Shown: positions 1 through 64,000 of the stretch, piece after piece
How positions within the stretch are numbered: the stretch's first letter is position 1
How the letters are laid out: every line of letters starts with the position of its first letter
Source: Patescibacteria group bacterium
Lineage (GTDB): Bacteria > Patescibacteriota > Patescibacteriia > UBA11705 > DATKZF01
Reading direction: 5' to 3'
Length of the DNA stretch: 64,000 nucleotides
NCBI GenBank assembly: GCA_049319825.1
Contig: JBMORT010000006.1
Location: 299,641 to 363,640, forward strand
Position numbers and translations under genes: made by a program
Notes under the pieces: generated by a model
The model's input: only the letters and a program-made list of their open reading frames with translations
Told to the model about the DNA's origin: nothing
The model's database searches: none

Positions 1-2011
1 AAAACTGGGTCTTTACACTCTGCAGGACCTGCTTTTTAATTTTCCGTTTCGCTATGACGATTTTACTTCCGTGCGGAGTATCGCGGACTTGGCGCCGAAT
101 GAAATGGCAACAATTAAAGTAAAAATCGACTTGATCGCCAATCGAAGAAGTCCGCGCCAGCGGAAAAATATTACAGAGGCGGTCGTTTCAGATGATACCG
201 GCCAGCTTAATGTGGTTTGGTTTAATCAGCCTTTCCTGGCCAAAATTTTACCGGTGGGCAGTGAGGTTTATCTGGCCGGCAAAGTGCAGGATAATTATCA
301 TTTGCAAATGGTCAGCCCGTTTTATGAAAAAGTTTCTGGTTACAGCACTTTGACTTCTCGATTGCAGCCGGTTTATACGCTGACCGGCCGCTTGACTCAA
401 AAGCAGTTCAGGTACTGGGTCAAGCAGGCATTGCCTTTGGCTAAAGAATTGAAAGAATTTTTACCTGCTGAATTGATTAATCGGCCTTCGCCAGGGCTTC
501 GGCCGACAAGAAAAAATAATTTTTTGGGAATCAGCGAAGCGATTGAAAATATTCATTTTCCCAAGTCAAAAGAATTGCTTGAAAAATCCAGGAACCGGTT
601 GAAGTTTGACGAATTATTTTTAATCCAGCTGAAAATTCAGCAGTACCGCGAGCAATTGGCCAAGGCCGAGTCGCCGAAAGTTAAATTTTTAGAAAAAGCG
701 ACAAAAGATTTTGTGTCCAAGCTGCCGTTTACTTTAACTGACGATCAAAAAAAAGCGGCTTGGGAAATATTGCTTGATTTGGATAAAGAAAAGCCAATGA
801 ATCGCCTGCTCGAAGGCGATGTCGGATCCGGAAAAACAATTGTGGTCGGATTGGCAATATTAAACACGGCACTGAACGGATTTCAGAGCGCGCTCATGGC
901 GCCCACGGAAATTTTGGCCCAGCAGCATTTTGAAAGCCTTTCCAAGTTTCTGTCGCCTAAAGTTAAAGTGGCTTTGCTGACCCGGGCCGATAAGCGGATT
1001 TACGGCCAGGAAAAGGCGAGCAAAAAGGAAATTTTGGACGGCCTGCTCAGCGGCGAAATTGATTTGGTAATTGGCACGCATGCTTTAATTACCGAAGAAG
1101 TTAAAATTAAAGATTTGGCATTGGTGGTCGTTGACGAGCAGCATCGATTCGGAGTCGAGCAAAGGAAAAAACTGGTTGAAACCGGCGTTAATTTAGTGCC
1201 GCACTTTTTATCGCTGACCGCCACTCCGATTCCAAGATCTTTAGTTTTAACTTTGTACGGCGACTTGGATTTGTCGATTATCAAAGAAAAGCCAAAGGGC
1301 CGAAAGCCGATCATTACCAAAATGGTCACTGAAAATCAGCGGCCGCAGGCTTATAAGTTTATAAAAGAAAAAGTCTCTGAAGGCCAGCAGGTTTTTGTCA
1401 TTTGCCCGTTGATTGAGGAAAGCGATAAACTGGGAGTTAAAAGCGTGACTCAAGAATATGAAAAATTAACCAAGCATATTTTCCCGGATTTAAAAATCGC
1501 CATGCTGCACGGCAAGATGAAGTCAAGAGAAAAAGACGAAATCATGCAAGAATTCAAAAATAAAAAATTCGATATTTTAGTATCGACTTCAGTGATCGAA
1601 GTGGGCGTTGACGTGCCTAATGCGACGATCATGGCCATTGAAGGCGCCAATCGGTTCGGTCTGGCGCAGCTGCACCAGTTCCGCGGCCGCGTGGGCAGGG
1701 GAGAGGCGCAGTCATATTGCTTTTTATTCGGCGAGAATTTGAATGATATCGCGTTTAAGCGCCTGAAAGCTTTGGAAAAATATAATGACGGCTTTAAGCT
1801 GGCGGAAATGGACTTGGAACTGCGCGGCCCGGGCGAAGTGTACGGCACGCGGCAATCAGGTCTGCCTGATTTAAAGATCGCCAGTCTGACAGATATTGAA
1901 TTGATTAAAAAAGCGCAGGCAGAGGCGATGGAATATGTAAAGCGATTGAATGAATTTGAAAATTTAAAAAATAAGATGGAAGGGATGGAAGTGGCGCTGC
2001 ATTTTGAATAG
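1..2011 (+). CDS. recG: ATP-dependent DNA helicase RecG (5' end beyond window; frame open from nt 2)
   Basis: Helicase motifs GDVGSGKT and DEQHRFGV; RecG-length domain order; the reading frame continues upstream of the first ATG to the window edge. Confidence 0.9.
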   Translation, partial: KLGLYTLQDLLFNFPFRYDDFTSVRSIADLAPNEMATIKVKIDLIANRRSPRQRKNITEAVVSDDTGQLNVVWFNQPFLAKILPVGSEVYLAGKVQDNYHLQMVSPFYEKVSGYSTLTSRLQPVYTLTGRLTQKQFRYWVKQALPLAKELKEFLPAELINRPSPGLRPTRKNNFLGISEAIENIHFPKSKELLEKSRNRLKFDELFLIQLKIQQYREQLAKAESPKVKFLEKATKDFVSKLPFTLTDDQKKAAWEILLDLDKEKPMNRLLEGDVGSGKTIVVGLAILNTALNGFQSALMAPTEILAQQHFESLSKFLSPKVKVALLTRADKRIYGQEKASKKEILDGLLSGEIDLVIGTHALITEEVKIKDLALVVVDEQHRFGVEQRKKLVETGVNLVPHFLSLTATPIPRSLVLTLYGDLDLSIIKEKPKGRKPIITKMVTENQRPQAYKFIKEKVSEGQQVFVICPLIEESDKLGVKSVTQEYEKLTKHIFPDLKIAMLHGKMKSREKDEIMQEFKNKKFDILVSTSVIEVGVDVPNATIMAIEGANRFGLAQLHQFRGRVGRGEAQSYCFLFGENLNDIAFKRLKALEKYNDGFKLAEMDLELRGPGEVYGTRQSGLPDLKIASLTDIELIKKAQAEAMEYVKRLNEFENLKNKMEGMEVALHFE

Positions 2012-2084
2012 CGCGGGCGGCACCGCCCTGTAGGAACACAAAATTTTGTGTTCCTACAACGGACAGACGTCCGTGCCCGCGCCG

Positions 2085-2690
2085 TCATTTTTTCGAAACA
2101 AACGGGTTCCCTTTGATATAAAACCGCCATTTCTTTTTCGCATATTCTCCGGCATAGTCTACTCCGATGCGAGTTGATTTAACAATTTGAGAAGGCTTAA
2201 TTTTTTCACCCCATTCCAGAGAGAGGGGTTTTTTGTTTAGAGGATGATCGTTTAGATTTTTATCGATGGCAAAGGCTTGGCAGAATTTGCCAGGACCGTT
2301 TGTTAGATTCGAAAGGCGAGATGCGACATGCGAAATGCGAGATGAAAGTTTTCGGTTTTTGATCATTTGGTCAATGCCGGCGATTGGTTCAACGGCACGA
2401 ATTAAAACCGCGGCCGGATAGTCTTTGGCTTCAGTGACGATATTAAAGCAATAATTGAGGCCGTAAACAAGATAAATGTAAGAATATCCCGGCGGGCCGA
2501 ACATGATTTTCGTGCGCTCGGTTTTGCCGCGCGAAGCATGGGAGGCCAGATCTTTAGGCCCGACATAACTTTCTGTTTCCACAATTTTGCCGATTAGTTT
2601 TTTCCCCTTGTATTCGCGAATAATAAATTGACCCAATAAAGACCGGGCAACTATCAAGGTATTTTGATTATAGAAGGTTAAAGGAATCAT
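2085..2690 (-). CDS. mpg: DNA-3-methyladenine glycosylase (MPG/AAG family)
   Basis: ETESYVGPKDLASHASRGKT motif typical of the methylpurine glycosylase family; ~200 aa. Confidence 0.8.
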   Translation of the reverse strand: MIPLTFYNQNTLIVARSLLGQFIIREYKGKKLIGKIVETESYVGPKDLASHASRGKTERTKIMFGPPGYSYIYLVYGLNYCFNIVTEAKDYPAAVLIRAVEPIAGIDQMIKNRKLSSRISHVASRLSNLTNGPGKFCQAFAIDKNLNDHPLNKKPLSLEWGEKIKPSQIVKSTRIGVDYAGEYAKKKWRFYIKGNPFVSKK

Positions 2691-2818
2691 CGCCGTTTGA
2701 AATTCTAAATTCTAATCTCTAAATCCTAAACAATTTTCAAATTTTTAAAATCCAAATATATAAAATATTTTTAGAATTTTGAACATTTGAACATTAGAAT
2801 TTGTTTCGAGTTTAGGAT

Positions 2819-4141
2819 TTATAATAATTGCACTCCTTCCGAAATCGTCTTTATGGCGCTGATTTTCATCTTGCCCTCGTATTTGGTGCCAAAAGGCACG
2901 ATAGCGGCCTCAAAACCCAATTTTTCGCCTTCTTTGAGGCGTTTTTCAGCCTGTTTTACAGCTCTGACCTCACCGGCCAGGCCCACTTCGCCGAAAACCA
3001 GAGTCTTGGGATTGAGTGTTTGGTTTGACAAAGCAGAGGCGCAGGACAGAGCGACCGCCAAGTCCAAAGCGGTTTCTTTTATTTTAAATCCGCCGGTAAC
3101 ATTGAGGTGAACATCCTGGTTGTTGAAGTTTAGGTTGGCGCGCCTGGTTAAGACTGCCAAAAGAAGCTGCAACCGATTTAAATCATAGCCGCTTGATTTT
3201 CTTTGCGGATATCCGAACACAGTTTGGTTCACCAGCGCCTGGACTTCGACTAAAAAGCATCGCGATCCTTCAATGGCTGCGCTGGTCACTGTGCCGGCAA
3301 CATCAATCGGAGCAGGGGAGAGAAATATTTTTGACGGATTTTCGACAATTTGCAAACCTTGTCCGGTCATTTCAAAAATCAATAATTCATTTGTTGAGCC
3401 AAACCTATTTTTTATTGACCTTAAAATTCTCAAATCGGAATTTCGCTCGCCTTCGAGATAAAACACGGCGTCAACCAAATGCTCGAGCGTTTTCGGGCCG
3501 GCAATGGCGCCGTCTTTGGTAATATGGCCGATTAAAATTAAGGCAATGTTTTTCTTTTTCGCCAATTCCAAAAGTTTTACCGCAATGGATTTGATCTGGG
3601 AAATATTTCCGGGCTCGCCTTCGATTTCCGATGAATAAATTGTCTGAATCGAATCAATGATGGCGATTTTCGGATTGGAAGTTTCCAAATGGTAAAGAAT
3701 ATCTTCAAGCGAATTGGTATTTAAAATTTTTAAGTTGCTGATGCTCAATCTTTGGGCACGCAATTTTATTTGTTGCGCAGACTCTTCGCCACTGACATAA
3801 AGCGAGTCTTGGTTGAACTTGCTTAAAAGCTGAAGCGTAATCGTGGACTTGCCAATGCCCGGCTCACCGCCAATTAAAAGAAGGCTGCCTTCCACCAGCC
3901 CCCCTCCGAGAAATTGATCAAAGTCCGGCAAGCCGGATTTCATCCGCTCCAGCTTAATATTGTCTATTTCAGCGAGTGAAACAATCTTAGATTCCATTTT
4001 GCCTACTGCCTTCTGCCCACCTGCCTGCCGGTCAGGCAGGCTGCCTACTGCCTTTTCGATTGTTCCCCAAGCCTGGCACTCGGGACAGCGTCCGGACCAT
4101 TTTGTAAATTGCGAATCGCATTTGGAGCAGGTGTAGAGCAT
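2819..4141 (-). CDS. radA: DNA repair protein RadA/Sms
   Basis: N-terminal C4 zinc finger (CSKCDSQ...CPECQAW), Walker A GEPGIGKST, KNRFG motif, Lon-like C-terminus. Confidence 0.9.
   Translation of the reverse strand: MLYTCSKCDSQFTKWSGRCPECQAWGTIEKAVGSLPDRQAGGQKAVGKMESKIVSLAEIDNIKLERMKSGLPDFDQFLGGGLVEGSLLLIGGEPGIGKSTITLQLLSKFNQDSLYVSGEESAQQIKLRAQRLSISNLKILNTNSLEDILYHLETSNPKIAIIDSIQTIYSSEIEGEPGNISQIKSIAVKLLELAKKKNIALILIGHITKDGAIAGPKTLEHLVDAVFYLEGERNSDLRILRSIKNRFGSTNELLIFEMTGQGLQIVENPSKIFLSPAPIDVAGTVTSAAIEGSRCFLVEVQALVNQTVFGYPQRKSSGYDLNRLQLLLAVLTRRANLNFNNQDVHLNVTGGFKIKETALDLAVALSCASALSNQTLNPKTLVFGEVGLAGEVRAVKQAEKRLKEGEKLGFEAAIVPFGTKYEGKMKISAIKTISEGVQLL
3999..4052. repeat. Palindromic repeat (CCTGCCTGCCGGTCAGGCAGG core, CTACTGCC flanks), inserted in-frame in the radA linker
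   Basis: Near-identical copies at 56641-56692 and 58685-58798; variant at 31664-31702. Confidence 0.8.
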
Positions 4142-4149
4142 ATATATAA

Positions 4150-5835
4150 TTAAGGCCCGAAAATTTTATCTGCTAATTCTTTGACTCTGTTAGCATAGGT
4201 CGGGTAAAATTTGCACCAGGCGGTGTCGGGATAGTCAGCGGCATTAAATCCGAGCTTTGACCAATCAAAATTTCTCGGATCGCTGTGGACCCCTCCTTGA
4301 CAGTGGGCGACGACCCTGACTCCGGGAATTCTAGCCCTGATATTGGCGATTAAAATGTTTAATGAGGCGTATTGAGCATCGGTTTTTGAGGGGGTGCATC
4401 TGTTTATGGCGTATGCTTTGTCGTTAGCGTGCTTGGCGCAAGGATAATTACCTGCCTGGCATTCTTTCAGACAATCGGATATCTTGCTGTAAATAAAAGA
4501 TGAAGGTAGATCATTTTCTAGGTCTACGCCGATGCCAGCTGAATTATATTGTTGAGCGTGAATGGCGACTTTTTCTTCACCCATTGTTTGGTATATAGCA
4601 CCGCTTCTGTTTATTGTGTAATGAGAAGCAGGACAGTCTTTGTATCCTTTTTCCTCGCAACGTTTTGTCCAATTGCTCACATTGCGAGCGGCACCGGCGC
4701 CATCATGCAAAACAATGTATTTAATTTGGCTGATGTTTCTTTGTCTGACAGCGTTGCAGTCCAGCTGTCCTAAGTAGGAGGTATTACCGGCCCCCGACGG
4801 TTTGCTTGCTTTTGTCGGGTCAGTGCATTTTGCCGGCTGAGTGGCTATCTGAGAGGAGGGATCTACTTGCATGCCTGGAGGGATAATTGCGGCTTCTTCT
4901 GCTTCTTTGAATGATTCTTGCCAAGCTAGTTCTTCCTTATCGATCTCTTCAATTTGAATCGCCCCTAGTCTCGTTAGCTCCGGACTGATTAAATTTAATA
5001 TCATATAAGCGCTGGCCAAGATCACCACTCCGGAAATCGCGCCGATGATGAAATTTTTCGCCTGGCCGATTCGTTGAGGATTCCCCGCGGATGTCAGGTA
5101 TAAAAAGCCGGCAATAATTACCATAGCAATGGCTAAAATGGACGCTAAGCCGATTGAGTATTTGTAGATAGCGACTATGTATTGAGCGATCCAGGGAACG
5201 TCTATTTTTCCGGTGCCGGTCGTGGTCACCTGAATGTCAGTTAAGTCTAGTCCCGGAATCAACACGCTCGGCTCATACGGTTTTTGCGTAATAGTCTGCG
5301 TGGCTGGCGCTGTCGGTACCGGCGGTGCCACGGTCAATCCCGTTTCGGTTACGGATCCTGCCAACGCGCCGGTTCCTTTCGCCGTTTGGCAGTAATTCAA
5401 ACATTCATCAGGCGCGTTTTGCCCCGTTATTTGTATTGGCAGAAGCACAGAGTTACGGCAAAAGCAGAACATGCAGGTATTTTGCTCTTTACAGCCGATC
5501 ACTGAGTTTTGGCAAGGGGTATAACATTCATTGTTTTCGCTATATTTGAATAAATTGGAGCAGTTGCAAATTTTATAAATGTCAGTGCCGCTCGACTGCG
5601 GAGTTTCCGGCGGAGAGCAGCTTTCATCGCATTGAATCAAATTATCCGACGGATATGTCCGGCCGTCTGCGCATTGGCAGACTTTTGATCCCACTGTTTG
5701 ATTCTGACAGGCAAGCGCGCAGTCGCCCGAAGGGGTCGCCGTGCATTCGCAAAGTAAATTGACGGCTCGCGCGGATGAAGCGTTTAATATCAAAAATAAA
5801 GCGGCGATAAAAAGCAATGAAAGAACTTTTCTCAT
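4150..5835 (-). CDS. Secreted Cys-rich protein with a VirB2/TrbC-like TM hairpin and a C-terminal N-acetylmuramoyl-L-alanine amidase (Amidase_2/PGRP) domain
   Basis: Signal peptide; Cys-rich N-terminus; Pro/Thr linker; TM hairpin (AGFLYLTSAGNPQRIGQAK...); Amidase_2 motifs HYTINRSGAIYQ and AHCQGGVHSDPRNFDW. Confidence 0.6.
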   Translation of the reverse strand: MRKVLSLLFIAALFLILNASSARAVNLLCECTATPSGDCALACQNQTVGSKVCQCADGRTYPSDNLIQCDESCSPPETPQSSGTDIYKICNCSNLFKYSENNECYTPCQNSVIGCKEQNTCMFCFCRNSVLLPIQITGQNAPDECLNYCQTAKGTGALAGSVTETGLTVAPPVPTAPATQTITQKPYEPSVLIPGLDLTDIQVTTTGTGKIDVPWIAQYIVAIYKYSIGLASILAIAMVIIAGFLYLTSAGNPQRIGQAKNFIIGAISGVVILASAYMILNLISPELTRLGAIQIEEIDKEELAWQESFKEAEEAAIIPPGMQVDPSSQIATQPAKCTDPTKASKPSGAGNTSYLGQLDCNAVRQRNISQIKYIVLHDGAGAARNVSNWTKRCEEKGYKDCPASHYTINRSGAIYQTMGEEKVAIHAQQYNSAGIGVDLENDLPSSFIYSKISDCLKECQAGNYPCAKHANDKAYAINRCTPSKTDAQYASLNILIANIRARIPGVRVVAHCQGGVHSDPRNFDWSKLGFNAADYPDTAWCKFYPTYANRVKELADKIFGP

Positions 5836-5842
5836 ATTTGTT

Positions 5843-7102
5843 TTATTTGAGCTGAATATAATTCAAACTGCCGGTGTTTTTATCTTTGAAGTAAAGATAC
5901 TTGCCGTCTTGCGAAACGTTCATCGAATCAATGGTATAAGCCAGCTCCGGCTCGGCGAGGATGGTTTTCGCGCCTGAATTCAGGTCGATTTTATAAATAT
6001 AATCGGGAATATCGTTTGCGATCGATGGCTGAAAACCGGCGTTTTCCGACAAATATTTGGGAACAGCGCAATACATTGTGCCGGCGCCCTGAAAGGTGCA
6101 TTTATCTATCCAGGTATTCAGATTCAATGAATTGTTGTTGTAGCCGATTCGATCACCATACGCGTCAACGATGTGCAGCACCGGTTTATTGTCGCTTTCC
6201 GCATCGTAGGAGTTATAAATCATTCTTTTACCGTCCGGCACCCACATGGCTTGCACGCCAAATCCTTTGGCTTCAATGGTTTGAAAATTTTCATTATTTT
6301 GTCCGATTAAGTAAATGGAAGTTGTCGTCGAATCTTTGGCTTTATAGTAGGTGGCGACGACATGGCCGCTAGCGGACCAATTGGGTTCCACGCGAGCGCT
6401 CTTATCGAGCAGGGGCTCGATATATTTTTGAGCTGACCCGTCCGGATTGGCTATCGCCAGCCAGTTGTAATCCAAATTTAAGTTTATGTCTTTAAACGCG
6501 ATTTTGGTGCCATCACCATTGAATGTGAAATCCTGCCAAGACTTGGGTAGCGTCGATTGTTTTTTCGTTTTAAAATCATAAAGAATGTTCGTGCCGTCCG
6601 GAAATTCTAAAATCGCTTGATTGCCTTTGGGATCCCAAGAAACATTTTCAACGTTTGGATAACTAATGTTGGATATCTTGGTCAGCGTGCCGAATGGATT
6701 TATTTCATAAAAGAATCCGTCCTGCCGATTGTAGATGAAGGGATTGGTCTGACCTTGAGCGACTGAGGCCGACAATACGTTGTTGGCATGATTAATGGTG
6801 ACTTTGGTGACCCCGCCTCGGGCAATGGTTGATGGCGTGACCGGCGCTTCGATTTTGGTCACTGCGGCGGTGGGAGTGACGGGTAATGCTCCTTCTTCAC
6901 CCGGTTGAATCACTTGGCCGGCCGGAGTTTCGCCGGGAACCGCGGGCAGGCCGCCGGGAATCGTCGGTTCCGACGGTATTGGCGCTTCTTCGGCCGGCGC
7001 TTTGAAAAATAAATAGTAAATGCCAAATCCGGCGCCGGTGGCAATGGCCGCGATAGCCACGCCAATGGCGATTTTTTTAAGAGGCAAGGTTGATAAATCC
7101 AT
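5843..7102 (-). CDS. Membrane-anchored beta-propeller protein (TolB/PD40-like)
   Basis: N-terminal TM helix, Pro-rich linker, repeated beta-propeller-like segments. Confidence 0.45.
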   Translation of the reverse strand: MDLSTLPLKKIAIGVAIAAIATGAGFGIYYLFFKAPAEEAPIPSEPTIPGGLPAVPGETPAGQVIQPGEEGALPVTPTAAVTKIEAPVTPSTIARGGVTKVTINHANNVLSASVAQGQTNPFIYNRQDGFFYEINPFGTLTKISNISYPNVENVSWDPKGNQAILEFPDGTNILYDFKTKKQSTLPKSWQDFTFNGDGTKIAFKDINLNLDYNWLAIANPDGSAQKYIEPLLDKSARVEPNWSASGHVVATYYKAKDSTTTSIYLIGQNNENFQTIEAKGFGVQAMWVPDGKRMIYNSYDAESDNKPVLHIVDAYGDRIGYNNNSLNLNTWIDKCTFQGAGTMYCAVPKYLSENAGFQPSIANDIPDYIYKIDLNSGAKTILAEPELAYTIDSMNVSQDGKYLYFKDKNTGSLNYIQLK

Positions 7103-7173
7103 AGTATTTTATATTAAAGGTGAAATTTTTTATTGTTTTATCCGGAGAGTCTGCATATTTTTAGAAACCGACG

Positions 7174-7874
7174 CTAGAGTAATCCCACAAAGTTTAATAT
7201 AATCAGGACGATCAGCAGCATGAAAACAAACCACCAACAACAAGGGTTGCAGCAGGTTGCGGGAGCCAGTGCGCTGATTATCTGCGCCAGCCGTTTAGCC
7301 AGTTTTTTCAATTGATCGGCAACATCTCCGGCTTCGCCTTCGCCCGCTGGCGCGCTGCCGCGAAATCCGATTCTGGAAATTAAGCCACGACCGTCCGATT
7401 CGGGCGCGCCGCCGCCGGCCACCGACTTTTTGGGTTTCTCGCCCGCACCGATATCAGTCCGTGCAGTTTTTTTGGCCGCGGCTTTTTCGCGGCGCAATTC
7501 ATCGGCTTTTCGCGCTTCTTCCATTTTTTCCGGCTCGTATGACGGCGCTATTCCCGGGGCGGCTTCGCTCGGCGCCGGCCGCTCCGGAGACGAGGGAGTC
7601 GGCCGCTCGGCGGCGCTCATCGGCGCGCTGCCCGGCGGCCCGGCTTGCTCGGGACGCTGGGCTTCGGTGCCGGGTTTTTGAATGCCCGGTTCCCGTTCAG
7701 TCTCACCGGGTGCTGTTTGTTCTTGTCCTGCTTCCGGCGGCGGCTCAGATTCAGTGGCGTTGGCTGCTTGTTCCTGGCGCCCTCTCCGAAGATTTGGCAT
7801 TGGCGCGTCCGGCCTGGTCTGAAGCCCTTTTGCGCTGAATGAGCCTGATTTTTTATTTGATTTTTTTTCTGCCA

Positions 7875-7875
<1 letters not shown>
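7174..7875 (-). CDS. Intrinsically disordered Pro/Ala/Glu-rich protein with a C-terminal TM anchor (CCNPCCWW...), start overlapping the clpC stop (TAATG)
   Basis: Low-complexity composition; single C-terminal hydrophobic helix; its ATG overlaps the upstream clpC stop by 1 nt. Confidence 0.5.
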
Positions 7876-10307
<2,432 letters not shown>

Positions 10308-10547
10308 AATGGTTACAAATTACAAATCGGAATACAGAGGTTACAAATGGTTACGAATTTACGAATCGTAAGTATAAGTCAAAAGTTGAAAAAGGGAAAA
10401 GGCAAAAGGTGAATTTCTGATTTATAATTTCTATTAAATTTTTAATGATTAAATGTCTAATGAAACAATTGAATCATTAAAAGTTAGACATCAATCGTTC
10501 AATAAAAATTGAAATTAGAAATTAAAAATTAAATACTTTTTTGTACG

Positions 10548-11444
10548 TCAATAATTTCTTTCCATGCCGCGCAGACGATTGATTCGATCTTCGATCGGAG
10601 GATGGGTGGAAAAAAGTTTCGACATGAATCGTCGGCTGTGAAAATACGGATTGACGAAAAATAAATGGGCGGTGGCATTGCTGGCTTTGATCATCGGCCG
10701 ATCGTAGGCGGAAATTTTTTCCAAAGCGCGAGCCAAGCCTTCAGGATAGCGGGTAAGCAATGCTCCGGAAGCGTCGGCCAGATACTCGCGTCTTCTGGAC
10801 ACGGCCAATTTTATCACTTCCGCGATTATCGGAGAGACCAAGGCCATTATCAATCCGACGATGGCCAATGCCGCGCCGGTTTGATCGTTTCGATCGCGAT
10901 TTCTTCCGCCAAACGAACCGAATCGCAAGAACCAATTGGCCATCAGCGCCACCGTACCCGCCAAAACCAAAACTATCATCATTAAGCGCACATCGTAATT
11001 TTTTATATGTGACAACTCATGAGCGATCACGCCTTCTAGTTCTTCATTCTCCAGCATGTTAATGATTCCGGCGCTCACGGCGATGGCGGCGGTTTCTGGA
11101 TCGCGCCCGGTGGCGAATGCGTTCGGCGCGGGATCATTGATAATGTAAATTTTCGGCATGGGGACGCCTGCGGTGATCGACAAGTTTTCGACCAGCCGCC
11201 ATACATAAGGATTATCCTCCTTGGCGATAGGTCCTTTGGCTCCGGCGGACCATAAAGCCAGCTTATCACCGCGAAAGTATGAGAAAAGCGTCATGGCGAT
11301 TGAAATAATCAACGCGAGAAAAATGAATTCATATAAAAATCCGGTCAAATATCCGAAAATCAACCCGAGCGCTATCATGATCAGAATGAATATGATTATA
11401 AGAACCGCGCTGCGTCTTTTATTGGAATCGATTTGGTTGTACAT
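10548..11444 (-). CDS. htpX: Zinc metalloprotease HtpX (peptidase M48)
   Basis: HELSHIKNYD HExxH motif; N-terminal TM helices. Confidence 0.85.
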   Translation of the reverse strand: MYNQIDSNKRRSAVLIIIFILIMIALGLIFGYLTGFLYEFIFLALIISIAMTLFSYFRGDKLALWSAGAKGPIAKEDNPYVWRLVENLSITAGVPMPKIYIINDPAPNAFATGRDPETAAIAVSAGIINMLENEELEGVIAHELSHIKNYDVRLMMIVLVLAGTVALMANWFLRFGSFGGRNRDRNDQTGAALAIVGLIMALVSPIIAEVIKLAVSRRREYLADASGALLTRYPEGLARALEKISAYDRPMIKASNATAHLFFVNPYFHSRRFMSKLFSTHPPIEDRINRLRGMERNY

Positions 11445-11499
11445 AGGTTAATTGGTCATGGAGCATGGAGCATGAATCATGGATCAATATAATATTTAT

Positions 11500-11866
11500 C
11501 TATTATTTACCATCCATTCCTTCGAGGGTAGACCATAACATGGCGCCAATTTCATCAGCTAATTTTAGAGCTTTACGAAATAATTCCGTATCTTTTATAA
11601 ACCCTTCCTTTTCTGAAAACTCTAATAGATATTCTGATTCCTTTAATGATCCATAAGAGGTTTCAAGAAAATTTTTATATACTTTATTTCTCCTACGCGC
11701 ATAGCCTTCAATATAATTTAATATTACAGATAAAGCAGCTCTTTATTATTTGAGCAATAACCCCATATAATTCCTCTCTTGGGAAATTTCGAGTTACCCG
11801 GTAAATTAAATGAACATATTCGTCCAATTTTTCTCTTAGTTGTTTGTGAAAATTATTTTCCTCCAT
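11500..11866 (-). pseudogene. Degraded four-helix-bundle (TIGR02436-like, IVS-type) protein gene with frameshift/stop
   Basis: Minus-strand frames read MEENNFHKQLRENWTNMFI* and then, in another frame, NIAEGYARR...NFLETSYGSLKESEYLLEF...DEIGAMLW, which are hallmarks of the family; no intact ORF. Confidence 0.45.
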
Positions 11867-11959
11867 ATTGATTAAGCGATGATATGTGCTCCATGAAAAA
11901 AGATCAAACAGGCAAAAGAATTTAACTTTTGCCTGTGAATTATAATGTGAATTTCAATT

Positions 11960-12571
11960 TTACTGCTGATCTGTTTCTTTCGTCGGTTCGGTCGCTGCGG
12001 CCGGAGTCTGCGGTTCTTCCTTAAAGCTGACTTTGACGTTTTTTCTTTCCTCTTCGGCGGCTTCAAAATATTCGAATTTTTTGAACCCCAGCATGCCCGC
12101 GATCATGTTGTTCGGGAAAACTTCGATCTTGGTGTTGAAATCGCGAACATTGCCGTTATAAAATCGGCGCGACGCTTGTATTTTATTTTCGGTGTCTGAC
12201 AATTCATCTTGCAGTTGCAGGAAGTTTTGGTTGGCTTTGAGTTCCGGATAGCTTTCGGCCACCGCGAATAAAGTTTTTAATGTCGCCGACAGCATGTTCT
12301 CCGCTTTGGCTTTTTCTTCCGGAGTGGTGGCTTTCATGGCCATGTTGCGCGCTTCGGTTACTCTCAAGAATGTCTCTTTTTCGTGAGTCGCGTAGCCTTT
12401 GACGGTTTCCACTAAATTCGGAATCAAATCATAGCGTCTTTTTAATTGTACGTCGATGTCCGACCAGGCCTCTTGGGTCCGGTTTCGAAGTTTGATCAAA
12501 CCGTTGTAAACGCCAATCAGCCAAAGCGCCAGCACTGCGACCACCACTAAAATTATATACAATGCGCTCAT
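11960..12571 (-). CDS. lemA: LemA family protein
   Basis: N-terminal TM helix plus the LemA conserved region (NGLIKLRN...DLIPNLVETVKGYA...). Confidence 0.85.
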   Translation of the reverse strand: MSALYIILVVVAVLALWLIGVYNGLIKLRNRTQEAWSDIDVQLKRRYDLIPNLVETVKGYATHEKETFLRVTEARNMAMKATTPEEKAKAENMLSATLKTLFAVAESYPELKANQNFLQLQDELSDTENKIQASRRFYNGNVRDFNTKIEVFPNNMIAGMLGFKKFEYFEAAEEERKNVKVSFKEEPQTPAAATEPTKETDQQ

Positions 12572-12729
12572 AGTTTTCGGTCATAAATCATGAATCATTG
12601 ATCATGGAGCAACTTTTTATTTATTTTGTTGTCCCACGAGGTGATGCATGACTTGTTAATAATTATTTTTTATAATCGTAACATTATTGTATAATAAAAT
12701 AACGATAATGTCAAAAATGATTAATCATA

Positions 12730-13896
12730 TTGATTATGAAAACAAACAAACTCGTAATGTCGCTGGCCGGTGCCTTATTTATGGCTTTTTTGTGCTTGCC
12801 GGCGATTGCCGCCGCGCAGCCGATGGCCGGAGAGAGCATCACCGTCGGCGCGGATGAGGTGATCGAAGAAAATTTTTTCGCCGCGGGCCAGAACGTTGAG
12901 CTCGCCGGACATTTTACAAAAGATGTTTATGTCTGGGGAAACGTCGTTAACATTTCTGGAAAAGTTGACGGTGACGTGATTGTCGGCGGCTCCTATGTCC
13001 GGATTTCCGGAGATGTTGCCGGCAATGTCAGAGCCGCGGGCAGCAATGTGGAAATTGGAGCCAAGGTCGGAAAAAATTGTACTTTGGCCGGAGCGTCTTT
13101 AATGATCAATGAGAACGCGTCCATCGGTTGGGACTTGCTCGCCGCCGGCGGTTTGGTCAGCCTCAATGGACCGGTGGCCGGTGATGTCGGCATTGCCGGC
13201 GGGGATATTCGGATCAACGCGCCGATCGGCGGTAAGCTGAACGTCAAGGTTGATCGGGAAGGAAAATTCACGCTCGGTAAAAACAGTTCGGTGGGCAAAG
13301 ATGTCAATTATTGGTGGCATAATGATTTGATGAAAGAAGACGGTGCGGTGGTTAACGGCAATATTAATAAAATTTTACCCGCATACGAAAAGCAATCCGG
13401 CCATAAGCAGTCGTCGGCCATCACAGGCTATGTGGGCATGAAGCTTTTTTCGTTTGCCGCTCTGCTGGTTATCGGTCTGTTGCTGGTGGCGCTGTTCGGG
13501 AAATTTTTTCAAAAAGTCATTGGGCGCAATTTGGATAAATTCGGCGTCAGTCTGGGGATCGGATTTTTAATATTGATCGTCGTACCGATCGCCTTTATTA
13601 TCTTGATGATAACGATAATCGGCATTCCGCTGGCCTTGGTGTCGCTGGCGGTGTATGTCGTTTTACTGTACCTGGCGAAGGTGTTTGCCAGCGTGTCTGT
13701 CGGCACCTTTGTCTTAAGCAAGTTGATGAAAGGCAAAAAGCCCGATCGCTATTTGGCGTTTCTGATCGGTTTGGTGATATTGTCTTTGATCGGATTAATT
13801 CCGCTTGTGGGTGGATTGATCTGGCTGGTATTTTCTCTGGCCGCGCTCGGCGCGTTCGTCCACGTGATTTGGGAAAGTCAAAAATCCACCAAATAA
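12730..13896 (+). CDS. Bactofilin-like beta-helical repeat protein fused to a C-terminal polytopic membrane domain
   Basis: Signal/TM N-terminus; repeated G-x-V-x-G-D-V units (ISGKVDGDVIVGG, ISGDVAGNV, NGPVAGDVGIAG); 4-5 C-terminal TM helices. Confidence 0.55.
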   Translation: MIMKTNKLVMSLAGALFMAFLCLPAIAAAQPMAGESITVGADEVIEENFFAAGQNVELAGHFTKDVYVWGNVVNISGKVDGDVIVGGSYVRISGDVAGNVRAAGSNVEIGAKVGKNCTLAGASLMINENASIGWDLLAAGGLVSLNGPVAGDVGIAGGDIRINAPIGGKLNVKVDREGKFTLGKNSSVGKDVNYWWHNDLMKEDGAVVNGNINKILPAYEKQSGHKQSSAITGYVGMKLFSFAALLVIGLLLVALFGKFFQKVIGRNLDKFGVSLGIGFLILIVVPIAFIILMITIIGIPLALVSLAVYVVLLYLAKVFASVSVGTFVLSKLMKGKKPDRYLAFLIGLVILSLIGLIPLVGGLIWLVFSLAALGAFVHVIWESQKSTK

Positions 13897-14011
13897 TTTT
13901 GATAAAGAAGACGCTCGGTTTATATTGCCGGCGTTTTCTTGTTTTAAAGACCGGAATGCGTTAATATAATTTATAGTTGCTGTGTCTATTTAGTCATTAT
14001 TCGTCAACAAT

Positions 14012-15358
14012 ATGTTTCCATCGGAGATTTTTAAAGCATACGATATTCGCGGCACTTATCCCGATCAAATCAATAAGGATTTTGCTTATAATTTGGGGCG
14101 GGCCGCCGCCCAATTTTATCGGGTAACCAAAGCAATCGTCGGTGCCGATAATCGTTTGTCGAGCCCGGAACTCAAAGCCGCGGTTATCAGCGGCCTGGTG
14201 GACAGCGGCGTGGAAGTGATTGATATCGGTTTGGCGTCCACTCCGCTATTTAATTTTTCCGTCATTTACGATGATTATGTCGAGCTGGGGATAATGGTTA
14301 CCGCTTCTCACAATCCTAAAGAATGGAATGGATTCAAGTTTTTGGATCGGGAAGGCATGCCGGTGGGACTGGATTTCGGATTGGCTCAGATCAGGGATTT
14401 GATGCTGGCGAATGATTTTGCGGTTGTTGATGATAAAGGCCAGGTTGAAGCAAAAGATTATAAACAAGAATATTTGGGAAAAATATTTTCTTTGGTTGAT
14501 GTTATGTCAATCAAACCGCTGAAAGTGGTGGTCGATACGGCCAATGCCATGGGCGCGCTGCTGATCGATCAAGTTTTTGAAAAATTGCCTGTCCGCGTCG
14601 AATATCTTAATAAAGAATTGGATGGCAATTATCCAAACCACGAGGCTAATCCGCTTAAATCGGAAACACTGCTGGCTCTGCAGGCTAGAGTGCTGGAGGC
14701 TGAAGCTGATCTGGGCGTGGCTTTCGACGGCGATGCGGATAGGATAGGTTTTGTCGATGACCAAGGCCGGCCGATCGCCGGCGACATCACCGCGGCCATA
14801 TTGGCCCCGGAAATATTGCGCCAGCATCCGCGGGAAAAAGTTATTTACGACTTGCGTTCCAGCTGGGCCGTTTCCGAGCAAATTCAATTGGCCGGCGGCC
14901 TTCCGATCAGATATCGGGTCGGCCGGACTTTAATTATCAAGAAAATGGTCGAAGAGCGCGCCGCCTTCGCGGGCGAGTTGTCGGGGCATTTTTATTACCG
15001 TGATTTTTTCAATATCGAATCAGCCGATTTAACTTTGCTGTATCTGCTCGAGTTGTTATCGAAAAAAGGCGTGAAATTATCGGGAATTGTCGGCGATGTA
15101 GATAAATATTTTCGGTCAGGCGAAATTAATTTTGAAGTTAAAGATAAAGACGCGGTTTTAAAAAGTCTAAAAGAAAAATATTCAGCCAACGCCAAAGACG
15201 TTTCCGAGCTTGACGGCATCAGAATTGAATTCGACGACTGGTGGTTCAATGTCAGACCGTCGAACACGGAGCCGGTGATCAGGCTGAATTTGGAAGCTAA
15301 GAGTGTAGAAGTGATGAAAGAGAAGACAAAAGAGATTGAGAATTTAATTAAATCTTAA
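14012..15358 (+). CDS. Phosphohexomutase (phosphoglucomutase/phosphomannomutase family; GlmM not excluded)
   Basis: Active-site loop TASHNPKEWNGFK; DGDADR metal-binding loop. Confidence 0.85.
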   Translation: MFPSEIFKAYDIRGTYPDQINKDFAYNLGRAAAQFYRVTKAIVGADNRLSSPELKAAVISGLVDSGVEVIDIGLASTPLFNFSVIYDDYVELGIMVTASHNPKEWNGFKFLDREGMPVGLDFGLAQIRDLMLANDFAVVDDKGQVEAKDYKQEYLGKIFSLVDVMSIKPLKVVVDTANAMGALLIDQVFEKLPVRVEYLNKELDGNYPNHEANPLKSETLLALQARVLEAEADLGVAFDGDADRIGFVDDQGRPIAGDITAAILAPEILRQHPREKVIYDLRSSWAVSEQIQLAGGLPIRYRVGRTLIIKKMVEERAAFAGELSGHFYYRDFFNIESADLTLLYLLELLSKKGVKLSGIVGDVDKYFRSGEINFEVKDKDAVLKSLKEKYSANAKDVSELDGIRIEFDDWWFNVRPSNTEPVIRLNLEAKSVEVMKEKTKEIENLIKS

Positions 15359-15360
15359 GA

Positions 15361-15507
15361 GCAAGACAAGCAAGAAAGCAAGACGAGTGAAACAAGTAAA
15401 ATATTTGAGTACTTGTCTCGCTTGTCTGCCGGCCGTAGCTCCGAATAAAGTGAGTAACGAAGGCTGGTCGCACTTGTTTAACTTGTCTCGCTTGTCGCAC
15501 TTATTTT
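15361..15507. repeat. Intergenic palindromic element (GTGCGACAAGCGAGACAAGT / ACTTGTCTCGCTTGTCGCAC arms)
   Basis: Related copies at 42351-42430 and 51008-51093. Confidence 0.75.
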
Positions 15508-16398
15508 ATGATCGGCGTCTTCGATTCAGGGCTGGGAGGTCTAACCGTATTGAAAGAATTCATCCGTGAATTGCCGGATTATGATTATATTTATCTCGGT
15601 GATACCGCGCGGGTGCCTTACGGGAATCGCTCAGCAGCAACAGTCTATGAATTTTCCAGACAAGCTTGTGATTATCTTTTCGGTCAGGGCTGCGAGGTGA
15701 TAATCATTGCCTGTAATACCGCTTCCGGTTTGGCTTTGCGAAAACTGCAGCAAGATTATTTGCCAGCGAAAAATTCTGACACTAAAAGGATACTCGGAGT
15801 AATTCGCCCGGTGGCAGAATTTTTCGCTGGAAAAAATTATAAAAAAATAGGCGTTATCGGCACCCGCGGCACCATTGCTTCTGGTGTTTATAAAAAAGAA
15901 TTGGAAAAGATAAGTGCGTTAAAAGTTAAATACGTTAAATACGTTAAAGACGTTAAATGCATTAAAAACAGTAAAGACATTAAAAATGATAAAATAATAT
16001 TGCCTCAGATTTTCGGGCAAGCGACTCCGCTTTTAGTGCCGTTGATTGAAGAGAATTGGATCAATCGTCCCGAGACGATGAAGATTTTACGCAATTATTT
16101 GCGGCCATTTAAATCACCGCGAATTCAAGCATTGATTCTCGGCTGTACTCATTATCCATTGCTGATCAAACAAATCCGGCAGGTAATGGGCAAGCAAGTT
16201 GAAGTGCCCAATCCGGCGGCAATCGTGGCAGCGTCTTTTACTGATTATCTAAAGCGGCATCCTGAAATCGAAATCAAATTAAGCAAAAATAAACAAAGAA
16301 AATATTTGGTGACCGATCTGACTGAGAATTTTGAGCAGCTGGCGGAGAGGTTTTTAAATCAAAAATTGAAGTTACAAATTACAAATATTTATAAATAA
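15508..16398 (+). CDS. murI: Glutamate racemase MurI, with an in-frame tandem-repeat insertion
   Basis: GVFDSGLGGLTV and IIACNTAS motifs; coding region 15925-15990 is a 9-bp tandem (tacgttaaa) encoding KVKYVKYVKDVKCIK. Confidence 0.85.
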   Translation: MIGVFDSGLGGLTVLKEFIRELPDYDYIYLGDTARVPYGNRSAATVYEFSRQACDYLFGQGCEVIIIACNTASGLALRKLQQDYLPAKNSDTKRILGVIRPVAEFFAGKNYKKIGVIGTRGTIASGVYKKELEKISALKVKYVKYVKDVKCIKNSKDIKNDKIILPQIFGQATPLLVPLIEENWINRPETMKILRNYLRPFKSPRIQALILGCTHYPLLIKQIRQVMGKQVEVPNPAAIVAASFTDYLKRHPEIEIKLSKNKQRKYLVTDLTENFEQLAERFLNQKLKLQITNIYK

Positions 16399-16728
16399 TA
16401 CCCTTCGGCTGCGTCCTGAACCCCGGCCTTCGCTCGCATCAGCCGGGAATCGCAGATTCCTCTCGGCGCTTTGTCAGGGCTTCGGCCGGCAGCGGCTTAA
16501 ACAATCAACAATCAATTTCATGATTAAGCGATTTAAAATATTATTTTTAATACTTTGCATACAAAACACTGTCAAAGTTATATTTATTTTCAGCGACATA
16601 AAAAACCATTTTTCATTTTTGACATTATGCGATTCACGGCATTCAAAAAAATTACTATTATGATCCCATAATTTCTAACCTCAATGTTCATTGCCTAATT
16701 TCTAATTTCATATTTATAATTTTAAAAT

Positions 16729-17844
16729 ATGCTTTTAACCGCAATCGTTTTCATCATTCTGCTATCAGTCTTGGTGCTTGTGCACGAATTTGGACACTTT
16801 TACACGGCCAGAAAGCTCGGAGTCAAGGTCGAGGAATTCGGCATCGGCTTTCCGCCAAAAGCGCTGGGCATCAAAAGTAAAAAAACGGGCATCACTTATT
16901 CGATAAATTGGCTGCCGCTCGGTGGATTCGTGAAAATAAAAGGCGAGGACGGCGAGCATCGCGATGATCAAGACAGTTTTTCTCATCAAAAAATTTGGAA
17001 AAGAATCGTCATCATTTCCGCCGGAGTATTTATGAATTTCGTTTTGGCCTGCGTGCTGCTGGGTATCGCCTTTACGATCGGCGCGCCGGCGGTTATCGAT
17101 GATGGCCTGGATAACGCCAGAATCAAAGATCAAAAGGTTCAGATTTACGAGGTGCTGGAAAATTCGCCGGCGAAAGAAGTGGGTTTGAAGGCCGGGGACG
17201 CGGTGATTCGAGTGGACAACGTCGAGGTCACGCAGCCGGCTGATTTATCAGATTACGTCAAGACTAAAGACAATCAAGAAGTGAAGCTGATCGTTAAGAG
17301 GCTGAATGAGGAAATGGAGTTCGTCGCCACCCCTCAGTTCATTGATGAATTGCAAGCGGCCGGACTGGGCGTGAGCGTGGTTAAGACGGGCATTGTTTCG
17401 TATCCTTGGTATAAATCGATCTGGCTCGGCGTCAAAACCGGCGTGTTGATGACCGGTTCGATCATCAAGGGATTTGGTATTGTCATAAAAAATTTAGTGA
17501 CGACCGGAAAAGCGGGGTTTGAAGTGGCCGGTCCGGTGGGTATCGCCGTTTTGACCGGACAAATGACCAAGCTGGGCATCAATTATCTGATAAATTTCGC
17601 CGCGATTTTATCTTTGAATTTAATGATAATCAATTTTTTGCCCTTTCCGGCGCTTGACGGCGGCAGAGTGCTGTTTTTAATAATCGAAAAATTACGCGGC
17701 AAACCCATTAAGCCGAAAATCGAGAATTTGATACACACCATCGGCTTTGCGCTGCTGATTTTATTGGTTATAATTGTAACAGGCAGGGATATTTTTAAAT
17801 TCAAAGATATTTTTGGGAATATTTGGGATAAAATAGTGTCTTAA
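16729..17844 (+). CDS. rseP: RIP metalloprotease RseP (site-2 protease, M50)
   Basis: HEFGHF motif, PDZ domain, LDGG motif near the C-terminus. Confidence 0.85.
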   Translation: MLLTAIVFIILLSVLVLVHEFGHFYTARKLGVKVEEFGIGFPPKALGIKSKKTGITYSINWLPLGGFVKIKGEDGEHRDDQDSFSHQKIWKRIVIISAGVFMNFVLACVLLGIAFTIGAPAVIDDGLDNARIKDQKVQIYEVLENSPAKEVGLKAGDAVIRVDNVEVTQPADLSDYVKTKDNQEVKLIVKRLNEEMEFVATPQFIDELQAAGLGVSVVKTGIVSYPWYKSIWLGVKTGVLMTGSIIKGFGIVIKNLVTTGKAGFEVAGPVGIAVLTGQMTKLGINYLINFAAILSLNLMIINFLPFPALDGGRVLFLIIEKLRGKPIKPKIENLIHTIGFALLILLVIIVTGRDIFKFKDIFGNIWDKIVS

Positions 17845-18010
17845 ATAAGAAGGGGGAGAATGGAAAATAGGAGGTAGATGTGAAAGATGGGAAGAAGAAC
17901 AAGATGAGCGAAAAGGGTAATATCAATATCCGATATACGATTTCTTCGCGATTTTCTCTCTCCTCTCCCCCTTCTACCTCATCTAACTCTTCTATCCCTT
18001 CTAAAATCAT

Positions 18011-18814
18011 ATGGCCGAAGCGGCATTAAAATTTAGCGAGCTTCCCGAGGCTGTGGCCAAGAAAGAAAAACAAAAGATTGAACACGGATTGGCTTTAAGC
18101 GACGACGAGGTCAGGGAAGTTGAATTTGCCATCGAAAATCTCGATCGTCTGCTGAACAGATGGCCGGACACGGGCAAGGGGCGATCCAAATACACGACTG
18201 AATGGGTCAGTCCGATTTTTGTTGAGATCGAAGAACTGAATAATTTGCTTAATGATCCAATGATCAAATACGGATATCAATATTTAAAATCCGAATGGGA
18301 AGCGGACGCCAAGGACAATCTGTATTATCAGCCGGAACGGGGCAGGGAGGTGGAGGAATTCGTCCGCGAGGCGATCAGTGAAGCGAAAAGCTGGTTGGAA
18401 TATAACGAATTGAATAAAGACATCGACTCGCTTGACGCGGTATTGAATTGGCCGGAAAAGCCGGAAGTTTGGCTTTCGGAATCGGATTATAATCAGTTGT
18501 CTGATGCGCAATTGATCGAAAATAAAAAAAATCGGCTGAGAAATAATTGGGCGGGAATCGTTTTGGGCTACGCGCAGATCATGGCTGAATATTTGCCGCG
18601 TGATAAAAAACGAATTGAAGAGGAAATTGACAAATTACTCAAAGAATATAAAAAAGAAAAATATCAAGCCAAAAAGACCGATCCAAAAGATATTAAACAA
18701 GAGAAACTGAAAAATAAAAGAGAATTGATCGCTCAGGTCGAGCGCTTGGTTGAAGACGTGCTTTTAAAAATAGAAGATTTAAAGCGGCCGGGCAAGCTGC
18801 GGGAGGCGGCGTAA
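18011..18814 (+). CDS. Hypothetical Glu/Lys-rich cytoplasmic protein
   Basis: Intact 267-aa ORF; no recognisable motifs. Confidence 0.4.
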   Translation: MAEAALKFSELPEAVAKKEKQKIEHGLALSDDEVREVEFAIENLDRLLNRWPDTGKGRSKYTTEWVSPIFVEIEELNNLLNDPMIKYGYQYLKSEWEADAKDNLYYQPERGREVEEFVREAISEAKSWLEYNELNKDIDSLDAVLNWPEKPEVWLSESDYNQLSDAQLIENKKNRLRNNWAGIVLGYAQIMAEYLPRDKKRIEEEIDKLLKEYKKEKYQAKKTDPKDIKQEKLKNKRELIAQVERLVEDVLLKIEDLKRPGKLREAA

Positions 18815-19198
18815 TGGATGACGGAAATTTCTAATATCTAATATCTAATTTCTAAATAATTTCTAATGAACAATGTCTAATGAAACAATTGAATCATTGG
18901 TCATTAGTTATCGGTCATGAATTAGAAATTAGAGCAATCCCGAAGTGACCCGTTCAGGGTTAAAAATTAGAAATTCGTTTATCGCCCCCTCGACTTCGCT
19001 CGGGGCAGGCTTTCGCCTTTCAACAATCAACCACGAGCCGAAGGCTTCCCTTCGGGAAAGTGGCCACTTGGTGGCAATTAACAATTAACCTCATAACCTC
19101 TTAACCTCGTAACGTCGTAACCTCATAACATCTTAACCATTTTTCCTTTTAACGCCTTTAACGTATTTAACGCTTTTAATGTATTTAACACATACACT

Positions 19199-20203
19199 AT
19201 GCCTATAAAACTTGCCATCAACGGCTTTGGCCGAATCGGCCGGGCCGCGCTCAAATGCGCTTTAGAAAATAAAAAAATAAAAGTTGTCGCCATCAATGAC
19301 CTGGTTGATCCTAAAAATTTGGCTTACTTATTGCGATACGATACGGTTTACGGCCGCTACGATCGTCAAGTCCTGGCCGGGAAAGACCATTTGCAGATCG
19401 ATGATGTTAAAGTCCGGGCGTTTGCCGAAAAGGATCCGCAAAATCTGCCATGGAAAAAGCTGGGAGTCGATGTCGTTTTGGAATGCACCGGATTTTTCAC
19501 TGACAGCGAAGGCGCGCGCAAACATATTAAAGCCGGCGCCAAGCGGGTGATCATTTCCGCGCCGACCAAGTCTGAGGATTTGAATACATTCGTTGCCGGA
19601 GCCAATGAAAACAAGCTTTCAAAAAAAGATATTGTCCTGTCGAACGCTTCCTGCACCACCAATTGCGTGTCACCGGTTTTGGCCGTGCTCGAATCAAAGT
19701 TCGGCATTCAAAAAGCATTGATGAGCACGATTCATGCTTACACGGCCACGCAAAAATTGGTTGACGGCCCGGATCCCAAAGATCCGCGCCGCGGCCGGGC
19801 GGCAGCGCTCAATATCGTGCCGACGACCACCGGCGCGGCAGATGCGGTGGTGAAGACTTTACCGAGCTTAAAGGATAAATTTGACGGCATTTCAGTCAGA
19901 GTGCCGGTCGCTTGCGGCTCGCTTTCTGATTTTACATTGGTGTTAAAAAAGAAAGTATCGGCCGAGCAGGTCAATAAAGCTTTTATCGACGCGTCGAAAA
20001 CATTCCGCTATAAAGAAGTTTTGGGCGTATCCAAAGAACCGTTGGTTTCTTCGGACATTATCGGCACGACCCATTCAGCCATCGTTGATTTGGGATTCAC
20101 GCAAGTGGTTGACGGCGATTTGGTGAAGGTCCTGGCGTGGTATGATAATGAATACGCGTACAGCTATCATTTGGTGAAGATGGCGGAGATGTTGATTCAA
20201 TAA
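19199..20203 (+). CDS. gap: Glyceraldehyde-3-phosphate dehydrogenase
   Basis: NGFGRIGR NAD-binding motif; SNASCTTNC active site. Confidence 0.95.
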   Translation: MPIKLAINGFGRIGRAALKCALENKKIKVVAINDLVDPKNLAYLLRYDTVYGRYDRQVLAGKDHLQIDDVKVRAFAEKDPQNLPWKKLGVDVVLECTGFFTDSEGARKHIKAGAKRVIISAPTKSEDLNTFVAGANENKLSKKDIVLSNASCTTNCVSPVLAVLESKFGIQKALMSTIHAYTATQKLVDGPDPKDPRRGRAAALNIVPTTTGAADAVVKTLPSLKDKFDGISVRVPVACGSLSDFTLVLKKKVSAEQVNKAFIDASKTFRYKEVLGVSKEPLVSSDIIGTTHSAIVDLGFTQVVDGDLVKVLAWYDNEYAYSYHLVKMAEMLIQ

Positions 20204-20276
20204 GATTAAAAGTCAAAAGTTAAAAGGCAAAAGTCAAAAGTTGAATCGATAAGTTAAAAAGTTAAAAGCGAAAATC

Positions 20277-20336
20277 AGCAGAAAGCCCTGACCTGAATCG
20301 AATTTTATTCTGGTTCAGGCTTGCCTTTCTGCTTGC
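20277..20336 (+). terminator. Long GC hairpin downstream of gap (putative terminator)
   Basis: AGCAGAAAGCCCTGACC...GGTTCAGGCTTGCCTTTCTGCT inverted repeat; weak U-tract. Confidence 0.35.
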
Positions 20337-20386
20337 GAAAAATGTCCTATTTTAAAGTTTGAAAGTTTTGTCCGCGTGGTTTTTTT

Positions 20387-20887
20387 ATGAAAAAGAATGT
20401 TTTTCAGATATTTATCGTCGCCATTATTATCATTTTAATCGGTGTTTTGATATCTTTCAGCCAGAAAAGAAAGCCCCAGTTTGAATTAGTGAAAAGCGAA
20501 GCAAAACAGATACTGAAACTGATAGATCGGGCGGGCGATCTGGCGCTGGAAGCGGAAAAGGCCGCGCCAAATCCGCTGGCTTACGGAATATTTTTTAATT
20601 TTGACAGAGCAATATTATTCGCCGATAAAAATGAAAACAAAATTTTTGATGACGAAATCATTTCTGAATATCAGCTGAAAGAAAATATCAGATTGAATCA
20701 AGCGAAAATCGTTTATTATATCCCGCATAAAAAAGACATTGAATTTTGCGATCAATCCGGCCAATGCCACGGCGACCTTCATCCGACAGTCGGAATCGCG
20801 GACATAAAAACCGGCCGAGCCATGGAATTTCGCTTCGAGCAAAAGACGGGGAAGGTGGAATTAAGGGAGGTAGTCGATTCGTATTAA
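20387..20887 (+). CDS. Hypothetical protein with an N-terminal TM helix
   Basis: ORF with hydrophobic N-terminus; no recognised motifs. Confidence 0.4.
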   Translation: MKKNVFQIFIVAIIIILIGVLISFSQKRKPQFELVKSEAKQILKLIDRAGDLALEAEKAAPNPLAYGIFFNFDRAILFADKNENKIFDDEIISEYQLKENIRLNQAKIVYYIPHKKDIEFCDQSGQCHGDLHPTVGIADIKTGRAMEFRFEQKTGKVELREVVDSY

Positions 20888-20889
20888 AG

Positions 20890-23322
<2,433 letters not shown>

Positions 23323-23521
23323 ATCAAATAGCAAAGCTCGCCCCGAGCAACGTCGAGGGGATTAAATGGCAAAGCAACCTCTCGACTACGCTCGAGGCAG
23401 GAAGAATAAAGAGCAAATATTTTTGTTTTTTTGTTTTAAACTTATTTCTATTGCTTTTCTCTTTGCTCTTTTATCTTTGATCTAAATAAAAAACCGCCAA
23501 AGTGTTTGGCGGGATTGAAAT

Positions 23522-25015
23522 TCATGGGAATTGAAGCTCGAGTTCGAGCTCAATACTAGAATTTTGGTATTCTTCGTTCCAATCGAATTCGGTCACCGAA
23601 GTGACCGCGTCTCCGATGTGGCCGGGCAATCCGGCTTGGTAGTAGTCTCGAAAGACGTGGAAGGGCAGCAGCTTGATCCTTTCGGCGCTGGTGCCCGGAT
23701 ACAGCAGTTCAAGTAGCGACGCGGGCATAACCGGCCTGACTGTCAGGCCTTCGCTGACCACGTAGAGCGTGTCTTCTTCGACCACGCCGGTGACGTACAC
23801 CCCGGGTCGAAAGAGCACCACTCCGCCGATGAGGAATGTGTTGAAGACCTCATCCGGCAGCTGATAGACTTGATTGCACGCATCATGATACGTCGCTTCA
23901 GGCAGACCGCTTTCGTCCAGCGGCGCGTACCACGAGTCGAGCACGCTGGAGACGGGGAAGACATACAGTCTGCCGTTTGACGCCGCGTAATACACTCGGC
24001 TCATCCAGCTGTTTTTTACCAGCATGCCCGCTTGCGGCTCGTCTGTCTCGCGGAACGTGCCGCAGCAGCCTTGATAGCCGTAAAGATAGCTATTATCGGG
24101 CGACATCACGATCTCGCAGTATTCGGCATGCGTCGGCTGGCATTCTTCGTCAATTCGGCCGTCGCAGTTGTCGTCGAAATCGTTGCCGCAGATCTCTTCT
24201 GCTCCGGCCGACGTCCAGCTTTCGGGAAAATCTCCGCCACTGCAGGCGTACTCGGAGTTTTCGCTCGGAGCGCAGACGATCACGCCCGGATTGGCGCAGG
24301 TTCCGTCTTCGTTAAACCCGACGCATTCTTCATAAAGCCGGTCAAAGCCCTCGTCGGTCTCGCAGTCGCAGTCGTCATCGAGGTAGTTGCAGATTTCCTC
24401 TGACGGTTCATAGCCGTCCGCGCACAGGCCGCACAGAGGCGGCTGGCAGTCTTCGTCAATTTCGCCGTCGCAGTCACTGTCAATGCCATCGCAGTCGTCA
24501 GGCAATTGCCAACGGTAAGGAGTCGAATATCGGGAAGTGAAATCTGCCGAAGAGCAGGTCAAAGGTTCGTATGGAGCATTTCCACAAATAATTTCACCCA
24601 AATCAGTGCAATGTCCCAGCAAGTACTTGCCGCGAAGATCCACATAGCCGCGGCAAGGCTGTCCGAGCCATTCCTGCCAGTCCTCATCGGTCTGACAATC
24701 GCAGTCGTCATCGAGTCCGTTGCAGGTCTCTTTGGCCGCTTCGTGTCCTTGGGCGCAGATGCCGCACCCCGGATCGGGCCGCGAAGCCTCATCAGCCGCG
24801 CTGTCTCCGGGAATCAAATCGTCAGTGAATGTTCCCCGATCGGTCTGGCCGGCATCGCGGTCAGGCAGAATATTTCCATTTCCCGAAGCAGGGTAAAGAT
24901 AGATGATTTCCGGAACACCTTGCTCGAGCCTGGGTCCGGGCCTGTTTTCGGTGATTACGCAGCTGATTGTCAAAATCAGAAATACGAAAATGAACATGGC
25001 GATGATTTTCTTCAT
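23522..25015 (-). CDS. Secreted Cys-rich protein with MopE-like CDGxDNDCDGxxDEG repeats and a shared C-terminal domain
   Basis: Signal peptide; multiple CxxxDDDCDxxxDE motifs; C-terminal ~250 aa homologous to the C-terminus of the 25377-27686 protein; ~60% GC. Confidence 0.7.
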   Translation of the reverse strand: MKKIIAMFIFVFLILTISCVITENRPGPRLEQGVPEIIYLYPASGNGNILPDRDAGQTDRGTFTDDLIPGDSAADEASRPDPGCGICAQGHEAAKETCNGLDDDCDCQTDEDWQEWLGQPCRGYVDLRGKYLLGHCTDLGEIICGNAPYEPLTCSSADFTSRYSTPYRWQLPDDCDGIDSDCDGEIDEDCQPPLCGLCADGYEPSEEICNYLDDDCDCETDEGFDRLYEECVGFNEDGTCANPGVIVCAPSENSEYACSGGDFPESWTSAGAEEICGNDFDDNCDGRIDEECQPTHAEYCEIVMSPDNSYLYGYQGCCGTFRETDEPQAGMLVKNSWMSRVYYAASNGRLYVFPVSSVLDSWYAPLDESGLPEATYHDACNQVYQLPDEVFNTFLIGGVVLFRPGVYVTGVVEEDTLYVVSEGLTVRPVMPASLLELLYPGTSAERIKLLPFHVFRDYYQAGLPGHIGDAVTSVTEFDWNEEYQNSSIELELELQFP

Positions 25016-25376
25016 CGGCGGTTGCTCCTTTTGTGAAAGAACCGTTAAAGAATCCTGATTTGTGCGAGATCAAATCGTGAATCTTCAGCGGTCATTTCAG
25101 GAATAATAAACATTAACAGAAATTTAATATTTTGTCAATTTTCTGTTTGACATTCTCTACTTATATTATACCAAAAAATTGTGAATTATATGAATAGTGG
25201 CTGAAAATATTAAGGATTTATCAGATGAATTATAGAATAATAAATGTTTTTTCAGAATTTGTGTCAATATTATAGAATTAAAAAACCTACCTAGTTGTTA
25301 ACCGGGTAGGTTTCTCCTTTTTGAAAGGGATTTGCCGCAGAAATTGCGGCTGGGAAGGAGTTACTGGGGGCGGAAA

Positions 25377-27686
25377 TTACTGACACAGAGTGCCGCTGAT
25401 CCCCAGCTCGACTTCGATCTGGCTTTCCGAGTAAATCGTGAGCCAGTCAAAGTCAGCGGCTGAGGTCACGGGCTGGCCGATTTCGTAATTCGACCACATC
25501 AGCGACCAAAGGACGACTGTCCTTTCCCATGCCGTCGATCCTTCGGTCGACGCGTAGATTTCGTCCAGCGCGGTGATCGGATCAACCTCGCGAAGCGTCG
25601 CGCAGTGATCGACCACGTACCGCGCGCTCGATGTCTCTTCTCCCGTGATGAAAGCTCCGGGACGAAGAGTGACGTTTCCAGTGAGCGCCAAGGGAATCGA
25701 AGCGAGTACTTCGTCGGGGAATTCGTAAACTTGCTGGCAGAGCTCGCCGTTCGGCGACGCGGGGATGCCGTATTCGTCGAGCGGCGAATACCATGATTCG
25801 AGCTCGACATTGGTCGCGAACACGTAGCGGTTCCCGTCGCTGGCGTAGTAGTAGACGTTGCTGAAAGTTCCCTTGATCAGCATACCTGCTTCGGGATGCG
25901 TCGTAGTCAGAAAGCTGTCGCCGCAGCAGCCGCGCCAGCCGATGATGGTGCCGTACGCGGTGTAGACTGGCTCGCAGTAGTGCGGTGGTTCGTCCGCTCC
26001 GCAACCCTCGTCCACGATGCCGTCGCAGTCATCGTCGATCCAGTTATCGCAGTAGTCCTCGGCGTAGCAGAGCGCTGGATCGGGGGAGCAGCGGTAGTTC
26101 ATGACGTCGTGGCTGCATTCCCATCGGCCGTTAACCGGCACGTAGCTGACGATTCCTTCTTCATCGGGAATCGTATTGATTGCGACGCACAGAGATCCGA
26201 CGCTTGGATCGTTCTCGTCTGTTTCACCGTCGCCATCTTCATCGACGCCGTTGCACAGGTCAAGCGGTTCTTGGCACTGTGGCAAATCAGCGCAGTCCGG
26301 GTCGAAGCAACAGACAAGTCCGTCGCCGTCCCCGTCGTTTTGACAATGCCACTCACAGCTCTGCTCGCCGATCGAGTCGCCGTAGCGGCATTCTGTCCAA
26401 ATTCCGTTTTCGCACGTCTGCCAGCCATAGAAGAATTCGCCGGCAGGCATGGCATGGCCGCAATGGCGATCCCAAATCGTTTCGGAAGGATCCACGCACG
26501 GGCAGCCGTCGTCGATGGCGTGATCGTTATCGTTATCCACGCCGTCGCACTCCTCTTCGGCCGGACAATCGACTTGGCAGGTGAAAACATCCTCTGTTGA
26601 ATTGCAGATGCCGTTTCCACAGCACCCTTCGTCGATCTGGCCGTCGCAATTATTATCATCGCCGTCGCAGATTTCTTCCGCGCCGGGGTAAGTCAGGGCG
26701 AAATTGTCGTCGCAGTCGTTGTCGTAGCCCTCGATCCAGTTGATGTAACCCTCTAGAGGAGACAAACAATCGGCCGCTTCGACGTAGCTTTCGGGATCCC
26801 CGTGCCCGTCGCCATCCGCGTCGCGCAGAAAGCGCTGGGTCGGGTACCCTTCATCGGTCAGCCCGTCGCAGTCGTTATCTTTCCCGTCGCAGAATTCGTC
26901 CGCGCCGGGGTGGGTGAAGAAATTGAAATCATCGCAGTCCTCGGGCGGCGAGTAGCCGTCGCTGTCCACGTCGGTCTGCGTGGAAAAGCAGTCGACGCAT
27001 ACGTCGGCTTCGCCCGCTTCGCAGATGCCGTTGCCGCAGACCGCCCCGCAGCCCTCGTCCACCTGGCCGTCGCAGTTGTCGTCGATACCGTGTCCGACGA
27101 CGCCGCAAAGTTCTTCCCGCGCATGGCACTCTTCCAGATCGATGGGAGGACACCTGATGTCTCCCAGTATGCAGGTGAGAACTCCCGGGACAGGGACGAA
27201 ATCGAGCAGCGCGAAGCAGTCTTGGCCGGCGATAGGGTCACTCTCGTCCGTCTGGCCGTCGCAGTTGTCATCTACCCCGTTGCAGTACTCGACAGCCAGC
27301 GGGTTGATGTTGAAATCATCATCGTTGCAGTCGCCGTCGAAAGGCGTGAACCCGTCGTTGTCCTCGTCAAAGTCGGGGACCGGACAGCCCTCGTCCGTGA
27401 CGCCGTCGTTGTCGTTGTCGATCTCGTCGCAGATTTCGGGGTTGTCGTAGGGCAGGGGGACGCATCCCGCGCCGATAAGGGTCGTGCCCTCGTCGCAGTA
27501 GATGATCGGTGCGGGATTGCCGTCGAGCACGCAGACTCCGTTGATTTCGACAGTGCCCGGCCCGCATTCGAGGCTGGCGGCGTCGGTCTCGATGACCTGG
27601 CGCGTGGAAGCGCCGTCGCCGCAATTGAAGTTGAAACAGAAAAACCAGAACAGAGACACGAAAAACGAAAAGCGATGCAGTCTCAT
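25377..27686 (-). CDS. Large secreted Cys-rich protein with many MopE-like CDGxDNDCDGxxDEG repeats
   Basis: Signal peptide; more than 8 repeat units; C-terminal domain (YCEPVYTAYGTIIGWRGCCG...) paralogous to the 23522 protein; ~65% GC. Confidence 0.7.
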   Translation of the reverse strand: MRLHRFSFFVSLFWFFCFNFNCGDGASTRQVIETDAASLECGPGTVEINGVCVLDGNPAPIIYCDEGTTLIGAGCVPLPYDNPEICDEIDNDNDGVTDEGCPVPDFDEDNDGFTPFDGDCNDDDFNINPLAVEYCNGVDDNCDGQTDESDPIAGQDCFALLDFVPVPGVLTCILGDIRCPPIDLEECHAREELCGVVGHGIDDNCDGQVDEGCGAVCGNGICEAGEADVCVDCFSTQTDVDSDGYSPPEDCDDFNFFTHPGADEFCDGKDNDCDGLTDEGYPTQRFLRDADGDGHGDPESYVEAADCLSPLEGYINWIEGYDNDCDDNFALTYPGAEEICDGDDNNCDGQIDEGCCGNGICNSTEDVFTCQVDCPAEEECDGVDNDNDHAIDDGCPCVDPSETIWDRHCGHAMPAGEFFYGWQTCENGIWTECRYGDSIGEQSCEWHCQNDGDGDGLVCCFDPDCADLPQCQEPLDLCNGVDEDGDGETDENDPSVGSLCVAINTIPDEEGIVSYVPVNGRWECSHDVMNYRCSPDPALCYAEDYCDNWIDDDCDGIVDEGCGADEPPHYCEPVYTAYGTIIGWRGCCGDSFLTTTHPEAGMLIKGTFSNVYYYASDGNRYVFATNVELESWYSPLDEYGIPASPNGELCQQVYEFPDEVLASIPLALTGNVTLRPGAFITGEETSSARYVVDHCATLREVDPITALDEIYASTEGSTAWERTVVLWSLMWSNYEIGQPVTSAADFDWLTIYSESQIEVELGISGTLCQ

Positions 27687-27796
27687 GCTTCTCTCCTTGT
27701 GCCCGCGCCGCGGGCGTTTTTTTGAGTTTGATTTTCAATTGTCGAAGAACTTTATTCCCGGCTTTGCCCAATACCTACACTAGGCAGAACCCGAAA

Positions 27797-27824
27797 CCCA
27801 ACATCGCCGTGGCGAGTTGGGGGG
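27797..27824 (-). terminator. CCCAAC...GTTGGG hairpin downstream of the 27844 gene
   Basis: cccaacatcgccgtggcgagttgggggg; same stem family as 28323, 28643, 28692, 29615, 30305, 31070. Confidence 0.5.
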
Positions 27825-27843
27825 ACTGAGTTGCTTAAGTTGG

Positions 27844-28233
27844 TCAGGCCGCTTTTTTCACCGAAGCTTCTAGTGAACCAGCAGCGCCTTCCAAATGTCG
27901 CAATACAGACAGTGACGGCATTTGCATTACGTGAGAATTTGTCGGATCTGGAAAAAATGCAAATCGTTCAGTGCTTGTCGATGTCCGTAGATCTGTATGT
28001 TCATCGGCCGCGCGGCGCAGCATGATGCCCATCTGGCCGTGAAGTAAAAAGAAAATCGATCCGTAGATACAGCCGAGAAAGATCATCGAAGAGAGAATGA
28101 CGAAAAGCATGGCAAAGTCATACTCTGGCACTTTGAGCGCGATGTGGACGATAAGGCAAATCATAACGAGCATCATGATGCTCGAAGTGATAAGAATGAA
28201 TAAAGCGATTGTCCACTTGGCGCGATCCGGCAT
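27844..28233 (-). CDS. Small polytopic membrane protein (hypothetical)
   Basis: 3 TM helices; lies within the GC-rich island. Confidence 0.4.
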   Translation of the reverse strand: MPDRAKWTIALFILITSSIMMLVMICLIVHIALKVPEYDFAMLFVILSSMIFLGCIYGSIFFLLHGQMGIMLRRAADEHTDLRTSTSTERFAFFPDPTNSHVMQMPSLSVLRHLEGAAGSLEASVKKAA

Positions 28234-28309
28234 TGATCCTCCTTGGTATCTCCCGTTTGAGTGCTTGTCGCGGGAAGAATTTCCCGGATTTATTGATTAA
28301 TGTTAATCA

Positions 28310-28365
28310 GCAAATCTGGAAGCCCAACAAATGAGAGTTGGGCGAAAGGGTGGGAAATTAGGCGG
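28310..28365 (-). terminator. Conserved CCCAAC-N-GTTGGG hairpin element (GGAAGCCCAACA.GTGAGAGTTGGGCGAAAGGGTGGGAAA)
   Basis: Three near-identical copies (28310-28365, 28635-28680, 31055-31110), each immediately 3' of a minus-strand gene. Confidence 0.5.
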
Positions 28366-28366
28366 G

Positions 28367-28576
28367 TTAGTAGCCGGGGACGAACGATCCGTCCACCGGC
28401 CGTCCGTTGATGAAGATCTTGGTCCAATCCATCCCTGGATCGTCGAAGCTCGAGCAAAGGAGCTCGACTTTCTCTCCTCGAGCCAGGGCTACCTCGACCT
28501 CCCTGAAGACTTTCGGCTGAAGGAACAGCCGGTGGTTGTCGAGGTCGTCCTTTGTGAACGGTTGCAGGTAGGGCAT
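28367..28576 (-). CDS. Small hypothetical protein (69 aa)
   Basis: ORF bounded by the conserved hairpin elements; low confidence. Confidence 0.3.
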   Translation of the reverse strand: MPYLQPFTKDDLDNHRLFLQPKVFREVEVALARGEKVELLCSSFDDPGMDWTKIFINGRPVDGSFVPGY

Positions 28577-28691
28577 TTAAACCTCCTTGGTTAATGAATT
28601 TCCCGGCTCTGCTTAGTATCATTTACCAAACAAAGCTGGGAGCCCAATAAGTGAGAGTTGGGCGAAAAGGTGGGAAAGAGCGGTGAGGTTA

Positions 28692-28729
28692 GGCCGGCCC
28701 CCAACACGCAAAGTTTTGCGGTTGGGGGG
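28692..28729 (-). terminator. GGCCCCCAAC...GTTGGGGGG hairpin downstream of the lipoprotein gene
   Basis: Imperfect inverted repeat; a copy at 29615-29649 and a related one at 30305-30337. Confidence 0.5.
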
Positions 28730-28743
28730 AGAGGGGAGAATGA

Positions 28744-29526
28744 CTACGGTGATGGACATCCCTCATCGGTCTGGCCGTCGCAGTCGTTGTCGATGCCGTC
28801 GCAGGCCTCGCCCAGCGGCCCACAAGTGCCGCAGGCGTTGAGCAGTCCTTCGTCGACGTCGCCGTCGCAGTCATTGTCAACGCCGTCGCAGACCTCCGCG
28901 GGCACCGGCCCGCACAGACCGCACGCGTTGAGCAGATACTCGTCCACGTCGCCGTCGCAGTCATTGTCCGCGCCGTCGCAGACTTCCGTTTCCGGCATAA
29001 CTCCATTGCAGTCAGACCATTCCCAGTTCACGCAGGTCTGTGTCCCGATCACGCATTCACCTGTCTCCACACCGCACACGATTGTTTCGCCGTTCCTGCA
29101 AAGGCATCCTTCATCCGCGACGCCATTGCAATTGTTGTCAAAGCCGTCGCAGAGTTCCTCGCTTGGCTTGGACGCGCCAATGCACCTGTCAAACCACGCG
29201 CCATTAACACAAACTTGCGTTCCTGCCATTCGTACGTTCGTATCCGTGCAGCAGGGGCGAGTACTCTCGATGACGCATTCGCAACCCTCATCGATGAGTC
29301 CGTCGCAGTCGTTGTCCAGCGTGTCGCAGATTTCTTCTTTGGGCTTTCTGCCGTCGCAGTCGGACCAGCCGCCGTTGACGCAGGTCTGCTTGCCGATGGA
29401 ACACTCGCCCAGCTCAGTACCACATTTCTGCGTCGCGCCGTCTTTGCACGGTGGCGCGCTGGCCGCCATCGATTGTTGTTCGCTGATCAAAAACACCAGA
29501 GCGAAAATCGCCATCAGCTTCTTCAT
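28744..29526 (-). CDS. Lipoprotein/secreted protein with MopE-like CDGxDNDCDGxxDEG repeats
   Basis: MKKLMAIFALVFLI signal preceded by a GGAGG Shine-Dalgarno site; the annotated upstream extension is the conserved leader; 6 Cys-repeat units. Confidence 0.65.
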   Translation of the reverse strand: MKKLMAIFALVFLISEQQSMAASAPPCKDGATQKCGTELGECSIGKQTCVNGGWSDCDGRKPKEEICDTLDNDCDGLIDEGCECVIESTRPCCTDTNVRMAGTQVCVNGAWFDRCIGASKPSEELCDGFDNNCNGVADEGCLCRNGETIVCGVETGECVIGTQTCVNWEWSDCNGVMPETEVCDGADNDCDGDVDEYLLNACGLCGPVPAEVCDGVDNDCDGDVDEGLLNACGTCGPLGEACDGIDNDCDGQTDEGCPSP

Positions 29527-29615
29527 TGACGTTCTCCTCCCCCGATTCCTCGGGAGTTTTGGGTTTGAAAGAACTCTTTCCGAACTTTGCTTGCTAAAAT
29601 TACCGAGCAAAGTTC
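29527..29615 (-). promoter_or_regulatory. Conserved structured 5' leader (12-bp stem CCGAACTTTGCT/AGCAAAGTTCGG, then GGGGGAGG Shine-Dalgarno)
   Basis: ~85% identical to 30219-30305, which lies upstream of the paralogous lipoprotein gene. Confidence 0.5.
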
Positions 29616-29657
29616 GGCCCCCAACATGCAAAGTTTTGCGGTTGGGGGGAGAGGGGA

Positions 29658-30218
29658 CTAATGCGAGCAGCCCTCATCGATACGGTCGTCGCAGTCGTCA
29701 TCGATGCTGTTGCCGCAAACTTCTTCCGGCACGGGACCGCACGTCCCGCACGCGTTTAAAAGTCCTTCATCGACGTTGCCGTCGCAATCGTTGTCTTTGC
29801 CATCGCAGATCTCGACGCTCCGGCCGACGTGGGTTCCGCAACAAGCGCTCCACAGGCCTTGTCCGTTCCCAATGTCAATAATGTCAATGCAGACCTGAGT
29901 TGCGAACACGTTCTCCTCGCCGCACTGACGAGTTTCGCCGATGGTACACTGGCAGCCTTCGTCGATCGCGCCGTCGCAGTTGTTGTCGAGGCTGTCGCAG
30001 CTTTCTTTGACCGGACCGCGGTACTTTCCACCGCAATCAGTCCATGTGCCCATGACGCAGACCTGATGGCCAGGGATGCACGCCCCAAGATCCTTGCCGC
30101 ACGGGCGAGTCTCGCCTTCGGCGCACAAGATGATCTTCTGCGGCTCGGGCATAAGCTGTTCTTTCTTACAACCTCCGAAAGCCACAACCAGCACAAGCGA
30201 GAGCATCAGCTTCTTCAT
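29658..30218 (-). CDS. Lipoprotein with MopE-like Cys repeats (paralogue of the 28744 gene)
   Basis: MKKLMLSLVLVVAFGGC lipobox; CDGKDNDCDGNVDEG units. Confidence 0.65.
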   Translation of the reverse strand: MKKLMLSLVLVVAFGGCKKEQLMPEPQKIILCAEGETRPCGKDLGACIPGHQVCVMGTWTDCGGKYRGPVKESCDSLDNNCDGAIDEGCQCTIGETRQCGEENVFATQVCIDIIDIGNGQGLWSACCGTHVGRSVEICDGKDNDCDGNVDEGLLNACGTCGPVPEEVCGNSIDDDCDDRIDEGCSH

Positions 30219-30305
30219 CTGATTTTTCCTCCCCCGATTTTTCGGGAGTTTTGGGTTTGAAAGAACTCTTTCCGAACTTTGCCAAGTAGAATTTACCGAG
30301 CAAAG
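30219..30305 (-). promoter_or_regulatory. Second copy of the conserved structured 5' leader
   Basis: Same stem-loop and Shine-Dalgarno as 29527-29615. Confidence 0.5.
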
Positions 30306-30401
30306 TTCGGCCCCCAACTTTTTTGAAGAGTTGGGGGAAGATTTTGTGCATTTGCCGCGGATGCGCGGCTGTGGGAAAGTAAATGGAAGAGAAGGAAGAT
30401 G

Positions 30402-30986
30402 CTAGGAGGCCGCCTGGATCGTCGTGTCCTCGCTGATGAGCAGGCGGCGCGGGTGGCGGAGGAACTGCTTGGGCTGGCGGGTGTAGCGCTTCCAGCCGCG
30501 GGGGAACAGACGCCACTCGTAGCGGCGGATCCGGTAGCAGTCGAGCTCGCTCCACAGCGCTCGGCGCATGCCGATCTGCCGCGGGGAGCACTGGATGCGG
30601 AAGCCGTTGATCGGCTCCGGCTCGCGCTGGGGCAGCGGGGTGGGGGGCTCGATCGGGGTGGCGGCGGCCTTGAGCGGGGCGTCGAACACCTCGCACCAGG
30701 CCTCGTAGTCGCTGTCGTCCTCGGTGTCGGCGTAGAACTCCTCGGCCGCCGGCTCGAAGGCGTCGTCGATCTCGACCTCGTCCAGGCGATCGCTGTCGAT
30801 CATGTCGATCAGCTCGTCCTCGACGTCCCCGTACTCGGCCAAGGTGGTCAGCGGCGCGCGCCAGACGCCATCGGAGCCGCGGATGCCGAAGAACCGCGGG
30901 TGGCAGTCTTCGACCTCCGGGTCGCCATCGACGAAACGGAACGCCTTGTCGAGCTCGTTGTAGCCCAGGATCCTGAGAGCGCTCAT
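30402..30986 (-). CDS. Acidic hypothetical protein (island gene)
   Basis: 194-aa ORF, D/E-rich, GC-rich codon usage. Confidence 0.4.
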   Translation of the reverse strand: MSALRILGYNELDKAFRFVDGDPEVEDCHPRFFGIRGSDGVWRAPLTTLAEYGDVEDELIDMIDSDRLDEVEIDDAFEPAAEEFYADTEDDSDYEAWCEVFDAPLKAAATPIEPPTPLPQREPEPINGFRIQCSPRQIGMRRALWSELDCYRIRRYEWRLFPRGWKRYTRQPKQFLRHPRRLLISEDTTIQAAS

Positions 30987-31116
30987 GGCATTTCCTTTCC
31001 TAAAAAAAATTATTGTGATTGTACTACTTCCCTGATCTGCCGATTATTTCTACTCGGCAAATCTGGAAGCCCAACAGGTGTAGTTGGGCGGTAGGGTGGG
31101 AAAGAACAGCGGGGAG

Positions 31117-31434
31117 CTAGAGCCCGAGAATGGCGGCGCGGCGGCCGGTGGCGCGGGTGGGGCCTTCGTCGCCCCAGGCGGTGAGGATGAGATCGCATTC
31201 CCTCTCGAGAGCTTCGCGGACGAGGTCCTCTTTCTCGGCGGGGGTGGGCGGCGGGGGATCCCAGTCGAAGGAGTCACCGCACCGGCACATTTCGTAGGAA
31301 AAGCCGCAATCCGGACAGTAGTCGGGAGCGGGCGTGGGCGCCTCCGGCTCGGGGCAGTCCGGTGCGTCCAGGTAGTCGTAGCACGAATCGGACTGAGAGG
31401 CGGGACAGTCGCAACAATTGACCTTGCAATCCAT
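31117..31434 (-). CDS. Small acidic Cys-rich protein (CCDC...CPDC...CRC)
   Basis: 105-aa ORF with 10 Cys and Pro-rich linkers; followed 3' by a conserved hairpin. Confidence 0.4.
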   Translation of the reverse strand: MDCKVNCCDCPASQSDSCYDYLDAPDCPEPEAPTPAPDYCPDCGFSYEMCRCGDSFDWDPPPPTPAEKEDLVREALERECDLILTAWGDEGPTRATGRRAAILGL

Positions 31435-31737
31435 TGGTTTCCTCCTTGAAAAAAGCCCTTAAAAAGGGCGGTTTTCCCCTCCATGTTTTTCTAAAATATC
31501 ATTTTATTATAGCATAAATATGAATAAAAATCAAGCCAAAAAGCCAAATATTGGCTTAATTTAGGGGAGTTTTACGCATTGTGAGGATCAAAAAAGCAAG
31601 AGAGAAAAAGGAGGTTGCGTTTGCTCGGAGAAGGCGGGTGTCCGGATGGCTTTTTTCTGGATTCCTGCCTGCCTGCCGGCCGGCAGGCAGGCCTGCGCAG
31701 GAATGACCGAATAATGGGCAGAGAGACTATCAGAAAG

Positions 31738-31915
31738 GGATTTCTCCACTCCGCTCCCCCTCGGCTTGGCTCGGGGTCGCTCCGGTCGAAATGACGAAAG
31801 GGGGTCTGGCGATGTTCCGTGAAGGTGTTCGGGGCTTGTAAAAAGGGATTTCTCCACTCGGTCTCGCTACGCTCGACCTCGGTCGAAATGACCGAAAGGG
31901 CGCGGCGAGGGTATA
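31738..31915. repeat. Two tandem solo copies of the GIY-YIG-associated repeat (AGGGATTTCTCCAC...CCCTCG.C...GTCGAAATGAC)
   Basis: Matches the inverted repeats flanking the GIY-YIG gene at 53320-53890; related cores at 18970-19000 and 23375-23400. Confidence 0.7.
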
Positions 31916-32066
31916 AAAAGAGTGGATTCTTATTTGGTTGAATTAGTTGGTTATGCTATAATTTATACAGAATTTCGACATTTAAAAAAGCACATAGCCT
32001 TGGAGTTGATCCATGATCCATGATCCATGATCCATGATCCATGATATGTGCTCCATGTTTTTAGTT

Positions 32067-32360
32067 ATGATAAACAAAGCTCTAGTCGAAAAAGTGGCTG
32101 ATTTGGCCAAATTGGAAATTTCCGAAGATGACAAAAAAAAATACACCAAGCAGTTATCTGATGTTTTTAAGTATTTTGATGAATTGCGTTCGCTCGATTT
32201 GAGCGAGGTGCCGGAAACTTCAAATATCACCGGCTTATATAATGTCAGCCGGCCGGATGAAGTGCATTTGATTTATTCGGTCGAGCATTTGCTCGCTGAC
32301 GCTCCGGAGATCGAAGCCGGCCAGATCAAAGTGCCGGGAGTGATGCGCGGAAAGAAGTAG
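32067..32360 (+). CDS. gatC: Asp/Glu-tRNA amidotransferase subunit C
   Basis: MINKALVEKVADLAKLEISEDDKKKYTKQL is typical GatC; the upstream in-frame ATGs lie in a CATGATC tandem repeat. Confidence 0.8.
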   Translation: MINKALVEKVADLAKLEISEDDKKKYTKQLSDVFKYFDELRSLDLSEVPETSNITGLYNVSRPDEVHLIYSVEHLLADAPEIEAGQIKVPGVMRGKK

Positions 32361-32369
32361 AAATTACAA

Positions 32370-32544
32370 ATACTATTTTTTAAAATTTAATTACAAATAA
32401 TTACAAATATTACGAATATTTTTTAGGATTTAATTACAAATAATTACAAATATTACGAAGATTTTACAGGATTTAATTACAAATAATTACGAATTATTAC
32501 AAATATTATTAATATAATTTTTGTTACAAATAATTACAAATGAA
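32370..32544. repeat. AT-rich tandem repeat array (TAATTACAAA / ATTACGAA units)
   Basis: More than 10 units; similar TTACAAAT arrays at 10310-10375, 16370-16390 and 32930-33000. Confidence 0.7.
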
Positions 32545-32928
32545 ATGGAAGAAGACGAATTAATTTACGGGGAATTGAGTTATAAACTGATGGGAGTAAT
32601 TTTTAATGTTCATAATGAATTGGGCGGCGGAATGAAAGAAAAATATTATCAGCGAGCGATTGAAAAAGCATTGGATTAAAAAAACATATCTTACAAGAGT
32701 CAGATGATGATTCCAATTAATTATAAAACTCATAATATTGGTTGTTATCGTCCTGATTTAATAATCGAAAATAAAATCGTGTTGGAAATAAAAGTAGGTT
32801 TCGGGTTTTCAAAAGCAGATTTGAATCAGCTCCATCAATATTTAATCAAAACGGGCTTGAAATTGGGAATATTAGTTGTCTTTTCAAAGAAGAAAGTAAT
32901 TCACACGAGAGTCTTAAATCTTTATTGA
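32545..32928 (+). pseudogene. GxxExxY family (PD-(D/E)xK-like) gene interrupted by an in-frame TAA at ~32677
   Basis: N-terminal 44 aa ending GGGMKEKYYQRAIEKALD*, then the same frame resumes as ...NYKTHNIGCYRPDLIIENKIVLEIK...LKLGILVVF, which is the family's C-terminal half. Confidence 0.55.
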
Positions 32929-33042
32929 AGCATTTATGCGAAAGTATCAAATTTTATTGGAATATTCGTAATTATTTGTAATTTTTTTAAAAATTTTTTA
33001 AAAAAGAATTTGTAATAAAAATTTGAAAAAGAAGAATGTCGT

Positions 33043-34467
33043 ATGTTAAATCAACTGACAATCAAATCCGCTCGGCGCGGGCTGCGCGAAAAAGAATTTA
33101 CCTGCGCCGAATTGACGCAAGCTTGTTTGGATCAAATTGAAAAACGTCAGCCGGAAATAAACGCGTTTTTGACCGTAATGGCCGATGCCGCATTGGATAG
33201 AGCAAAATTTATTGATGATAAAATCGCCAAGGGCCAGGCTTTAAAAAGTCTGGAAGGCATACCGCTGGCCATCAAAGATAATATTTCAATTGACCGATAT
33301 CCGGCGACCGCCGCCTCGAAAATTTTGAGAAATTACGCGGCGCCATACAACGCCACGGTCATCGAGCAGCTCGAGGACCAAGGCGCGTTATTTTTAGGCA
33401 AGACGACTATGGATGAATTCGCCATGGGATCATCGGGTGAAAATTCGGCGTTTGGCAAGGCCAAGAATCCGTTTAACCCGGAGCGAGTTCCCGGCGGATC
33501 ATCGAGCGGCAGCGCGGCCGCCGTGGCCGACGATCAGTGTTTGGCCGCGCTGGGTTCGGATACCGGCGGATCCATCAGGCAGCCGGCCGCTTTTTGCGGC
33601 TGTGTGGGGCTTAAGCCGACATATGGCCGAGTTTCCAGGCACGGCCTGATGGCCATGGCTTCAAGTTTTGACCAGATCGGGCCGCTGGCCAAATCGGCCG
33701 AAGACGCAGCATTGCTGTTGCAGACGATCGCCGGCCATGACCGATTTGATTCCACTTCGATCGACCGTAAGGATGATTTTATGGACACTCTGGATAAACC
33801 GCTCAAGGGCCTGAAAATCGGCATTCCCGATGATAATTTTTTCGAAGGGCTGGACGCTCATGTTAAAGACGATTTTTCAGCGGCGTTCAGATTATTGGCG
33901 CAGTTGAAAGTCAAATTTAAGAAAATAGCGCTGCCAAATTTTAAGTATAGCCTGGCCGCATATTATATCTTAATGCCCGCGGAAGTTTCGTCTAATATGG
34001 CGCGCTTCGACGGCGTCAAGTTCGGCCTAAGGGAAAAAGGCGCGGCCAGTCTGGAGGAAATGTATAAAAAAACCAGAGCTTTCGGTTTTGGCGACGAAGT
34101 CAAGCGGCGCATCATGATCGGCACTTTTGTTTTATCCGAGGGCTATGCCGGAGCGTATTACAAGCAGGCGCAGAAAATCAGAACACTGATCAAGCATGAT
34201 TTTGATAACGCGTTTAAGAAAGTGGACGCGATAATTATGCCGACAACCCCGACTATCGCTTTTCGTTTCGGCGAAAAAACAGATGATCCGTTGCAGATGT
34301 ATTTGGCCGATATATTCACGGTTTCTGCCAATGTGGCCGGTATCCCGGCCATCAGCGTCCCCATGAATCAAGTCGGCGAATTTCCGACCGGATTGCAGAT
34401 ACTCGGCAATTATTTCGATGAGGCGACGATTTTGCGGATCGCTCATCATTTTGAAGAGGCGTTTTGA
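33043..34467 (+). CDS. gatA: Glu-tRNA(Gln) amidotransferase subunit A
   Basis: Amidase signature GGSSSGSAAAVA; 474 aa. Confidence 0.9.
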   Translation: MLNQLTIKSARRGLREKEFTCAELTQACLDQIEKRQPEINAFLTVMADAALDRAKFIDDKIAKGQALKSLEGIPLAIKDNISIDRYPATAASKILRNYAAPYNATVIEQLEDQGALFLGKTTMDEFAMGSSGENSAFGKAKNPFNPERVPGGSSSGSAAAVADDQCLAALGSDTGGSIRQPAAFCGCVGLKPTYGRVSRHGLMAMASSFDQIGPLAKSAEDAALLLQTIAGHDRFDSTSIDRKDDFMDTLDKPLKGLKIGIPDDNFFEGLDAHVKDDFSAAFRLLAQLKVKFKKIALPNFKYSLAAYYILMPAEVSSNMARFDGVKFGLREKGAASLEEMYKKTRAFGFGDEVKRRIMIGTFVLSEGYAGAYYKQAQKIRTLIKHDFDNAFKKVDAIIMPTTPTIAFRFGEKTDDPLQMYLADIFTVSANVAGIPAISVPMNQVGEFPTGLQILGNYFDEATILRIAHHFEEAF

Positions 34468-34498
34468 TAATTAGCCAGTCGGCATCGGGCGGCAGGCA

Positions 34499-34948
34499 TT
34501 GGTAAAGGGCAAAAATATGGATATTTCTTGGAAATTTTCTTGGCTAGACGTGATAATTTTATTGGTCATTTCCTTTATCGTGATAATGGCAATATTGATT
34601 TTTAAAAAAAGACCGCCGGAGGAAGTCGACGTGGAAAAGATAAAAAAGAAATGGAATGAGATCGAAGATTTAATTTCAAAAGACAATGAAACAATGTGGC
34701 GCGTGGCCGTTATCGAGGCCGATAAATTGCTTGATTTCGCTCTCAAAGGCATGATCATGCCCGGAGAAAATATGGGGCAGCGCCTTAAGTATGCTTCAGG
34801 CAAATACCCGAAAATTCAGCAGGTTTGGTGGGCGCATAAATTAAGAAATAATCTGGTGCATGAGCATGATATAAAATTGCGAAAAGGAGAAGCGGCCAAG
34901 GCGGTTAAAGCATTTGAGAGAGCGCTGAAGGTGTTGAATGTTTTATAA
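34499..34948 (+). CDS. Hypothetical protein with an N-terminal TM helix
   Basis: ORF with one hydrophobic helix; no recognised motifs. Confidence 0.4.
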   Translation: MVKGKNMDISWKFSWLDVIILLVISFIVIMAILIFKKRPPEEVDVEKIKKKWNEIEDLISKDNETMWRVAVIEADKLLDFALKGMIMPGENMGQRLKYASGKYPKIQQVWWAHKLRNNLVHEHDIKLRKGEAAKAVKAFERALKVLNVL

Positions 34949-35033
34949 AGAAGGCTTAAGGGGGCTTGAGGAGAAGAGAGGGCGATTGTGCGAGAAGGCT
35001 TGAGGGGAAGAGAGGGTATTAAAATAATTTTAT

Positions 35034-35429
35034 ATGAATGATAATGACGTAAAGAAAAATTTTTCTCATAAGAATATGGTTGTCTGGCAGAGTATTGATC
35101 AGTTAGATATGATTGTTCAGGATATTTTAAAAAATATTTCAAAAAATGAATTTAAAATTAGAAGTCAAATAGCTAATGCCTCTGATTCAATCGGCGCCAA
35201 CTTTGTTGAGGGGTATTATAGCGGATATATAGCCGAATACATCAGATTTTTGAGAATTAGCAAAAGATCAAATGGCGAATTACAAGAAAGAGTGCGTCGA
35301 GTTTTACGAAAAGGATACATTGATGATGATTTGTATAAACACTTCGAAGACCGCGCTATTAAAACGATGTATCTATTAGATAGAACGATCCAATCTTTAG
35401 AAGATAAGAAAGAAAAAGAGAACAAGTGA
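35034..35429 (+). CDS. Four-helix-bundle protein (TIGR02436; 23S rRNA IVS-type)
   Basis: VWQ...SQIANASDSIGANFVEGYY...EYIRFLRISKRSNGELQ motifs. Confidence 0.7.
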   Translation: MNDNDVKKNFSHKNMVVWQSIDQLDMIVQDILKNISKNEFKIRSQIANASDSIGANFVEGYYSGYIAEYIRFLRISKRSNGELQERVRRVLRKGYIDDDLYKHFEDRAIKTMYLLDRTIQSLEDKKEKENK

Positions 35430-35491
35430 TTGCCCTCTTTACCTCTTTTCTTCATTGCCATCTTAAGCCTTCTCAAGCCTTATAAAAAAAA

Positions 35492-36025
35492 ATGAAAATA
35501 AAAATAAAAATTTTAAGTGGCTTGTTGATCGTCGCGGTTTTCGCGCCGGCCTTGATTTATGCCGGACAAATAAAACTGGCCACCAACGGCAATGTCTATT
35601 TGCGTGCGAAACAGCTGGATTGGAACACATATTATTTCGAGCCGAGGACATCGGGCCAGAGTTTGGATCAGCTGATGTTCACTTGGCAATTCGACGATGG
35701 CTTTGTATATCATGGAGCTGATTTTATGCGCAGTTTTGAACCCGGCCGCTACCAGCTGACGATGACCGCCACCGATTTGGCCGGACATTATTTTAATCAG
35801 CGGGCCGTCGTGGAGGTCACTTTTTGGTCGTTGTCAAATAAATGGTTTTGGGGCATTTTTTTCCTGATTATCATGATCTTCATCGTTTATTACTGGCTGA
35901 TTAAACTTATTTATCTGGCGAACAAAAAAAACATTGAGCGGCAGGTGGAAATTTTTTTGTCCGAGCTCGATCGCGTTCATTTCTGGAAAAATTTGTCACT
36001 GGCAATGAAGAAAAAAAATAATTAA
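35492..36025 (+). CDS. Hypothetical secreted protein with a C-terminal TM helix
   Basis: Signal peptide; C-terminal hydrophobic segment. Confidence 0.4.
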   Translation: MKIKIKILSGLLIVAVFAPALIYAGQIKLATNGNVYLRAKQLDWNTYYFEPRTSGQSLDQLMFTWQFDDGFVYHGADFMRSFEPGRYQLTMTATDLAGHYFNQRAVVEVTFWSLSNKWFWGIFFLIIMIFIVYYWLIKLIYLANKKNIERQVEIFLSELDRVHFWKNLSLAMKKKNN

Positions 36026-36033
36026 TCGAATAT

Positions 36034-36381
36034 ATGAGATTTATTTTAAAATGGTTATTTAATGCCGGCGGGTTATTGCTCGTCGCCTACACCGTTCCCG
36101 GCATTGAGGTGACTTCTTTCTACATCGCTTTGATTTTGGTTGTTGTTTTGGGAGTGGTCAACGCCCTGCTTGGCGGGTTGATTAAGCTTTTGACCCTGCC
36201 GCTGACAATTTTGACTTTGGGTTTGTTTAATTTGGTAGTGAACGGCCTGATGTTCTGGCTGGTATCAACCTTTATAAAAGGATTTGAAGTGAGCGGATTT
36301 TGGATCGCGGTTTTGGGCGCATTGTTGTATACTTTGGTGACGACTTTGACAGGATGGCTGCTTAAAAAAGAAGAGGACTAA
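36034..36381 (+). CDS. Phage-holin-4_2/DUF360-like 4-TM membrane protein
   Basis: 115 aa, four TM segments, characteristic G/L-rich pattern. Confidence 0.55.
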   Translation: MRFILKWLFNAGGLLLVAYTVPGIEVTSFYIALILVVVLGVVNALLGGLIKLLTLPLTILTLGLFNLVVNGLMFWLVSTFIKGFEVSGFWIAVLGALLYTLVTTLTGWLLKKEED

Positions 36382-36446
36382 CAATCCATCACATAGCATG
36401 GAGCAAAACGGAATTATTTCAATATTTTTAATCTTTATATAAATTT

Positions 36447-38129
36447 ATGCAGAAAAAGCAATTCCCCAGCCCGGAATTCGCGAGGCCGCCGATAGAAAAA
36501 GAGCTGCTTACACAGAGAAAAAGAGAAAAGCTTGATCGGCGCTATGACCATCTTTTAGCTGAACGAGACGGACTTTATAAAGAACTGGAAAAATATAGCG
36601 TCAGGGATTACCAAATCATTTTTAATCCTGGAATAATAAGTGAAAAAGAATTTAGGGAATTAACTGATGATTGGATAAAAAAAACAAGAGAGCAAACTGA
36701 ATTTTTTTCAATCCTCGATCGGCTAGGAATCGAAATTTTTACCGATGATTTAGATAAGCAACCTGGTTTCAAGGATGTCAATATCGTTTTTGATTCGAAA
36801 GAAATAGAAGAGAAGATGATTGTTGATTTGCAAGAATACGGAGGTTATACACGCAGGGATGTGCCAAGGATCGATATTGCTTTGCCCAAGCCAAATTTAC
36901 TGGAACAAATGCATCGTTTTTATAGTGAGGGCACATTGCCCGATGCAGTTTTAATATTAATTCATGAATTGATTCATCGTTACCACTTTAGAGAAAATAT
37001 GAACACGGAAGTCATATTGACTGAAGCTCAGGCTTATGCATCTGGTTTATTGGATAGTGGCACACAATTCAGCTTGATAAGTATTGCATCTGCCTTGGCT
37101 CTGCCCGAGAAGGAAAAGGGTTTATACCAATTTGATGTCGACAAGATAATCGAGGCTTTAAGGACCATTATTGGGTTGTCATCATTAGGGAAAAAGCAGG
37201 ATGAAATTGCAGAATTGGTGGCTACGTCGCGTTTTGATTATAAGAAAAAGATGTTTATACCGCTTACCGAAGAATATTTAAAATTAAAAGAAAAATATAA
37301 ATTGGATGAGAATGATTTGCAGGCTTTAGACGATATTTACCGTCTGCATGTAAATAACCAGAGACTGAAGGCTCGGCTTGCTCTATTCCAGACCTTATCG
37401 GAAAAGTATTCCAAAGAAGAACTGGTTGAAGTAAAGAAAACAATAATAAAGAAAATTATCGCCCGGCCGGATTACTATGTTGCTGGTAAAAAAGTGCCGG
37501 CATTAGATATGATGCAAAGATGGGTTTGTCCGCTTACTTCAGATTTTCCATACGAACCAGACGGAAAAAGGACCGGAATAATATTTGGATTATTTGGAGA
37601 TATTTCAAAATCACCACATTTTGAAATTGGCAGACTTGAAGCTGAGGGAAGAGATTCAAAGCTTGAGTTAGCCCAGACTGACGAAGAAGTTAATAAATAT
37701 TTGGATTTGTTGTCAAAGTATTTTAAAAATATATCATTTGAGCAAAAGGATTTATTATTTCGGGAATATGTGGCTAATGGTATTTATTACGAACCAAAAG
37801 GGATTGCTAGTCAAATTATAAAGATTCTTTTCAATCAAGAAGAGAAAAAATCATTCATACTAGGATTAACACCTCCATTTATGGAAAAAATTAAAATTGT
37901 GGAAATAGAATTAGATAAGATGAATGAATTTTTTAACTCCCATGGCTATATTCAGAAAAAAAACATACGCAATTTTGGCGAATATGAGGCAATTCTTGAT
38001 TTCTCATGGATCGAGGAATTATTAGACATAGAAATAGAAAATATTGACGCTTCTTTTAGCGATTATGTCGATACAGTAAAAAGGAAAATTAATGAGTTGA
38101 AGGCAAAAGCACTGCGAAAAGTGGCTTAA
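36447..38129 (+). CDS. Hypothetical 560-aa protein with an HExxH motif (LILIHELIHRYHF), coupled to queH
   Basis: Intact ORF; HExxH at ~residue 175; its stop lies 3 nt before the queH start. Confidence 0.5.
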   Translation: MQKKQFPSPEFARPPIEKELLTQRKREKLDRRYDHLLAERDGLYKELEKYSVRDYQIIFNPGIISEKEFRELTDDWIKKTREQTEFFSILDRLGIEIFTDDLDKQPGFKDVNIVFDSKEIEEKMIVDLQEYGGYTRRDVPRIDIALPKPNLLEQMHRFYSEGTLPDAVLILIHELIHRYHFRENMNTEVILTEAQAYASGLLDSGTQFSLISIASALALPEKEKGLYQFDVDKIIEALRTIIGLSSLGKKQDEIAELVATSRFDYKKKMFIPLTEEYLKLKEKYKLDENDLQALDDIYRLHVNNQRLKARLALFQTLSEKYSKEELVEVKKTIIKKIIARPDYYVAGKKVPALDMMQRWVCPLTSDFPYEPDGKRTGIIFGLFGDISKSPHFEIGRLEAEGRDSKLELAQTDEEVNKYLDLLSKYFKNISFEQKDLLFREYVANGIYYEPKGIASQIIKILFNQEEKKSFILGLTPPFMEKIKIVEIELDKMNEFFNSHGYIQKKNIRNFGEYEAILDFSWIEELLDIEIENIDASFSDYVDTVKRKINELKAKALRKVA

Positions 38130-38132
38130 AAT

Positions 38133-38666
38133 ATGAATAAGGTATTATTACACACCTGCTGCGCTCCCTGCGGCGGTTATGTCATTGAAAAATTGAAAGA
38201 AATGGGTTACGATGTAACTGCTTTTTTTTATAATCCCAATATTTTTCCGAAAGAAGAATATGATTTGCGGCTGAACGAAGTCAAAAAGTATTGCGACAAA
38301 TATAAAATCGAATTAATTGAGGGCGAATATAATCACGAAGCTTGGCTTGATAAAGTCAAGGGATTGGAAAATGAGCCAGAAAAAGGCCAGCGCTGCGAAG
38401 TTGATTTTACTTTAAGATTGAGCGAAACCGCGCAAACCGCTCAGGAAAAAGGGTTTGAAGCCATGGCGACAACTTTAACGATCAGTCCGCATAAGCCGGC
38501 GGAAATAATAAACGAAATCGGCCGTGAAACGGCTGATATGTATGGATTGAAGTTTATTGATAATGTCTGGAGAAAAGGCGAAGGCTTTAAAAAATCTTGC
38601 GAGCTTTGCGAGAAAGAGCATTTCCATCGGCAGAATTATTGCGGGTGCGAGTTCTCGAAAGAATGA
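38133..38666 (+). CDS. queH: Epoxyqueuosine reductase QueH (DUF208)
   Basis: LLHTCCAPCGGYV...FFYNPNIFPKEEY and the C-terminal Cys cluster match QueH. Confidence 0.85.
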   Translation: MNKVLLHTCCAPCGGYVIEKLKEMGYDVTAFFYNPNIFPKEEYDLRLNEVKKYCDKYKIELIEGEYNHEAWLDKVKGLENEPEKGQRCEVDFTLRLSETAQTAQEKGFEAMATTLTISPHKPAEIINEIGRETADMYGLKFIDNVWRKGEGFKKSCELCEKEHFHRQNYCGCEFSKE

Positions 38667-38667
38667 G

Positions 38668-38790
38668 GTTACAAGATTACAAGATCTATAATACAAGATA
38701 GTACAGATTACGAGATGTATAAGATTCCAAATATTCCGTATCTTGTAAATCTTGTACACGAGATCTTGTAATCTTGTCGATTCAATATGT
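38668..38790. repeat. Tandem/inverted TACAAGAT - ATCTTGTA repeat array
   Basis: ~12 units in the intergenic region upstream of uvrD. Confidence 0.65.
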
Positions 38791-40769
38791 CGATAGATTT
38801 TCAGAGAGAATTAAACCGAGAACAATACCGGGTCGTCACTGAAGCTGACGGGCCGGCTTTGGTTTTGGCCGGAGCGGGTAGCGGCAAGACTCGAACGTTG
38901 GTTTATCGAGTGGCGTATTTGATTGAAAAAGGCGTCAGCCCGGAAAATATATTGCTGGTGACTTTTACCAATAAAGCGGCGAATGAAATGACTGCGCGGA
39001 TTAAAAATCTTTTGGGTTTCGAGCCGAAAAAATTCTGGGCCGGGACTTTTCACCATGTCGGCAATTTAATTTTGCGAAAATACGCCGATAAACTTGGGTA
39101 TAAGCAGAATTTTAATATTTTGGACGAGGAAGATTCAATTTCACTGCTAAAGGCAGTATATGAAGATTTTGGAATTAAGACCAAAGGCCATGACTTCCCC
39201 AAGCCGGATTTGGTAAAAAAAATAATTTCGTACGCCTTTAACACACATCGCTCAGTGCTGGAAATCGCCGAACAGAATTACGGCTATGCGGACTTTGTCA
39301 GCCACCGGATCGATGATATCGCTGTCGCGTATGAGGAGAAAAAGAAGCTGGCCAATGTCATGGATTTCGATGATTTGCTGACCAAATGGCTCGAGCTTTT
39401 AAAAATAAATAAAGAAGCCAAAGAGCGGTTCGCCAAGCAGTTTCAGTATATTTTGGTTGACGAGTATCAGGATACCAACCATATTCAGGCGGAAATCATG
39501 TATGAGCTGGCTTCGGTTCATCATAATATATTGGTTGTCGGCGATGATTCTCAAAGCATTTATTCTTTTCGTGCCGCTGACATTAAAAATATCTTAAATT
39601 TTCCGAACAAATTTTCAAAGGTGAAAATTTACAAACTCGAGACCAATTATCGCTGTACGCCGCAAATTTTGGATCTGGCCAATGAAAGCATTAAAAACAA
39701 TAAAGACCAATTTAAAAAAATATTGAACACCAATAAAGAAGACGGCATCTTGCCGATTTTGATCCCGGCTCGTGACGCGTACCAGCAAGCCAGCATGGTG
39801 GCCAATCGAGTAATTGAAATTCATGATGATAAAAGCAGAGCTTATCGAGACATGGCCGTTCTGTTTCGCTCGACTTACCAATCGGCGGAGCTGCAGCTGG
39901 AATTAAGTAAAAGGAACGTGCCCTATGTCGTTCGCGGCGGTTTAAGATATTTCGAGCAGGCGCACATTAAGGACATTGTTTCCTATCTTAAAATTTTATC
40001 TAATTTCAGAGACGAATTGTCTTGGCTGAGGCTGCTGAAGATGCGCGAAGGCATCGGTCCGGCCAGCGCTAAGAAAATTTGGGATAAGCTGAAAAAATTC
40101 AGTTCGCTGCGTGAGGCGCTGGAAATAAAAATTCAGGTGGGTTCGAGAGCCGAGGCCAGCTGGAGATATTTATCGCATATTTTTTCAGAGCTGCTGAATT
40201 TTAAAGAAGCGCACGGCGATAATTTGGCGAAGATGATCAAATATGTTTTGGATGTTGATTATAAAGAGTATGCGCAAAATACTTTTGAAAATTATCGAGA
40301 CAGGCTCGATGACATTAGGCAATTGATGAATTTTGTGATCACATATGACAGTCTGGAAACTCTACTGTCAGATATTATGCTCAGCGAAAGCTATCGAAAT
40401 GTTGAGGAAGAAGAAAGAGACGAAGTGGTTTTGTCGACTATTCATCAGGCAAAGGGATTGGAATGGCCGTATGTGATCATTATCGGCCTCAATGACGGCG
40501 CATTCCCTCATTACAAATCATTGGAGAACAAATCCCAGCTCGAAGAAGAACGCCGGCTTTTTTACGTGGCGGTCACGCGGGCAAAGGATGAGCTGGCCAT
40601 GACTTTTCCCATTAAAACAATCAGCTATGAATACGGAGAAATAATCAATAAACCTTCGATGTTTTTGCGTGAGGTTGACCCGTCGCTTTATGTGACCGTT
40701 GGCGGCGATGATTATTTTAATGAATATTTCGGTGAAGATGAAGCCGAACAGGTGATTTATTACGATTAG
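38787..40769 (+). CDS. uvrD: ATP-dependent DNA helicase (UvrD/PcrA/Rep family)
   Basis: AGAGSGKTRTLVYR Walker A; superfamily-1 helicase motifs. Confidence 0.85.
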   Translation: MSIDFQRELNREQYRVVTEADGPALVLAGAGSGKTRTLVYRVAYLIEKGVSPENILLVTFTNKAANEMTARIKNLLGFEPKKFWAGTFHHVGNLILRKYADKLGYKQNFNILDEEDSISLLKAVYEDFGIKTKGHDFPKPDLVKKIISYAFNTHRSVLEIAEQNYGYADFVSHRIDDIAVAYEEKKKLANVMDFDDLLTKWLELLKINKEAKERFAKQFQYILVDEYQDTNHIQAEIMYELASVHHNILVVGDDSQSIYSFRAADIKNILNFPNKFSKVKIYKLETNYRCTPQILDLANESIKNNKDQFKKILNTNKEDGILPILIPARDAYQQASMVANRVIEIHDDKSRAYRDMAVLFRSTYQSAELQLELSKRNVPYVVRGGLRYFEQAHIKDIVSYLKILSNFRDELSWLRLLKMREGIGPASAKKIWDKLKKFSSLREALEIKIQVGSRAEASWRYLSHIFSELLNFKEAHGDNLAKMIKYVLDVDYKEYAQNTFENYRDRLDDIRQLMNFVITYDSLETLLSDIMLSESYRNVEEEERDEVVLSTIHQAKGLEWPYVIIIGLNDGAFPHYKSLENKSQLEEERRLFYVAVTRAKDELAMTFPIKTISYEYGEIINKPSMFLREVDPSLYVTVGGDDYFNEYFGEDEAEQVIYYD

Positions 40770-40900
40770 CCGCGAAGGCGCAAGGATTGTCGGAACATGG
40801 CAATGCCCTGTTCTGCGAAATCGCGCCTGCGCGGCGTTTTTTTTGCGGCCGCATCGGGATTTGACAAAATCCGATACGATAATTACCATAAAATGGTTAT

Positions 40901-41563
40901 GTGTTAAAAATCAAGGAGGGGGAAATGGAATGGTTGAATATCCTGCCGAGATTGCTGCAATTCATGTTGCTTCTCGGATTTGTTATTGAATGGATTTCAC
41001 TGGCCCATAATCATCATCGGCTGGTTCGGGTTGGGGAAACGCTATTTAGCGTTGCCGCTCTGATTCTGACTTTGCTTTTTTTAAATCATCCGACCGGTGA
41101 AGCTCAGCTGATGGCGCTGGCTTTCATCGTCATGATTATCGGCAATTCGCTGATCGTTCGTCGTCAAATGAGAAAATTCGTTTTTCGAATTTTGGTGACC
41201 GGAGTCAAAGACGATCTGGTCTCTTTTCTCAGCAAATATGATTTGTCCATTAAATCTCAGGAGAGGGAATTACAAGACGGTTCAACCGTTCTTTTTGCCC
41301 ATTTGATCAGAGGATCCAAGCCTGAATTTGAAATTTTACCGGAAGTCGTGCTCAATCTTTCGGCTGCGCCCGATAGAAGAATCTGGCAACTGTGTTTGGT
41401 CACGGCTTTTGGCATCAGAGAAGAAACGATTCTGAGCATTGTTCGGGAAATGGGCGTATTTCGAGACTGTGAGTCCATTTATTATCATATGCAGTTTCAG
41501 TCGGGCGTACATTTGATTCATCTTCTCGATTTTCAGCCGTCAAACTGGAATTTATCCGGGTAA
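40901..41563 (+). CDS. Hypothetical membrane protein
   Basis: ORF with 3 N-terminal TM helices. Confidence 0.4.
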   Translation: MLKIKEGEMEWLNILPRLLQFMLLLGFVIEWISLAHNHHRLVRVGETLFSVAALILTLLFLNHPTGEAQLMALAFIVMIIGNSLIVRRQMRKFVFRILVTGVKDDLVSFLSKYDLSIKSQERELQDGSTVLFAHLIRGSKPEFEILPEVVLNLSAAPDRRIWQLCLVTAFGIREETILSIVREMGVFRDCESIYYHMQFQSGVHLIHLLDFQPSNWNLSG

Positions 41564-41698
41564 CACTTACTCGGTTTTTTGTTGGTTGAAAATTTGCTAA
41601 AATGATAAAGGCTGCGGATTCACGCCTATAGAGGATCCACACATGACCGATAACTATCAATTCGTAATATCCATGGAAATCCGCGGATCAGAAATCAT

Positions 41699-42316
41699 AT
41701 GAATAAATTCATTGCCATTGCCGGCAACATCGGAGTGGGGAAAACCACATTATCGAAAAGACTGGCTGAATTTTTTGGCGGTTCTGTCAGTTTGGAGCCG
41801 TTTGAAGAAAATCCCTATTTAAAAGATTTTTACAATGACATGAAAGCCTGGGCTTTTCATTCGCAAATGTTTTTTTTGGGAAAAAAACTCGAGAATCATT
41901 TAGCCACCGCGCAGAATCCCGGATTTAAAATTCAAGACCGGAGCATTTATGAAGATGCAGAGGTTTTTGCGAAAAATTTGTATCGGAGCGGATTGATTTT
42001 GGAAAGAGACTGGCAGGTTTACTGGCGGGTTTACAAAACCGGCTTAAAGATTTTGCCGCCGCCGGATTTGATAATTTATTTGAAGGCGTCGGTGGATACG
42101 GTGATGCGGCGGATCAAAAAGCGCGGCCGGGATTTTGAAGAGAAAATGCCGAGAGAATATATAGATAATTTGAACAAACTATATGAAGAATGGACCAGCG
42201 GTTTTCAAAAGTCTCCCATTCTGACAGTTGATTACGATAAAGTTGATTTAAAGCATAATCCTGAAGATTTCAATGATTTTATTAAAACGGTTGGAGCTAT
42301 TATCGGTGGACATTGA
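41699..42316 (+). CDS. dnk: Deoxynucleoside kinase (dAK/dGK/dCK family)
   Basis: IAIAGNIGVGKTT P-loop, ~205 aa, dNK-family arrangement. Confidence 0.8.
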   Translation: MNKFIAIAGNIGVGKTTLSKRLAEFFGGSVSLEPFEENPYLKDFYNDMKAWAFHSQMFFLGKKLENHLATAQNPGFKIQDRSIYEDAEVFAKNLYRSGLILERDWQVYWRVYKTGLKILPPPDLIIYLKASVDTVMRRIKKRGRDFEEKMPREYIDNLNKLYEEWTSGFQKSPILTVDYDKVDLKHNPEDFNDFIKTVGAIIGGH

Positions 42317-42350
42317 TATCATTTTTTTATTTTATGGTATAATAATAAAG

Positions 42351-42430
42351 CGAGACTAGTGCGACTAGTACTACAAGCACATAAATACTTGTCGCACTTG
42401 TTTTACTTGTCTTGCCTGTCGCACTTATTT
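42351..42430. repeat. Palindromic GTGCGACAAG-type intergenic element (copy 2)
   Basis: See 15361-15507. Confidence 0.7.
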
Positions 42431-42436
42431 AGAATT

Positions 42437-42820
42437 ATGGAACAAAGTTTATTTTTAAAATCACTCAAATTCTTCTTCAAAGACCTGGTGGGAGATATTT
42501 TTTATTTTCCGGTTTGGTGGTACACCAAGGGTTTGGCCAAAGGCTGGCGGAGATTCTCCGGCACGCTGCGATCAGCCAATGAAAGCCTGGGTCTGACCAT
42601 TTGGATTAAAAATTTATTTACACCCATGTTCGGACAAACCGATTGGCAGGGCCGGCTGGTCAGTTTTTTTATGAGATTGTTTCAAATAATTTTTCGATCG
42701 CTCATATTTTTCGGCTGGCTGGTTTTCGCCCTCATCATTTTTATCATCCGCACATTGTTCCCGATATTGGTCGTTTACATGATTTTATTTAATTTGGGAT
42801 TAACATTGTTTAAGCTGTAA
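42437..42820 (+). CDS. Small membrane protein (hypothetical); the annotated N-terminal extension lies in the repeat
   Basis: 3 TM helices; a plausible start at MEQSLFLKS. Confidence 0.4.
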   Translation: MEQSLFLKSLKFFFKDLVGDIFYFPVWWYTKGLAKGWRRFSGTLRSANESLGLTIWIKNLFTPMFGQTDWQGRLVSFFMRLFQIIFRSLIFFGWLVFALIIFIIRTLFPILVVYMILFNLGLTLFKL

Positions 42821-42832
42821 AAATCAAAAAAC

Positions 42833-45613
42833 ATGGCTGCAGAATCTCCAAAAAAGAAACTGCCGTTCCTGGTCTGCCAATCTTGCGCCGGAACGGGAAC
42901 CAAAGACGGCATGACGTGCCCGGCGTGCAAAGGTTTGGGCGTGGTTTTGTTTTTTAAAAATAAAATTTTGTATTGGGGCAAAATAGTCGATACTTGGAAC
43001 ATTTATAATGAAAAGTTCGAAAAATTCATTAAGACGCTTATCAATGTCACCTTGATAATTTATGGCTTGAGCGGCTTTGCCTTGATCTTGTGGTCTTTAT
43101 ACGAACAAAATTTTGAGACAGCTTTTTCTTTTGATTATTGGTTCAAGGATGCTGATTTTGTGAAATTGTATTTTTGGCTGACGGTGCTGGCCGACTTATA
43201 TTTGTATTACCGAATCGAACAGGAGCTCGATCCCAAACATAAAGTATTGAAGAAAGAATTCAGGGACGAGAATTTAATTTACGTCTCTTCGGTCAGTGAC
43301 TGGCAGGACGTGACGACTCGCCCCAAAACGGATTTGATAGACGTGTCCAAATCATTTACCGACCCGGCGGCCGATTTGGTCAATGACGCTTGGTTGCTGG
43401 CCAAACAGAAAGGGGAATCGGAAGTGGTCGATCTTCATTTGTTTCATCAATTGCCGGAGAACGATCAGGGCTTGATTATTTTGGGGCGGCTCGGCCTGCC
43501 GAAACAGCTTATTCAAGATAAAATTGATAATATATTATCGCAAAAGACAGCAGTGGGGGGGCGGCCGGCGCTGCTGCCGATAGCCAAGAAAATATTGATC
43601 ATGGCCTATTGGCAGGCTATGCTGGCGGATAAATTCAAAGTGGGCGTCGCGGAAATCGCCGCGGCGTTCACTCAAAAAGAGATTTTTTCTGATTTGGAAA
43701 AAGATTACATCGGAGAGATTTTGCTTGATTTGGAATTAAGCAGGCAAAAGTTTTTTAATGTGATTGTCTGGCTCAGAATTCAGAATCAGCTGCGTTCTCA
43801 AGTCTCTCGGTATCGGGCGCGCGGGCGGCTAAAACCGAAAAGCGGCATTGATCGGGCCATGACCGCGGTGGCCACGCCGTTTTTGGATCAGCTGAGCGTT
43901 GATTTGACCGCAGCGGCGCGAGCCGGCGCCTTGTTTCCGGCGGTCGGTCGGGAAAAAGAATTTGAAAATATTTTCCGGATCATCGAAGGTTCTCGTGACA
44001 GCGTGATTTTAATAGGTTATCCGGGAGTCGGTAAAACATCGGTTCTCGAAGGACTGGCACAGAAAATGATTGCCGACGATGTCCCGGAAATACTGCAGGA
44101 TAAACGGTTGGTCAGTCTGAGTGTGCCCCGAATCGTCAGCGGCGCCACTCCGGCTCAGGCAGAGGAACGATTGATGTCGGCCATGGCCGAGGCGGCGAGA
44201 TCGAAGAATATCGTTTTGGCTATCGAAAATATTCACGATATGATCGGCATTACCGCCGGACAAGAAGCCGGGTTGGATTTATCCGAAGTGCTGACTCAAA
44301 TTTTGGAAAAGAAGCCTTTTTACGTGGTGGCGACCACCACTCCGTCGGAATACAGTAAATCAGTGGAGCAAAGCTCGCTGGCCAATGTTTTTCAAAACAT
44401 TAAAGTCGAAGAACCGGCGATCGACGAAGCGATTCAGATACTTGAAGCCAAAAGCGGTCCGATCGAATATCGCAACAAAGTGTTTTTTTCCTACGACAGC
44501 TTAGATAAAGCGGTGGCGTTATCTTCCCGGTACATGCATGATAAATATTTGCCGCAAAAGGCGCTGGAGATAATCGAGCAGGTTTCAATTGCCGTGCGCA
44601 AGGAAAAAGGCGAAAATCAAATTGTATCCGGCGATGACGTGGCCAAATTCATTTCGGAAAAGACGGCCATTCCCGTGGCGAAGATTACAGAAAAAGAAGC
44701 GGCCAAGCTCCTGAATTTGGAAGATGAAATTCACCGGCGAATAATCGGCCAAGAAGAAGCGGTAAAAATGGTCGCCTCGAGCTTAAAGCGGGCTCGAGCC
44801 GAGCTGCGCGAGGGCGACCGGCCGATCGCCAGCTTGCTGTTTTTAGGACCGACCGGTGTGGGCAAAACCGAATTGGCGAAGACAGTCGCGGACATTTATT
44901 TCGGCAGCGAGGAAAACATGGTCAGGCTCGATATGTCCGAATATCAGACGCCGGAGAGCATTTACCGGCTGATCGGCGCGCCGACCGGCAGCCGCGAGGG
45001 CGGTTATCTGACCGAAGCGGTCAGAAAAAATCCGTTTACCGTTCTTTTAATCGACGAGCTGGAAAAAGCCCATCCGGATGTGTTGAATCTATTTTTACAG
45101 GTAATGGAAGACGGGCGGCTGACTGATAATCAAGGCCGCACAATTGATTTTACCAATTTGATTATTATCATGACATCAAACGCGGGCACAGCATTCATTC
45201 AGGATGAGGTTGCCAAGAACACCCCGCTCGAAGAAATAAAAAATCATTTGATAAACGAGCAGCTCCGCGAATATTTCCGGCCGGAGTTTTTAAACCGCTA
45301 TGACGGCATCATGGTTTTCAAGCCGCTGAGCCAGGAAGACGTTTATCAAATAGCCAAGCTAATGATGGCTAAAGTGGCTAAAAGGCTTGAAAACAAAGGA
45401 ATCACCTTTACCGCGACCGACGCAGCCGTAAGAGAACTGGCGCAAAAAGGCTATGATCCCAAATTCGGCGCCCGGCCTTTGCGAAGGGTGATCCAAACCG
45501 AAGTTGACGACGCGCTGGCCAATTATTTATTGACCGCCCAAATCGGCAGGCGGGATGCGGTGACTTTGGACGCGGGAGGAAAGATTTCCGTTGAGAAGGC
45601 TGAGGAGTTGTAA
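42833..45613 (+). CDS. ClpC-like double-AAA+ ATPase with an N-terminal DnaJ-type CxxCxGxG zinc finger and two TM helices
   Basis: CQSCAGTG...CPACKGLG; 2 hydrophobic helices; Clp_N-like segment; Walker A GYPGVGKTS and GPTGVGKTE; 926 aa. Confidence 0.75.
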   Translation: MAAESPKKKLPFLVCQSCAGTGTKDGMTCPACKGLGVVLFFKNKILYWGKIVDTWNIYNEKFEKFIKTLINVTLIIYGLSGFALILWSLYEQNFETAFSFDYWFKDADFVKLYFWLTVLADLYLYYRIEQELDPKHKVLKKEFRDENLIYVSSVSDWQDVTTRPKTDLIDVSKSFTDPAADLVNDAWLLAKQKGESEVVDLHLFHQLPENDQGLIILGRLGLPKQLIQDKIDNILSQKTAVGGRPALLPIAKKILIMAYWQAMLADKFKVGVAEIAAAFTQKEIFSDLEKDYIGEILLDLELSRQKFFNVIVWLRIQNQLRSQVSRYRARGRLKPKSGIDRAMTAVATPFLDQLSVDLTAAARAGALFPAVGREKEFENIFRIIEGSRDSVILIGYPGVGKTSVLEGLAQKMIADDVPEILQDKRLVSLSVPRIVSGATPAQAEERLMSAMAEAARSKNIVLAIENIHDMIGITAGQEAGLDLSEVLTQILEKKPFYVVATTTPSEYSKSVEQSSLANVFQNIKVEEPAIDEAIQILEAKSGPIEYRNKVFFSYDSLDKAVALSSRYMHDKYLPQKALEIIEQVSIAVRKEKGENQIVSGDDVAKFISEKTAIPVAKITEKEAAKLLNLEDEIHRRIIGQEEAVKMVASSLKRARAELREGDRPIASLLFLGPTGVGKTELAKTVADIYFGSEENMVRLDMSEYQTPESIYRLIGAPTGSREGGYLTEAVRKNPFTVLLIDELEKAHPDVLNLFLQVMEDGRLTDNQGRTIDFTNLIIIMTSNAGTAFIQDEVAKNTPLEEIKNHLINEQLREYFRPEFLNRYDGIMVFKPLSQEDVYQIAKLMMAKVAKRLENKGITFTATDAAVRELAQKGYDPKFGARPLRRVIQTEVDDALANYLLTAQIGRRDAVTLDAGGKISVEKAEEL

Positions 45614-45689
45614 GCTGGCTTGTAGGCGAATAAAATAACGCAATATAACGCAAATATTAACGCAATTTCTGCGTTTTTTTATTGGCGGC

Positions 45690-45795
45690 GGCCGCATGCG
45701 CGTCGCGCATGTCCCGTAGGGACAGGTCGCGACCTGTCCCTACGGGCGGGAACGCGCGCGTTCCCGCGGGCCGCCGCATTTTTTGCGTTTTTGCG
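45690..45795. repeat. Cluster of GC-rich perfect palindromes (CCCGTAGGGACAGGTCGC|GACCTGTCCCTACGGG; GGGAACGCGCGCGTTCCC) flanked by AACGCAA repeats
   Basis: Direct reading of the inverted repeats. Confidence 0.8.
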
Positions 45796-45823
45796 TTAAA
45801 TTTATTACAATAAACACGCCAAT

Positions 45824-46930
45824 ATGAATTCCGCCGATTACATCGCCGCCCTGTCAATAGCCTTTTTTATCAGCTTGATATTAACGGCTGTAGTCAAATG
45901 GCTGGCATTTAAATTAAAAATAGTTGACAAGCCCGGTAATAATCCGAAAAAGATTCATAAAAAAGCCACTCCCAAAATGGGCGGGCTTGCTTTATTTCTG
46001 ACATTCAATATTGTTGTTTTGGTTTATACTTACATGAGCCATGAGCTGACCGGCGCGCACATTATGCAAAAATACGTCTGGGGTATGTTGATCGGCGGAT
46101 TATTTTTAATGATTGGCGGAATTTTAGATGATAAGTTTGACTTGAAACCAAAGTATCAGTTCATCTGGCCGATGCTGGCAGTTTTATCTGTCGGCATCAG
46201 CGGCATCGGCATCGACTGGATCACCAATCCGTTCGGAGACGGACAGTGGCATTTGGCCAAATATCAAATTGACCTGCTTTGGTTTCACGGACTGCCGTAT
46301 CGAATAACTTTTCTGGCTGACATATTTACTTTTATCTGGCTGATGGGCATGATGTACACAACCAAGATTATGGACGGGCTCGACGGTCTGGTAACAGGCA
46401 TCACCAGCATCGGCGCTTTGTTTATTTTCGCCGTGTCATTGATGAATCAGGATATTCAGAGTGATGTGGCGCTTTTAGCAATAATTTTCGTGGGCGTATG
46501 CCTGGGATTTTTGGTTTTTAATTTCAATCCGGCAGCAATATTTCTCGGCGAAGGCGGCAGCACCTACACCGGATTTATTCTGGGAACATTATCAATAATT
46601 TCCGGCAGCAAAGTGGCAGTCACTTTAATGCTGATGAGCCTGCCGATTCTTGACGTGGCCTGGACTATTATTCGCCGGAAAATGGATAAGCAGTCGCTGC
46701 GAATCGCTGACCGGAAGCATCTGCACCATCGCCTGCTAGATGCCGGATTAAGCGCCAAGAAAGCCTGCTTGTTTTTGTGGGCAATCAGCGCGGTTTTGGC
46801 CGGTGTCGGGCTTTATCTGCAGCAGCAGGGGCTGGCGCTGTTCATTTTAGGCATGGGCGCATTGCTGGTTTTTATGCTGACAACAGCTTATCTATATAAG
46901 AAACGTAAAGATTTGCAAAAAATTGAATAG
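45824..46930 (+). CDS. Glycosyltransferase family 4 phospho-sugar transferase (WecA/TagO-like; MraY not excluded)
   Basis: KKATPKMGG, IDDKFDL and DRKHLHHRLL motifs; 10-11 TM helices. Confidence 0.7.
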   Translation: MNSADYIAALSIAFFISLILTAVVKWLAFKLKIVDKPGNNPKKIHKKATPKMGGLALFLTFNIVVLVYTYMSHELTGAHIMQKYVWGMLIGGLFLMIGGILDDKFDLKPKYQFIWPMLAVLSVGISGIGIDWITNPFGDGQWHLAKYQIDLLWFHGLPYRITFLADIFTFIWLMGMMYTTKIMDGLDGLVTGITSIGALFIFAVSLMNQDIQSDVALLAIIFVGVCLGFLVFNFNPAAIFLGEGGSTYTGFILGTLSIISGSKVAVTLMLMSLPILDVAWTIIRRKMDKQSLRIADRKHLHHRLLDAGLSAKKACLFLWAISAVLAGVGLYLQQQGLALFILGMGALLVFMLTTAYLYKKRKDLQKIE

Positions 46931-47167
46931 TTGCAACCCTTGCTTTATTCTTTGATCACGTGGCTGGGTATCGACGCTAATATACTAATTATGCGAATGA
47001 TACTAATTTTGGTTACATTCGTATAATTAGTATTCATTAGTATATTTGCATCGATACTTGACGAAGTCAAAAATATCAGCTATAATTCCGCTTGTATTCA
47101 TAACCCAATTTCCATTTTCCGTTTTCAAACACTAATTTCCAATTTCTAAACAACTAATTTCCAAAAT

Positions 47168-47590
47168 ATGACTATCGCAGTAATCAAAACCGGAGGCAAA
47201 CAGTATAAAGTGGCTCCAGCGCAACAAGTGAAAATCGAAAAAATTGACGGACAAGCCGGAGATAAAGTGTCGTTTAATGCTTTATTGGTTTTCGATGATG
47301 CCGGCAAAGAATTTGATCTGGGCATGCCCAACACATCGAAAAAAGTTGAAGCGGAAATAGTCGAGCAGGGCAGAGCCAAAAAAATTGATGTTATTAAGTT
47401 TAAAAGCAAGGTCAGATACCGCCGGAAATACGGACATCGCCAGCCGTTTACCCAAGTTAAGATTTTGAGCGTCGGCGGCGTGAAAGCTTCCGCGTCCAAG
47501 AAAGAACCGGCTAAGAAACCGGCAGTTAAAAAAGCTACTGTGACAAAAATCGCAGCCAAAGCGCCGGCGAAAAAGACAGCGAAAAAATAA
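47168..47590 (+). CDS. rplU: 50S ribosomal protein L21 with a Lys/Ala-rich C-terminal extension
   Basis: MTIAVIKTGGKQYKV...KFKSKVRYRRKYGHRQPFTQVKI; ~40-aa KKPAxKK tail. Confidence 0.85.
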   Translation: MTIAVIKTGGKQYKVAPAQQVKIEKIDGQAGDKVSFNALLVFDDAGKEFDLGMPNTSKKVEAEIVEQGRAKKIDVIKFKSKVRYRRKYGHRQPFTQVKILSVGGVKASASKKEPAKKPAVKKATVTKIAAKAPAKKTAKK

Positions 47591-47603
47591 TTTCAATAGA
47601 AAA

Positions 47604-47630
47604 GACAGGCCCAAAGGGGTCTGTTTTTGA
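47604..47630 (+). terminator. Intrinsic terminator after rplU
   Basis: GACAGGCCCAAAGGGGTCTG hairpin followed by TTTTT. Confidence 0.6.
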
Positions 47631-47650
47631 TTATGGAAGCGAAGTACACT

Positions 47651-47679
47651 TGACAAGTACTCGTTTTTTTGATATAATT
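47651..47679 (+). promoter_or_regulatory. Consensus sigma70 promoter: TTGACA, 17-nt spacer, extended -10 TGATATAAT
   Basis: Exact match to -35 and -10 consensus with an ideal spacer, 37 nt upstream of a strong AAGGGAGGAG Shine-Dalgarno site. Confidence 0.65.
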
Positions 47680-47715
47680 AAAAAATTCCGGTGAACGGAA
47701 AGGGAGGAGACGTCC

Positions 47716-47907
47716 ATGCCTAACGAAACAAAGGAAAAAAAAGTCCATCTCTTTGGCTGTACCGCCGGCAGTGCTTATCGCGCTGGGATGTGCGACAGCA
47801 ACTGTCGAGGTTGCTATTATTGGGATGGAACTGAGCGCTGGGTCACCTTGGAAGAACTTAATATGATGAATGTGGCAGATCCGGTTGAGGATTTTGAGGA
47901 CTGTTAA
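47716..47907 (+). CDS. Small Cys-rich protein (63 aa; C-x10-C-x3-C-x2-C...C)
   Basis: ORF directly behind the consensus promoter and Shine-Dalgarno site, followed by a hairpin+T-tract terminator at 47955-47983. Confidence 0.5.
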   Translation: MPNETKEKKVHLFGCTAGSAYRAGMCDSNCRGCYYWDGTERWVTLEELNMMNVADPVEDFEDC

Positions 47908-47954
47908 AAGTCAAGTCATGCAACCGATTAAAAAACACCTGTCGGTTTAAGTCG

Positions 47955-47983
47955 AGCGCTTCGTAAAACGAGGTGCTTTTTGA
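47955..47983 (+). terminator. Hairpin (with G-U pairs) plus a T-tract after the small Cys-rich ORF
   Basis: AGCGCTTCGTAAAACGAGGTGCTTTTT. Confidence 0.45.
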
Positions 47984-47989
47984 TTAACA

Positions 47990-48235
47990 AAACCCGCGCA
48001 AACATGTTGCGTGGGTTTTTTATCGGCCGCGGGCCAGGCGCCGGTAACAACGAATTCGAATTCGTTGTTACCGGGCCGGACAGAACCGTTACCGGCGCCG
48101 GCGTGGGAACAGGGCGTTTCGCGGGAACAGATGGTAGGAACAGGGCAGCGCCCTGTTCCTACCATCTGTTCCCACGCGCCCGCCGGAGGCGGGCGGCCGC
48201 GGCCCGATTGACAGAAAGAATTTTGTGTTATATGA
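47990..48235. repeat. GC-rich long perfect palindromes (GGTAACAACGAATTCGAATTCGTTGTTACC; GGGAACAGATGGTAGGAACAGGGC...GCCCTGTTCCTACCATCTGTTCCC)
   Basis: Direct reading: 15-bp and ~24-bp perfect stems; a GTAGGAACA motif shared with the palindrome at 2030-2060. Confidence 0.8.
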
Positions 48236-48269
48236 TCTTGAAATCCTTTGCGGACAAAGGAGGTGATCG

Positions 48270-48551
48270 ATGGTTGAACTCCATGAATTTCGAACTGTTG
48301 TTGAAATCCATTTTAATGTGGCAGATAGGATTATTGAATTGTGGCACACCAGGTCGCCAAACGGTGAAAAGCAAAAGTTGCCCAGAGATTCGGGTGTTTA
48401 TAACTGGCCAATGACAGTTGAGGTAATTGAATTCGCCCTGGAAATTTTTGCGGCCATCACTCATCAGCGATTTATTGAGCTACGGCCTGGTAATCCTGAC
48501 CGTCTGTCGGACTGGGTGATCTATCGCCGTGCGGATTTGTTCAAAAAATAG
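48270..48551 (+). CDS. Hypothetical 93-aa protein
   Basis: ORF with an AAAGGAGGTGA Shine-Dalgarno site; followed by the terminator CACTTCGTCAAACGAAGTGTTTTT (48552-48576). Confidence 0.4.
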   Translation: MVELHEFRTVVEIHFNVADRIIELWHTRSPNGEKQKLPRDSGVYNWPMTVEVIEFALEIFAAITHQRFIELRPGNPDRLSDWVIYRRADLFKK

Positions 48552-48576
48552 CACTTCGTCAAACGAAGTGTTTTTA
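48552..48576 (+). terminator. Intrinsic terminator
   Basis: 7-bp perfect stem CACTTCG/CGAAGTG followed by TTTTT. Confidence 0.6.
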
Positions 48577-48611
48577 AATTATGAAAAATACGACTGAAAA
48601 TCGGGCGGAAA

Positions 48612-48646
48612 TTATTTCACCTCCTGCCTCCCCTTGAGCGCGTTGG
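48612..48646. repeat. 35-bp direct repeat (copy of the recR 3' end) flanking the DUF1704-like gene; second copy at 50077-50111
   Basis: ttatttcacctcctgcctccccttgagcgcgtt vs ttatttcacctcctgcctccccttaagcgcgtt. Confidence 0.8.
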
Positions 48647-50005
48647 TTAGGCGGTTTCTTGCGGCTGCTCCAATTCCTTGTCGGTTATTCCCAGCATATT
48701 TAAAATCCAAATGTGCCGCGGGTTGGCCGGATCGTATTTGCCAATGCTAAAGCGCGACATTTCTTCCGGCTTATTTTTTACGACCGCCCATGTTTCGATA
48801 TTTCCTTCGCGGTAAATAATATCTTTTGTAAAACACACTCCTGGGGTTTTGCAATCAGTGCCTCTGAATGTGCGAACGGAGCGGTTCCATGCGCTTGTCT
48901 GAGACGCGGCCAGAGCTTCTTCCTTCTTTTTGCCTTGCAGCAAATTATTTAGCCGATAATATTTTTCCAAAATTTCATAAACTTGACGAAAATCCCTTGG
49001 CTTTCCGTCAAGTCCCATTGCTAATCCGATTGCTAGATGGCCGTCTAGTCCAGCATAATCTTTAAGCTCGTTAGATAAAGCTTGTTCTCTCATGGTCGCA
49101 ACGCCTTCTTCGCCCTTTTCATATCTATCCAAGCCTAGCCCAAGCAGTTTTAATTTGCTTCTTTCTCCTTTAACTCTGCGGGTGACATGCGTGCCGATCT
49201 CGTGGGCGATCAATGTCCTTAATTTATCGAAAAGCATTTTTCTTGATTCAGGCACTTTTATTGTTTTTATTTCTTGATCAACGCTGATGCCCGTTTTGCT
49301 GCTTTTATCAATAACTACCGACCAGCCCTCAACGCGTAAATTTGCCAGCGCTTGGGTAAACATTTCTTTGATATCTTCGGCTACTAACTCTCCAGCCTTG
49401 TATGAAATATTGACCAAATCTCCCATCTCTTTCAGCGTCAATTCTTTAGCCAGCTGGCGGGTTTTTGCTTCCGGCAGCTCTTGCATTTTCACTTTCGGCA
49501 AGTTGTTTGGCAAAGCGGCCAGCAATTCTTGCGCGGTTTGTTTTATTTCTTCATTTTCTGATTCCAGCGCCTTTTCCGCGGTTTTTCTGATATTTTGTAT
49601 CGTATATGCAAACACGTCAGGCGAAGGCGTCCCATAGACAAATTCCGAGTAACCTTGAAAGCGGCGCATATCGTGATTAGCTGTCGCTTTCGCAATTCGA
49701 AGTTCTGCGATTTTTTCGTTCAATCGCCAGCGGTACACTTGGCTGATTACCTCGTTTTGTTCCAAGGCCTTGATGTCCTTGCGAAGCTTGAGAAGCATTT
49801 GTTCTCGTTCGTTTAGTTTGTCAATGTCGATTTTTGGATAATCCAATTCTGGATTTTCAATTTCACCTGCTAAAAATTTCTTTTTTTGTTCTTCTCGGTA
49901 TTCTTTATCGCCATCCAAATATTCGTAGGCTTGAAAAGCCGCATGTTTTTCAAAAGTATCATACCATTGCTGGTCAAGGGGAACGGGTTGTTCGAAGTTT
50001 TTCAT
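48647..50005 (-). CDS. DUF1704/QEGLA-family-like HExxH protein (putative carboxypeptidase-like)
   Basis: HEIGTHV...REQALS arrangement resembles the HExxH...QEGLA family; 452 aa. Confidence 0.5.
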   Translation of the reverse strand: MKNFEQPVPLDQQWYDTFEKHAAFQAYEYLDGDKEYREEQKKKFLAGEIENPELDYPKIDIDKLNEREQMLLKLRKDIKALEQNEVISQVYRWRLNEKIAELRIAKATANHDMRRFQGYSEFVYGTPSPDVFAYTIQNIRKTAEKALESENEEIKQTAQELLAALPNNLPKVKMQELPEAKTRQLAKELTLKEMGDLVNISYKAGELVAEDIKEMFTQALANLRVEGWSVVIDKSSKTGISVDQEIKTIKVPESRKMLFDKLRTLIAHEIGTHVTRRVKGERSKLKLLGLGLDRYEKGEEGVATMREQALSNELKDYAGLDGHLAIGLAMGLDGKPRDFRQVYEILEKYYRLNNLLQGKKKEEALAASQTSAWNRSVRTFRGTDCKTPGVCFTKDIIYREGNIETWAVVKNKPEEMSRFSIGKYDPANPRHIWILNMLGITDKELEQPQETA

Positions 50006-50071
50006 AGAGTTTATAAATTAAATGTTTTATGCTTTTTTTTGCTTTGCATTTTTAGTTTTGCGTTTTGCACT

Positions 50072-50677
50072 TTATTTCACCTCCTGCCTCCCCTTAAGCG
50101 CGTTCGTTAAAGTCGTTTCATCAGTATATTCCAAATCGCTGCCCATGGCCAGGCCGCGGGCGAGTTTGGTGAATTTTAGGTTCAGCGGCTTGAAAAGCTT
50201 GACCAGGTATAGGGAAGTGGCTTCACCCTGGATGTCCGGATTCAGCGCCAGAATTATTTCTGAAAATTTTTCTTTTTTCACTCTGTCAATTAATTTTTGG
50301 ATGTTTAATTTTTCAGGCGTGATGCCTTCGAGCGGATTGATTTGCCCGCCGAGCACATGATAAAGCCCGCGATATTCTTTGGTTGATTCGATTACTCCCA
50401 AATCTTGTACATCTTCGACAATGCATAAAAGCGATCGGTCGCGGCGGCTGTCAGCGCAGATGTCGCATTCTTTTTTCAGGCCGGAAAAATTGCCGCAAGT
50501 CTGGCAGAAGCTGAGGTTTTTCTGCAGATTAAGTACGCTGCTGGCGAATTGATTTAAGAATTCTGGGCTTTGTCTGAGTAAATAAAAAACGAACTTCTCA
50601 GAGGTCTTTCGGCCGATGCCGGGAAGCTGGTTGAATTTGTCGATGAGGTTTTCGATTTCAGAAGGGTAAATTACCAT
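50072..50677 (-). CDS. recR: Recombination protein RecR
   Basis: HhH (LPGIGRKTSEKF), C4 zinc finger CQTCGN...CDIC, Toprim. Confidence 0.9.
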   Translation of the reverse strand: MVIYPSEIENLIDKFNQLPGIGRKTSEKFVFYLLRQSPEFLNQFASSVLNLQKNLSFCQTCGNFSGLKKECDICADSRRDRSLLCIVEDVQDLGVIESTKEYRGLYHVLGGQINPLEGITPEKLNIQKLIDRVKKEKFSEIILALNPDIQGEATSLYLVKLFKPLNLKFTKLARGLAMGSDLEYTDETTLTNALKGRQEVK

Positions 50678-50724
50678 ATAGACTACGAAACTACGGATTT
50701 GCTACAAATTTTACGAAAACAAGC

Positions 50725-50997
50725 TTACATCCCAGGAAAATCACCCATTTGTCCGCGCATCTTCATCGCCATCTGCCGCTGGATTTTTTTAATGGCGTCA
50801 TTGGTCGCGTCTTTTATGAGGTCTTGGAGCTTTTCTTTGTCAGTTAAAAGGATTTCATCGATTTGTACATCCAAAATTTCCTGAATACCATTGATTTTAA
50901 TTGTTACTTTGCCAAACCCGGCAGAACCCTCGGCGAATTCCTGCTGCATCTGGGCCTGGAGAGCTTTCATTTGTTTGATTTGGTCGAAGAAGGACAT
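50725..50997 (-). CDS. ybaB: Nucleoid-associated protein YbaB/EbfC
   Basis: 90 aa with typical YbaB sequence (MQQ...GSAGFGKVTIKINGIQEI...). Confidence 0.8.
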   Translation of the reverse strand: MSFFDQIKQMKALQAQMQQEFAEGSAGFGKVTIKINGIQEILDVQIDEILLTDKEKLQDLIKDATNDAIKKIQRQMAMKMRGQMGDFPGM

Positions 50998-51007
50998 AAA
51001 TTTTATA

Positions 51008-51093
51008 GTGCGACAAGCGAGACAAGTAAAACAAGTGCGACAAGTATTAGTAAAATTATCTTACGTAGCATACTTGTTTTGCTCGTCGCACTG
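51008..51093. repeat. Palindromic GTGCGACAAG-type intergenic element (copy 3)
   Basis: See 15361-15507. Confidence 0.7.
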
Positions 51094-52473
51094 TTATTGC
51101 GGCGGCGTCAACCCCCGCACTTCTTTTGATAAATTTTTAAAACTGGCCGTTTGCTCCTGGAAAAACAGCTTCACCAGACCGGTCGGGCCGTTTCTGTGCT
51201 TGGCGATGTGAATTTCAGCAATATTTTTTTCATCAGGAGGTATTTGTTCCGGTGAATAATTTCTGTCAGCGGTTTTTCTGTAAATAAATAATACCACGTC
51301 AGCATCCTGCTCGATTGAGCCGGACTCTCTGAGATGCGCGAGCTTGGGAATGGCCGGTTTATTCATTTCTACGGCGCGCGACAGCTGGGAAAGGGCCAAA
51401 ACCGGCACGTTCAGCTCGCGCGCGATGCCTTTGAGCGCGCGCGTGATCTCGGCCACTGCTTGCACGCGGCTTTCCGCATTGGCCCGGCTTTCCATGAGTT
51501 GAAGATAGTCGATGACAATCAGTCCGAGCCCGTGCTCAGCCTGCAGCCGGCGGGCTTTGGTTCTGATATCAATGACGTTGCACATGGCTGAGTCATCGAT
51601 GTATATCGGCGCTTCGGATAAAATGCCCATGGCATGGCCGATTCTGGGAAAGTCATCGTCTTCATCGCGGTCAGACAGCTTGCCTGTTCTCATTTTCCAC
51701 AGATCAACATTGGCCTGCGCGCAGAGCAGGCGGTCAACCAGCTGCTCTTTTGACATTTCCAGACTGAATAATCCCACCGGAACTTTTCCCTTCACCGCCG
51801 CCTGACGCGCGACATCGAGCGCCAGTGAAGTTTTTCCCACCGAAGGTCTGGCCGCCAGTATTACCAAATCAGACTTTTGCAATCCGCCGAGCAGATTATC
51901 CAGATCGCCGAATCCGGTGGGCGTGCCGCGCAGCTTGCCTTCGCCTTTATGGATTTCATCGATTCGGTCAAACGCTTCGTTTAGGATGCTGTCTATCGGA
52001 ACAAAAGATTTTTTCAAATGCTTCTGAGACACGGAAAAGAGCTTTTGCTCTGACAGGTCTAGCAATTTATCAATCTCCTGCTCTTCATTATATCCTATTT
52101 CAGTAATTTCTGTCGCGGCTTCGAGCAGCCGTCGCCTGGTGGCTTTTTTTTGAATGATGTTGGCGTAATGGGCGGCGTGGCTTGAGGTGGGAACAATATT
52201 AGACAGCTCGGTCAAATAGCTTCGGCCGCCGATTTTTTCGAGCAAATGATTTTCTTCGAGCGCGTTGCTCAAAGTCAAAAAGTCAATCGGCTCCTGATTG
52301 GAATAGAGCTTTCTCATCTGCTCAAAAATGATTCGGTGCCGGTCTCGGTAAAAATCTTCAGGATCAATGATATCAGCTATTTTAAGAAATGCTTCTTTGT
52401 CAATCAAAAGAGAACCCAAAAGCGATTGTTCAGCTTCGAGATTTTGGGGTGGGATTTTTGTGGGGTCGTCCAT
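51094..52473 (-). CDS. dnaB: Replicative DNA helicase DnaB
   Basis: N-terminal QNLEAEQSLLGSLL, Walker A, SLEMS motif. Confidence 0.9.
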   Translation of the reverse strand: MDDPTKIPPQNLEAEQSLLGSLLIDKEAFLKIADIIDPEDFYRDRHRIIFEQMRKLYSNQEPIDFLTLSNALEENHLLEKIGGRSYLTELSNIVPTSSHAAHYANIIQKKATRRRLLEAATEITEIGYNEEQEIDKLLDLSEQKLFSVSQKHLKKSFVPIDSILNEAFDRIDEIHKGEGKLRGTPTGFGDLDNLLGGLQKSDLVILAARPSVGKTSLALDVARQAAVKGKVPVGLFSLEMSKEQLVDRLLCAQANVDLWKMRTGKLSDRDEDDDFPRIGHAMGILSEAPIYIDDSAMCNVIDIRTKARRLQAEHGLGLIVIDYLQLMESRANAESRVQAVAEITRALKGIARELNVPVLALSQLSRAVEMNKPAIPKLAHLRESGSIEQDADVVLFIYRKTADRNYSPEQIPPDEKNIAEIHIAKHRNGPTGLVKLFFQEQTASFKNLSKEVRGLTPPQ

Positions 52474-52593
52474 AATTGGTGATTAGAAATTGGAAAATGG
52501 AAATTAGGGCACTGGAAATTGGAAAATTGTGCCTTCATTTTATCTAAAAAAAACTTGCGAGGCAAGTTGAAAAGGTGTGGGGAATGGGGATTT

Positions 52594-52622
52594 GACAATG
52601 TTTGACTTTGTGATACAATTAA
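52594..52622 (+). promoter_or_regulatory. Sigma70-like promoter TTGACA-N16-TGATACAAT
   Basis: Near-consensus -35 and extended -10, upstream of a strong GGAAGGGAGAAGAGGAG Shine-Dalgarno site and the ATG at 52666. Confidence 0.45.
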
Positions 52623-52665
52623 GCATTCCTACGTCTGCATGGAAGGGAGAAGAGGAGAAAAGGCC

Positions 52666-53262
52666 ATGGCAAAACCGTGTGGAAATGAGATTTTCAGTAT
52701 AATTGTAAATGCTGTCCTCGAGGCGGGCGGCAATGATGAGGATTTGCGGAGAATTCTCAAAGAGCCGGAATTGGCAAAGAAGATTGCCGAACTGATCGTC
52801 CAAAAAAGAAATCCTACCACTGAAGTCTTTAGAGTAGCAGTTGACTACAGCATGTCGCTGGATGAGATGATCGCTGCCGGTCACTACGACTGGATGAACA
52901 GCGACATCACTGCCAAGCACTTCCCAGTCTCGGGTGGAGGCCAGCGAGAGGTTGAATTGGAACTGGTCCATTTGAACAGAGAGGCCAGCACAGCGTATGT
53001 TCTGGAAGAGTTGGAGCGACGAGGCCTACGCCCCGCCAAGATCGCGGAACTGCTGGCTTTGGGTGCCAATCATCCTGAGCTTCAGAAGCAATTCCCGATC
53101 ATTGCTTTCGGCTCGGTTTGGCGCGATCCAAGCGGTCTTCACTACCTGCCTTTTCTGCGTGGGCGAAGTGACGAGCGCGACCTGGACCTCTACGACTACG
53201 ACTTTCACTGGCCTTTCAAGTGTCGGTTCCTGGCCGTCCGCGAGGAGGCGGATAGTCAGTAA
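52666..53262 (+). CDS. Hypothetical protein
   Basis: ORF behind a promoter-like site and a strong Shine-Dalgarno site; no recognised motifs. Confidence 0.4.
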   Translation: MAKPCGNEIFSIIVNAVLEAGGNDEDLRRILKEPELAKKIAELIVQKRNPTTEVFRVAVDYSMSLDEMIAAGHYDWMNSDITAKHFPVSGGGQREVELELVHLNREASTAYVLEELERRGLRPAKIAELLALGANHPELQKQFPIIAFGSVWRDPSGLHYLPFLRGRSDERDLDLYDYDFHWPFKCRFLAVREEADSQ

Positions 53263-53319
53263 AATAAAATAAGCCGCTTTTCGACTCATTAAGAAGCGGT
53301 TTTTGTTTCCTTTTCGGTC

Positions 53320-53890
53320 ATTTCGATCGGAGGGCCGACAAAAGAGGCCCTGAGTGCAGAAATTTTTTTAATACCTTCCTCCACTATCGGTCATTTCGAC
53401 CAAGCCCGGAGGGCGCGTGGAGAAATCCCTTTTTAAAAACCCTCAGCCAGATCTTTCCATCCCGGATTATCCATTGAAATAAGTATTTCTTTTTTATCTC
53501 TTCTCCATCGTTTGATTTGTTTTTCCCGGGCGATGGCATCCGTGGGGTTATCAAAGACTTCGTAGTGAACTAATTTGTGCCATTGGTATCTTTTGGTGAA
53601 ACATTCATTGATATCATTTTTATGTTCGCTAACTCTTCTTTCAATATCATTTGTCATGCCGATGTATAGTGTTCCGCTTTCGCTGGCCATGATGTAGGTG
53701 TAGTAGTCGTTGGGCATAGTTTTTGAAAATATTATTACGAAGGGATTTCTCCATTCCGCTCCCCCTCGACTCCGCTCGGGGTCGCTCCAGTCGAAATGAC
53801 CGGTTGGGACTTCGCTCCGCTCAGTCGGCGACCTGTCCTGAGCCGTGTCGAGCGAATGCAGGAATCCAGGAAAAATCATCTGGACACCTG
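53320..53890 (-). mobile_element. GIY-YIG mini-element: gene flanked by inverted repeats (CGGTCATTTCGA...GGAGAAATCCCT / AGGGATTTCTCC...TCGAAATGACCG)
   Basis: Inverted repeats at 53325-53432 and 53741-53830; solo copies at 31738-31915. Confidence 0.6.
53433..53717 (-). CDS. GIY-YIG nuclease family protein (paralogue of 20936-21226)
   Basis: MPNDYYTYIMASESGTLYIGMTNDIERRVSEHK; the upstream ORF extension lies in the inverted repeat. Confidence 0.7.
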   Translation of the reverse strand: MPNDYYTYIMASESGTLYIGMTNDIERRVSEHKNDINECFTKRYQWHKLVHYEVFDNPTDAIAREKQIKRWRRDKKEILISMDNPGWKDLAEGF

Positions 53891-53914
53891 CCTGCGCAGG
53901 TGTGACATCGTTTT

Positions 53915-54751
53915 TTATTTATTTCGATGCAGCTTCAGCACGTTTTCCAAAAGCATGGCCACGGTCATCGGCCCGACGCCGCCCGGGACAGGGGAGATGA
54001 AGCTCGTTTTTTCGCAGACATCGAAGAAATTAACATCGCCCACGGTCTCGCCGTCCACCTGATTTATTCCCACATCAATTACTATGGCGCCTTCTTTTAT
54101 CATGTCTTTGGTCACAAACTCCGGCTGGCCGATGGCCACGATCAAAATATCAGCCTCAGCTGGCAGCTTTGGCATGTCTTTGTGGGTAGTAGCGATCGCT
54201 TGTACATCATTATCCTTGCCCAAAAGATAATCAAGCGGCTCGGAAAACAGCTTGGAATTGCAGAGTATGACGACTTTTTTATTTTTCAACTCTTGGCCGG
54301 TCGCTTTCAGCAGCTCGAGAATTCCTAGGGCGGCCGGGGAAATTATAAAGGGCTTGCCCGATCGCAGCTTTTTTAAGTTTTCCGGGTGAAAGCCGTCAAC
54401 GTCTTTTTTCGGATCGATGGCCGAAATGATTTTATCCTCATTTAAGCTTGCCGGCAGGGGAAGCTGGACTAAAATCCCGTCAATTTCAGGATCAGCATTT
54501 AAAAATTCGATTGCTTCGATAATATCCTTGTCTTTATAATCGCCCTCGAAAAAATATTTGTGAAAACTTATGCCCGTATATTCGCAAGCTTTCCTTTTTA
54601 GCCTGACATATTGCGCGGATGCCGGATCATTGCCGATTAAAATGGCAGCCAGACCGGGCTTGTCTGACATTTCGCGCACCCGGCTCCTGATTTCATCTTT
54701 GAATTTTTGGGCAATGACTTTGCCGTCAATTATTCTTGAACAGTTTTTCAT
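53915..54751 (-). CDS. folD: Methylenetetrahydrofolate dehydrogenase/cyclohydrolase FolD
   Basis: IDGKVIAQK..., ILVQLPLP and GGVGPMT motifs. Confidence 0.9.
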   Translation of the reverse strand: MKNCSRIIDGKVIAQKFKDEIRSRVREMSDKPGLAAILIGNDPASAQYVRLKRKACEYTGISFHKYFFEGDYKDKDIIEAIEFLNADPEIDGILVQLPLPASLNEDKIISAIDPKKDVDGFHPENLKKLRSGKPFIISPAALGILELLKATGQELKNKKVVILCNSKLFSEPLDYLLGKDNDVQAIATTHKDMPKLPAEADILIVAIGQPEFVTKDMIKEGAIVIDVGINQVDGETVGDVNFFDVCEKTSFISPVPGGVGPMTVAMLLENVLKLHRNK

Positions 54752-55170
54752 ATTAAAAAGTTATTAAGATTGACACAGCCATTTTACTGCAGTAAAATTT
54801 AATTAAGAAAAATAATTGTAAATATTTCTGATAATAATGAAGTCACAACCAATGAATTAATGGAGTTTCTGCAGGAAAACATGGCGACTAAAGCGGATTT
54901 GGAAGAGCTTCGAATGGCGACCAAAGCGGATTTAGGTATATTGAAACATGAGATATTTGATCACCTGGATGAAAAGATGGCTGATCAGCGAGGTGATTTG
55001 GTTTTTTAATGCGCAAAGAAGACACAAAAATGCTTAGACTGTGCGAAATGCTCAAAGAAAAGGAAATTCTCGCCGATGAGGAGATTAAAGAAATTTTGGG
55101 CATGGAACCTTTTCCCAAGCTGATGTTGTAATTTATTCACGCAAAAGTTTATCCATCAGATGGACTTTTT

Positions 55171-56469
55171 TTATTTGCCGGAAATCAGTTCGGTGTAAAT
55201 CGGATATTTCGACACCAATTCTCGCACCGTATCTTTGGTTTCTTTTTGGATTTTGGCATCATCAATATTTTTAATGATTTTGGCAATGGCTTGGCCAATC
55301 AATTTCATTTCATATTCTTTCATGCCGCGGCTGGTCAAGGCCGGAGTGCCTAATCTCAAGCCTGACGGATCGGTCGGAGGACGTCGGTCAAACGGAATGA
55401 CGTTTTTATTGGTATAAATGCCGGCTGAATCCAACACGGTCTCGACCTGCTTGCCGGAAACAGATTCATTTTTCAAATTGATCAAAATCAGATGATTGTC
55501 AGTGCCGCCGGAAACCAGCTCAATGCCCTCGGCCAATAGCGACTCGGCCAGCGACCGGGCGTTGGCGATCACTTGTTTTTGGTAAACGATAAATTCCGGT
55601 TCCAAGGCTTCTTTGAACGCCACCGCTTTGGCGGCGATCACATGCTCAAGCGGTCCTCCTTGAAGACCGGGAAAAACGGCCGAATCGATCATTTGCGCCA
55701 AGTCTTTTTTTGAATCCGGGTGGTATTTGTCATGGAGTCTGTCCGATTTTTTATTGAGTATGATTGCTCCTCTCGGTCCGCGCAATGTTTTATGCGTGGT
55801 GGTGGTCACAACATCGGCGAACGCGACCGGATCGGGATGGAGTTTGGCCGCCACTAATCCGGCGATGTGCGCCATGTCCACCATCAGATAAGCGCCGACT
55901 TCTTTGGCAATATCAAAGAATGCGGCAAAGTCGATTAGGCGCGGATATGCTGACGCGCCGGCTAAGATTAGTTTCGGCTGCTCGCGCCTGGCGATTTCTC
56001 GGATTTGATTATAATCGATTCGTTCAGTCTCCGGATCGACTCCGTAGCCGGATACATTATAAAATTTTCCGGAAAAATTCACTTTATGTCCGTGCGTCAA
56101 ATGTCCGCCGGCGGCCAGATCCATGGCCAGTATTTTGTCTCCGTGTTCGAGTAAGGCGAAGTAAGCGGCCAGATTAGCCGGCGAGCCGGCATGCGGCTGG
56201 ACATTGGCATGTTCAGCGCCAAAAAGCTGCTTGGCGCGATCAATGGCCAGCTGCTCGATTTGGTCAATGTATTCATTGCCACCGTAGTATCGTTTTTGCG
56301 GATAGCCTTCGGAATATTTATTAGTTAGCGGAGATCCGAGAGCTTCCAGCACGGCCATGGAAACAATATTTTCAGAAGCAATCATTTCCAGACCATTGTT
56401 TTGCCGATTAATTTCATTTTTTATCAGGTCGTAGACTTGCTGGTCGCTTTGTTTTAGGTGGTTGAACAT
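55171..56469 (-). CDS. glyA: Serine hydroxymethyltransferase
   Basis: Full-length SHMT with the PLP-lysine region [13 protein letters not shown]. Confidence 0.95.
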
Positions 56470-56640
56470 AATTGTTGATTGTTAATTGCCACTTTCCCAA
56501 AGGGAAGCCTTCGGTTCGTGACAAGATTGGCAAGGATTGATTGTTATAAGAAAGACGCTGGGCGAGACACGAGATACGCAAGGCAATAGGCAAAAGCCTG
56601 ACTTGATCGTCGTTGAAGGGGCAATAGTCCATAGTAACGT

Positions 56641-56692
56641 ACTACTGCCTACCTGCCTGCCGGTCAGGCAGGCTGCCTCTTGCCTACTGCCT
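56641..56692. repeat. CTACTGCC/CCTGCCTGCCGGTCAGGCAGG palindromic repeat (copy)
   Basis: See 3999-4052. Confidence 0.8.
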
Positions 56693-56852
56693 CATAACCT
56701 TCCATGACTTAATACTATCAAAAAAATAGATTTCTTCAAACTTATTCACATATTCTCCTCATTTTTTCTTTTCCATCTCCGTGGTATGTTTTATAATGTA
56801 AAATGGGGAAAATAAAGATAAAAACCAAAACAAAAAGCAAATCGGAGGATTC

Positions 56853-57563
56853 ATGACGGATTTGTCAGCCGCCAGCAGAAAAGAGCTCATCCAAGAGATT
56901 TCTGGGTTGCGTGACAGGATCGGTCGGCTCGAATCCATATTGAAAGCCATTGATTTTCCTGAGGTATTGATCGAATATTGGGATGATACCATCGGTTCAT
57001 TTTTGGCGGTCATGCAAATCATCGATCCCACTACCGCGGATCATCAAAAATGCGTATCCAAACTGGCTCGTCAAATCGCGCTTACCATGAATCTGTCAGC
57101 GGGCATTGTTACTTCCTGCCAGATGAGCGGTTTGACTCATGATATCGGCAAGTTAGCGGTGCCGACCAGATTTCTGACCAAACCAAATACGCTTGATCCT
57201 CATGAATTCAATTGCATCGTTCAGCATACGGTTGCCGGACATCAAATTTTGCGAGGCATCAAATGGCCTTGGCCCGTGGCCAATGTCGCCTTGCAGCATC
57301 ATGAAAAGATGGATGGCAGCGGGTATCCGCACAAATTGAAAGGCGAGCAAGCCTGTCTCGAGGCTCGGATCGTGGCCGTGGCCGATGTGGTGCACGCGAT
57401 GTGTTCGCGACGTCCATACCGCGAAGCCATGAGTTTGCAGCAGGCTTTCGATGAGATTTCAACGCAAGCTGGCATAAGGCTTTATCAGCCCGCGGTTCAT
57501 GCATGCCTTCATGCATTCAAGGATGGCTTCAGTTTTGGTCAATTATCTTCAAATCCCAATTAA
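56853..57563 (+). CDS. HD-GYP domain phosphodiesterase
   Basis: HDIGKLAVP and HHEKMDGSGYP motifs. Confidence 0.8.
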   Translation: MTDLSAASRKELIQEISGLRDRIGRLESILKAIDFPEVLIEYWDDTIGSFLAVMQIIDPTTADHQKCVSKLARQIALTMNLSAGIVTSCQMSGLTHDIGKLAVPTRFLTKPNTLDPHEFNCIVQHTVAGHQILRGIKWPWPVANVALQHHEKMDGSGYPHKLKGEQACLEARIVAVADVVHAMCSRRPYREAMSLQQAFDEISTQAGIRLYQPAVHACLHAFKDGFSFGQLSSNPN

Positions 57564-57660
57564 CCCATGGCTTACAGTCATGGGCTTTTCTTTTATTGAC
57601 ATATATCTTTTCACGGGGTAAAGTGAATTATCGCCAGTTCTTTAATTTAGGGGGAAAATC

Positions 57661-58608
57661 GTGAGTGAAGAAAGCCCAGAGCAGCAACTGCGACTGACGA
57701 TTCGGAAATTGCAAGAAATGGCCTTTTCATTACGCGATTTTGACAACCGTATCAATAATGGGTTGAGCGCCATCGGCCGAGTCGATCAACGAGCGGCTTT
57801 GTTGTTAACGGCTCAGCTGGAAATTCCATTCAGCATACATAAGCTTTTTACCGTGGCTCCAAATCAAATGGTGTCTTTATTGCTTAAGGTCATTCAGATT
57901 TTAACCGATAATTTCGACGCTCTTATTGCCATGCAACAAAATTTGGAGAAAAACGATCAATCGATTGTGCGGCCCGGTGCTTTTGAGGAAATATCATCCG
58001 CTAATTGTCGCCGGACTCCCACGGTGGTTATCGGCAATGACAGGCGCCCTAATATCGCTCACCGGCCGACGGTGGTGATGTCCAAGCTGAATCCGTGCGA
58101 CCTGCCGCCCGTAAGCCAAGTAAGCCAACGACCAAATCCGCCTGGATCGGGGCAGGCCGGGAAAACTCAATTCGGCATGGCTGCGGTCAAGATGCCTGAT
58201 TCATCTTCCTGTTTGATCACGAATGATTCGTCAGCGAACGATAAGCCTGATTGGCAATGGTTTGAGTCGTTTGATTGCGATAGATGGGTTTCCACTATTC
58301 ATCCTCGGCAGGTGGTGGCCTTAATGATGTATTTTGCCGGACCGTCTCGAAGCTGGACGGCAAGCGATTTGCTTGCGGAAATGAACAAATCTCCTTTTCC
58401 GTTTAACAGCATCTCTCCCACGAGATTAAAAATGATGCTCATTCGGTGGAATAAATTTGTTCCCGGAGAAAATGCGGTCATATTGTACCAAAAGACCCAA
58501 AACGTGATTGGCGGAGAACTGGCTTATGTGCTTTCCGCGGAAGGAATTTTTACTGTAAAACTTTTAATAAATGAAAAAAAATCCCAGTTGAATGCGGAGA
58601 AAAAATAA
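57661..58608 (+). CDS. Hypothetical protein (315 aa)
   Basis: Intact ORF; no recognised motifs. Confidence 0.35.
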   Translation: MSEESPEQQLRLTIRKLQEMAFSLRDFDNRINNGLSAIGRVDQRAALLLTAQLEIPFSIHKLFTVAPNQMVSLLLKVIQILTDNFDALIAMQQNLEKNDQSIVRPGAFEEISSANCRRTPTVVIGNDRRPNIAHRPTVVMSKLNPCDLPPVSQVSQRPNPPGSGQAGKTQFGMAAVKMPDSSSCLITNDSSANDKPDWQWFESFDCDRWVSTIHPRQVVALMMYFAGPSRSWTASDLLAEMNKSPFPFNSISPTRLKMMLIRWNKFVPGENAVILYQKTQNVIGGELAYVLSAEGIFTVKLLINEKKSQLNAEKK

Positions 58609-58684
58609 AAGACGACTGCACGAGGTCGCCTTTTTAAATTTAAATACGAAACACGACGGGCAATAGGCGATAGTAACGCGTCAA

Positions 58685-58798
58685 GCTACTGCCTACCTGC
58701 CTGCCGGTCAGGCAGGCTGCCGCTGGCCTGCCAGCCGCCCTGTCCACCGAAGCCGCAGCGAAGGTGGAAGCTGTTGCGAAGGCTGGCCTACTGCCTAA
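58685..58798. repeat. CTACTGCC/CCTGCCTGCCGGTCAGGCAGG palindromic repeat (extended copy)
   Basis: See 3999-4052. Confidence 0.8.
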
Positions 58799-58854
58799 AT
58801 ATCGTTTTTCGACTTTGTTTAGCGGTTATCGAATTATAACCTACAACCTACCGC

Positions 58855-59427
58855 CTATTCCGCGCAATCGGACAGCATGTCAGCAGGGAAGCCGTATTCT
58901 GACAAATTGCAGGGGATTTGGCCATTGCCATCGAAAACTATTTGCCACTCGCCATTGACTTTCGCCGCTAAAAATATGCCGCCCTCGCCGCCCGGCTCGA
59001 ACGTCACTCCGCCGCGCGCGTGATCAGCTGTTTCTTTTTCCACGCGGACTGTGACAGTATCCGCGTATTTCGGATATTTTTCAGTGAATAACTGTTGGAT
59101 TGAATCTTGTGCTGATTCCGCCATTGGAATCAATCCGGTGCAGCGCCAGTTAATTTCCGCTGTTTTGGTCTCTTCCGAGACAACGCAGGCCGGATTGCAG
59201 CCTTCTTTTGAGACATTTAAATTGGCGTCAAACCACCAGGTCTTGGTGTTTTCATTATAATATCCCGGTTCGAGCGATTCGCCGCCTTTGATGCAAGTTT
59301 TTTCAGCAATGGCTCGGGCTTCAGGCTCGGTTAAACTGCTCTGGGCTGTCGGAGCTTGAAAATACGAGCAGCCGGTTAAAACTAGCGCAATGGCGCAGAC
59401 GAGGATGAGAAGGTGTGTTTTTTTCAT
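58855..59427 (-). CDS. Lipoprotein (hypothetical)
   Basis: Signal peptide with LVLTGC lipobox. Confidence 0.5.
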   Translation of the reverse strand: MKKTHLLILVCAIALVLTGCSYFQAPTAQSSLTEPEARAIAEKTCIKGGESLEPGYYNENTKTWWFDANLNVSKEGCNPACVVSEETKTAEINWRCTGLIPMAESAQDSIQQLFTEKYPKYADTVTVRVEKETADHARGGVTFEPGGEGGIFLAAKVNGEWQIVFDGNGQIPCNLSEYGFPADMLSDCAE

Positions 59428-59592
59428 AAATTTGTATTAATTTTTTTCATTTGTTATTGGCTTCATGTTTTATATCGCGGCTCATGTTGGATGCACCGTC
59501 AAATCATCATTCTAAGCTTCATCCCACACCAATTATACAAAATCCGCCCTCAATTTGCAATAAAAAACGACCATTTTGGCCGTATTGATTTA

Positions 59593-59613
59593 TTGGATTG
59601 TCAGCGCACCGAC
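59593..59613. repeat. 18-bp direct repeat TTTATTGGATTGTCAGCG (second copy at 60643-60660; degenerate copy in the promoter at 60535-60552)
   Basis: Exact 18/18 identity between the flanking copies. Confidence 0.8.
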
Positions 59614-59669
59614 TAAAAGATCAAAAAACCGGAAGGTTTCAATGTTTTAGGCAATGTTGAACCTGCCGG

Positions 59670-60482
59670 TTAGTAATAACTCCTTTTTTTCTTTGCGCGC
59701 CCACGAGTATGCCGTAAGCGAGGCGGTGGAGCTGTCTTAAATGCTTCTTCGAACGTGATGCCGTTACGCTTTGCGTACTGGTACAGGTACATCTGATCGG
59801 CGTTGCAGAGCGCTTCACCGTTGGGACCTCGACGGTGTGGTTTTTCCCACGTTTGACACCACGACATGGCGCACAATTCCGGTGTGCCAGGGGCGGTGAC
59901 GATACCCTTAATGGCGTCCACCGCGAGGGCTGTCCAGTCACGACCATTGTAGCGTCGGGACGTGAGCAGTTTGAGGTAGGAGCGGCAGGAGCCGCAAGCA
60001 TGCACGTTCTCCCTCACGATCGTCGATTTGTCGGGAACCACTTCTTCGTCGCACCACGGCAGACAGCACGGAACAGTTTTAGGTGGTTCGGGCTTCCAGT
60101 TTTTCGGCTTCATTCGCTTGAAGGCCTCTTCGATCGAGATGCCATCCCTCACCGAGTGTTCCCATGCCAACTGGTAGCACGGGGTGCACACGTGCAGAAG
60201 ACCGATTGTCCGACGAATTTTCGGGCCGGCACCCTCGGGCAGTGCCACACCGCAGTTTTCCCTCGCACATGTCGTCGCGATGCGAGGCAGGGGGCGTTGC
60301 GGCTCAGGCGCGCCGTTCCTAAGGATTTCTTCCTTCGGGGTCCCCGTTTTTTTTTCGAGCTCCCAGATGCGTTGGTAGCATCCGCGGCAAAGCTCGACGC
60401 CGTCGATTTTCCGCGGTGCTTTGCCGGCAACGCGAGCCGACGGTTTAGTGCACCCTGGAGCGCCACATATTTTGTTCATCAT
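59670..60482 (-). CDS. Cys-rich internal-repeat protein (CxxC ... G(I/T)(S/T)xEEAFK modules), high GC
   Basis: 270 aa, 3 repeats of a ~60-aa module with paired Cys; its own promoter (60521-60551) and terminators. Confidence 0.5.
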   Translation of the reverse strand: MMNKICGAPGCTKPSARVAGKAPRKIDGVELCRGCYQRIWELEKKTGTPKEEILRNGAPEPQRPLPRIATTCARENCGVALPEGAGPKIRRTIGLLHVCTPCYQLAWEHSVRDGISIEEAFKRMKPKNWKPEPPKTVPCCLPWCDEEVVPDKSTIVRENVHACGSCRSYLKLLTSRRYNGRDWTALAVDAIKGIVTAPGTPELCAMSWCQTWEKPHRRGPNGEALCNADQMYLYQYAKRNGITFEEAFKTAPPPRLRHTRGRAKKKRSYY

Positions 60483-60520
60483 CTATCCTCCATTATGACG
60501 ATTACGAAATTGCGACAATT

Positions 60521-60551
60521 ATTTGTATCATGTTTTTATTGGGATTGTCAA
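60521..60551 (-). promoter_or_regulatory. Promoter-like TTGACA-N17-TGATACAAA for the Cys-rich gene
   Basis: Minus-strand reading ttgacaatcccaataaaaacatgatacaaat; GGAGGA Shine-Dalgarno before the ATG. Confidence 0.4.
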
Positions 60552-60611
60552 TGTTAAAAATATCTCGCTTGAATATAGGGCGGAACATTATATTTTCCCT
60601 TCCCCGGGGCA

Positions 60612-60640
60612 ATAAAAAAACGGCCTTTCGGCCGTTTTGA
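60612..60640. terminator. Bidirectional intrinsic terminator (ACGGCCTTTCGGCCGT with an A-tract and a T-tract)
   Basis: Perfect stem with poly-A upstream and poly-T downstream. Confidence 0.6.
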
Positions 60641-60711
60641 GTTTATTGGATTGTCAGCGTCACCTCCCCAAAAAATAAAATTCTAAAAAAGTTTTAATGC
60701 TTGCGTAACTG

Positions 60712-61242
60712 TTAAAATTTTAGTTCTTTAATGGAATCAAGATCGATACCGTATTTTTTATAAACATCGATGGTGTTCATTGAGGTGATTCGGGAAGGAT
60801 TAAATCCGATTCGCTCGGCCATGCTTTCAACCTCAGCGGCTGAGCCGGCTTCGATTTCAAGATATGGAGGAATTTGCGGCCAGGAATCAATGTCGATTTC
60901 AATGTTATCCAAGATGTAGCGCGTCCGTTTGTTTTCCTGGTAGCTTTTGACAAAATATCCGAGTTTTTCCATTAGCAGATTGGTTTTCTCAAAGTCATCA
61001 ACAATTATTTCAAGTTCCCGCGTCCCATCTATTCTGTCGTTTTGAATTTCTTTGACAGTCAAAGTCGTCTTTTCGCCATCAGTCCTCAGTCTGATCCAGG
61101 AATTGTCTTTTTTGGGATTAAAATCATAAATGTATCTTCTTTGCATTTTTTCGCTGACTTTATCGGCTCCCAACTTATTGAGTTTGTCGATGACTTCATC
61201 AATATTGATTTCGAGTATTTTAACTTCGTATTCGGTTGTCAT
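60712..61242 (-). CDS. CYTH-domain protein (triphosphatase / class IV adenylyl-cyclase-like)
   Basis: N-terminal EYEVKILEI and CYTH-like beta-barrel pattern; the annotated upstream extension lies in a repeat. Confidence 0.6.
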   Translation of the reverse strand: MTTEYEVKILEINIDEVIDKLNKLGADKVSEKMQRRYIYDFNPKKDNSWIRLRTDGEKTTLTVKEIQNDRIDGTRELEIIVDDFEKTNLLMEKLGYFVKSYQENKRTRYILDNIEIDIDSWPQIPPYLEIEAGSAAEVESMAERIGFNPSRITSMNTIDVYKKYGIDLDSIKELKF

Positions 61243-61284
61243 AAATAATATAAATAATTTAACATATCTGGATGAACAAGTTTT

Positions 61285-61415
61285 CCGGAAAAAGTAGAAG
61301 AAAAATTTGGGTAAAGCCCGAGCCGAGCCCCGAACCGCATACGCTGTGTTATACGCCCCGACGACCGAAGGGAGGAGAGCGCAGCGGGGCGAGGAGCGTA
61401 GCGAAGCGAGTTGAT
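61285..61415. repeat. Repeat R1 (…AAATTTGGGTAAAGCCCGAGC…CGACCGAAGGGAGGAGAGCGCAGCG…); second copy at 62835-62960
   Basis: ~85% identity between the copies. Confidence 0.75.
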
Positions 61416-61427
61416 TTAGAGGCACGG

Positions 61428-61682
61428 TTATCTAAAACTTGGCTTCCAGCTCATATTCATATATTTGTCACCACGCTTTAATTCATCGAGCATTTGATTC
61501 AAACGCTTTTGCTTAGTTTCTTCACGTTTTGCGCGAGTGATCCAACCAATGTAATCATTTCTTTGGTATGGTGGACGTATATTGTAAGCGTTCATTAGCT
61601 TATTTTTTTCGAGCGCATCTTTTACAAATGCGGGCATTGGATAGCGTGGCCTTGTAAGACGAGATGGTTGTTTGTTTATCAT
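61428..61682 (-). CDS. YdeI/OmpD-associated family protein (DUF1801-like)
   Basis: VKDALEKN...NDYIGWITRAKREETKQKRL..ML.EL pattern. Confidence 0.55.
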   Translation of the reverse strand: MINKQPSRLTRPRYPMPAFVKDALEKNKLMNAYNIRPPYQRNDYIGWITRAKREETKQKRLNQMLDELKRGDKYMNMSWKPSFR

Positions 61683-61740
61683 AAGATTATGAGCTTAGCA
61701 AAATTTAAAAGTTTTTCCATTAAGTGCCTCTAAATCAATT

Positions 61741-61920
61741 GCGTACAATGTGCTGCGGCTCATGCGAAGGGACGCCGCGCCGTAGGCGCGAAGCGTACTT
61801 TCGCATAGCTGGCTGCTCGGCGAAGTCGCGAAGCGAAGCGAGCGAAGAAGCGAAACAGCGGCGGAGCCGCAGCACATTGCACAAAATAGCGAGCGAAGCG
61901 AGCGATTTTGTGCAACGTTT
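61741..61920. repeat. MITE-like element R2 with ~16-bp terminal inverted repeats (…GTGCTGCGGCTC … GAGCCGCAGCAC…); second copy at 62655-62815
   Basis: Terminal inverted repeats plus an internal hairpin; two copies in direct orientation. Confidence 0.75.
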
Positions 61921-62167
61921 AAGAATAAAAGAAGTCCCGCGCCGACTAAAAGCGTAAAACTTATTTTATTCTCAAGACTTGTTAAATGGCATTAACTCTA
62001 TTATATCACAGAACTAAGGCGTGGGATTTGGGAAAATGCCGAGCCGAGGCATTTTCCTTTTATTCTTTGTTAGGCGAGGGTTTGATTTCCTTCCTAAATA
62101 TAAAAAATATAAAAGTAAAAAAGAAATCAAAAGCGCAGCGTCCCCTTGAGTTCTGTCTGCTAAAAAT

Positions 62168-62620
62168 TTAAAAACCGTGCTCGCTATAAAACACACCATC
62201 CCTAATACATTCTAATGCCTGTTTAATATATGGAATAGTGTTTTTTGGAATCTTGTCAAAGGAAAACCAACTTAAATCATCGCACTTATGCGGCTCCATA
62301 TTTTTTAACTCGCCACTCCAATCATCAGCTTTAACAAAGACATCCAATCTTTCCCTTGCACCAACATCATTAAAAATAACTTGGCGATCCATAACATGAA
62401 CGACTTGCAAATCATTTGGATTTAAAATTATCCCCGCTTCTTCCTTTGCTTCACGAGCCATTGCTTGTCGAAAAGTTTCCTGACCATCAAGATGACCAGC
62501 AACTAAACTATAATTTCCATCTTCGTATCCAGTATTATAACGCCTCAACATTAAAAATTTTTCATCTTTCACTAACACAAGATAAGAAGCGGGGGTAATT
62601 TTAAATCTTTCCTTTGACAT
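62168..62620 (-). CDS. NUDIX hydrolase
   Basis: Nudix box GHLDGQETFRQAMAREAKEEAGI. Confidence 0.75.
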   Translation of the reverse strand: MSKERFKITPASYLVLVKDEKFLMLRRYNTGYEDGNYSLVAGHLDGQETFRQAMAREAKEEAGIILNPNDLQVVHVMDRQVIFNDVGARERLDVFVKADDWSGELKNMEPHKCDDLSWFSFDKIPKNTIPYIKQALECIRDGVFYSEHGF

Positions 62621-62654
62621 ATGGTTTTTAAATTTTTAGCAGACAGAATTTCGC

Positions 62655-62960
62655 CTAAGGTGCTGCGGCTCATGCGAAGGGACGCCGCGCCGGAGGCGCG
62701 AGGCGGCCTTTCGCATAGCCGCTGTTAGACGAAGTCGCGAAGCGACGAGGAAAACAGCGGCGGAGCCGCAGCACCTTAGCCAAAATCGCGGAGCGATTTT
62801 GGCTAACGTTAGGGATATGCGAAGTTTTTCTGGAACGAAGTGGAAGAAAAATTTGGGTGAAGCCCGAGCTGAGGGCTGAACCGCATATCCCTTGTTATAC
62901 GCCCCGACGACCGAAGGGAGGAGAGCGCAGCGTGGCACGAAGCGTAGCGGAGTGAGTTCA
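62655..62960. repeat. Adjacent R2 and R1 repeat copies
   Basis: See 61285-61415 and 61741-61920. Confidence 0.75.
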
Positions 62961-63077
62961 AAAAATATTTTTCGTCTCAATTATCGGATAGGCTTTCCTC
63001 ATTAATTATATATTTGATTTTTTCCGTTTTGAAAAATGAAAGAGGGGTTAGGGGTGAATTTCATTTTTCAAAACTCC

Positions 63078-64000
63078 TTATTCATTATGTTTTTTTATTA
63101 ATTTAACAACTCCTTCGTTAGCGTCAACCTCAACAAAGTCCCCGTCACTAAATATTTCTGTTGCATGTTTAGTTCCGACAATGCAAGGTTTTTTCATTTC
63201 TCTTGCGACAATAGCTGCATGTGAAGTTATGCCTCCGACATCCGTTACAAAAGCTACCGCTTTTTTCATTGCAGGTAATAATTGAGGGCTTGTTGCTCTT
63301 GAAATTAAAATTTCGCCTTCTTTTACCTTACTATTGTGTTGTGGTCCAAATACTAATTTTATGACGCCCTTAACTTTTCCGGGTTGTGCAATTTGACCTT
63401 TTACCGTTTCTTTATCTTCTATATCTTCTTTCATGAGTTTGTCTGCAAGAAATGTTTCTGCTTCTTTGCTGACAAGGAATTTATATTTTTTATCCACTGG
63501 GATAACAACACTATGTATCCATCTTTTTTCTAAATCTTTTGGCAAAGACTTGCCCGTCAAAATATCACAGACTTCTTCAGTATAAAGTGCTTCAAGAAAT
63601 TCAGGTTGTATTTTTTCTCTTTCTGCAACTAAATCAATAATCTTGTTAGTTAAAACATGCAAAAATTGCCTTGAATCCGCTCTAAGTGATTTGATTTTTA
63701 TCAATGATGTAGAAACATCAAATAATCTTTGCTCGTTTTCTGAAAGTTTTAATTCCTTTTTTAATTCGTTTGGCGAAGGATAAGTTTCCTCGTTTTTTGT
63801 TTCTTCTTTTATTGCGTCGATATGCTCTATAGTTAAACCTCTACCAATATATCCTTGGTCGAGCCAAAAATATTTTTGTAGTAATTCGCTTTTATTTTCG
63901 GCGGTTCTAATCTCATCGTATGCTTTTTCTGTTAAGCTTTTTTCAGCGGGGTTTCCTAAAACATGTGTGTATGTCGTTAGACTATGCTTTAGATTTTTAC
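63078..64000 (-). CDS. PEP-utilizing enzyme (pyruvate,water dikinase / PEP synthase-like) C-terminal mobile domain; N-terminus beyond window
   Basis: GGITSHAAIVAREMKKPCIVG phospho-histidine mobile domain; the frame is open with no stop from 63704 to the window end. Confidence 0.65.
   Translation of the reverse strand, partial: KNLKHSLTTYTHVLGNPAEKSLTEKAYDEIRTAENKSELLQKYFWLDQGYIGRGLTIEHIDAIKEETKNEETYPSPNELKKELKLSENEQRLFDVSTSLIKIKSLRADSRQFLHVLTNKIIDLVAEREKIQPEFLEALYTEEVCDILTGKSLPKDLEKRWIHSVVIPVDKKYKFLVSKEAETFLADKLMKEDIEDKETVKGQIAQPGKVKGVIKLVFGPQHNSKVKEGEILISRATSPQLLPAMKKAVAFVTDVGGITSHAAIVAREMKKPCIVGTKHATEIFSDGDFVEVDANEGVVKLIKKHNE

Follow-up and report, generated by a model that had tools for sequence, protein, structure and literature searches.

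A GC-rich cluster of predicted exported MopE-repeat proteins at the gatC–ligA site of a Patescibacteria contig

In a 64,000-nucleotide stretch of contig JBMORT010000006.1 (assembly GCA_049319825.1, a Patescibacteria group bacterium, tiny in size and probably symbiotic), called the window below, a block of genes stands out from its neighbours by an aberrantly high GC content. This raises the questions of whether such a block is foreign DNA that was acquired recently or a heritable property of the lineage that carries it, and of what its proteins may do for the cell. The reading favoured here, with a probability of roughly 0.55, is that the block represents a vertically inherited, fast-evolving cell-envelope or adhesion operon of a Patescibacteria lineage, occupying a fixed position between gatC and ligA. 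In keeping with an original prediction made from the sequence, the block comprises eight consecutive minus-strand open reading frames (23,522–31,434), each preceded by a Shine–Dalgarno sequence; the cluster lies between gatC and ligA, on the strand opposite to every neighbouring gene, and its genes are as follows:

23522–25015, minus strand: g1, predicted exported acidic protein of 497 aa (pI 4.05) with 29 Cys and 4 MopE-type motifs, whose C-terminal ~200 aa are, by alignment, a second copy of the domain common to g1 and g2
25377–27686, minus strand: g2, predicted exported acidic protein of 769 aa that contains 60 Cys, 7 MopE-type motifs and, as its last part (residues ~565–769), the shared C-terminal domain of ~200 aa
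27844–28233, minus strand: g3, small membrane protein of 129 aa with N-terminal hydrophobic helices and a strong ribosome-binding site
28367–28576, minus strand: g4, small protein of 69 aa without signal peptide, with the ribosome-binding site AAGGAGG 6 nt upstream
28744–29526, minus strand: g5, predicted secreted MopE-related protein of 260 aa with 32 Cys and 5 motifs
29658–30218, minus strand: g6, predicted MopE-related lipoprotein of 186 aa with 21 Cys and 3 motifs
30402–30986, minus strand: g7, protein of 194 aa (pI 4.6) with an acidic N-terminus and a basic C-terminus, without signal peptide
31117–31434, minus strand: g8, first gene of the cluster, protein of 105 aa (pI 4.05) with 11 Cys, containing CPDC..CRC, without signal peptide

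The CPR-like host that had been proposed agrees with the names given by NCBI to identical proteins, namely "MopE-related protein [Patescibacteria group bacterium]" for g5 and hypothetical protein ACOZBH_03690, also named Patescibacteria group bacterium, for g7. The expected small transmembrane protein, acidic protein and acidic mini-protein are recognizable as g3, g7 and g8, with the correction that g8 holds 11 rather than 10 cysteines. Profile searches against Pfam, NCBIfam, PHROGs and PADLOC returned no family match for g3 or g8, and Pfam returned none for g4. A homologue of g7 (P0152; 33% identity, pairwise E 5e-19) is the head gene of a MopE cluster in L013, and a counterpart of g7 by position is found in L006, a 621-kb contig of assembly GCA_035528115.1; by homology in the former and position in the latter, g7 is a conserved gene heading MopE clusters. 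Internal duplication, as first suggested, is seen in the domain of g1 and g2, in the tandem paralogues g5 and g6 (47% amino-acid identity, with the DNA upstream of each 86% identical) and in the repeated intergenic modules.

The four proteins described as built from MopE-like repeats all match PF11617 (Cu-binding_MopE) above the Pfam cutoff (gathering score 27 bits), with E-values of 5.7e-10 for g1 (39.7 bits), 1.9e-32 for g2 (111.6 bits), 4.3e-23 for g5 (81.7 bits) and 2.4e-11 for g6 (44.1 bits), and contain 4, 7, 5 and 3 copies, respectively, of a strict DxDCDGxxDE-type regular expression. They are extremely acidic (pI about 4.05, Asp+Glu 18–22%) and carry DxDxDxD-like loops. Signal sequences were judged by eye from the N-termini: g5 begins with a signal peptide of the SPase-I type that ends SMA|AS, its first 26 residues being devoid of Cys; g6 shows the lipobox AFGG|C; and the N-termini of g1 (MKKIIAMFIFVFLILTISC; LTISC) and g2 (FNFNCG) are atypical against the lipobox [LVI][ASTVI][GAS]C, which renders their signals ambiguous. 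As its first Cys comes no earlier than residue 27, g5 is by sequence secreted and not a lipoprotein; of the two lipoproteins proposed earlier, g6 therefore stands, whereas g5, with its SPase-I signal and no lipobox, does not. The proteins g1, g2, g5 and g6 are thus predicted to be Sec-exported, very acidic PF11617 cysteine-repeat proteins, and the anticipated surface or secretion module is borne out by signal peptides or a lipobox in combination with these repeats.

The closest known system is the "MopE-related protein" PF11617 family of Myxococcota, Bradymonadia and many uncultured lineages, which the cluster resembles in its CxDGxDNDCDGxxDE motif above the Pfam cutoff and in the arrangement of repeats in exported acidic proteins, g5 already being so named by NCBI, but from which it differs in that g1 and g2 combine the repeats with a domain of ~200 aa that is typical of Patescibacteria. 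As stated in the original prediction, such repeats are common in Myxococcota among named matches; the best non-self homologues of g5 (42–51% identity), again among named matches, belong to Deltaproteobacteria/Myxococcota and also to Patescibacteria, Falkowbacteria and Uhrbacteria.

The name of the Pfam family ("Cu-binding_MopE / putative metal-binding motif"), together with the extreme acidity, the DxDxDxD-like loops and the Cys-rich, cytoplasmic g8, invites a reading in which the repeats bind copper or sequester Ca2+ or other cations rather than mediate adhesion. This metal-handling role is considered unlikely: a phmmer search of g5 against all PDB chain sequences gave 0 matches at E<=1, hence no homology to MopE proper; the cluster encodes no transporter, chaperone or metal regulator by Pfam and NCBIfam; and the same Asp/Cys motif is carried by teneurin and other extracellular adhesion proteins (PMC3278476). 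Homology of g5 to the fold of MopE/CorA of methanotrophs, copper site included, was not found beyond the short motif, either in the phmmer search or in a Foldseek search with the AF2 model of g5 (pLDDT 77), in which no match fell below E 0.9, and MopE of Methylococcus likewise shares no homology beyond the motif. The teneurin cysteine-rich domain and the eukaryotic CxDxxDNDxDGxxDC pattern place the same short motif in extracellular adhesion proteins; however, the likeness is at motif level only, with no sign of common descent and with a different repeat number and context.

The C-terminal domain ascribed to both large proteins is indeed shared, although its length is about 200 aa instead of the ~250 aa first given, with 41% identity between g1 and g2. 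No Pfam model matches it; its family comprises 2,788 cluster representatives at E<=1e-3 (1,603 at E<=1e-10), of which the named members are mostly Patescibacteria, Parcubacteria and Uhrbacteria, other labels being those of two TPA MAGs of Gammaproteobacteria and of the g2 orthologue P0004 (Bipolaricaulota), which stands beside the g2 orthologues P0005 and P0010. Among the 148 best matches, the domain occupies the terminus in 136, 60 of which have lipobox-like N-termini, and is joined to MopE repeats in only 4, while its partner domains (Big_1, fn3, beta-helix and DUF3048) are extracellular. On these matches, the domain is a large undescribed family, mainly of Patescibacteria by the available labels. 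Its AF2 model is confident (pLDDT 94.9, pTM 0.90), and the conserved residues are Cys, aromatics and Arg with no catalytic-looking set. Structural likeness to EccB/PlyCB-type folds (PDB 4f87, 3x3m) is weak and partial, extending over about 50–66 residues at a Foldseek E of 0.08; moreover, the domain differs from the PlyCB and EccB periplasmic-repeat and endolysin wall-binding modules in showing no sequence relationship to them and in possessing an additional lobe at the N-terminus as well as four conserved Cys.

The composition of the block departs clearly from that of its host. Its GC content is 0.561 against 0.441 for the rest of the contig, the highest of any 8-kb window on the contig; GC3 reaches 0.65–0.96 in seven of the eight cluster genes, compared with 0.50 ± 0.08 (maximum 0.64) in 40 host ORFs; and the tetranucleotide distance is 40–48 within the island and 15.0 ± 2.3 outside it, a difference of >10 SD. 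The range of ~60–68% estimated earlier was correct as to the aberrance and holds only locally, the whole island being at 56%: in 300-nt windows, the MopE genes lie at 54–65%, g7 peaks at 72%, g3 (GC 0.47, host-like) lies at 47% and the g2–g1 spacer at 28%. Under host codon usage, a GC content of 0.51–0.53 would be expected for the MopE genes, for which 0.56–0.60 is observed, and 0.53 for g7, for which 0.69 is observed with a GC3 of 0.96. About half of the GC excess is due to an amino-acid composition rich in Cys, Asp, Gly and Ala, and half to GC-ending codons.

Such a strong deviation, the frequency of PF11617 proteins in Myxococcota and Deltaproteobacteria among named matches, the extreme GC3 of g7 and the frequent occurrence of genomic islands in Patescibacteria (PMC12455944) would all suit a recent foreign island, for instance from a GC-rich Myxococcota donor, with its insertion marked by GC content and boundary repeats, and the original prediction had taken composition and repeats as evidence of horizontal acquisition. 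As a recent event, this is argued against by GCA_035528115.1, the one close relative compared for synteny, whose contig L006 is collinear with the window at 70–80% nucleotide identity (ligA 80.6%, gatA 72.8%) and carries an orthologous island between gatC and ligA, with a GC content of 0.56–0.61 between flanks of 0.37–0.48. The orthologue of g2 there is 60% identical in amino acids overall and, within the C-terminal domain, 72% identical in nucleotides; g2 and g1 together correspond to a single fused ORF of 1333 aa in L006. Identity at fourfold sites is 0.41 in g2 and about 0.5 in housekeeping genes (0.41–0.52 over both), so that synonymous sites are about half diverged, and yet GC3 of the island orthologues is 0.75 and 0.79 in the two genomes against 0.51–0.59 in housekeeping neighbours. 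The GC offset is thus old and maintained in related genomes, and is not a mark of recent transfer.

The right border, likewise, does not have the character of an insertion end:

31600–31920, no strand assigned: right border with dispersed host repeats ("GIY-YIG-associated"), found by repeat comparison, without a GIY-YIG gene

The solo GIY-YIG-type repeats reported at this edge do match, at 31728–31795 and 31832–31865, the DNA adjoining a GIY-YIG gene (53433–53879; a second gene with this domain lies at 20936–21226), and repeat D15 (31728–31795) is 88% identical to 53733–53800. They are nevertheless the host's own dispersed repeats and were rejected as the end of a mobile element; the claim that they mark an acquisition is not supported. 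No direct repeat longer than 10 nt is shared by the left and right flanks, the longest common word being one of 10 nt inside a host repeat; no tRNA occurs in the window; and profile searches (Pfam, NCBIfam, PHROGs) found no integrase or transposase in the island. With the best non-self homologues only 42–51% identical and Patescibacteria among them, a C-terminal domain typical of Patescibacteria and half of the GC excess attributable to amino-acid composition, a recent foreign island appears improbable. The idea that the shared domain in particular was imported from Myxococcota was discarded on the same taxonomic ground. Horizontal acquisition of the MopE genes in the distant past is another matter and may apply, as judged from their mixed nearest named homologues at 42–51% identity. 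The block resembles the compositional genomic islands of Patescibacteria delineated by IslandViewer-type methods (PMC12455944) in its atypical GC and tetranucleotides and its cell-surface cargo, but differs from them in the absence of mobility genes and att sites, in that a diverged relative has it at this locus too, and in a composition that has not been ameliorated. A composition-based caller would probably flag it, wrongly, as horizontal transfer, and caution is called for in such calls when an extreme GC and tetranucleotide island is kept at one locus across substantial synonymous divergence. The NCBI label of GCA_035528115.1, "Candidatus Bipolaricaulota", is at odds with the Patescibacteria label of the MAG that contains the window.

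A prophage remnant or an anti-phage defence island could be imagined from the small unassigned ORFs, the repeated promoter-like modules between genes and the atypical composition; this is very improbable, as none of the eight proteins matches PHROGs or PADLOC, the C-terminal domain has no relative in IMG/VR contigs, an integrase is missing and four of the eight genes encode predicted exported repeat proteins. An assembly or binning chimera, in which a GC-rich fragment of another organism was joined to a Patescibacteria contig, would fit the sharp GC steps at both borders, the repeats at the right border, a frequent breaking point for assemblers, and the end of Logan contig L003 in an ATCCATG repeat at 32035, but is largely refuted and barely conceivable, since two independent Logan contigs from SRR32167788 cross both borders at 100% identity (L002, unbroken over 19119–27086 through ligA and g1, with a protein identical to g1, into g2; L003, over 30253–32035, joining g7 and g8, the latter also called there as an ORF, to the right-flank host repeats), the junction partners are the same in an independent MAG of different study origin, and the outer promoters and spacers of the island are AT-rich and host-like.

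In the DNA between and beside the genes, the following signals were located:

23494–23512, minus strand: intrinsic terminator downstream of g1, at the end of the cluster, CCGCCAAACACTTTGGCGG then T6 (consensus scan)
25016–25376, minus strand: AT-rich g2–g1 spacer, 28% GC
25213–25165, minus strand: sigma-70-like promoters for g1 (promoter scan)
about 25311–25280, minus strand: terminator-like hairpin after g2, ACCTACC..GGTAGGT then T5
27797–27821, minus strand: g3–g2 intergenic hairpin CCCAAC-N13-GTTGGG (pattern search)
28300–28357, minus strand: conserved module upstream of g3 (covariance model 81.7 bits, training sequence; fold z = -6.9)
28620–28726, minus strand: region after g5 and upstream of g4 (covariance model 74.6 bits)
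29597–29661, minus strand: hairpin and module upstream of g5 (RNA fold z = -6.0; weak covariance match, E 0.2)
30290–30339, minus strand: hairpin and module upstream of g6 (covariance match E 0.021, not a training sequence)
31047–31103, minus strand: conserved module upstream of g7 (covariance match 72 bits; RNA fold z = -7.0)
31469–31455, minus strand: leader with terminator-like hairpin GCCCTTTTTAAGGGC then T6 (scan; promoter and leader together span 31455–31534)
31534–31506, minus strand: cluster promoter TTGATT-17-TATAAT with extended TG (scan)

The left edge was correctly assigned to a terminator next to ligA, which is found after g1 (23512–23494). The module that precedes g3 consists, in this order, of the CU-rich box TTTCCCACC, the hairpin GCCCAAC/GTTGGGC, TTTGCT and a -10-like box, and in the region 28620–28726 a long hairpin CCCCCAAC..GTTGGGGG (28700–28726) precedes the conserved module (28620–28677). 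The CCCAAC/GTTGGG hairpin has 6 matches against 0.03 expected, all within the island, and occurs only inside such clusters; three module copies outside the training set are found by the covariance model at E 0.002 to 0.2, and fold z values of the module RNA range from -3.2 to -7.0. In the module alignment, pairing holds for 96.8% of cells, and both partners vary in 3 of 7 pairs; as the alignment was fitted to the model, these counts do not separate action as DNA from action as RNA: the module could act as DNA (promoter or operator) or as RNA. Rfam 15 covariance models, applied with the gathering score as threshold, gave no match anywhere in the window. The CCCAAC/GTTGGG hairpins were rejected as rho-independent terminators, given that the coding strand continues with CTTCCAG or GGCCGAAC without T-runs; true terminators are confined to the sites that follow g1 and g2.

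A working model of the operon may be drawn from these features. The sigma-70 promoter in AT-rich DNA would drive g8 and g7, which appear to encode small cytoplasmic acidic proteins; the five genes downstream, g6 to g2, would each be expressed behind a copy or variant of the structured hairpin or promoter-like module, and g1 would be transcribed from its own AT-rich promoter. The MopE repeats are envisaged as disulfide-knotted, rod-like surface stalks, probably stabilised by Ca2+, which in g1 and g2 would end in the ~200-aa domain, predicted to be alpha/beta. This putative glycan- or cell-wall-binding module may anchor the protein in the wall of the cell that makes it or grip the wall of a host cell, and the cluster would then serve as an adhesion or surface-coat module. 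Host recognition and attachment by ultrasmall Patescibacteria are largely unknown, and the locus supplies concrete candidates in the form of predicted exported stalks of cysteine repeats and of a domain family (about 2,800 cluster representatives) that is modelled with confidence, has no Pfam model and is terminal in many surface proteins of Patescibacteria.

A more far-reaching proposal, doubtful when all its parts are taken jointly, is that the cluster exemplifies a cassette specific to Patescibacteria. In such a cassette, exported MopE-repeat proteins would be co-inherited with g7, and perhaps g8, as a dedicated cytoplasmic factor, and each gene would be preceded by a copy of an undescribed structured cis-element. 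This element, about 80–130 nt long, would comprise the CU-rich box, two hairpins, one of them covarying, and a GGGAAA box. Rather than being left over from a transfer, the strong GC3 bias and the head-on orientation would be under active maintenance, to which biased gene conversion between repeats, or selection for expression or for mRNA structure, might contribute; the C-terminal domain, finally, would be the long-missing module with which surface proteins of Patescibacteria are anchored to the wall or bind that of the host.

The repeated structured module and the conserved g7 provide testable handles on regulation, which is little characterised in such organisms. The clusters of L006 and L013 are headed by equivalent canonical promoters in AT-rich DNA, and the order of a g7-like gene, a hairpin module and MopE lipoproteins is kept in the window, L006 and L013.

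The GC-rich block of about 8 kb between gatC and ligA can be read as an inherited, rapidly evolving envelope operon whose products form stalks at the cell surface, probably for attachment, and a probability of about 0.55 is assigned to this reading. Exported proteins built from MopE-type repeats would make up part of the cell surface as stalks, two of which would be tipped with a binding domain typical of Patescibacteria, and these stalks would probably mediate attachment. As originally noted, the block consists of eight consecutive minus-strand ORFs. They span 23,522–31,434, each is preceded by a Shine-Dalgarno sequence, and four of them match the MopE-type cysteine repeat (PF11617, Cu-binding_MopE, “putative metal-binding motif”).

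Genes of the island, numbered from the left coordinate; motif copies were counted with a strict regular expression
g1, minus strand, 497 aa: PF11617 above the Pfam cutoff, 4 motif copies
g2, minus strand, 769 aa: PF11617 above the Pfam cutoff, 7 motif copies
g3, minus strand: small membrane protein
g4, minus strand, 69 aa
g5, minus strand, 260 aa: PF11617 above the Pfam cutoff, 5 motif copies
g6, minus strand, 186 aa: PF11617 above the Pfam cutoff, 3 motif copies
g7, minus strand, 194 aa: acidic, without signal peptide
g8, minus strand, 105 aa: acidic, 11 Cys

A C-terminal domain of ~200 aa is common to g1 and g2 (41% identity), and g5 and g6 are tandem paralogues with upstream DNA that is likewise 86% identical. 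Both g5 and g6 had been taken for lipoproteins, which appears to apply to g6 (lipobox AFGG↓C) but not to g5, which carries an SPase-I-type signal (..SMA↓AS) and no lipobox. The terminator beside ligA is present (23512–23494), as are the GIY-YIG-associated repeats on the right side. Searches of NCBIfam, PHROGs and PADLOC with all eight island proteins gave no credible match, and scanning the window for Rfam families and tRNAs returned nothing.

For the repeat protein g5, a word-indexed search gave 1,476 homologues; apart from g5 itself, the best are 42–51% identical and carry names such as Deltaproteobacteria, Myxococcota, Polyangia, Bradymonadia (“Notch-like protein”), Patescibacteria, Falkowbacteria, Uhrbacteria and Woesearchaeote. 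Its AF2 model (pLDDT 77, pTM 0.41) is a chain of small beta-hairpin modules with loop-rich MopE motifs between them; a fold search of this model against the PDB returned nothing below E 0.9, and a sequence search of the PDB with g5 found no relative. The DxDxD-type pattern suggests that repeats of the kind found in g1, g2, g5 and g6 form acidic, disulfide-bonded stalks stabilised by Ca2+. Alternatively, these proteins could serve in metal handling, a proposal with chiefly a Pfam name behind it. PF11617 spans only a short MopE motif and is without specificity (PMC6189053), and the teneurin cysteine-rich domain carries a similar motif (PMC3278476); copper binding is therefore not implied, and a role in metal handling is unlikely. 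No paper that connects MopE-type repeats to Patescibacteria turned up in the literature searches.

The C-terminal domain shared by g1 and g2 belongs to a large family that matches no Pfam model. A word-indexed search gave a single homologue, a 269-aa lipoprotein with little beyond the domain, and the family came to light when 1.84 billion cluster representatives were scanned in full with an HMM: 2,788 proteins matched at E ≤ 1e-3, and 1,603 of them also at E ≤ 1e-10. Named members and genome loci are mostly Patescibacteria, Parcubacteria and Uhrbacteria; two TPA MAGs bear the label Gammaproteobacteria (loci L009 and L012, “uncultured”), and P0004, the orthologue of g2, that of Candidatus Bipolaricaulota. 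Of the 148 best hits, 73 have the domain at the C-terminus and 47 at the N-terminus, 16 consist of it as a whole and 12 carry it internally; lipobox-like N-termini occur in 60 of these 148, MopE repeats in only 4, and the extracellular partner domains of the family are Big_1, fn3, beta-helix and DUF3048. The AlphaFold2 model of the domain, made from a 34-sequence alignment, is confident (pLDDT 94.9, pTM 0.90), a PDB search with the domain profile returned only spurious nanobody matches and no sequence-related solved structure, and the IMG/VR contigs hold no relative. Its invariant or nearly invariant residues (four Cys, several aromatic residues, two Arg, Gly/Pro) form no catalytic-looking set. 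Terminal placement, partner domains and a weak fold resemblance suggest that it is a binding module, with cell-wall glycans as possible ligands. One minimal member, P0001 (a lipoprotein of linker plus domain), lies beside a 404-aa lipoprotein on a 2549-nt contig of run SRR22387919 (GC 0.63), which could be another GC-rich block or stem from a truly GC-rich host.

Six further loci carry the domain (match at ~8001–8600 in L007–L011 and 546–1112 in L012). In L007, L008, L010, L011 and L012, and not in L009, the domain lipoprotein adjoins a probable fructose-bisphosphate aldolase gene, recognised by eye from its N-terminal sequence. At the same five loci, the lipoprotein and usually two to three neighbouring unknown genes have a GC3 of 0.63–0.77, the other genes ~0.45–0.68. 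Blocks of this type are a second, different GC-elevated surface-gene block, and because the domain lipoprotein is GC-richer than most neighbours in five loci, high GC of such surface genes seems to recur across Patescibacteria.

The composition of the island is aberrant, as had been noted, with a GC of 0.561 vs 0.441 for the rest and the top 8-kb window of the contig; the 60–68% first estimated is reached locally, but not across the block as a whole. Seven of the eight genes have a GC3 of 0.65–0.96 vs 0.50 ± 0.08 (maximum 0.64) in 40 host ORFs, and the tetranucleotide distance (×10^-3) is 40–48 vs 15.0 ± 2.3 outside. Host codon usage would already give the MopE proteins a GC of 0.51–0.53 (host mean 0.453), so that about half of their GC excess comes from amino-acid composition and the other half from GC-ending codons. 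The excess of g7 (0.53 expected with host codon usage, 0.69 observed) is almost entirely one of codon usage. Two more ORFs with a GC of ~0.58–0.59 and no Pfam match occur at 7174–7875 and 59670–60482 (minus strand); one is Pro/Glu/Ala-rich with a C-terminal membrane anchor after CCNPCCWW, and the second, 270 aa long, has many CxxC pairs.

From composition, paralogy and boundary repeats, horizontal acquisition had been proposed, and a recent foreign island is now improbable given a related genome. A 621-kb contig of GCA_035528115.1 encodes P0004 (1325 aa), the homologue closest to g2; this locus (L006) is collinear with the window, with nucleotide identities of 80.6% for ligA, 76.5% for GAPDH, 72.8% for gatA and 71.6% for the M50 protease. 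Exactly between gatC and ligA, L006 has a GC-rich block of its own (0.56–0.61, flanks 0.37–0.48), transcribed opposite to its neighbours as in the window. This block has three genes: an acidic/basic ORF of 157 aa, one of 1333 aa for a MopE protein, in which the counterparts of g2 and the N-terminal half of g1 are joined, and one for a Cys-rich lipoprotein. The site has thus been kept while its gene content was reshuffled: genes underwent fission or fusion, the C-terminal domain was duplicated, and small genes were gained or lost. Where both genomes encode the same residue, fourfold-degenerate sites match at a rate of only 0.48–0.52 in housekeeping genes and 0.41 for g2. The GC3 offset persists, with 0.75/0.79 in island orthologues against 0.51–0.59 in neighbours, and a third such cluster (L013) has a GC3 of 0.70–0.72 downstream of a promoter region of 32% GC. 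The island showed no integrase or transposase gene, no tRNA and no direct repeats at its flanks, nor do its two borders share an att-like repeat. Synteny, the lasting GC3 offset and the missing mobility marks thus contradict a recent arrival; the composition is an old, maintained property of the island genes and does not speak for recent transfer, and an ancient transfer may have taken place. Across 34 kb (12730–46930), all long ORFs except the eight island genes lie on the plus strand, and the cumulative GC skew climbs; together with the inverted island of L006, this suggests that the cluster is kept head-on to the presumed replication direction.

A prophage or defence island, without matches in PHROGs, PADLOC or IMG/VR, is very improbable, and an assembly chimera can practically be dismissed because independent contigs reproduce both borders. 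One Logan contig of run SRR32167788, which carries the ligA protein, equals window 19119–27086 at 100% identity; it starts in the housekeeping genes, crosses g1 and reaches into g2. A second (L003) equals 30253–32035 and connects g7 and g8 to the host repeats of the right flank; searching the contig collection for exact copies of g2 or gatC gave no match. In NCBI, identical copies of g7 and g5 belong to a MAG named “Patescibacteria group bacterium” (365-kb contig), and g5 already bears the name “MopE-related protein” there. GCA_035528115.1 is “Candidatus Bipolaricaulota bacterium” at NCBI, yet is collinear with the window MAG at 70–80% nucleotide identity, and one of the two labels, Bipolaricaulota or Patescibacteria, is probably wrong; the Gammaproteobacteria labels of L009 and L012 are a similar case.

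The cluster is further marked by a hairpin, CCCAAC-N-GTTGGG, in each intergenic region from g8 to g2, with six perfect copies vs 0.03 expected and none elsewhere in the window. Three copies extend to a longer module, in which TTTCCCACC is followed by GCCCAAC/GTTGGGC, TTTGCT, a TGnTAnAAT-like box, a second hairpin and GGGAAA, and which is also present in L006 and L013, where its stem carries compensatory changes. As these hairpins, with their variable loops, were not alignable by MAFFT, a covariance model was built on five copies; it found three further copies (E 0.002 to 0.2), all inside MopE clusters and on the coding strand. In the stems, 96.8% of cells pair and both sides have changed in 3/7 pairs, a count biased by the model-fitted alignment. 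The modules fold as RNA far better than shuffles (z -3.2 to -7.0) and match no Rfam family. Without U-tracts, the hairpins are not classical terminators; the spacing would fit a promoter with a -35 (TTGGGC) in the 3' arm, 16–17 nt before the -10-like box, and the module may act at the DNA level, as operator or promoter, or through its structure as RNA. A metagenome scan for TTTCCCACC-N4-5-GCCCAAC gave at least 120 matches, and since none of those listed completes the hairpin, they were rejected as chance matches.

The head genes g7 and g8 are candidates for cytoplasmic, cluster-specific factors. A single homologue of g7 is detectable, P0152 (33% identity, pairwise E 5e-19), the first gene of the L013 cluster, which stands behind a canonical TTGATT-17-TATAAT promoter and is followed by a Cys-rich lipoprotein and then a MopE lipoprotein. 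The 157-aa ORF of L006 has the same position as g7 but no significant similarity (E 0.18) and counts as a positional counterpart only. Between its RBS and the cluster promoter, the g8 leader holds a perfect, terminator-like hairpin, GCCCTTTTTAAGGGC with T6 behind it (31455–31469, minus strand), which could be an attenuator; the whole leader of 80 nt folds no better than shuffles (z 0.14).

The repeat family itself is already known and annotated, and compositional islands in Patescibacteria have been described (PMC12455944); new are the fusion of MopE repeats to a large domain family without a Pfam model, the finding that a GC-rich block has stayed un-ameliorated and conserved at one locus, and the recurrent organisation of g7 with structured modules.

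Several repeats and genes surround the island. Between gatC and gatA, a stop codon splits the PD-(D/E)XK (PDDEXK_3) gene into ORFs 32521–32679 and 32704–32928; the gene is intact in L006 (127 aa). On both sides of this pseudogene region lie AT-rich 43-nt tandem repeats TATTTTTTAAAATTTAATTACAAATAATTACAAATATTACGAA (32374–32559 and 32961–33024; ~20–30% GC, at least three copies, with an inverted partner). A heptamer run, GATCCAT ×5 (32006–32045), sits right at the start codon of gatC, exactly where Logan contig L003 stops, and an inverted imperfect copy occurs 20 kb off (11451–11487). Genes of the 23S rRNA-intervening-sequence or bAvd-like type lie a few kb from the island (35034–35429 in the window, 4615–6047 in L006), and a reading of the island as a DGR target was considered because of them; neither a reverse transcriptase nor a template repeat was noticed within the stretch inspected. 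A dispersed palindromic repeat, CTGCCTGCCGGTCAGGCAGGC, is found at 4010–4053, 56642–56685 and 58686–58729 (copies 91–95% identical), and the related CCTGCCTGCCGGCCGGCAGGCAGG lies at the right border of the island (31660–31700).

Follow-up and report, generated by a model that had tools for sequence, protein, structure and literature searches.

In most bacteria, the gene of the ribosomal protein L21 belongs to a ribosomal operon with the order rplU-(ysxB)-rpmA. The locus described here likewise opens with rplU under the control of its own promoter, whereas no rpmA is found nearby and rplU, as elsewhere in Patescibacteria, is monocistronic and convergent with recR. Among cysteine motifs, CX3CX2C is that of the radical-SAM iron-sulfur cluster, and two CxxC (or CPxCG) knuckles constitute the signature of zinc ribbons and rubredoxin-type proteins. 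Further parts of the locus also have described counterparts. The hyperplastic regions of T4-like phages contain terminator/promoter modules termed PeSL, for promoter-early stem-loop (PMC4122927), a superfamily of GTAG-tagged REP sequences is known along with RAYT transposases of the Y1 HUH type (PMC3733652), and the TMCP carboxypeptidases, whose metal-binding motifs are HExxxH and EEG, trim acidic C-terminal tails by single residues (PMC10499314). In this study, we have analysed a 64-kb stretch of Patescibacteria DNA, hereafter the window, with a focus on the 2.48 kb between rplU and recR (47591-50071), whose features are collected in Table 1. The explanation that we favour, and which we regard as reasonably probable, is that of a lineage-specific insertion with two autonomous one-gene cassettes that are split by REP/BIME-like palindromes, where the first cassette encodes a genuine 63-aa protein. 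Each cassette begins with a sigma-70 promoter close to the consensus and a leader of about 30 nt, continues with a strong Shine-Dalgarno sequence and a small ORF, and ends in one intrinsic terminator or two.

The identity of the left flank is evident from the match of its product to the Pfam family Ribosomal_L21p (E 1.5e-29) and from the NCBI annotation, which likewise lists L21. In relatives, rplU and recR are placed tail-to-tail with a gap of 32-209 nt (n=7 loci in a synteny comparison), and the relative L009 retains the order Clp ATPase, GT4, rplU, recR and dnaB observed in the window. The 2.48-kb stretch is a lineage-specific insertion, and convergent recR is the conserved right-hand neighbour of rplU in Patescibacteria. 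The insertion contains four parts, namely the cassette of the 63-aa protein, a nest of palindromes, the cassette of a 93-aa orphan protein and the gene of a MATCAP-like metallocarboxypeptidase. Other lineages carry different cargo at this place, and the rplU-recR junction appears to be a recurrent site of lineage-specific cargo. The small genes are in this way surrounded by genes encoding L21, GT4, a Clp ATPase, the MATCAP-like protein, RecR, YbaB and DnaB. With a GC content of 45.6%, the window is not markedly AT-rich, and the description of the genome as AT-rich in the initial annotation does not hold. The sequence of 45717-48070 is reproduced without any difference in an independent Logan assembly of this sample, and exact-protein look-ups place the population of the window in one sample only. 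We consider the locus a modest curiosity that bears on no long-standing question.

The lack of rpmA next to rplU, which had at first been taken as the absence of an expected partner, turned out to be ordinary in this phylum. No gene for L27 was detected in the 64-kb window by tblastn with the proteins of E. coli and B. subtilis as queries. The same holds for the rplU loci without an adjacent rpmA, where L27 was found within 4 kb of rplU in 0 of 17 cases even at E≤1; 11 of these 17 loci carry a Patescibacteria label. At the other 62 rplU loci, which are mostly from other phyla, rpmA is located near rplU in all 62 and directly downstream in 61. We conclude that rpmA appears to be unlinked from rplU in Patescibacteria instead of missing and that no ribosomal gene would have been lost. 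Since both genes are unlinked in Patescibacteria, to flag rpmA as missing is unwarranted there, and this correction is the practical outcome.

Table 1. Features of the rplU-recR region and of related palindromic elements, in positions of the 64-kb window.
Feature	Position	Strand	Description
Element E0, sister of E2	2011..2085		between convergent recG and MPG glycosylase genes; fold z-score -8.7
Element E1, sister of E2	45680..45780		GC clamp around three perfect hairpins; fold z-score -8.7
rplU (ribosomal protein L21)	47168..47590	+	140 aa, Lys/Ala-rich C-terminal extension; left flank of insertion
rplU intrinsic terminator	47601..47630	+	12-bp stem, then T-tract; ViennaRNA fold and sequence
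Promoter P1	47650..47678	+	TTGACA (47650-47655), 17 nt, TG (47670-47671), TATAAT (47673-47678)
Leader, cassette 1	47685..47715	+	about 30 nt; inferred transcription start
63-aa protein gene, NCBI ACOZBH_03780	47716..47907	+	best-scoring of six frames
Tandem intrinsic terminators, cassette 1	47954..48024	+	47954-47978 followed by TTTTTG; 47989-48019 followed by TTTTTT
Element E2	48024..48206		REP/BIME-like palindrome nest in outer GC clamp; fold z-score -11.8
Promoter P2	48208..48236	+	TTGACA, 17 nt, TATGAT; 11/12; abuts 3' end of E2
Leader, cassette 2	48243..48269	+	hairpin covers first half of Shine-Dalgarno AAAGGAGG (48256-48263)
93-aa orphan protein gene	48270..48551	+	best of six frames; AAAGGAGG 6 nt from ATG 48270
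Intrinsic terminator	48550..48572	both	common to 93-aa gene and convergent 452-aa gene; folds accordingly
MATCAP/TMCP-like (DUF1704, QEGLA) metallocarboxypeptidase gene	48647..50005	-	452 aa; right-hand part of insertion
recR	50072..50677	-	TIGR00615, E 2.4e-70; right flank of insertion

Cassette 1 starts with an unusual accumulation of expression signals. The promoter P1 matches the sigma-70 consensus at all positions (12/12) and contains an extended -10 element, which makes it the sole such site in the window. Sites with a score of at least 11/12 are found six times in 64 kb compared to about once in shuffled sequences, and three of the six cluster at this locus. Near the inferred 5' end of the transcript, the leader is predicted to fold into the hairpin TTCCG-GTGAA-CGGAA (47686-47700). 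It is followed by the Shine-Dalgarno sequence AAGGGAGGAG (47700-47709), whose GGAGG is located 8 nt ahead of the start codon. In the window, only about 15 ORFs of at least 40 aa have a GGAGG ahead of their start. Downstream of the gene, the single hairpin with T-tract of the initial annotation resolves into two tandem terminators, the second of which is bidirectional. The exact promoter and the Shine-Dalgarno sequence were recovered as they had been described, as were all other sequence features, and a comparison with shuffled sequences indicates that the set exceeds chance. Together, promoter, ribosome-binding site, small ORF and terminator read as a real autonomous unit with a design for high expression. 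Strong expression of the 63-aa protein would be expected with promoter strength taken from the consensus alone, and the protein may be made abundantly. If expressed as its signals suggest, it would range among the products that this minimal bacterium, which depends on a host, makes in the largest amounts, and abundant proteins of this kind that belong to no family are candidates for host interaction or for the handling of metals and redox in the Candidate Phyla Radiation.

The 63-aa protein is acidic (pI 4.45), hydrophilic and contains five cysteines. An exhaustive search across 1.8 billion proteins yielded a single homologue, the 65-aa protein P0005 with 37% identity (E 5.2e-4). In a pairwise comparison of both proteins (E 1e-11), all five cysteines and the motifs GMCD and RWV are aligned, with the conservation being spread across residues 13-63 of these two sequences. 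A metagenome scan retrieved the same homologue only, a profile search with the two-member family found no further members, and in a word-indexed search of 5.8 billion proteins the 63-aa and 93-aa ORFs each matched only themselves. The homologue also provides a coding signature, since 14 of the 23 identical residues are encoded by different codons, including AGT/TCT for serine and CGC/AGA for arginine. Correspondingly, the nucleotide identity at the three codon positions amounts to 0.53, 0.56 and 0.31, with the third position being the least conserved. In codon usage, both small ORFs score 0.16-0.19 bits per codon, below the 0.2-0.5 of housekeeping genes. Since no more than two members of the family are independent, with the five loci containing the homologue being identical DNA, the observed conservation equals one pairwise comparison. 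The claim of a real gene with five cysteines is corroborated by their retention in P0005 and by the codon changes. The initial annotation had also regarded a lack of expression combined with a lack of conservation in related genomes as evidence against the ORF, an objection that does not apply, since a conserved counterpart exists in a second genome. Searches of Pfam, NCBIfam, PHROGs and PADLOC gave no match for the 63-aa protein, the 93-aa protein or the homologue, and in case of the former neither Pfam nor NCBIfam returned any match even at E≤1. We thus take the ORF as a genuine conserved protein gene and not a known ncRNA, which, as far as can be judged from its sequence, founds a very rare family with members in two lineages and no known family membership. 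Among the candidate relatives that were dismissed are a tblastn match from Photobacterium (E 0.4), which is a chance hit inside a 445-aa cytochrome-c-peroxidase-like ORF, and the HMMER matches P0003 and P0004, which are repeat proteins sharing words of the YYWDG type and not homologues.

Four of the cysteines are clustered in the arrangement C15-x10-C26-x3-C30-x2-C33, and the fifth (C63) terminates an acidic tail, which is rich in Asp, Glu and Phe and ends with a cysteine in both family members (-VEDFEDC in the 63-aa protein). The most likely reading is that of a strongly expressed small metal-binding protein, to which we assign no role. Metal binding is plausible via the invariant C-x10-C-x3-C-x2-C cluster, where the four cysteines would hold a metal centre (either Zn2+ or an iron-sulfur cluster), while the terminal cysteine would be located on a flexible tail. 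The segment C26-DSN-C30-RG-C33, which is invariant in both members, exhibits the CX3CX2C spacing of radical-SAM enzymes, but with 63 residues the protein is far too short to form their barrel (about 200 aa or more), and it is not matched by the Radical_SAM profile. Unlike zinc ribbons and rubredoxins, it contains only one CxxC (C30-x2-C33) and no paired knuckles, and the CX2CX2CX3C spacing of small ferredoxins is absent. With four close invariant cysteines in about 60 residues it resembles small cysteine-cluster metalloproteins, although it differs from them by the lack of a Pfam, NCBIfam or PDB match and by a fifth invariant cysteine at the C-terminus. Structure prediction with AlphaFold2 from the single sequence resulted in a pLDDT of 54, and a profile search against the PDB returned only an insignificant match to the zinc region of HIV Vif (E 0.087). 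An interpretation of the sequence 'LFGC' as part of a lipoprotein was rejected, as a hydrophobic segment is missing and position -1 is occupied by Asp in the homologue, and so was a function as cysteine-sensing leader peptide, given that conservation of the protein extends to an unrelated genomic context.

The product of cassette 2 would be a 93-aa orphan protein. Its ORF, with its own Shine-Dalgarno sequence at a spacing of 6 nt and its own terminator, is present as initially described, and to this can be added the promoter P2, which was absent from that description. In the NCBI annotation the gene is shortened to 77 aa by use of an internal start (ACOZBH_03785). The protein contains no cysteine, is predicted by AlphaFold2 to form three helices at low confidence (mean pLDDT 60), and shows no similarity to the small proteins encoded beside the homologue. 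The two small genes were also considered as a type II toxin-antitoxin pair, which was rejected in view of their separate promoters and terminators, their distance of 360 nt and the lack of a Pfam or PADLOC match.

The two cassettes are separated by E2, which contains three hairpins. Hairpin A (48041-48074) has perfect arms of 17 nt without a spacer and hairpin B (48123-48173) perfect arms of 24 nt, or of 27 nt at 96% over 48120-48176, whereas hairpin C extends from about 48178 to 48196. The initial annotation had described two long perfect GC-rich palindromes; both are present, but the first is not GC-rich because its GC content is only 47%. Hairpin B holds an inverted pair of GTAGGAACA (48134-48142 and 48154-48162), and related units are found in the sister elements, where the middle hairpin of E1 consists of GTAGGGACAGGTCG and CGACCTGTCCCTAC, and the GC clamp of E0 surrounds GTAGGAACACAAAA and TTTTGTGTTCCTAC together with two small hairpins. 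Perfect palindromes with arms of at least 10 nt occur eight times in the window and zero to three times in shuffled sequences. Similarly, the motif GTAGGRACA is matched six times at an expected frequency of 0.22, with its copies forming, at three intergenic sites, pairs with a spacing of 10-11 nt that are each located in a perfect hairpin within a GC clamp. The palindromes thus constitute a dispersed hairpin family with inverted GTAGGRACA and at least three copies, corresponding to three per 64 kb as seen in the window, whose core hairpins of 28-29 bp are extragenic at E0, E1 and E2. A fourth copy, a GTAGGGACA hairpin, resides inside a Y1_Tnp-like (RAYT-like) ORF in the genome of the homologue, whose match to the profile (E 1.2e-4) is with 22.6 bits placed just below the cut-off of 23. 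No RAYT gene was found in the window.

As short extragenic GTAG palindromes between convergent or co-directional genes, which are organized in composite multi-hairpin units and in one copy tied to a Y1_Tnp-like gene, these elements resemble REP, BIME and REPIN sequences. They differ in that the GTAG at every hairpin foot pairs with CTAC, whereas the GTAG of classical REPs is unpaired, in that the interiors of the hairpins are wholly unlike between copies with only GTAGGRACA in common, and in the placement of the hairpins inside GC-clamp junctions with at least three arms. E2 may be viewed as a present or former selfish hairpin element, and it probably has the further effects of stopping transcription from running on from one cassette into the other and of shielding the upstream transcript at its 3' end. 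The family and its copy in a RAYT-like gene suggest that REP-type elements exist in Patescibacteria too, which to our knowledge are not among the phyla surveyed for such elements.

The strong structure of this region also underlies a different reading, which we consider very improbable, where the 63-aa ORF is spurious and P1 drives an ncRNA, or where the palindromes are a structured RNA gene or an operator array for a protein. The region 47905-48270 indeed folds very strongly (z-score about -12), and inverted GTAGGRACA 9-mers at a distance of 10-11 nt resemble the operators of dimeric proteins. However, the ORF is conserved at the protein level with synonymous codon changes, and two terminators stand between it and the palindromes. 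Latter are perfect on both strands, do not contain G-U pairs and in some cases lack a loop, therefore indicating a symmetry at the level of DNA instead of an RNA gene. Rfam gave no match in the window at the gathering threshold, and a permissive scan of 47560-48650 returned generic miRNA-model hairpins far below their cut-offs (best 36 bits at a threshold of 150), so that no known ncRNA family covers the region where the initial annotation had considered one. The same annotation had listed a RiPP precursor or toxin among the potential functions of the 63-aa product. We find a RiPP precursor, bacteriocin or secreted toxin extremely improbable, although the protein is small, cysteine-rich and equipped with strong expression signals, and although its CX3CX2C motif could be read in this direction. 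Genes for radical SAM proteins, YcaO, lanthipeptide synthetases, ABC transporters or immunity proteins are absent near either family member, no match to defence systems, phages or plasmids was obtained, and the hydrophilic and acidic protein contains neither a signal peptide, nor a lipobox context, nor a double-glycine leader. Its conservation, in a comparison of two sequences, appears to extend over the full length without a split into leader and core. The statement that no modification enzymes are adjacent is accurate for RiPP maturases, yet a peptidase gene adjoins on the minus strand. The encoded 452-aa protein exceeds the Pfam cut-off for MATCAP (E 5e-23, 82.1 bits at a cut-off of 27), matches TIGR02421 below its cut-off (E 1e-20, 74 bits at a cut-off of 339), and contains the sequences HEIGTH (residue 268) and EEG (residue 299). 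It thus shares the HExxxH and EEG motifs of the MATCAP/TMCP tubulin carboxypeptidases while being a bacterial protein of the DUF1704/QEGLA branch. In analogy to tubulin tails, the 63-aa protein could be a substrate or partner of this enzyme, which would trim the sequence -VEDFEDC and either remove or expose the terminal cysteine. Such a relationship is suggested by the location of both genes on the same insertion, by the activity of TMCPs on acidic C-terminal tails and by the acidic tail with terminal cysteine in both family members. We nevertheless judge it quite improbable, as it is based on adjacency in one genome, as the genes belong to separate, convergent transcription units, as the terminal residue is a cysteine and not aromatic, and as there is no MATCAP-like gene within 10 kb on either side of lepA in the genome of the homologue.

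The surroundings of the homologue are relevant for a further interpretation, in which the cassettes would represent morons of the phage type or what remains of a T4-like hyperplastic region, as self-expressing accessory genes that travel from genome to genome through recombination at conserved terminator-promoter modules and whose products act in host interaction or counter-defence. This interpretation, which we hold to be unlikely, is in overlap with our favoured explanation and differs from it only with respect to origin and role. The gene of P0005 is part of an array of five small orphan genes that recurs in five samples, with lepA about 1.1 kb downstream and other orphans as remaining neighbours. 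Its layout equals that of cassette 1, with TTGACA-17-TGATATAAA, a leader hairpin, AAAGGA(G/T)G and a terminator. Each of the five genes is preceded by a terminator-promoter-leader module, and these modules are 62-85% identical to each other and found nowhere else in 22 kb, thus resembling the repeated PeSL modules of T4-like phages (PMC4122927). Common to phage morons and to both cassettes of the window is the organization as autonomous promoter-gene-terminator units, where small orphan ORFs with their own near-consensus promoter and stem-loop terminator form accessory DNA between conserved genes, in our case within an insertion. Conversely, the two promoter-leader modules of the window are only 49% alike and share no more than consensus elements, and there is consequently no sign of recombination between repeated modules. 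The cassettes are moreover located on a Patescibacteria chromosome between housekeeping genes with no phage genes nearby, and neither small protein, nor the DNA, nor the module had a match among viral contigs, phage genomes or plasmids, while PADLOC likewise gave no hit.

Returning to the explanation of a lineage-specific insertion with two cassettes, the way in which the cassettes arrived may extend beyond this locus. In a wider reading, which we regard as distinctly unlikely, Patescibacteria with small genomes would share a pool of self-expressing small-gene cassettes that shuffle into the junctions of convergent genes, either by recombination between repeated terminator/promoter modules, for which the hyperplastic regions of T4 offer a parallel, or with the aid of a GTAG-hairpin/RAYT-like machinery. 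A novel family of mini-proteins with metal or redox activity would form one cargo of this pool, and their invariant C-terminal cysteine on an acidic tail would be processed or used by a MATCAP-like carboxypeptidase. A cassette of such a pool would comprise a consensus promoter, a short leader, a perfect Shine-Dalgarno sequence, an orphan ORF and a terminator.

The two small ORFs of this locus, labelled ACOZBH_03780 and ACOZBH_03785 by NCBI on a 365 kb contig of a Patescibacteria MAG, form two monocistronic units with near-optimal expression signals that are set into a conserved junction between rplU and recR. All elements listed in the initial annotation, namely the promoter, the Shine-Dalgarno site, the 63-aa ORF, the terminators, the palindromes and the 93-aa ORF, are present, and the signals of the locus exceed chance expectation. 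In 64 kb, we find six promoter sites scoring at least 11/12 compared to about one in shuffled sequences, with three of the six belonging to rplU and the genes encoding the 63-aa and 93-aa proteins. Only the promoter of the 63-aa gene combines 12/12 with the TG of an extended -10 element, which bears out its proposed rarity, whereas the description of the genome as AT-rich was overstated, given the 45.6% GC of the window. A GGAGG upstream of ORF starts is uncommon within the window; in case of the 63-aa ORF it is located 8 nt 5' of the ATG, while rplU is preceded by a leader of about 80 nt without recognisable Shine-Dalgarno site. On the basis of the consensus promoter with extended -10 element, the leader hairpin close to the inferred 5' end, and a Shine-Dalgarno site nearly perfectly complementary to 16S rRNA, expression of the 63-aa gene is predicted to be high. 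In model bacteria, 5'-proximal hairpins and strong Shine-Dalgarno sites stabilise mRNAs against decay. Across 45717-48070, a Logan assembly made independently from this sample matches the window exactly; it breaks at the centres of two palindromes, as is typical of de Bruijn assemblies. Elsewhere in the window (52592-53262, plus strand), an orphan ORF encoding 198-207 aa (MAKPCGNE…) follows another promoter close to consensus (TTGACA, 16 nt, TGaTACAAT, 11/12) and a Shine-Dalgarno site rich in purines; it is divergent from dnaB, overlaps a 143-aa antisense ORF and has no match in Pfam or NCBIfam.

Features of the rplU-recR junction, of related hairpin elements and of loci used for comparison
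Feature	Sequence	Coordinates	Strand	Remarks
rplU	window	47168-47590		Pfam L21, E 1.5e-29
rplU terminator	window	47601-47630		hairpin and T-tract
63-aa promoter	window	47650-47678		TTGACA, 17 nt, TGaTATAAT; 12/12 with extended -10
63-aa leader hairpin	window	47686-47700		five base pairs, in leader of ~30 nt, followed by Shine-Dalgarno AAGGGAGGAG
63-aa ORF	window	47716-47907
Two tandem intrinsic terminators	window	47954-47978, 47989-48019		3' of 63-aa ORF
E2, GC-rich block	window	48024-48206		outer clamp around several hairpins; fold z-score -11.8
E2 hairpin	window	48041-48074		perfect palindrome without loop, 17-nt arms
E2 hairpin	window	48120-48176		arms 24 nt perfect, 27 nt near-perfect
93-aa promoter	window	48208-48236		TTGACA, 17 nt, TATGAT; 11/12; directly adjoins palindrome block; missed in initial annotation
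93-aa ORF	window	48270-48551		Shine-Dalgarno AAAGGAGG, 6-nt spacing to ATG
Bidirectional terminator	window	48550-48572		3' of 93-aa ORF
MATCAP/TMCP-like (DUF1704/QEGLA) metallocarboxypeptidase	window	48647-50005	-	452 aa; in same insertion
E0	window	about 2011-2085		between convergent recG and methylpurine glycosylase genes
E1	window	about 45680-45780		between Clp ATPase and GT4 genes
rplU; recR	L009	3787-4104; 4168-4761
rplU; recR	L002	171-488; 559-1155
Cargo at rplU-recR junction	L027	4380-6616		63-aa CxxC…CxxC protein, LexA-like repressor, DinB-like polymerase
Cargo at rplU-recR junction	L024	3285-5669		794-aa membrane/TPR protein
Five-gene array of P0005 genome	L082 = L085 = L087	300-2340 = 4100-6140 = 7760-9800		75, 137, 65, 108, 97 aa; first two hydrophobic

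The initial annotation had expected rpmA, encoding L27, downstream of rplU and had placed the 63-aa gene in its stead. This reading is wrong. In 80 rplU loci taken from species-representative genomes, an L27 gene resides near rplU in 62, mostly of other phyla, and directly downstream in 61 of these. In 17 loci without neighbouring rpmA, 11 of which are labelled as Patescibacteria lineages, no L27 was detected within 4 kb of rplU even at E≤1, and the conserved neighbour is instead recR, arranged tail-to-tail with rplU and followed by ybaB (in at least one locus) and dnaB. One of them, L009, retains Clp ATPase and GT4 genes upstream of rplU, as in the window. Since the rplU and recR matches lie only 32-209 nt apart in seven of the loci without L27, the 2.48 kb separating the ends of both genes in the window (47590 and 50072) is lineage-specific cargo. 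It comprises both small-gene cassettes, the palindromes between them and, on the minus strand, a 452-aa gene. As a different cargo occupies the same junction in L027 and L024, loci of two other Patescibacteria lineages, it looks like a recurrent insertion site. The locus as a whole is of an ordinary kind, a variable junction occupied by orphan accessory genes and by a repeat element, and its first interpretation was partly right. In the window, L21 is extended at its C-terminus by about 38 residues rich in Lys/Ala/Pro (…KKPAVKKATVTKIAAKAPAKKTAKK, 47474-47590), and the L21 ORFs read in relatives encompass 102-105 aa.

That the 63-aa ORF is a real, expressed gene appears highly probable. In a word-indexed search of 5.8 billion proteins the query matched itself alone, but an exhaustive HMMER scan of 1.84 billion cluster representatives identified a single convincing relative, the 65-aa protein P0005, which shares 37% identity over its full length (E 5.2e-4 library-wide, pairwise E 1e-11). 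All five cysteines align, in a C-x10-C-x3-C-x2-C arrangement and as final residue, as do F13, R22, GMCD, Y35, RWV and an acidic tail containing DF; the product is a conserved cysteine-cluster mini-protein. Different codons are used at 14 of 23 identical residues, including AGT/TCT for serine and CGC/AGA for arginine, and nucleotide identities of 0.53, 0.56 and 0.31 at the three codon positions constitute a coding signature. The proposal of a genuine small protein gene with strong signals holds. In a codon model trained on long genes of the window, the annotated frame ranks top of six, with a score below that of housekeeping genes. The family is very rare and counts two members; a profile of both sequences retrieved no further one among proteins, metagenome contigs and viral contigs, and nothing significant was found in Pfam, NCBIfam, PHROGs, PADLOC or PDB sequence profiles. 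This two-member cysteine-rich family is of modest novelty. The 63-aa protein, hydrophilic and acidic with a pI of 4.45, does not contain a signal peptide, and its single-sequence AlphaFold2 model is uninformative (pLDDT 54). Metal binding, one of the functions initially considered, appears evenly balanced judged from the sequence: the four clustered cysteines could serve as ligands for an iron-sulfur cluster or Zn2+, and the fifth is probably carried by a flexible acidic tail.

The same cassette design recurs around P0005, whose DNA is identical in five samples. Its gene occupies the third position in an array of five small orphan genes 5' of lepA, each preceded by a terminator, a TTGACA with a 16- or 17-nt spacer and TGATATAAA, a small leader hairpin and (G)AAAGGA(G/T)G, given for the array as AAAGGAGG. 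These modules show pairwise identities of 62-85% and are absent elsewhere in 22 kb. Both cassettes of the window are laid out likewise, their -10 element and ATG being about 35 nt apart; they share consensus elements only, at 45-56% identity. In phages, such self-contained promoter-gene-terminator units are termed morons. The repeated modules of the array also resemble the PeSL terminator/promoter modules, through which genes are shuffled in T4-like phages (PMC4122927). A putative shuffling of the cassettes by a moron- or PeSL-like process would be compatible with the best explanation of the locus, although no phage, viral or plasmid similarity to the cassettes was found. It is conceivable that the 63-aa protein would be a substrate of the neighbouring 452-aa protein, which matches MATCAP above the Pfam cut-off and has retained two motifs of such carboxypeptidases, HExxxH (as HEIGTH, at residue 268) and EEG (at residue 299). 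Eukaryotic MATCAP/TMCP carboxypeptidases remove residues of acidic C-terminal tails (PMC10499314), and a cysteine terminates the acidic tail of both the 63-aa protein and P0005, but the P0005 genome contains no MATCAP-like gene within 10 kb on either side of lepA. Interpretations of the locus as RiPP precursor, toxin, toxin-antitoxin pair, leader peptide or ncRNA were each rejected on a defining test.

The 93-aa ORF is supported by its own promoter, by an ideal and ideally spaced Shine-Dalgarno site and by a terminator that overlaps its stop codon; among six frames, it also has the highest codon score. NCBI places its start 16 codons later (48318), resulting in 77 aa, whereas the perfect Shine-Dalgarno sequence, spaced by 6 nt, points to the ATG at 48270 as the probable start. 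No homologue was found in a word-indexed search, in phages or in viral contigs, leaving its orphan status provisional; there is neither a family match nor similarity to the small proteins beside P0005.

The palindromes separating both cassettes belong to a dispersed family of hairpins tagged by GTAGGRACA. The window contains eight perfect palindromes with arms of at least 10 nt compared to 0-3 in shuffles, and six occurrences of GTAGGRACA where 0.22 are expected, always as inverted pairs spaced by 10-11 nt. Each pair forms a perfect hairpin whose interior varies from copy to copy, and in the three elements E0, E1 and E2 the tagged hairpin is accompanied by further perfect hairpins, all within a GC clamp stem. 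A T-run follows E0 and E1, which could thus double as terminators. The perfect two-strand symmetry without G-U pairs, in some cases without a loop, argues for an element acting at the level of DNA rather than an RNA gene. The palindrome block has no Rfam match, and a gathering scan of the window (1-64000) returned zero matches, tRNA included. Among other loci totalling about 600 kb, this motif pair is confined to the P0005-bearing genome, where it lies in-frame in a Y1_Tnp/RAYT-like ORF next to lepA (L085 8468-8496) and encodes VGTEYYSVPT. Extragenic palindromes with GTAG at their foot, the composite clustering, the location between convergent or co-directional genes and the physical association with a Y1 transposase-like gene in the P0005 genome are shared with REP/BIME elements and the GTAG-tagged superfamily (PMC3733652). 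Conversely, the GTAG of the window hairpins is paired, the copy number refers to 64 kb and there is no RAYT gene within these 64 kb. On balance, we slightly favour an assignment as REP-like mobile or ex-mobile elements, and the connection of GTAG-type hairpins to a RAYT-like gene in Patescibacteria is modestly novel. The nest between the cassettes may be a selfish element that would also insulate both units and shield the 3' end of the upstream transcript.

Other repeats are distributed over the window. A second palindromic family (GCCTGCCTGCCGG…GGCAGGCAGGC) is found at 4010-4053, 31667-31692, 56642-56685 and 58686-58729, and further short intergenic repeats include a 43-nt tandem array (32374-32560). 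An ORF of 148 aa with a GIY-YIG nuclease domain (53433-53879, minus strand, Pfam E 2.3e-16) is flanked by copies of a repeat also present at 31728-31865. Finally, in a GC-rich block at about 23500-31500, where several genes display strong AAGGAGG Shine-Dalgarno sites, a 56-90-nt repeat (CGTCGCAGTCGTTGTCGATGCCGTCGCAG…) recurs many times within long minus-strand ORFs, which suggests that these may encode Cys/Asp-rich repeat proteins.
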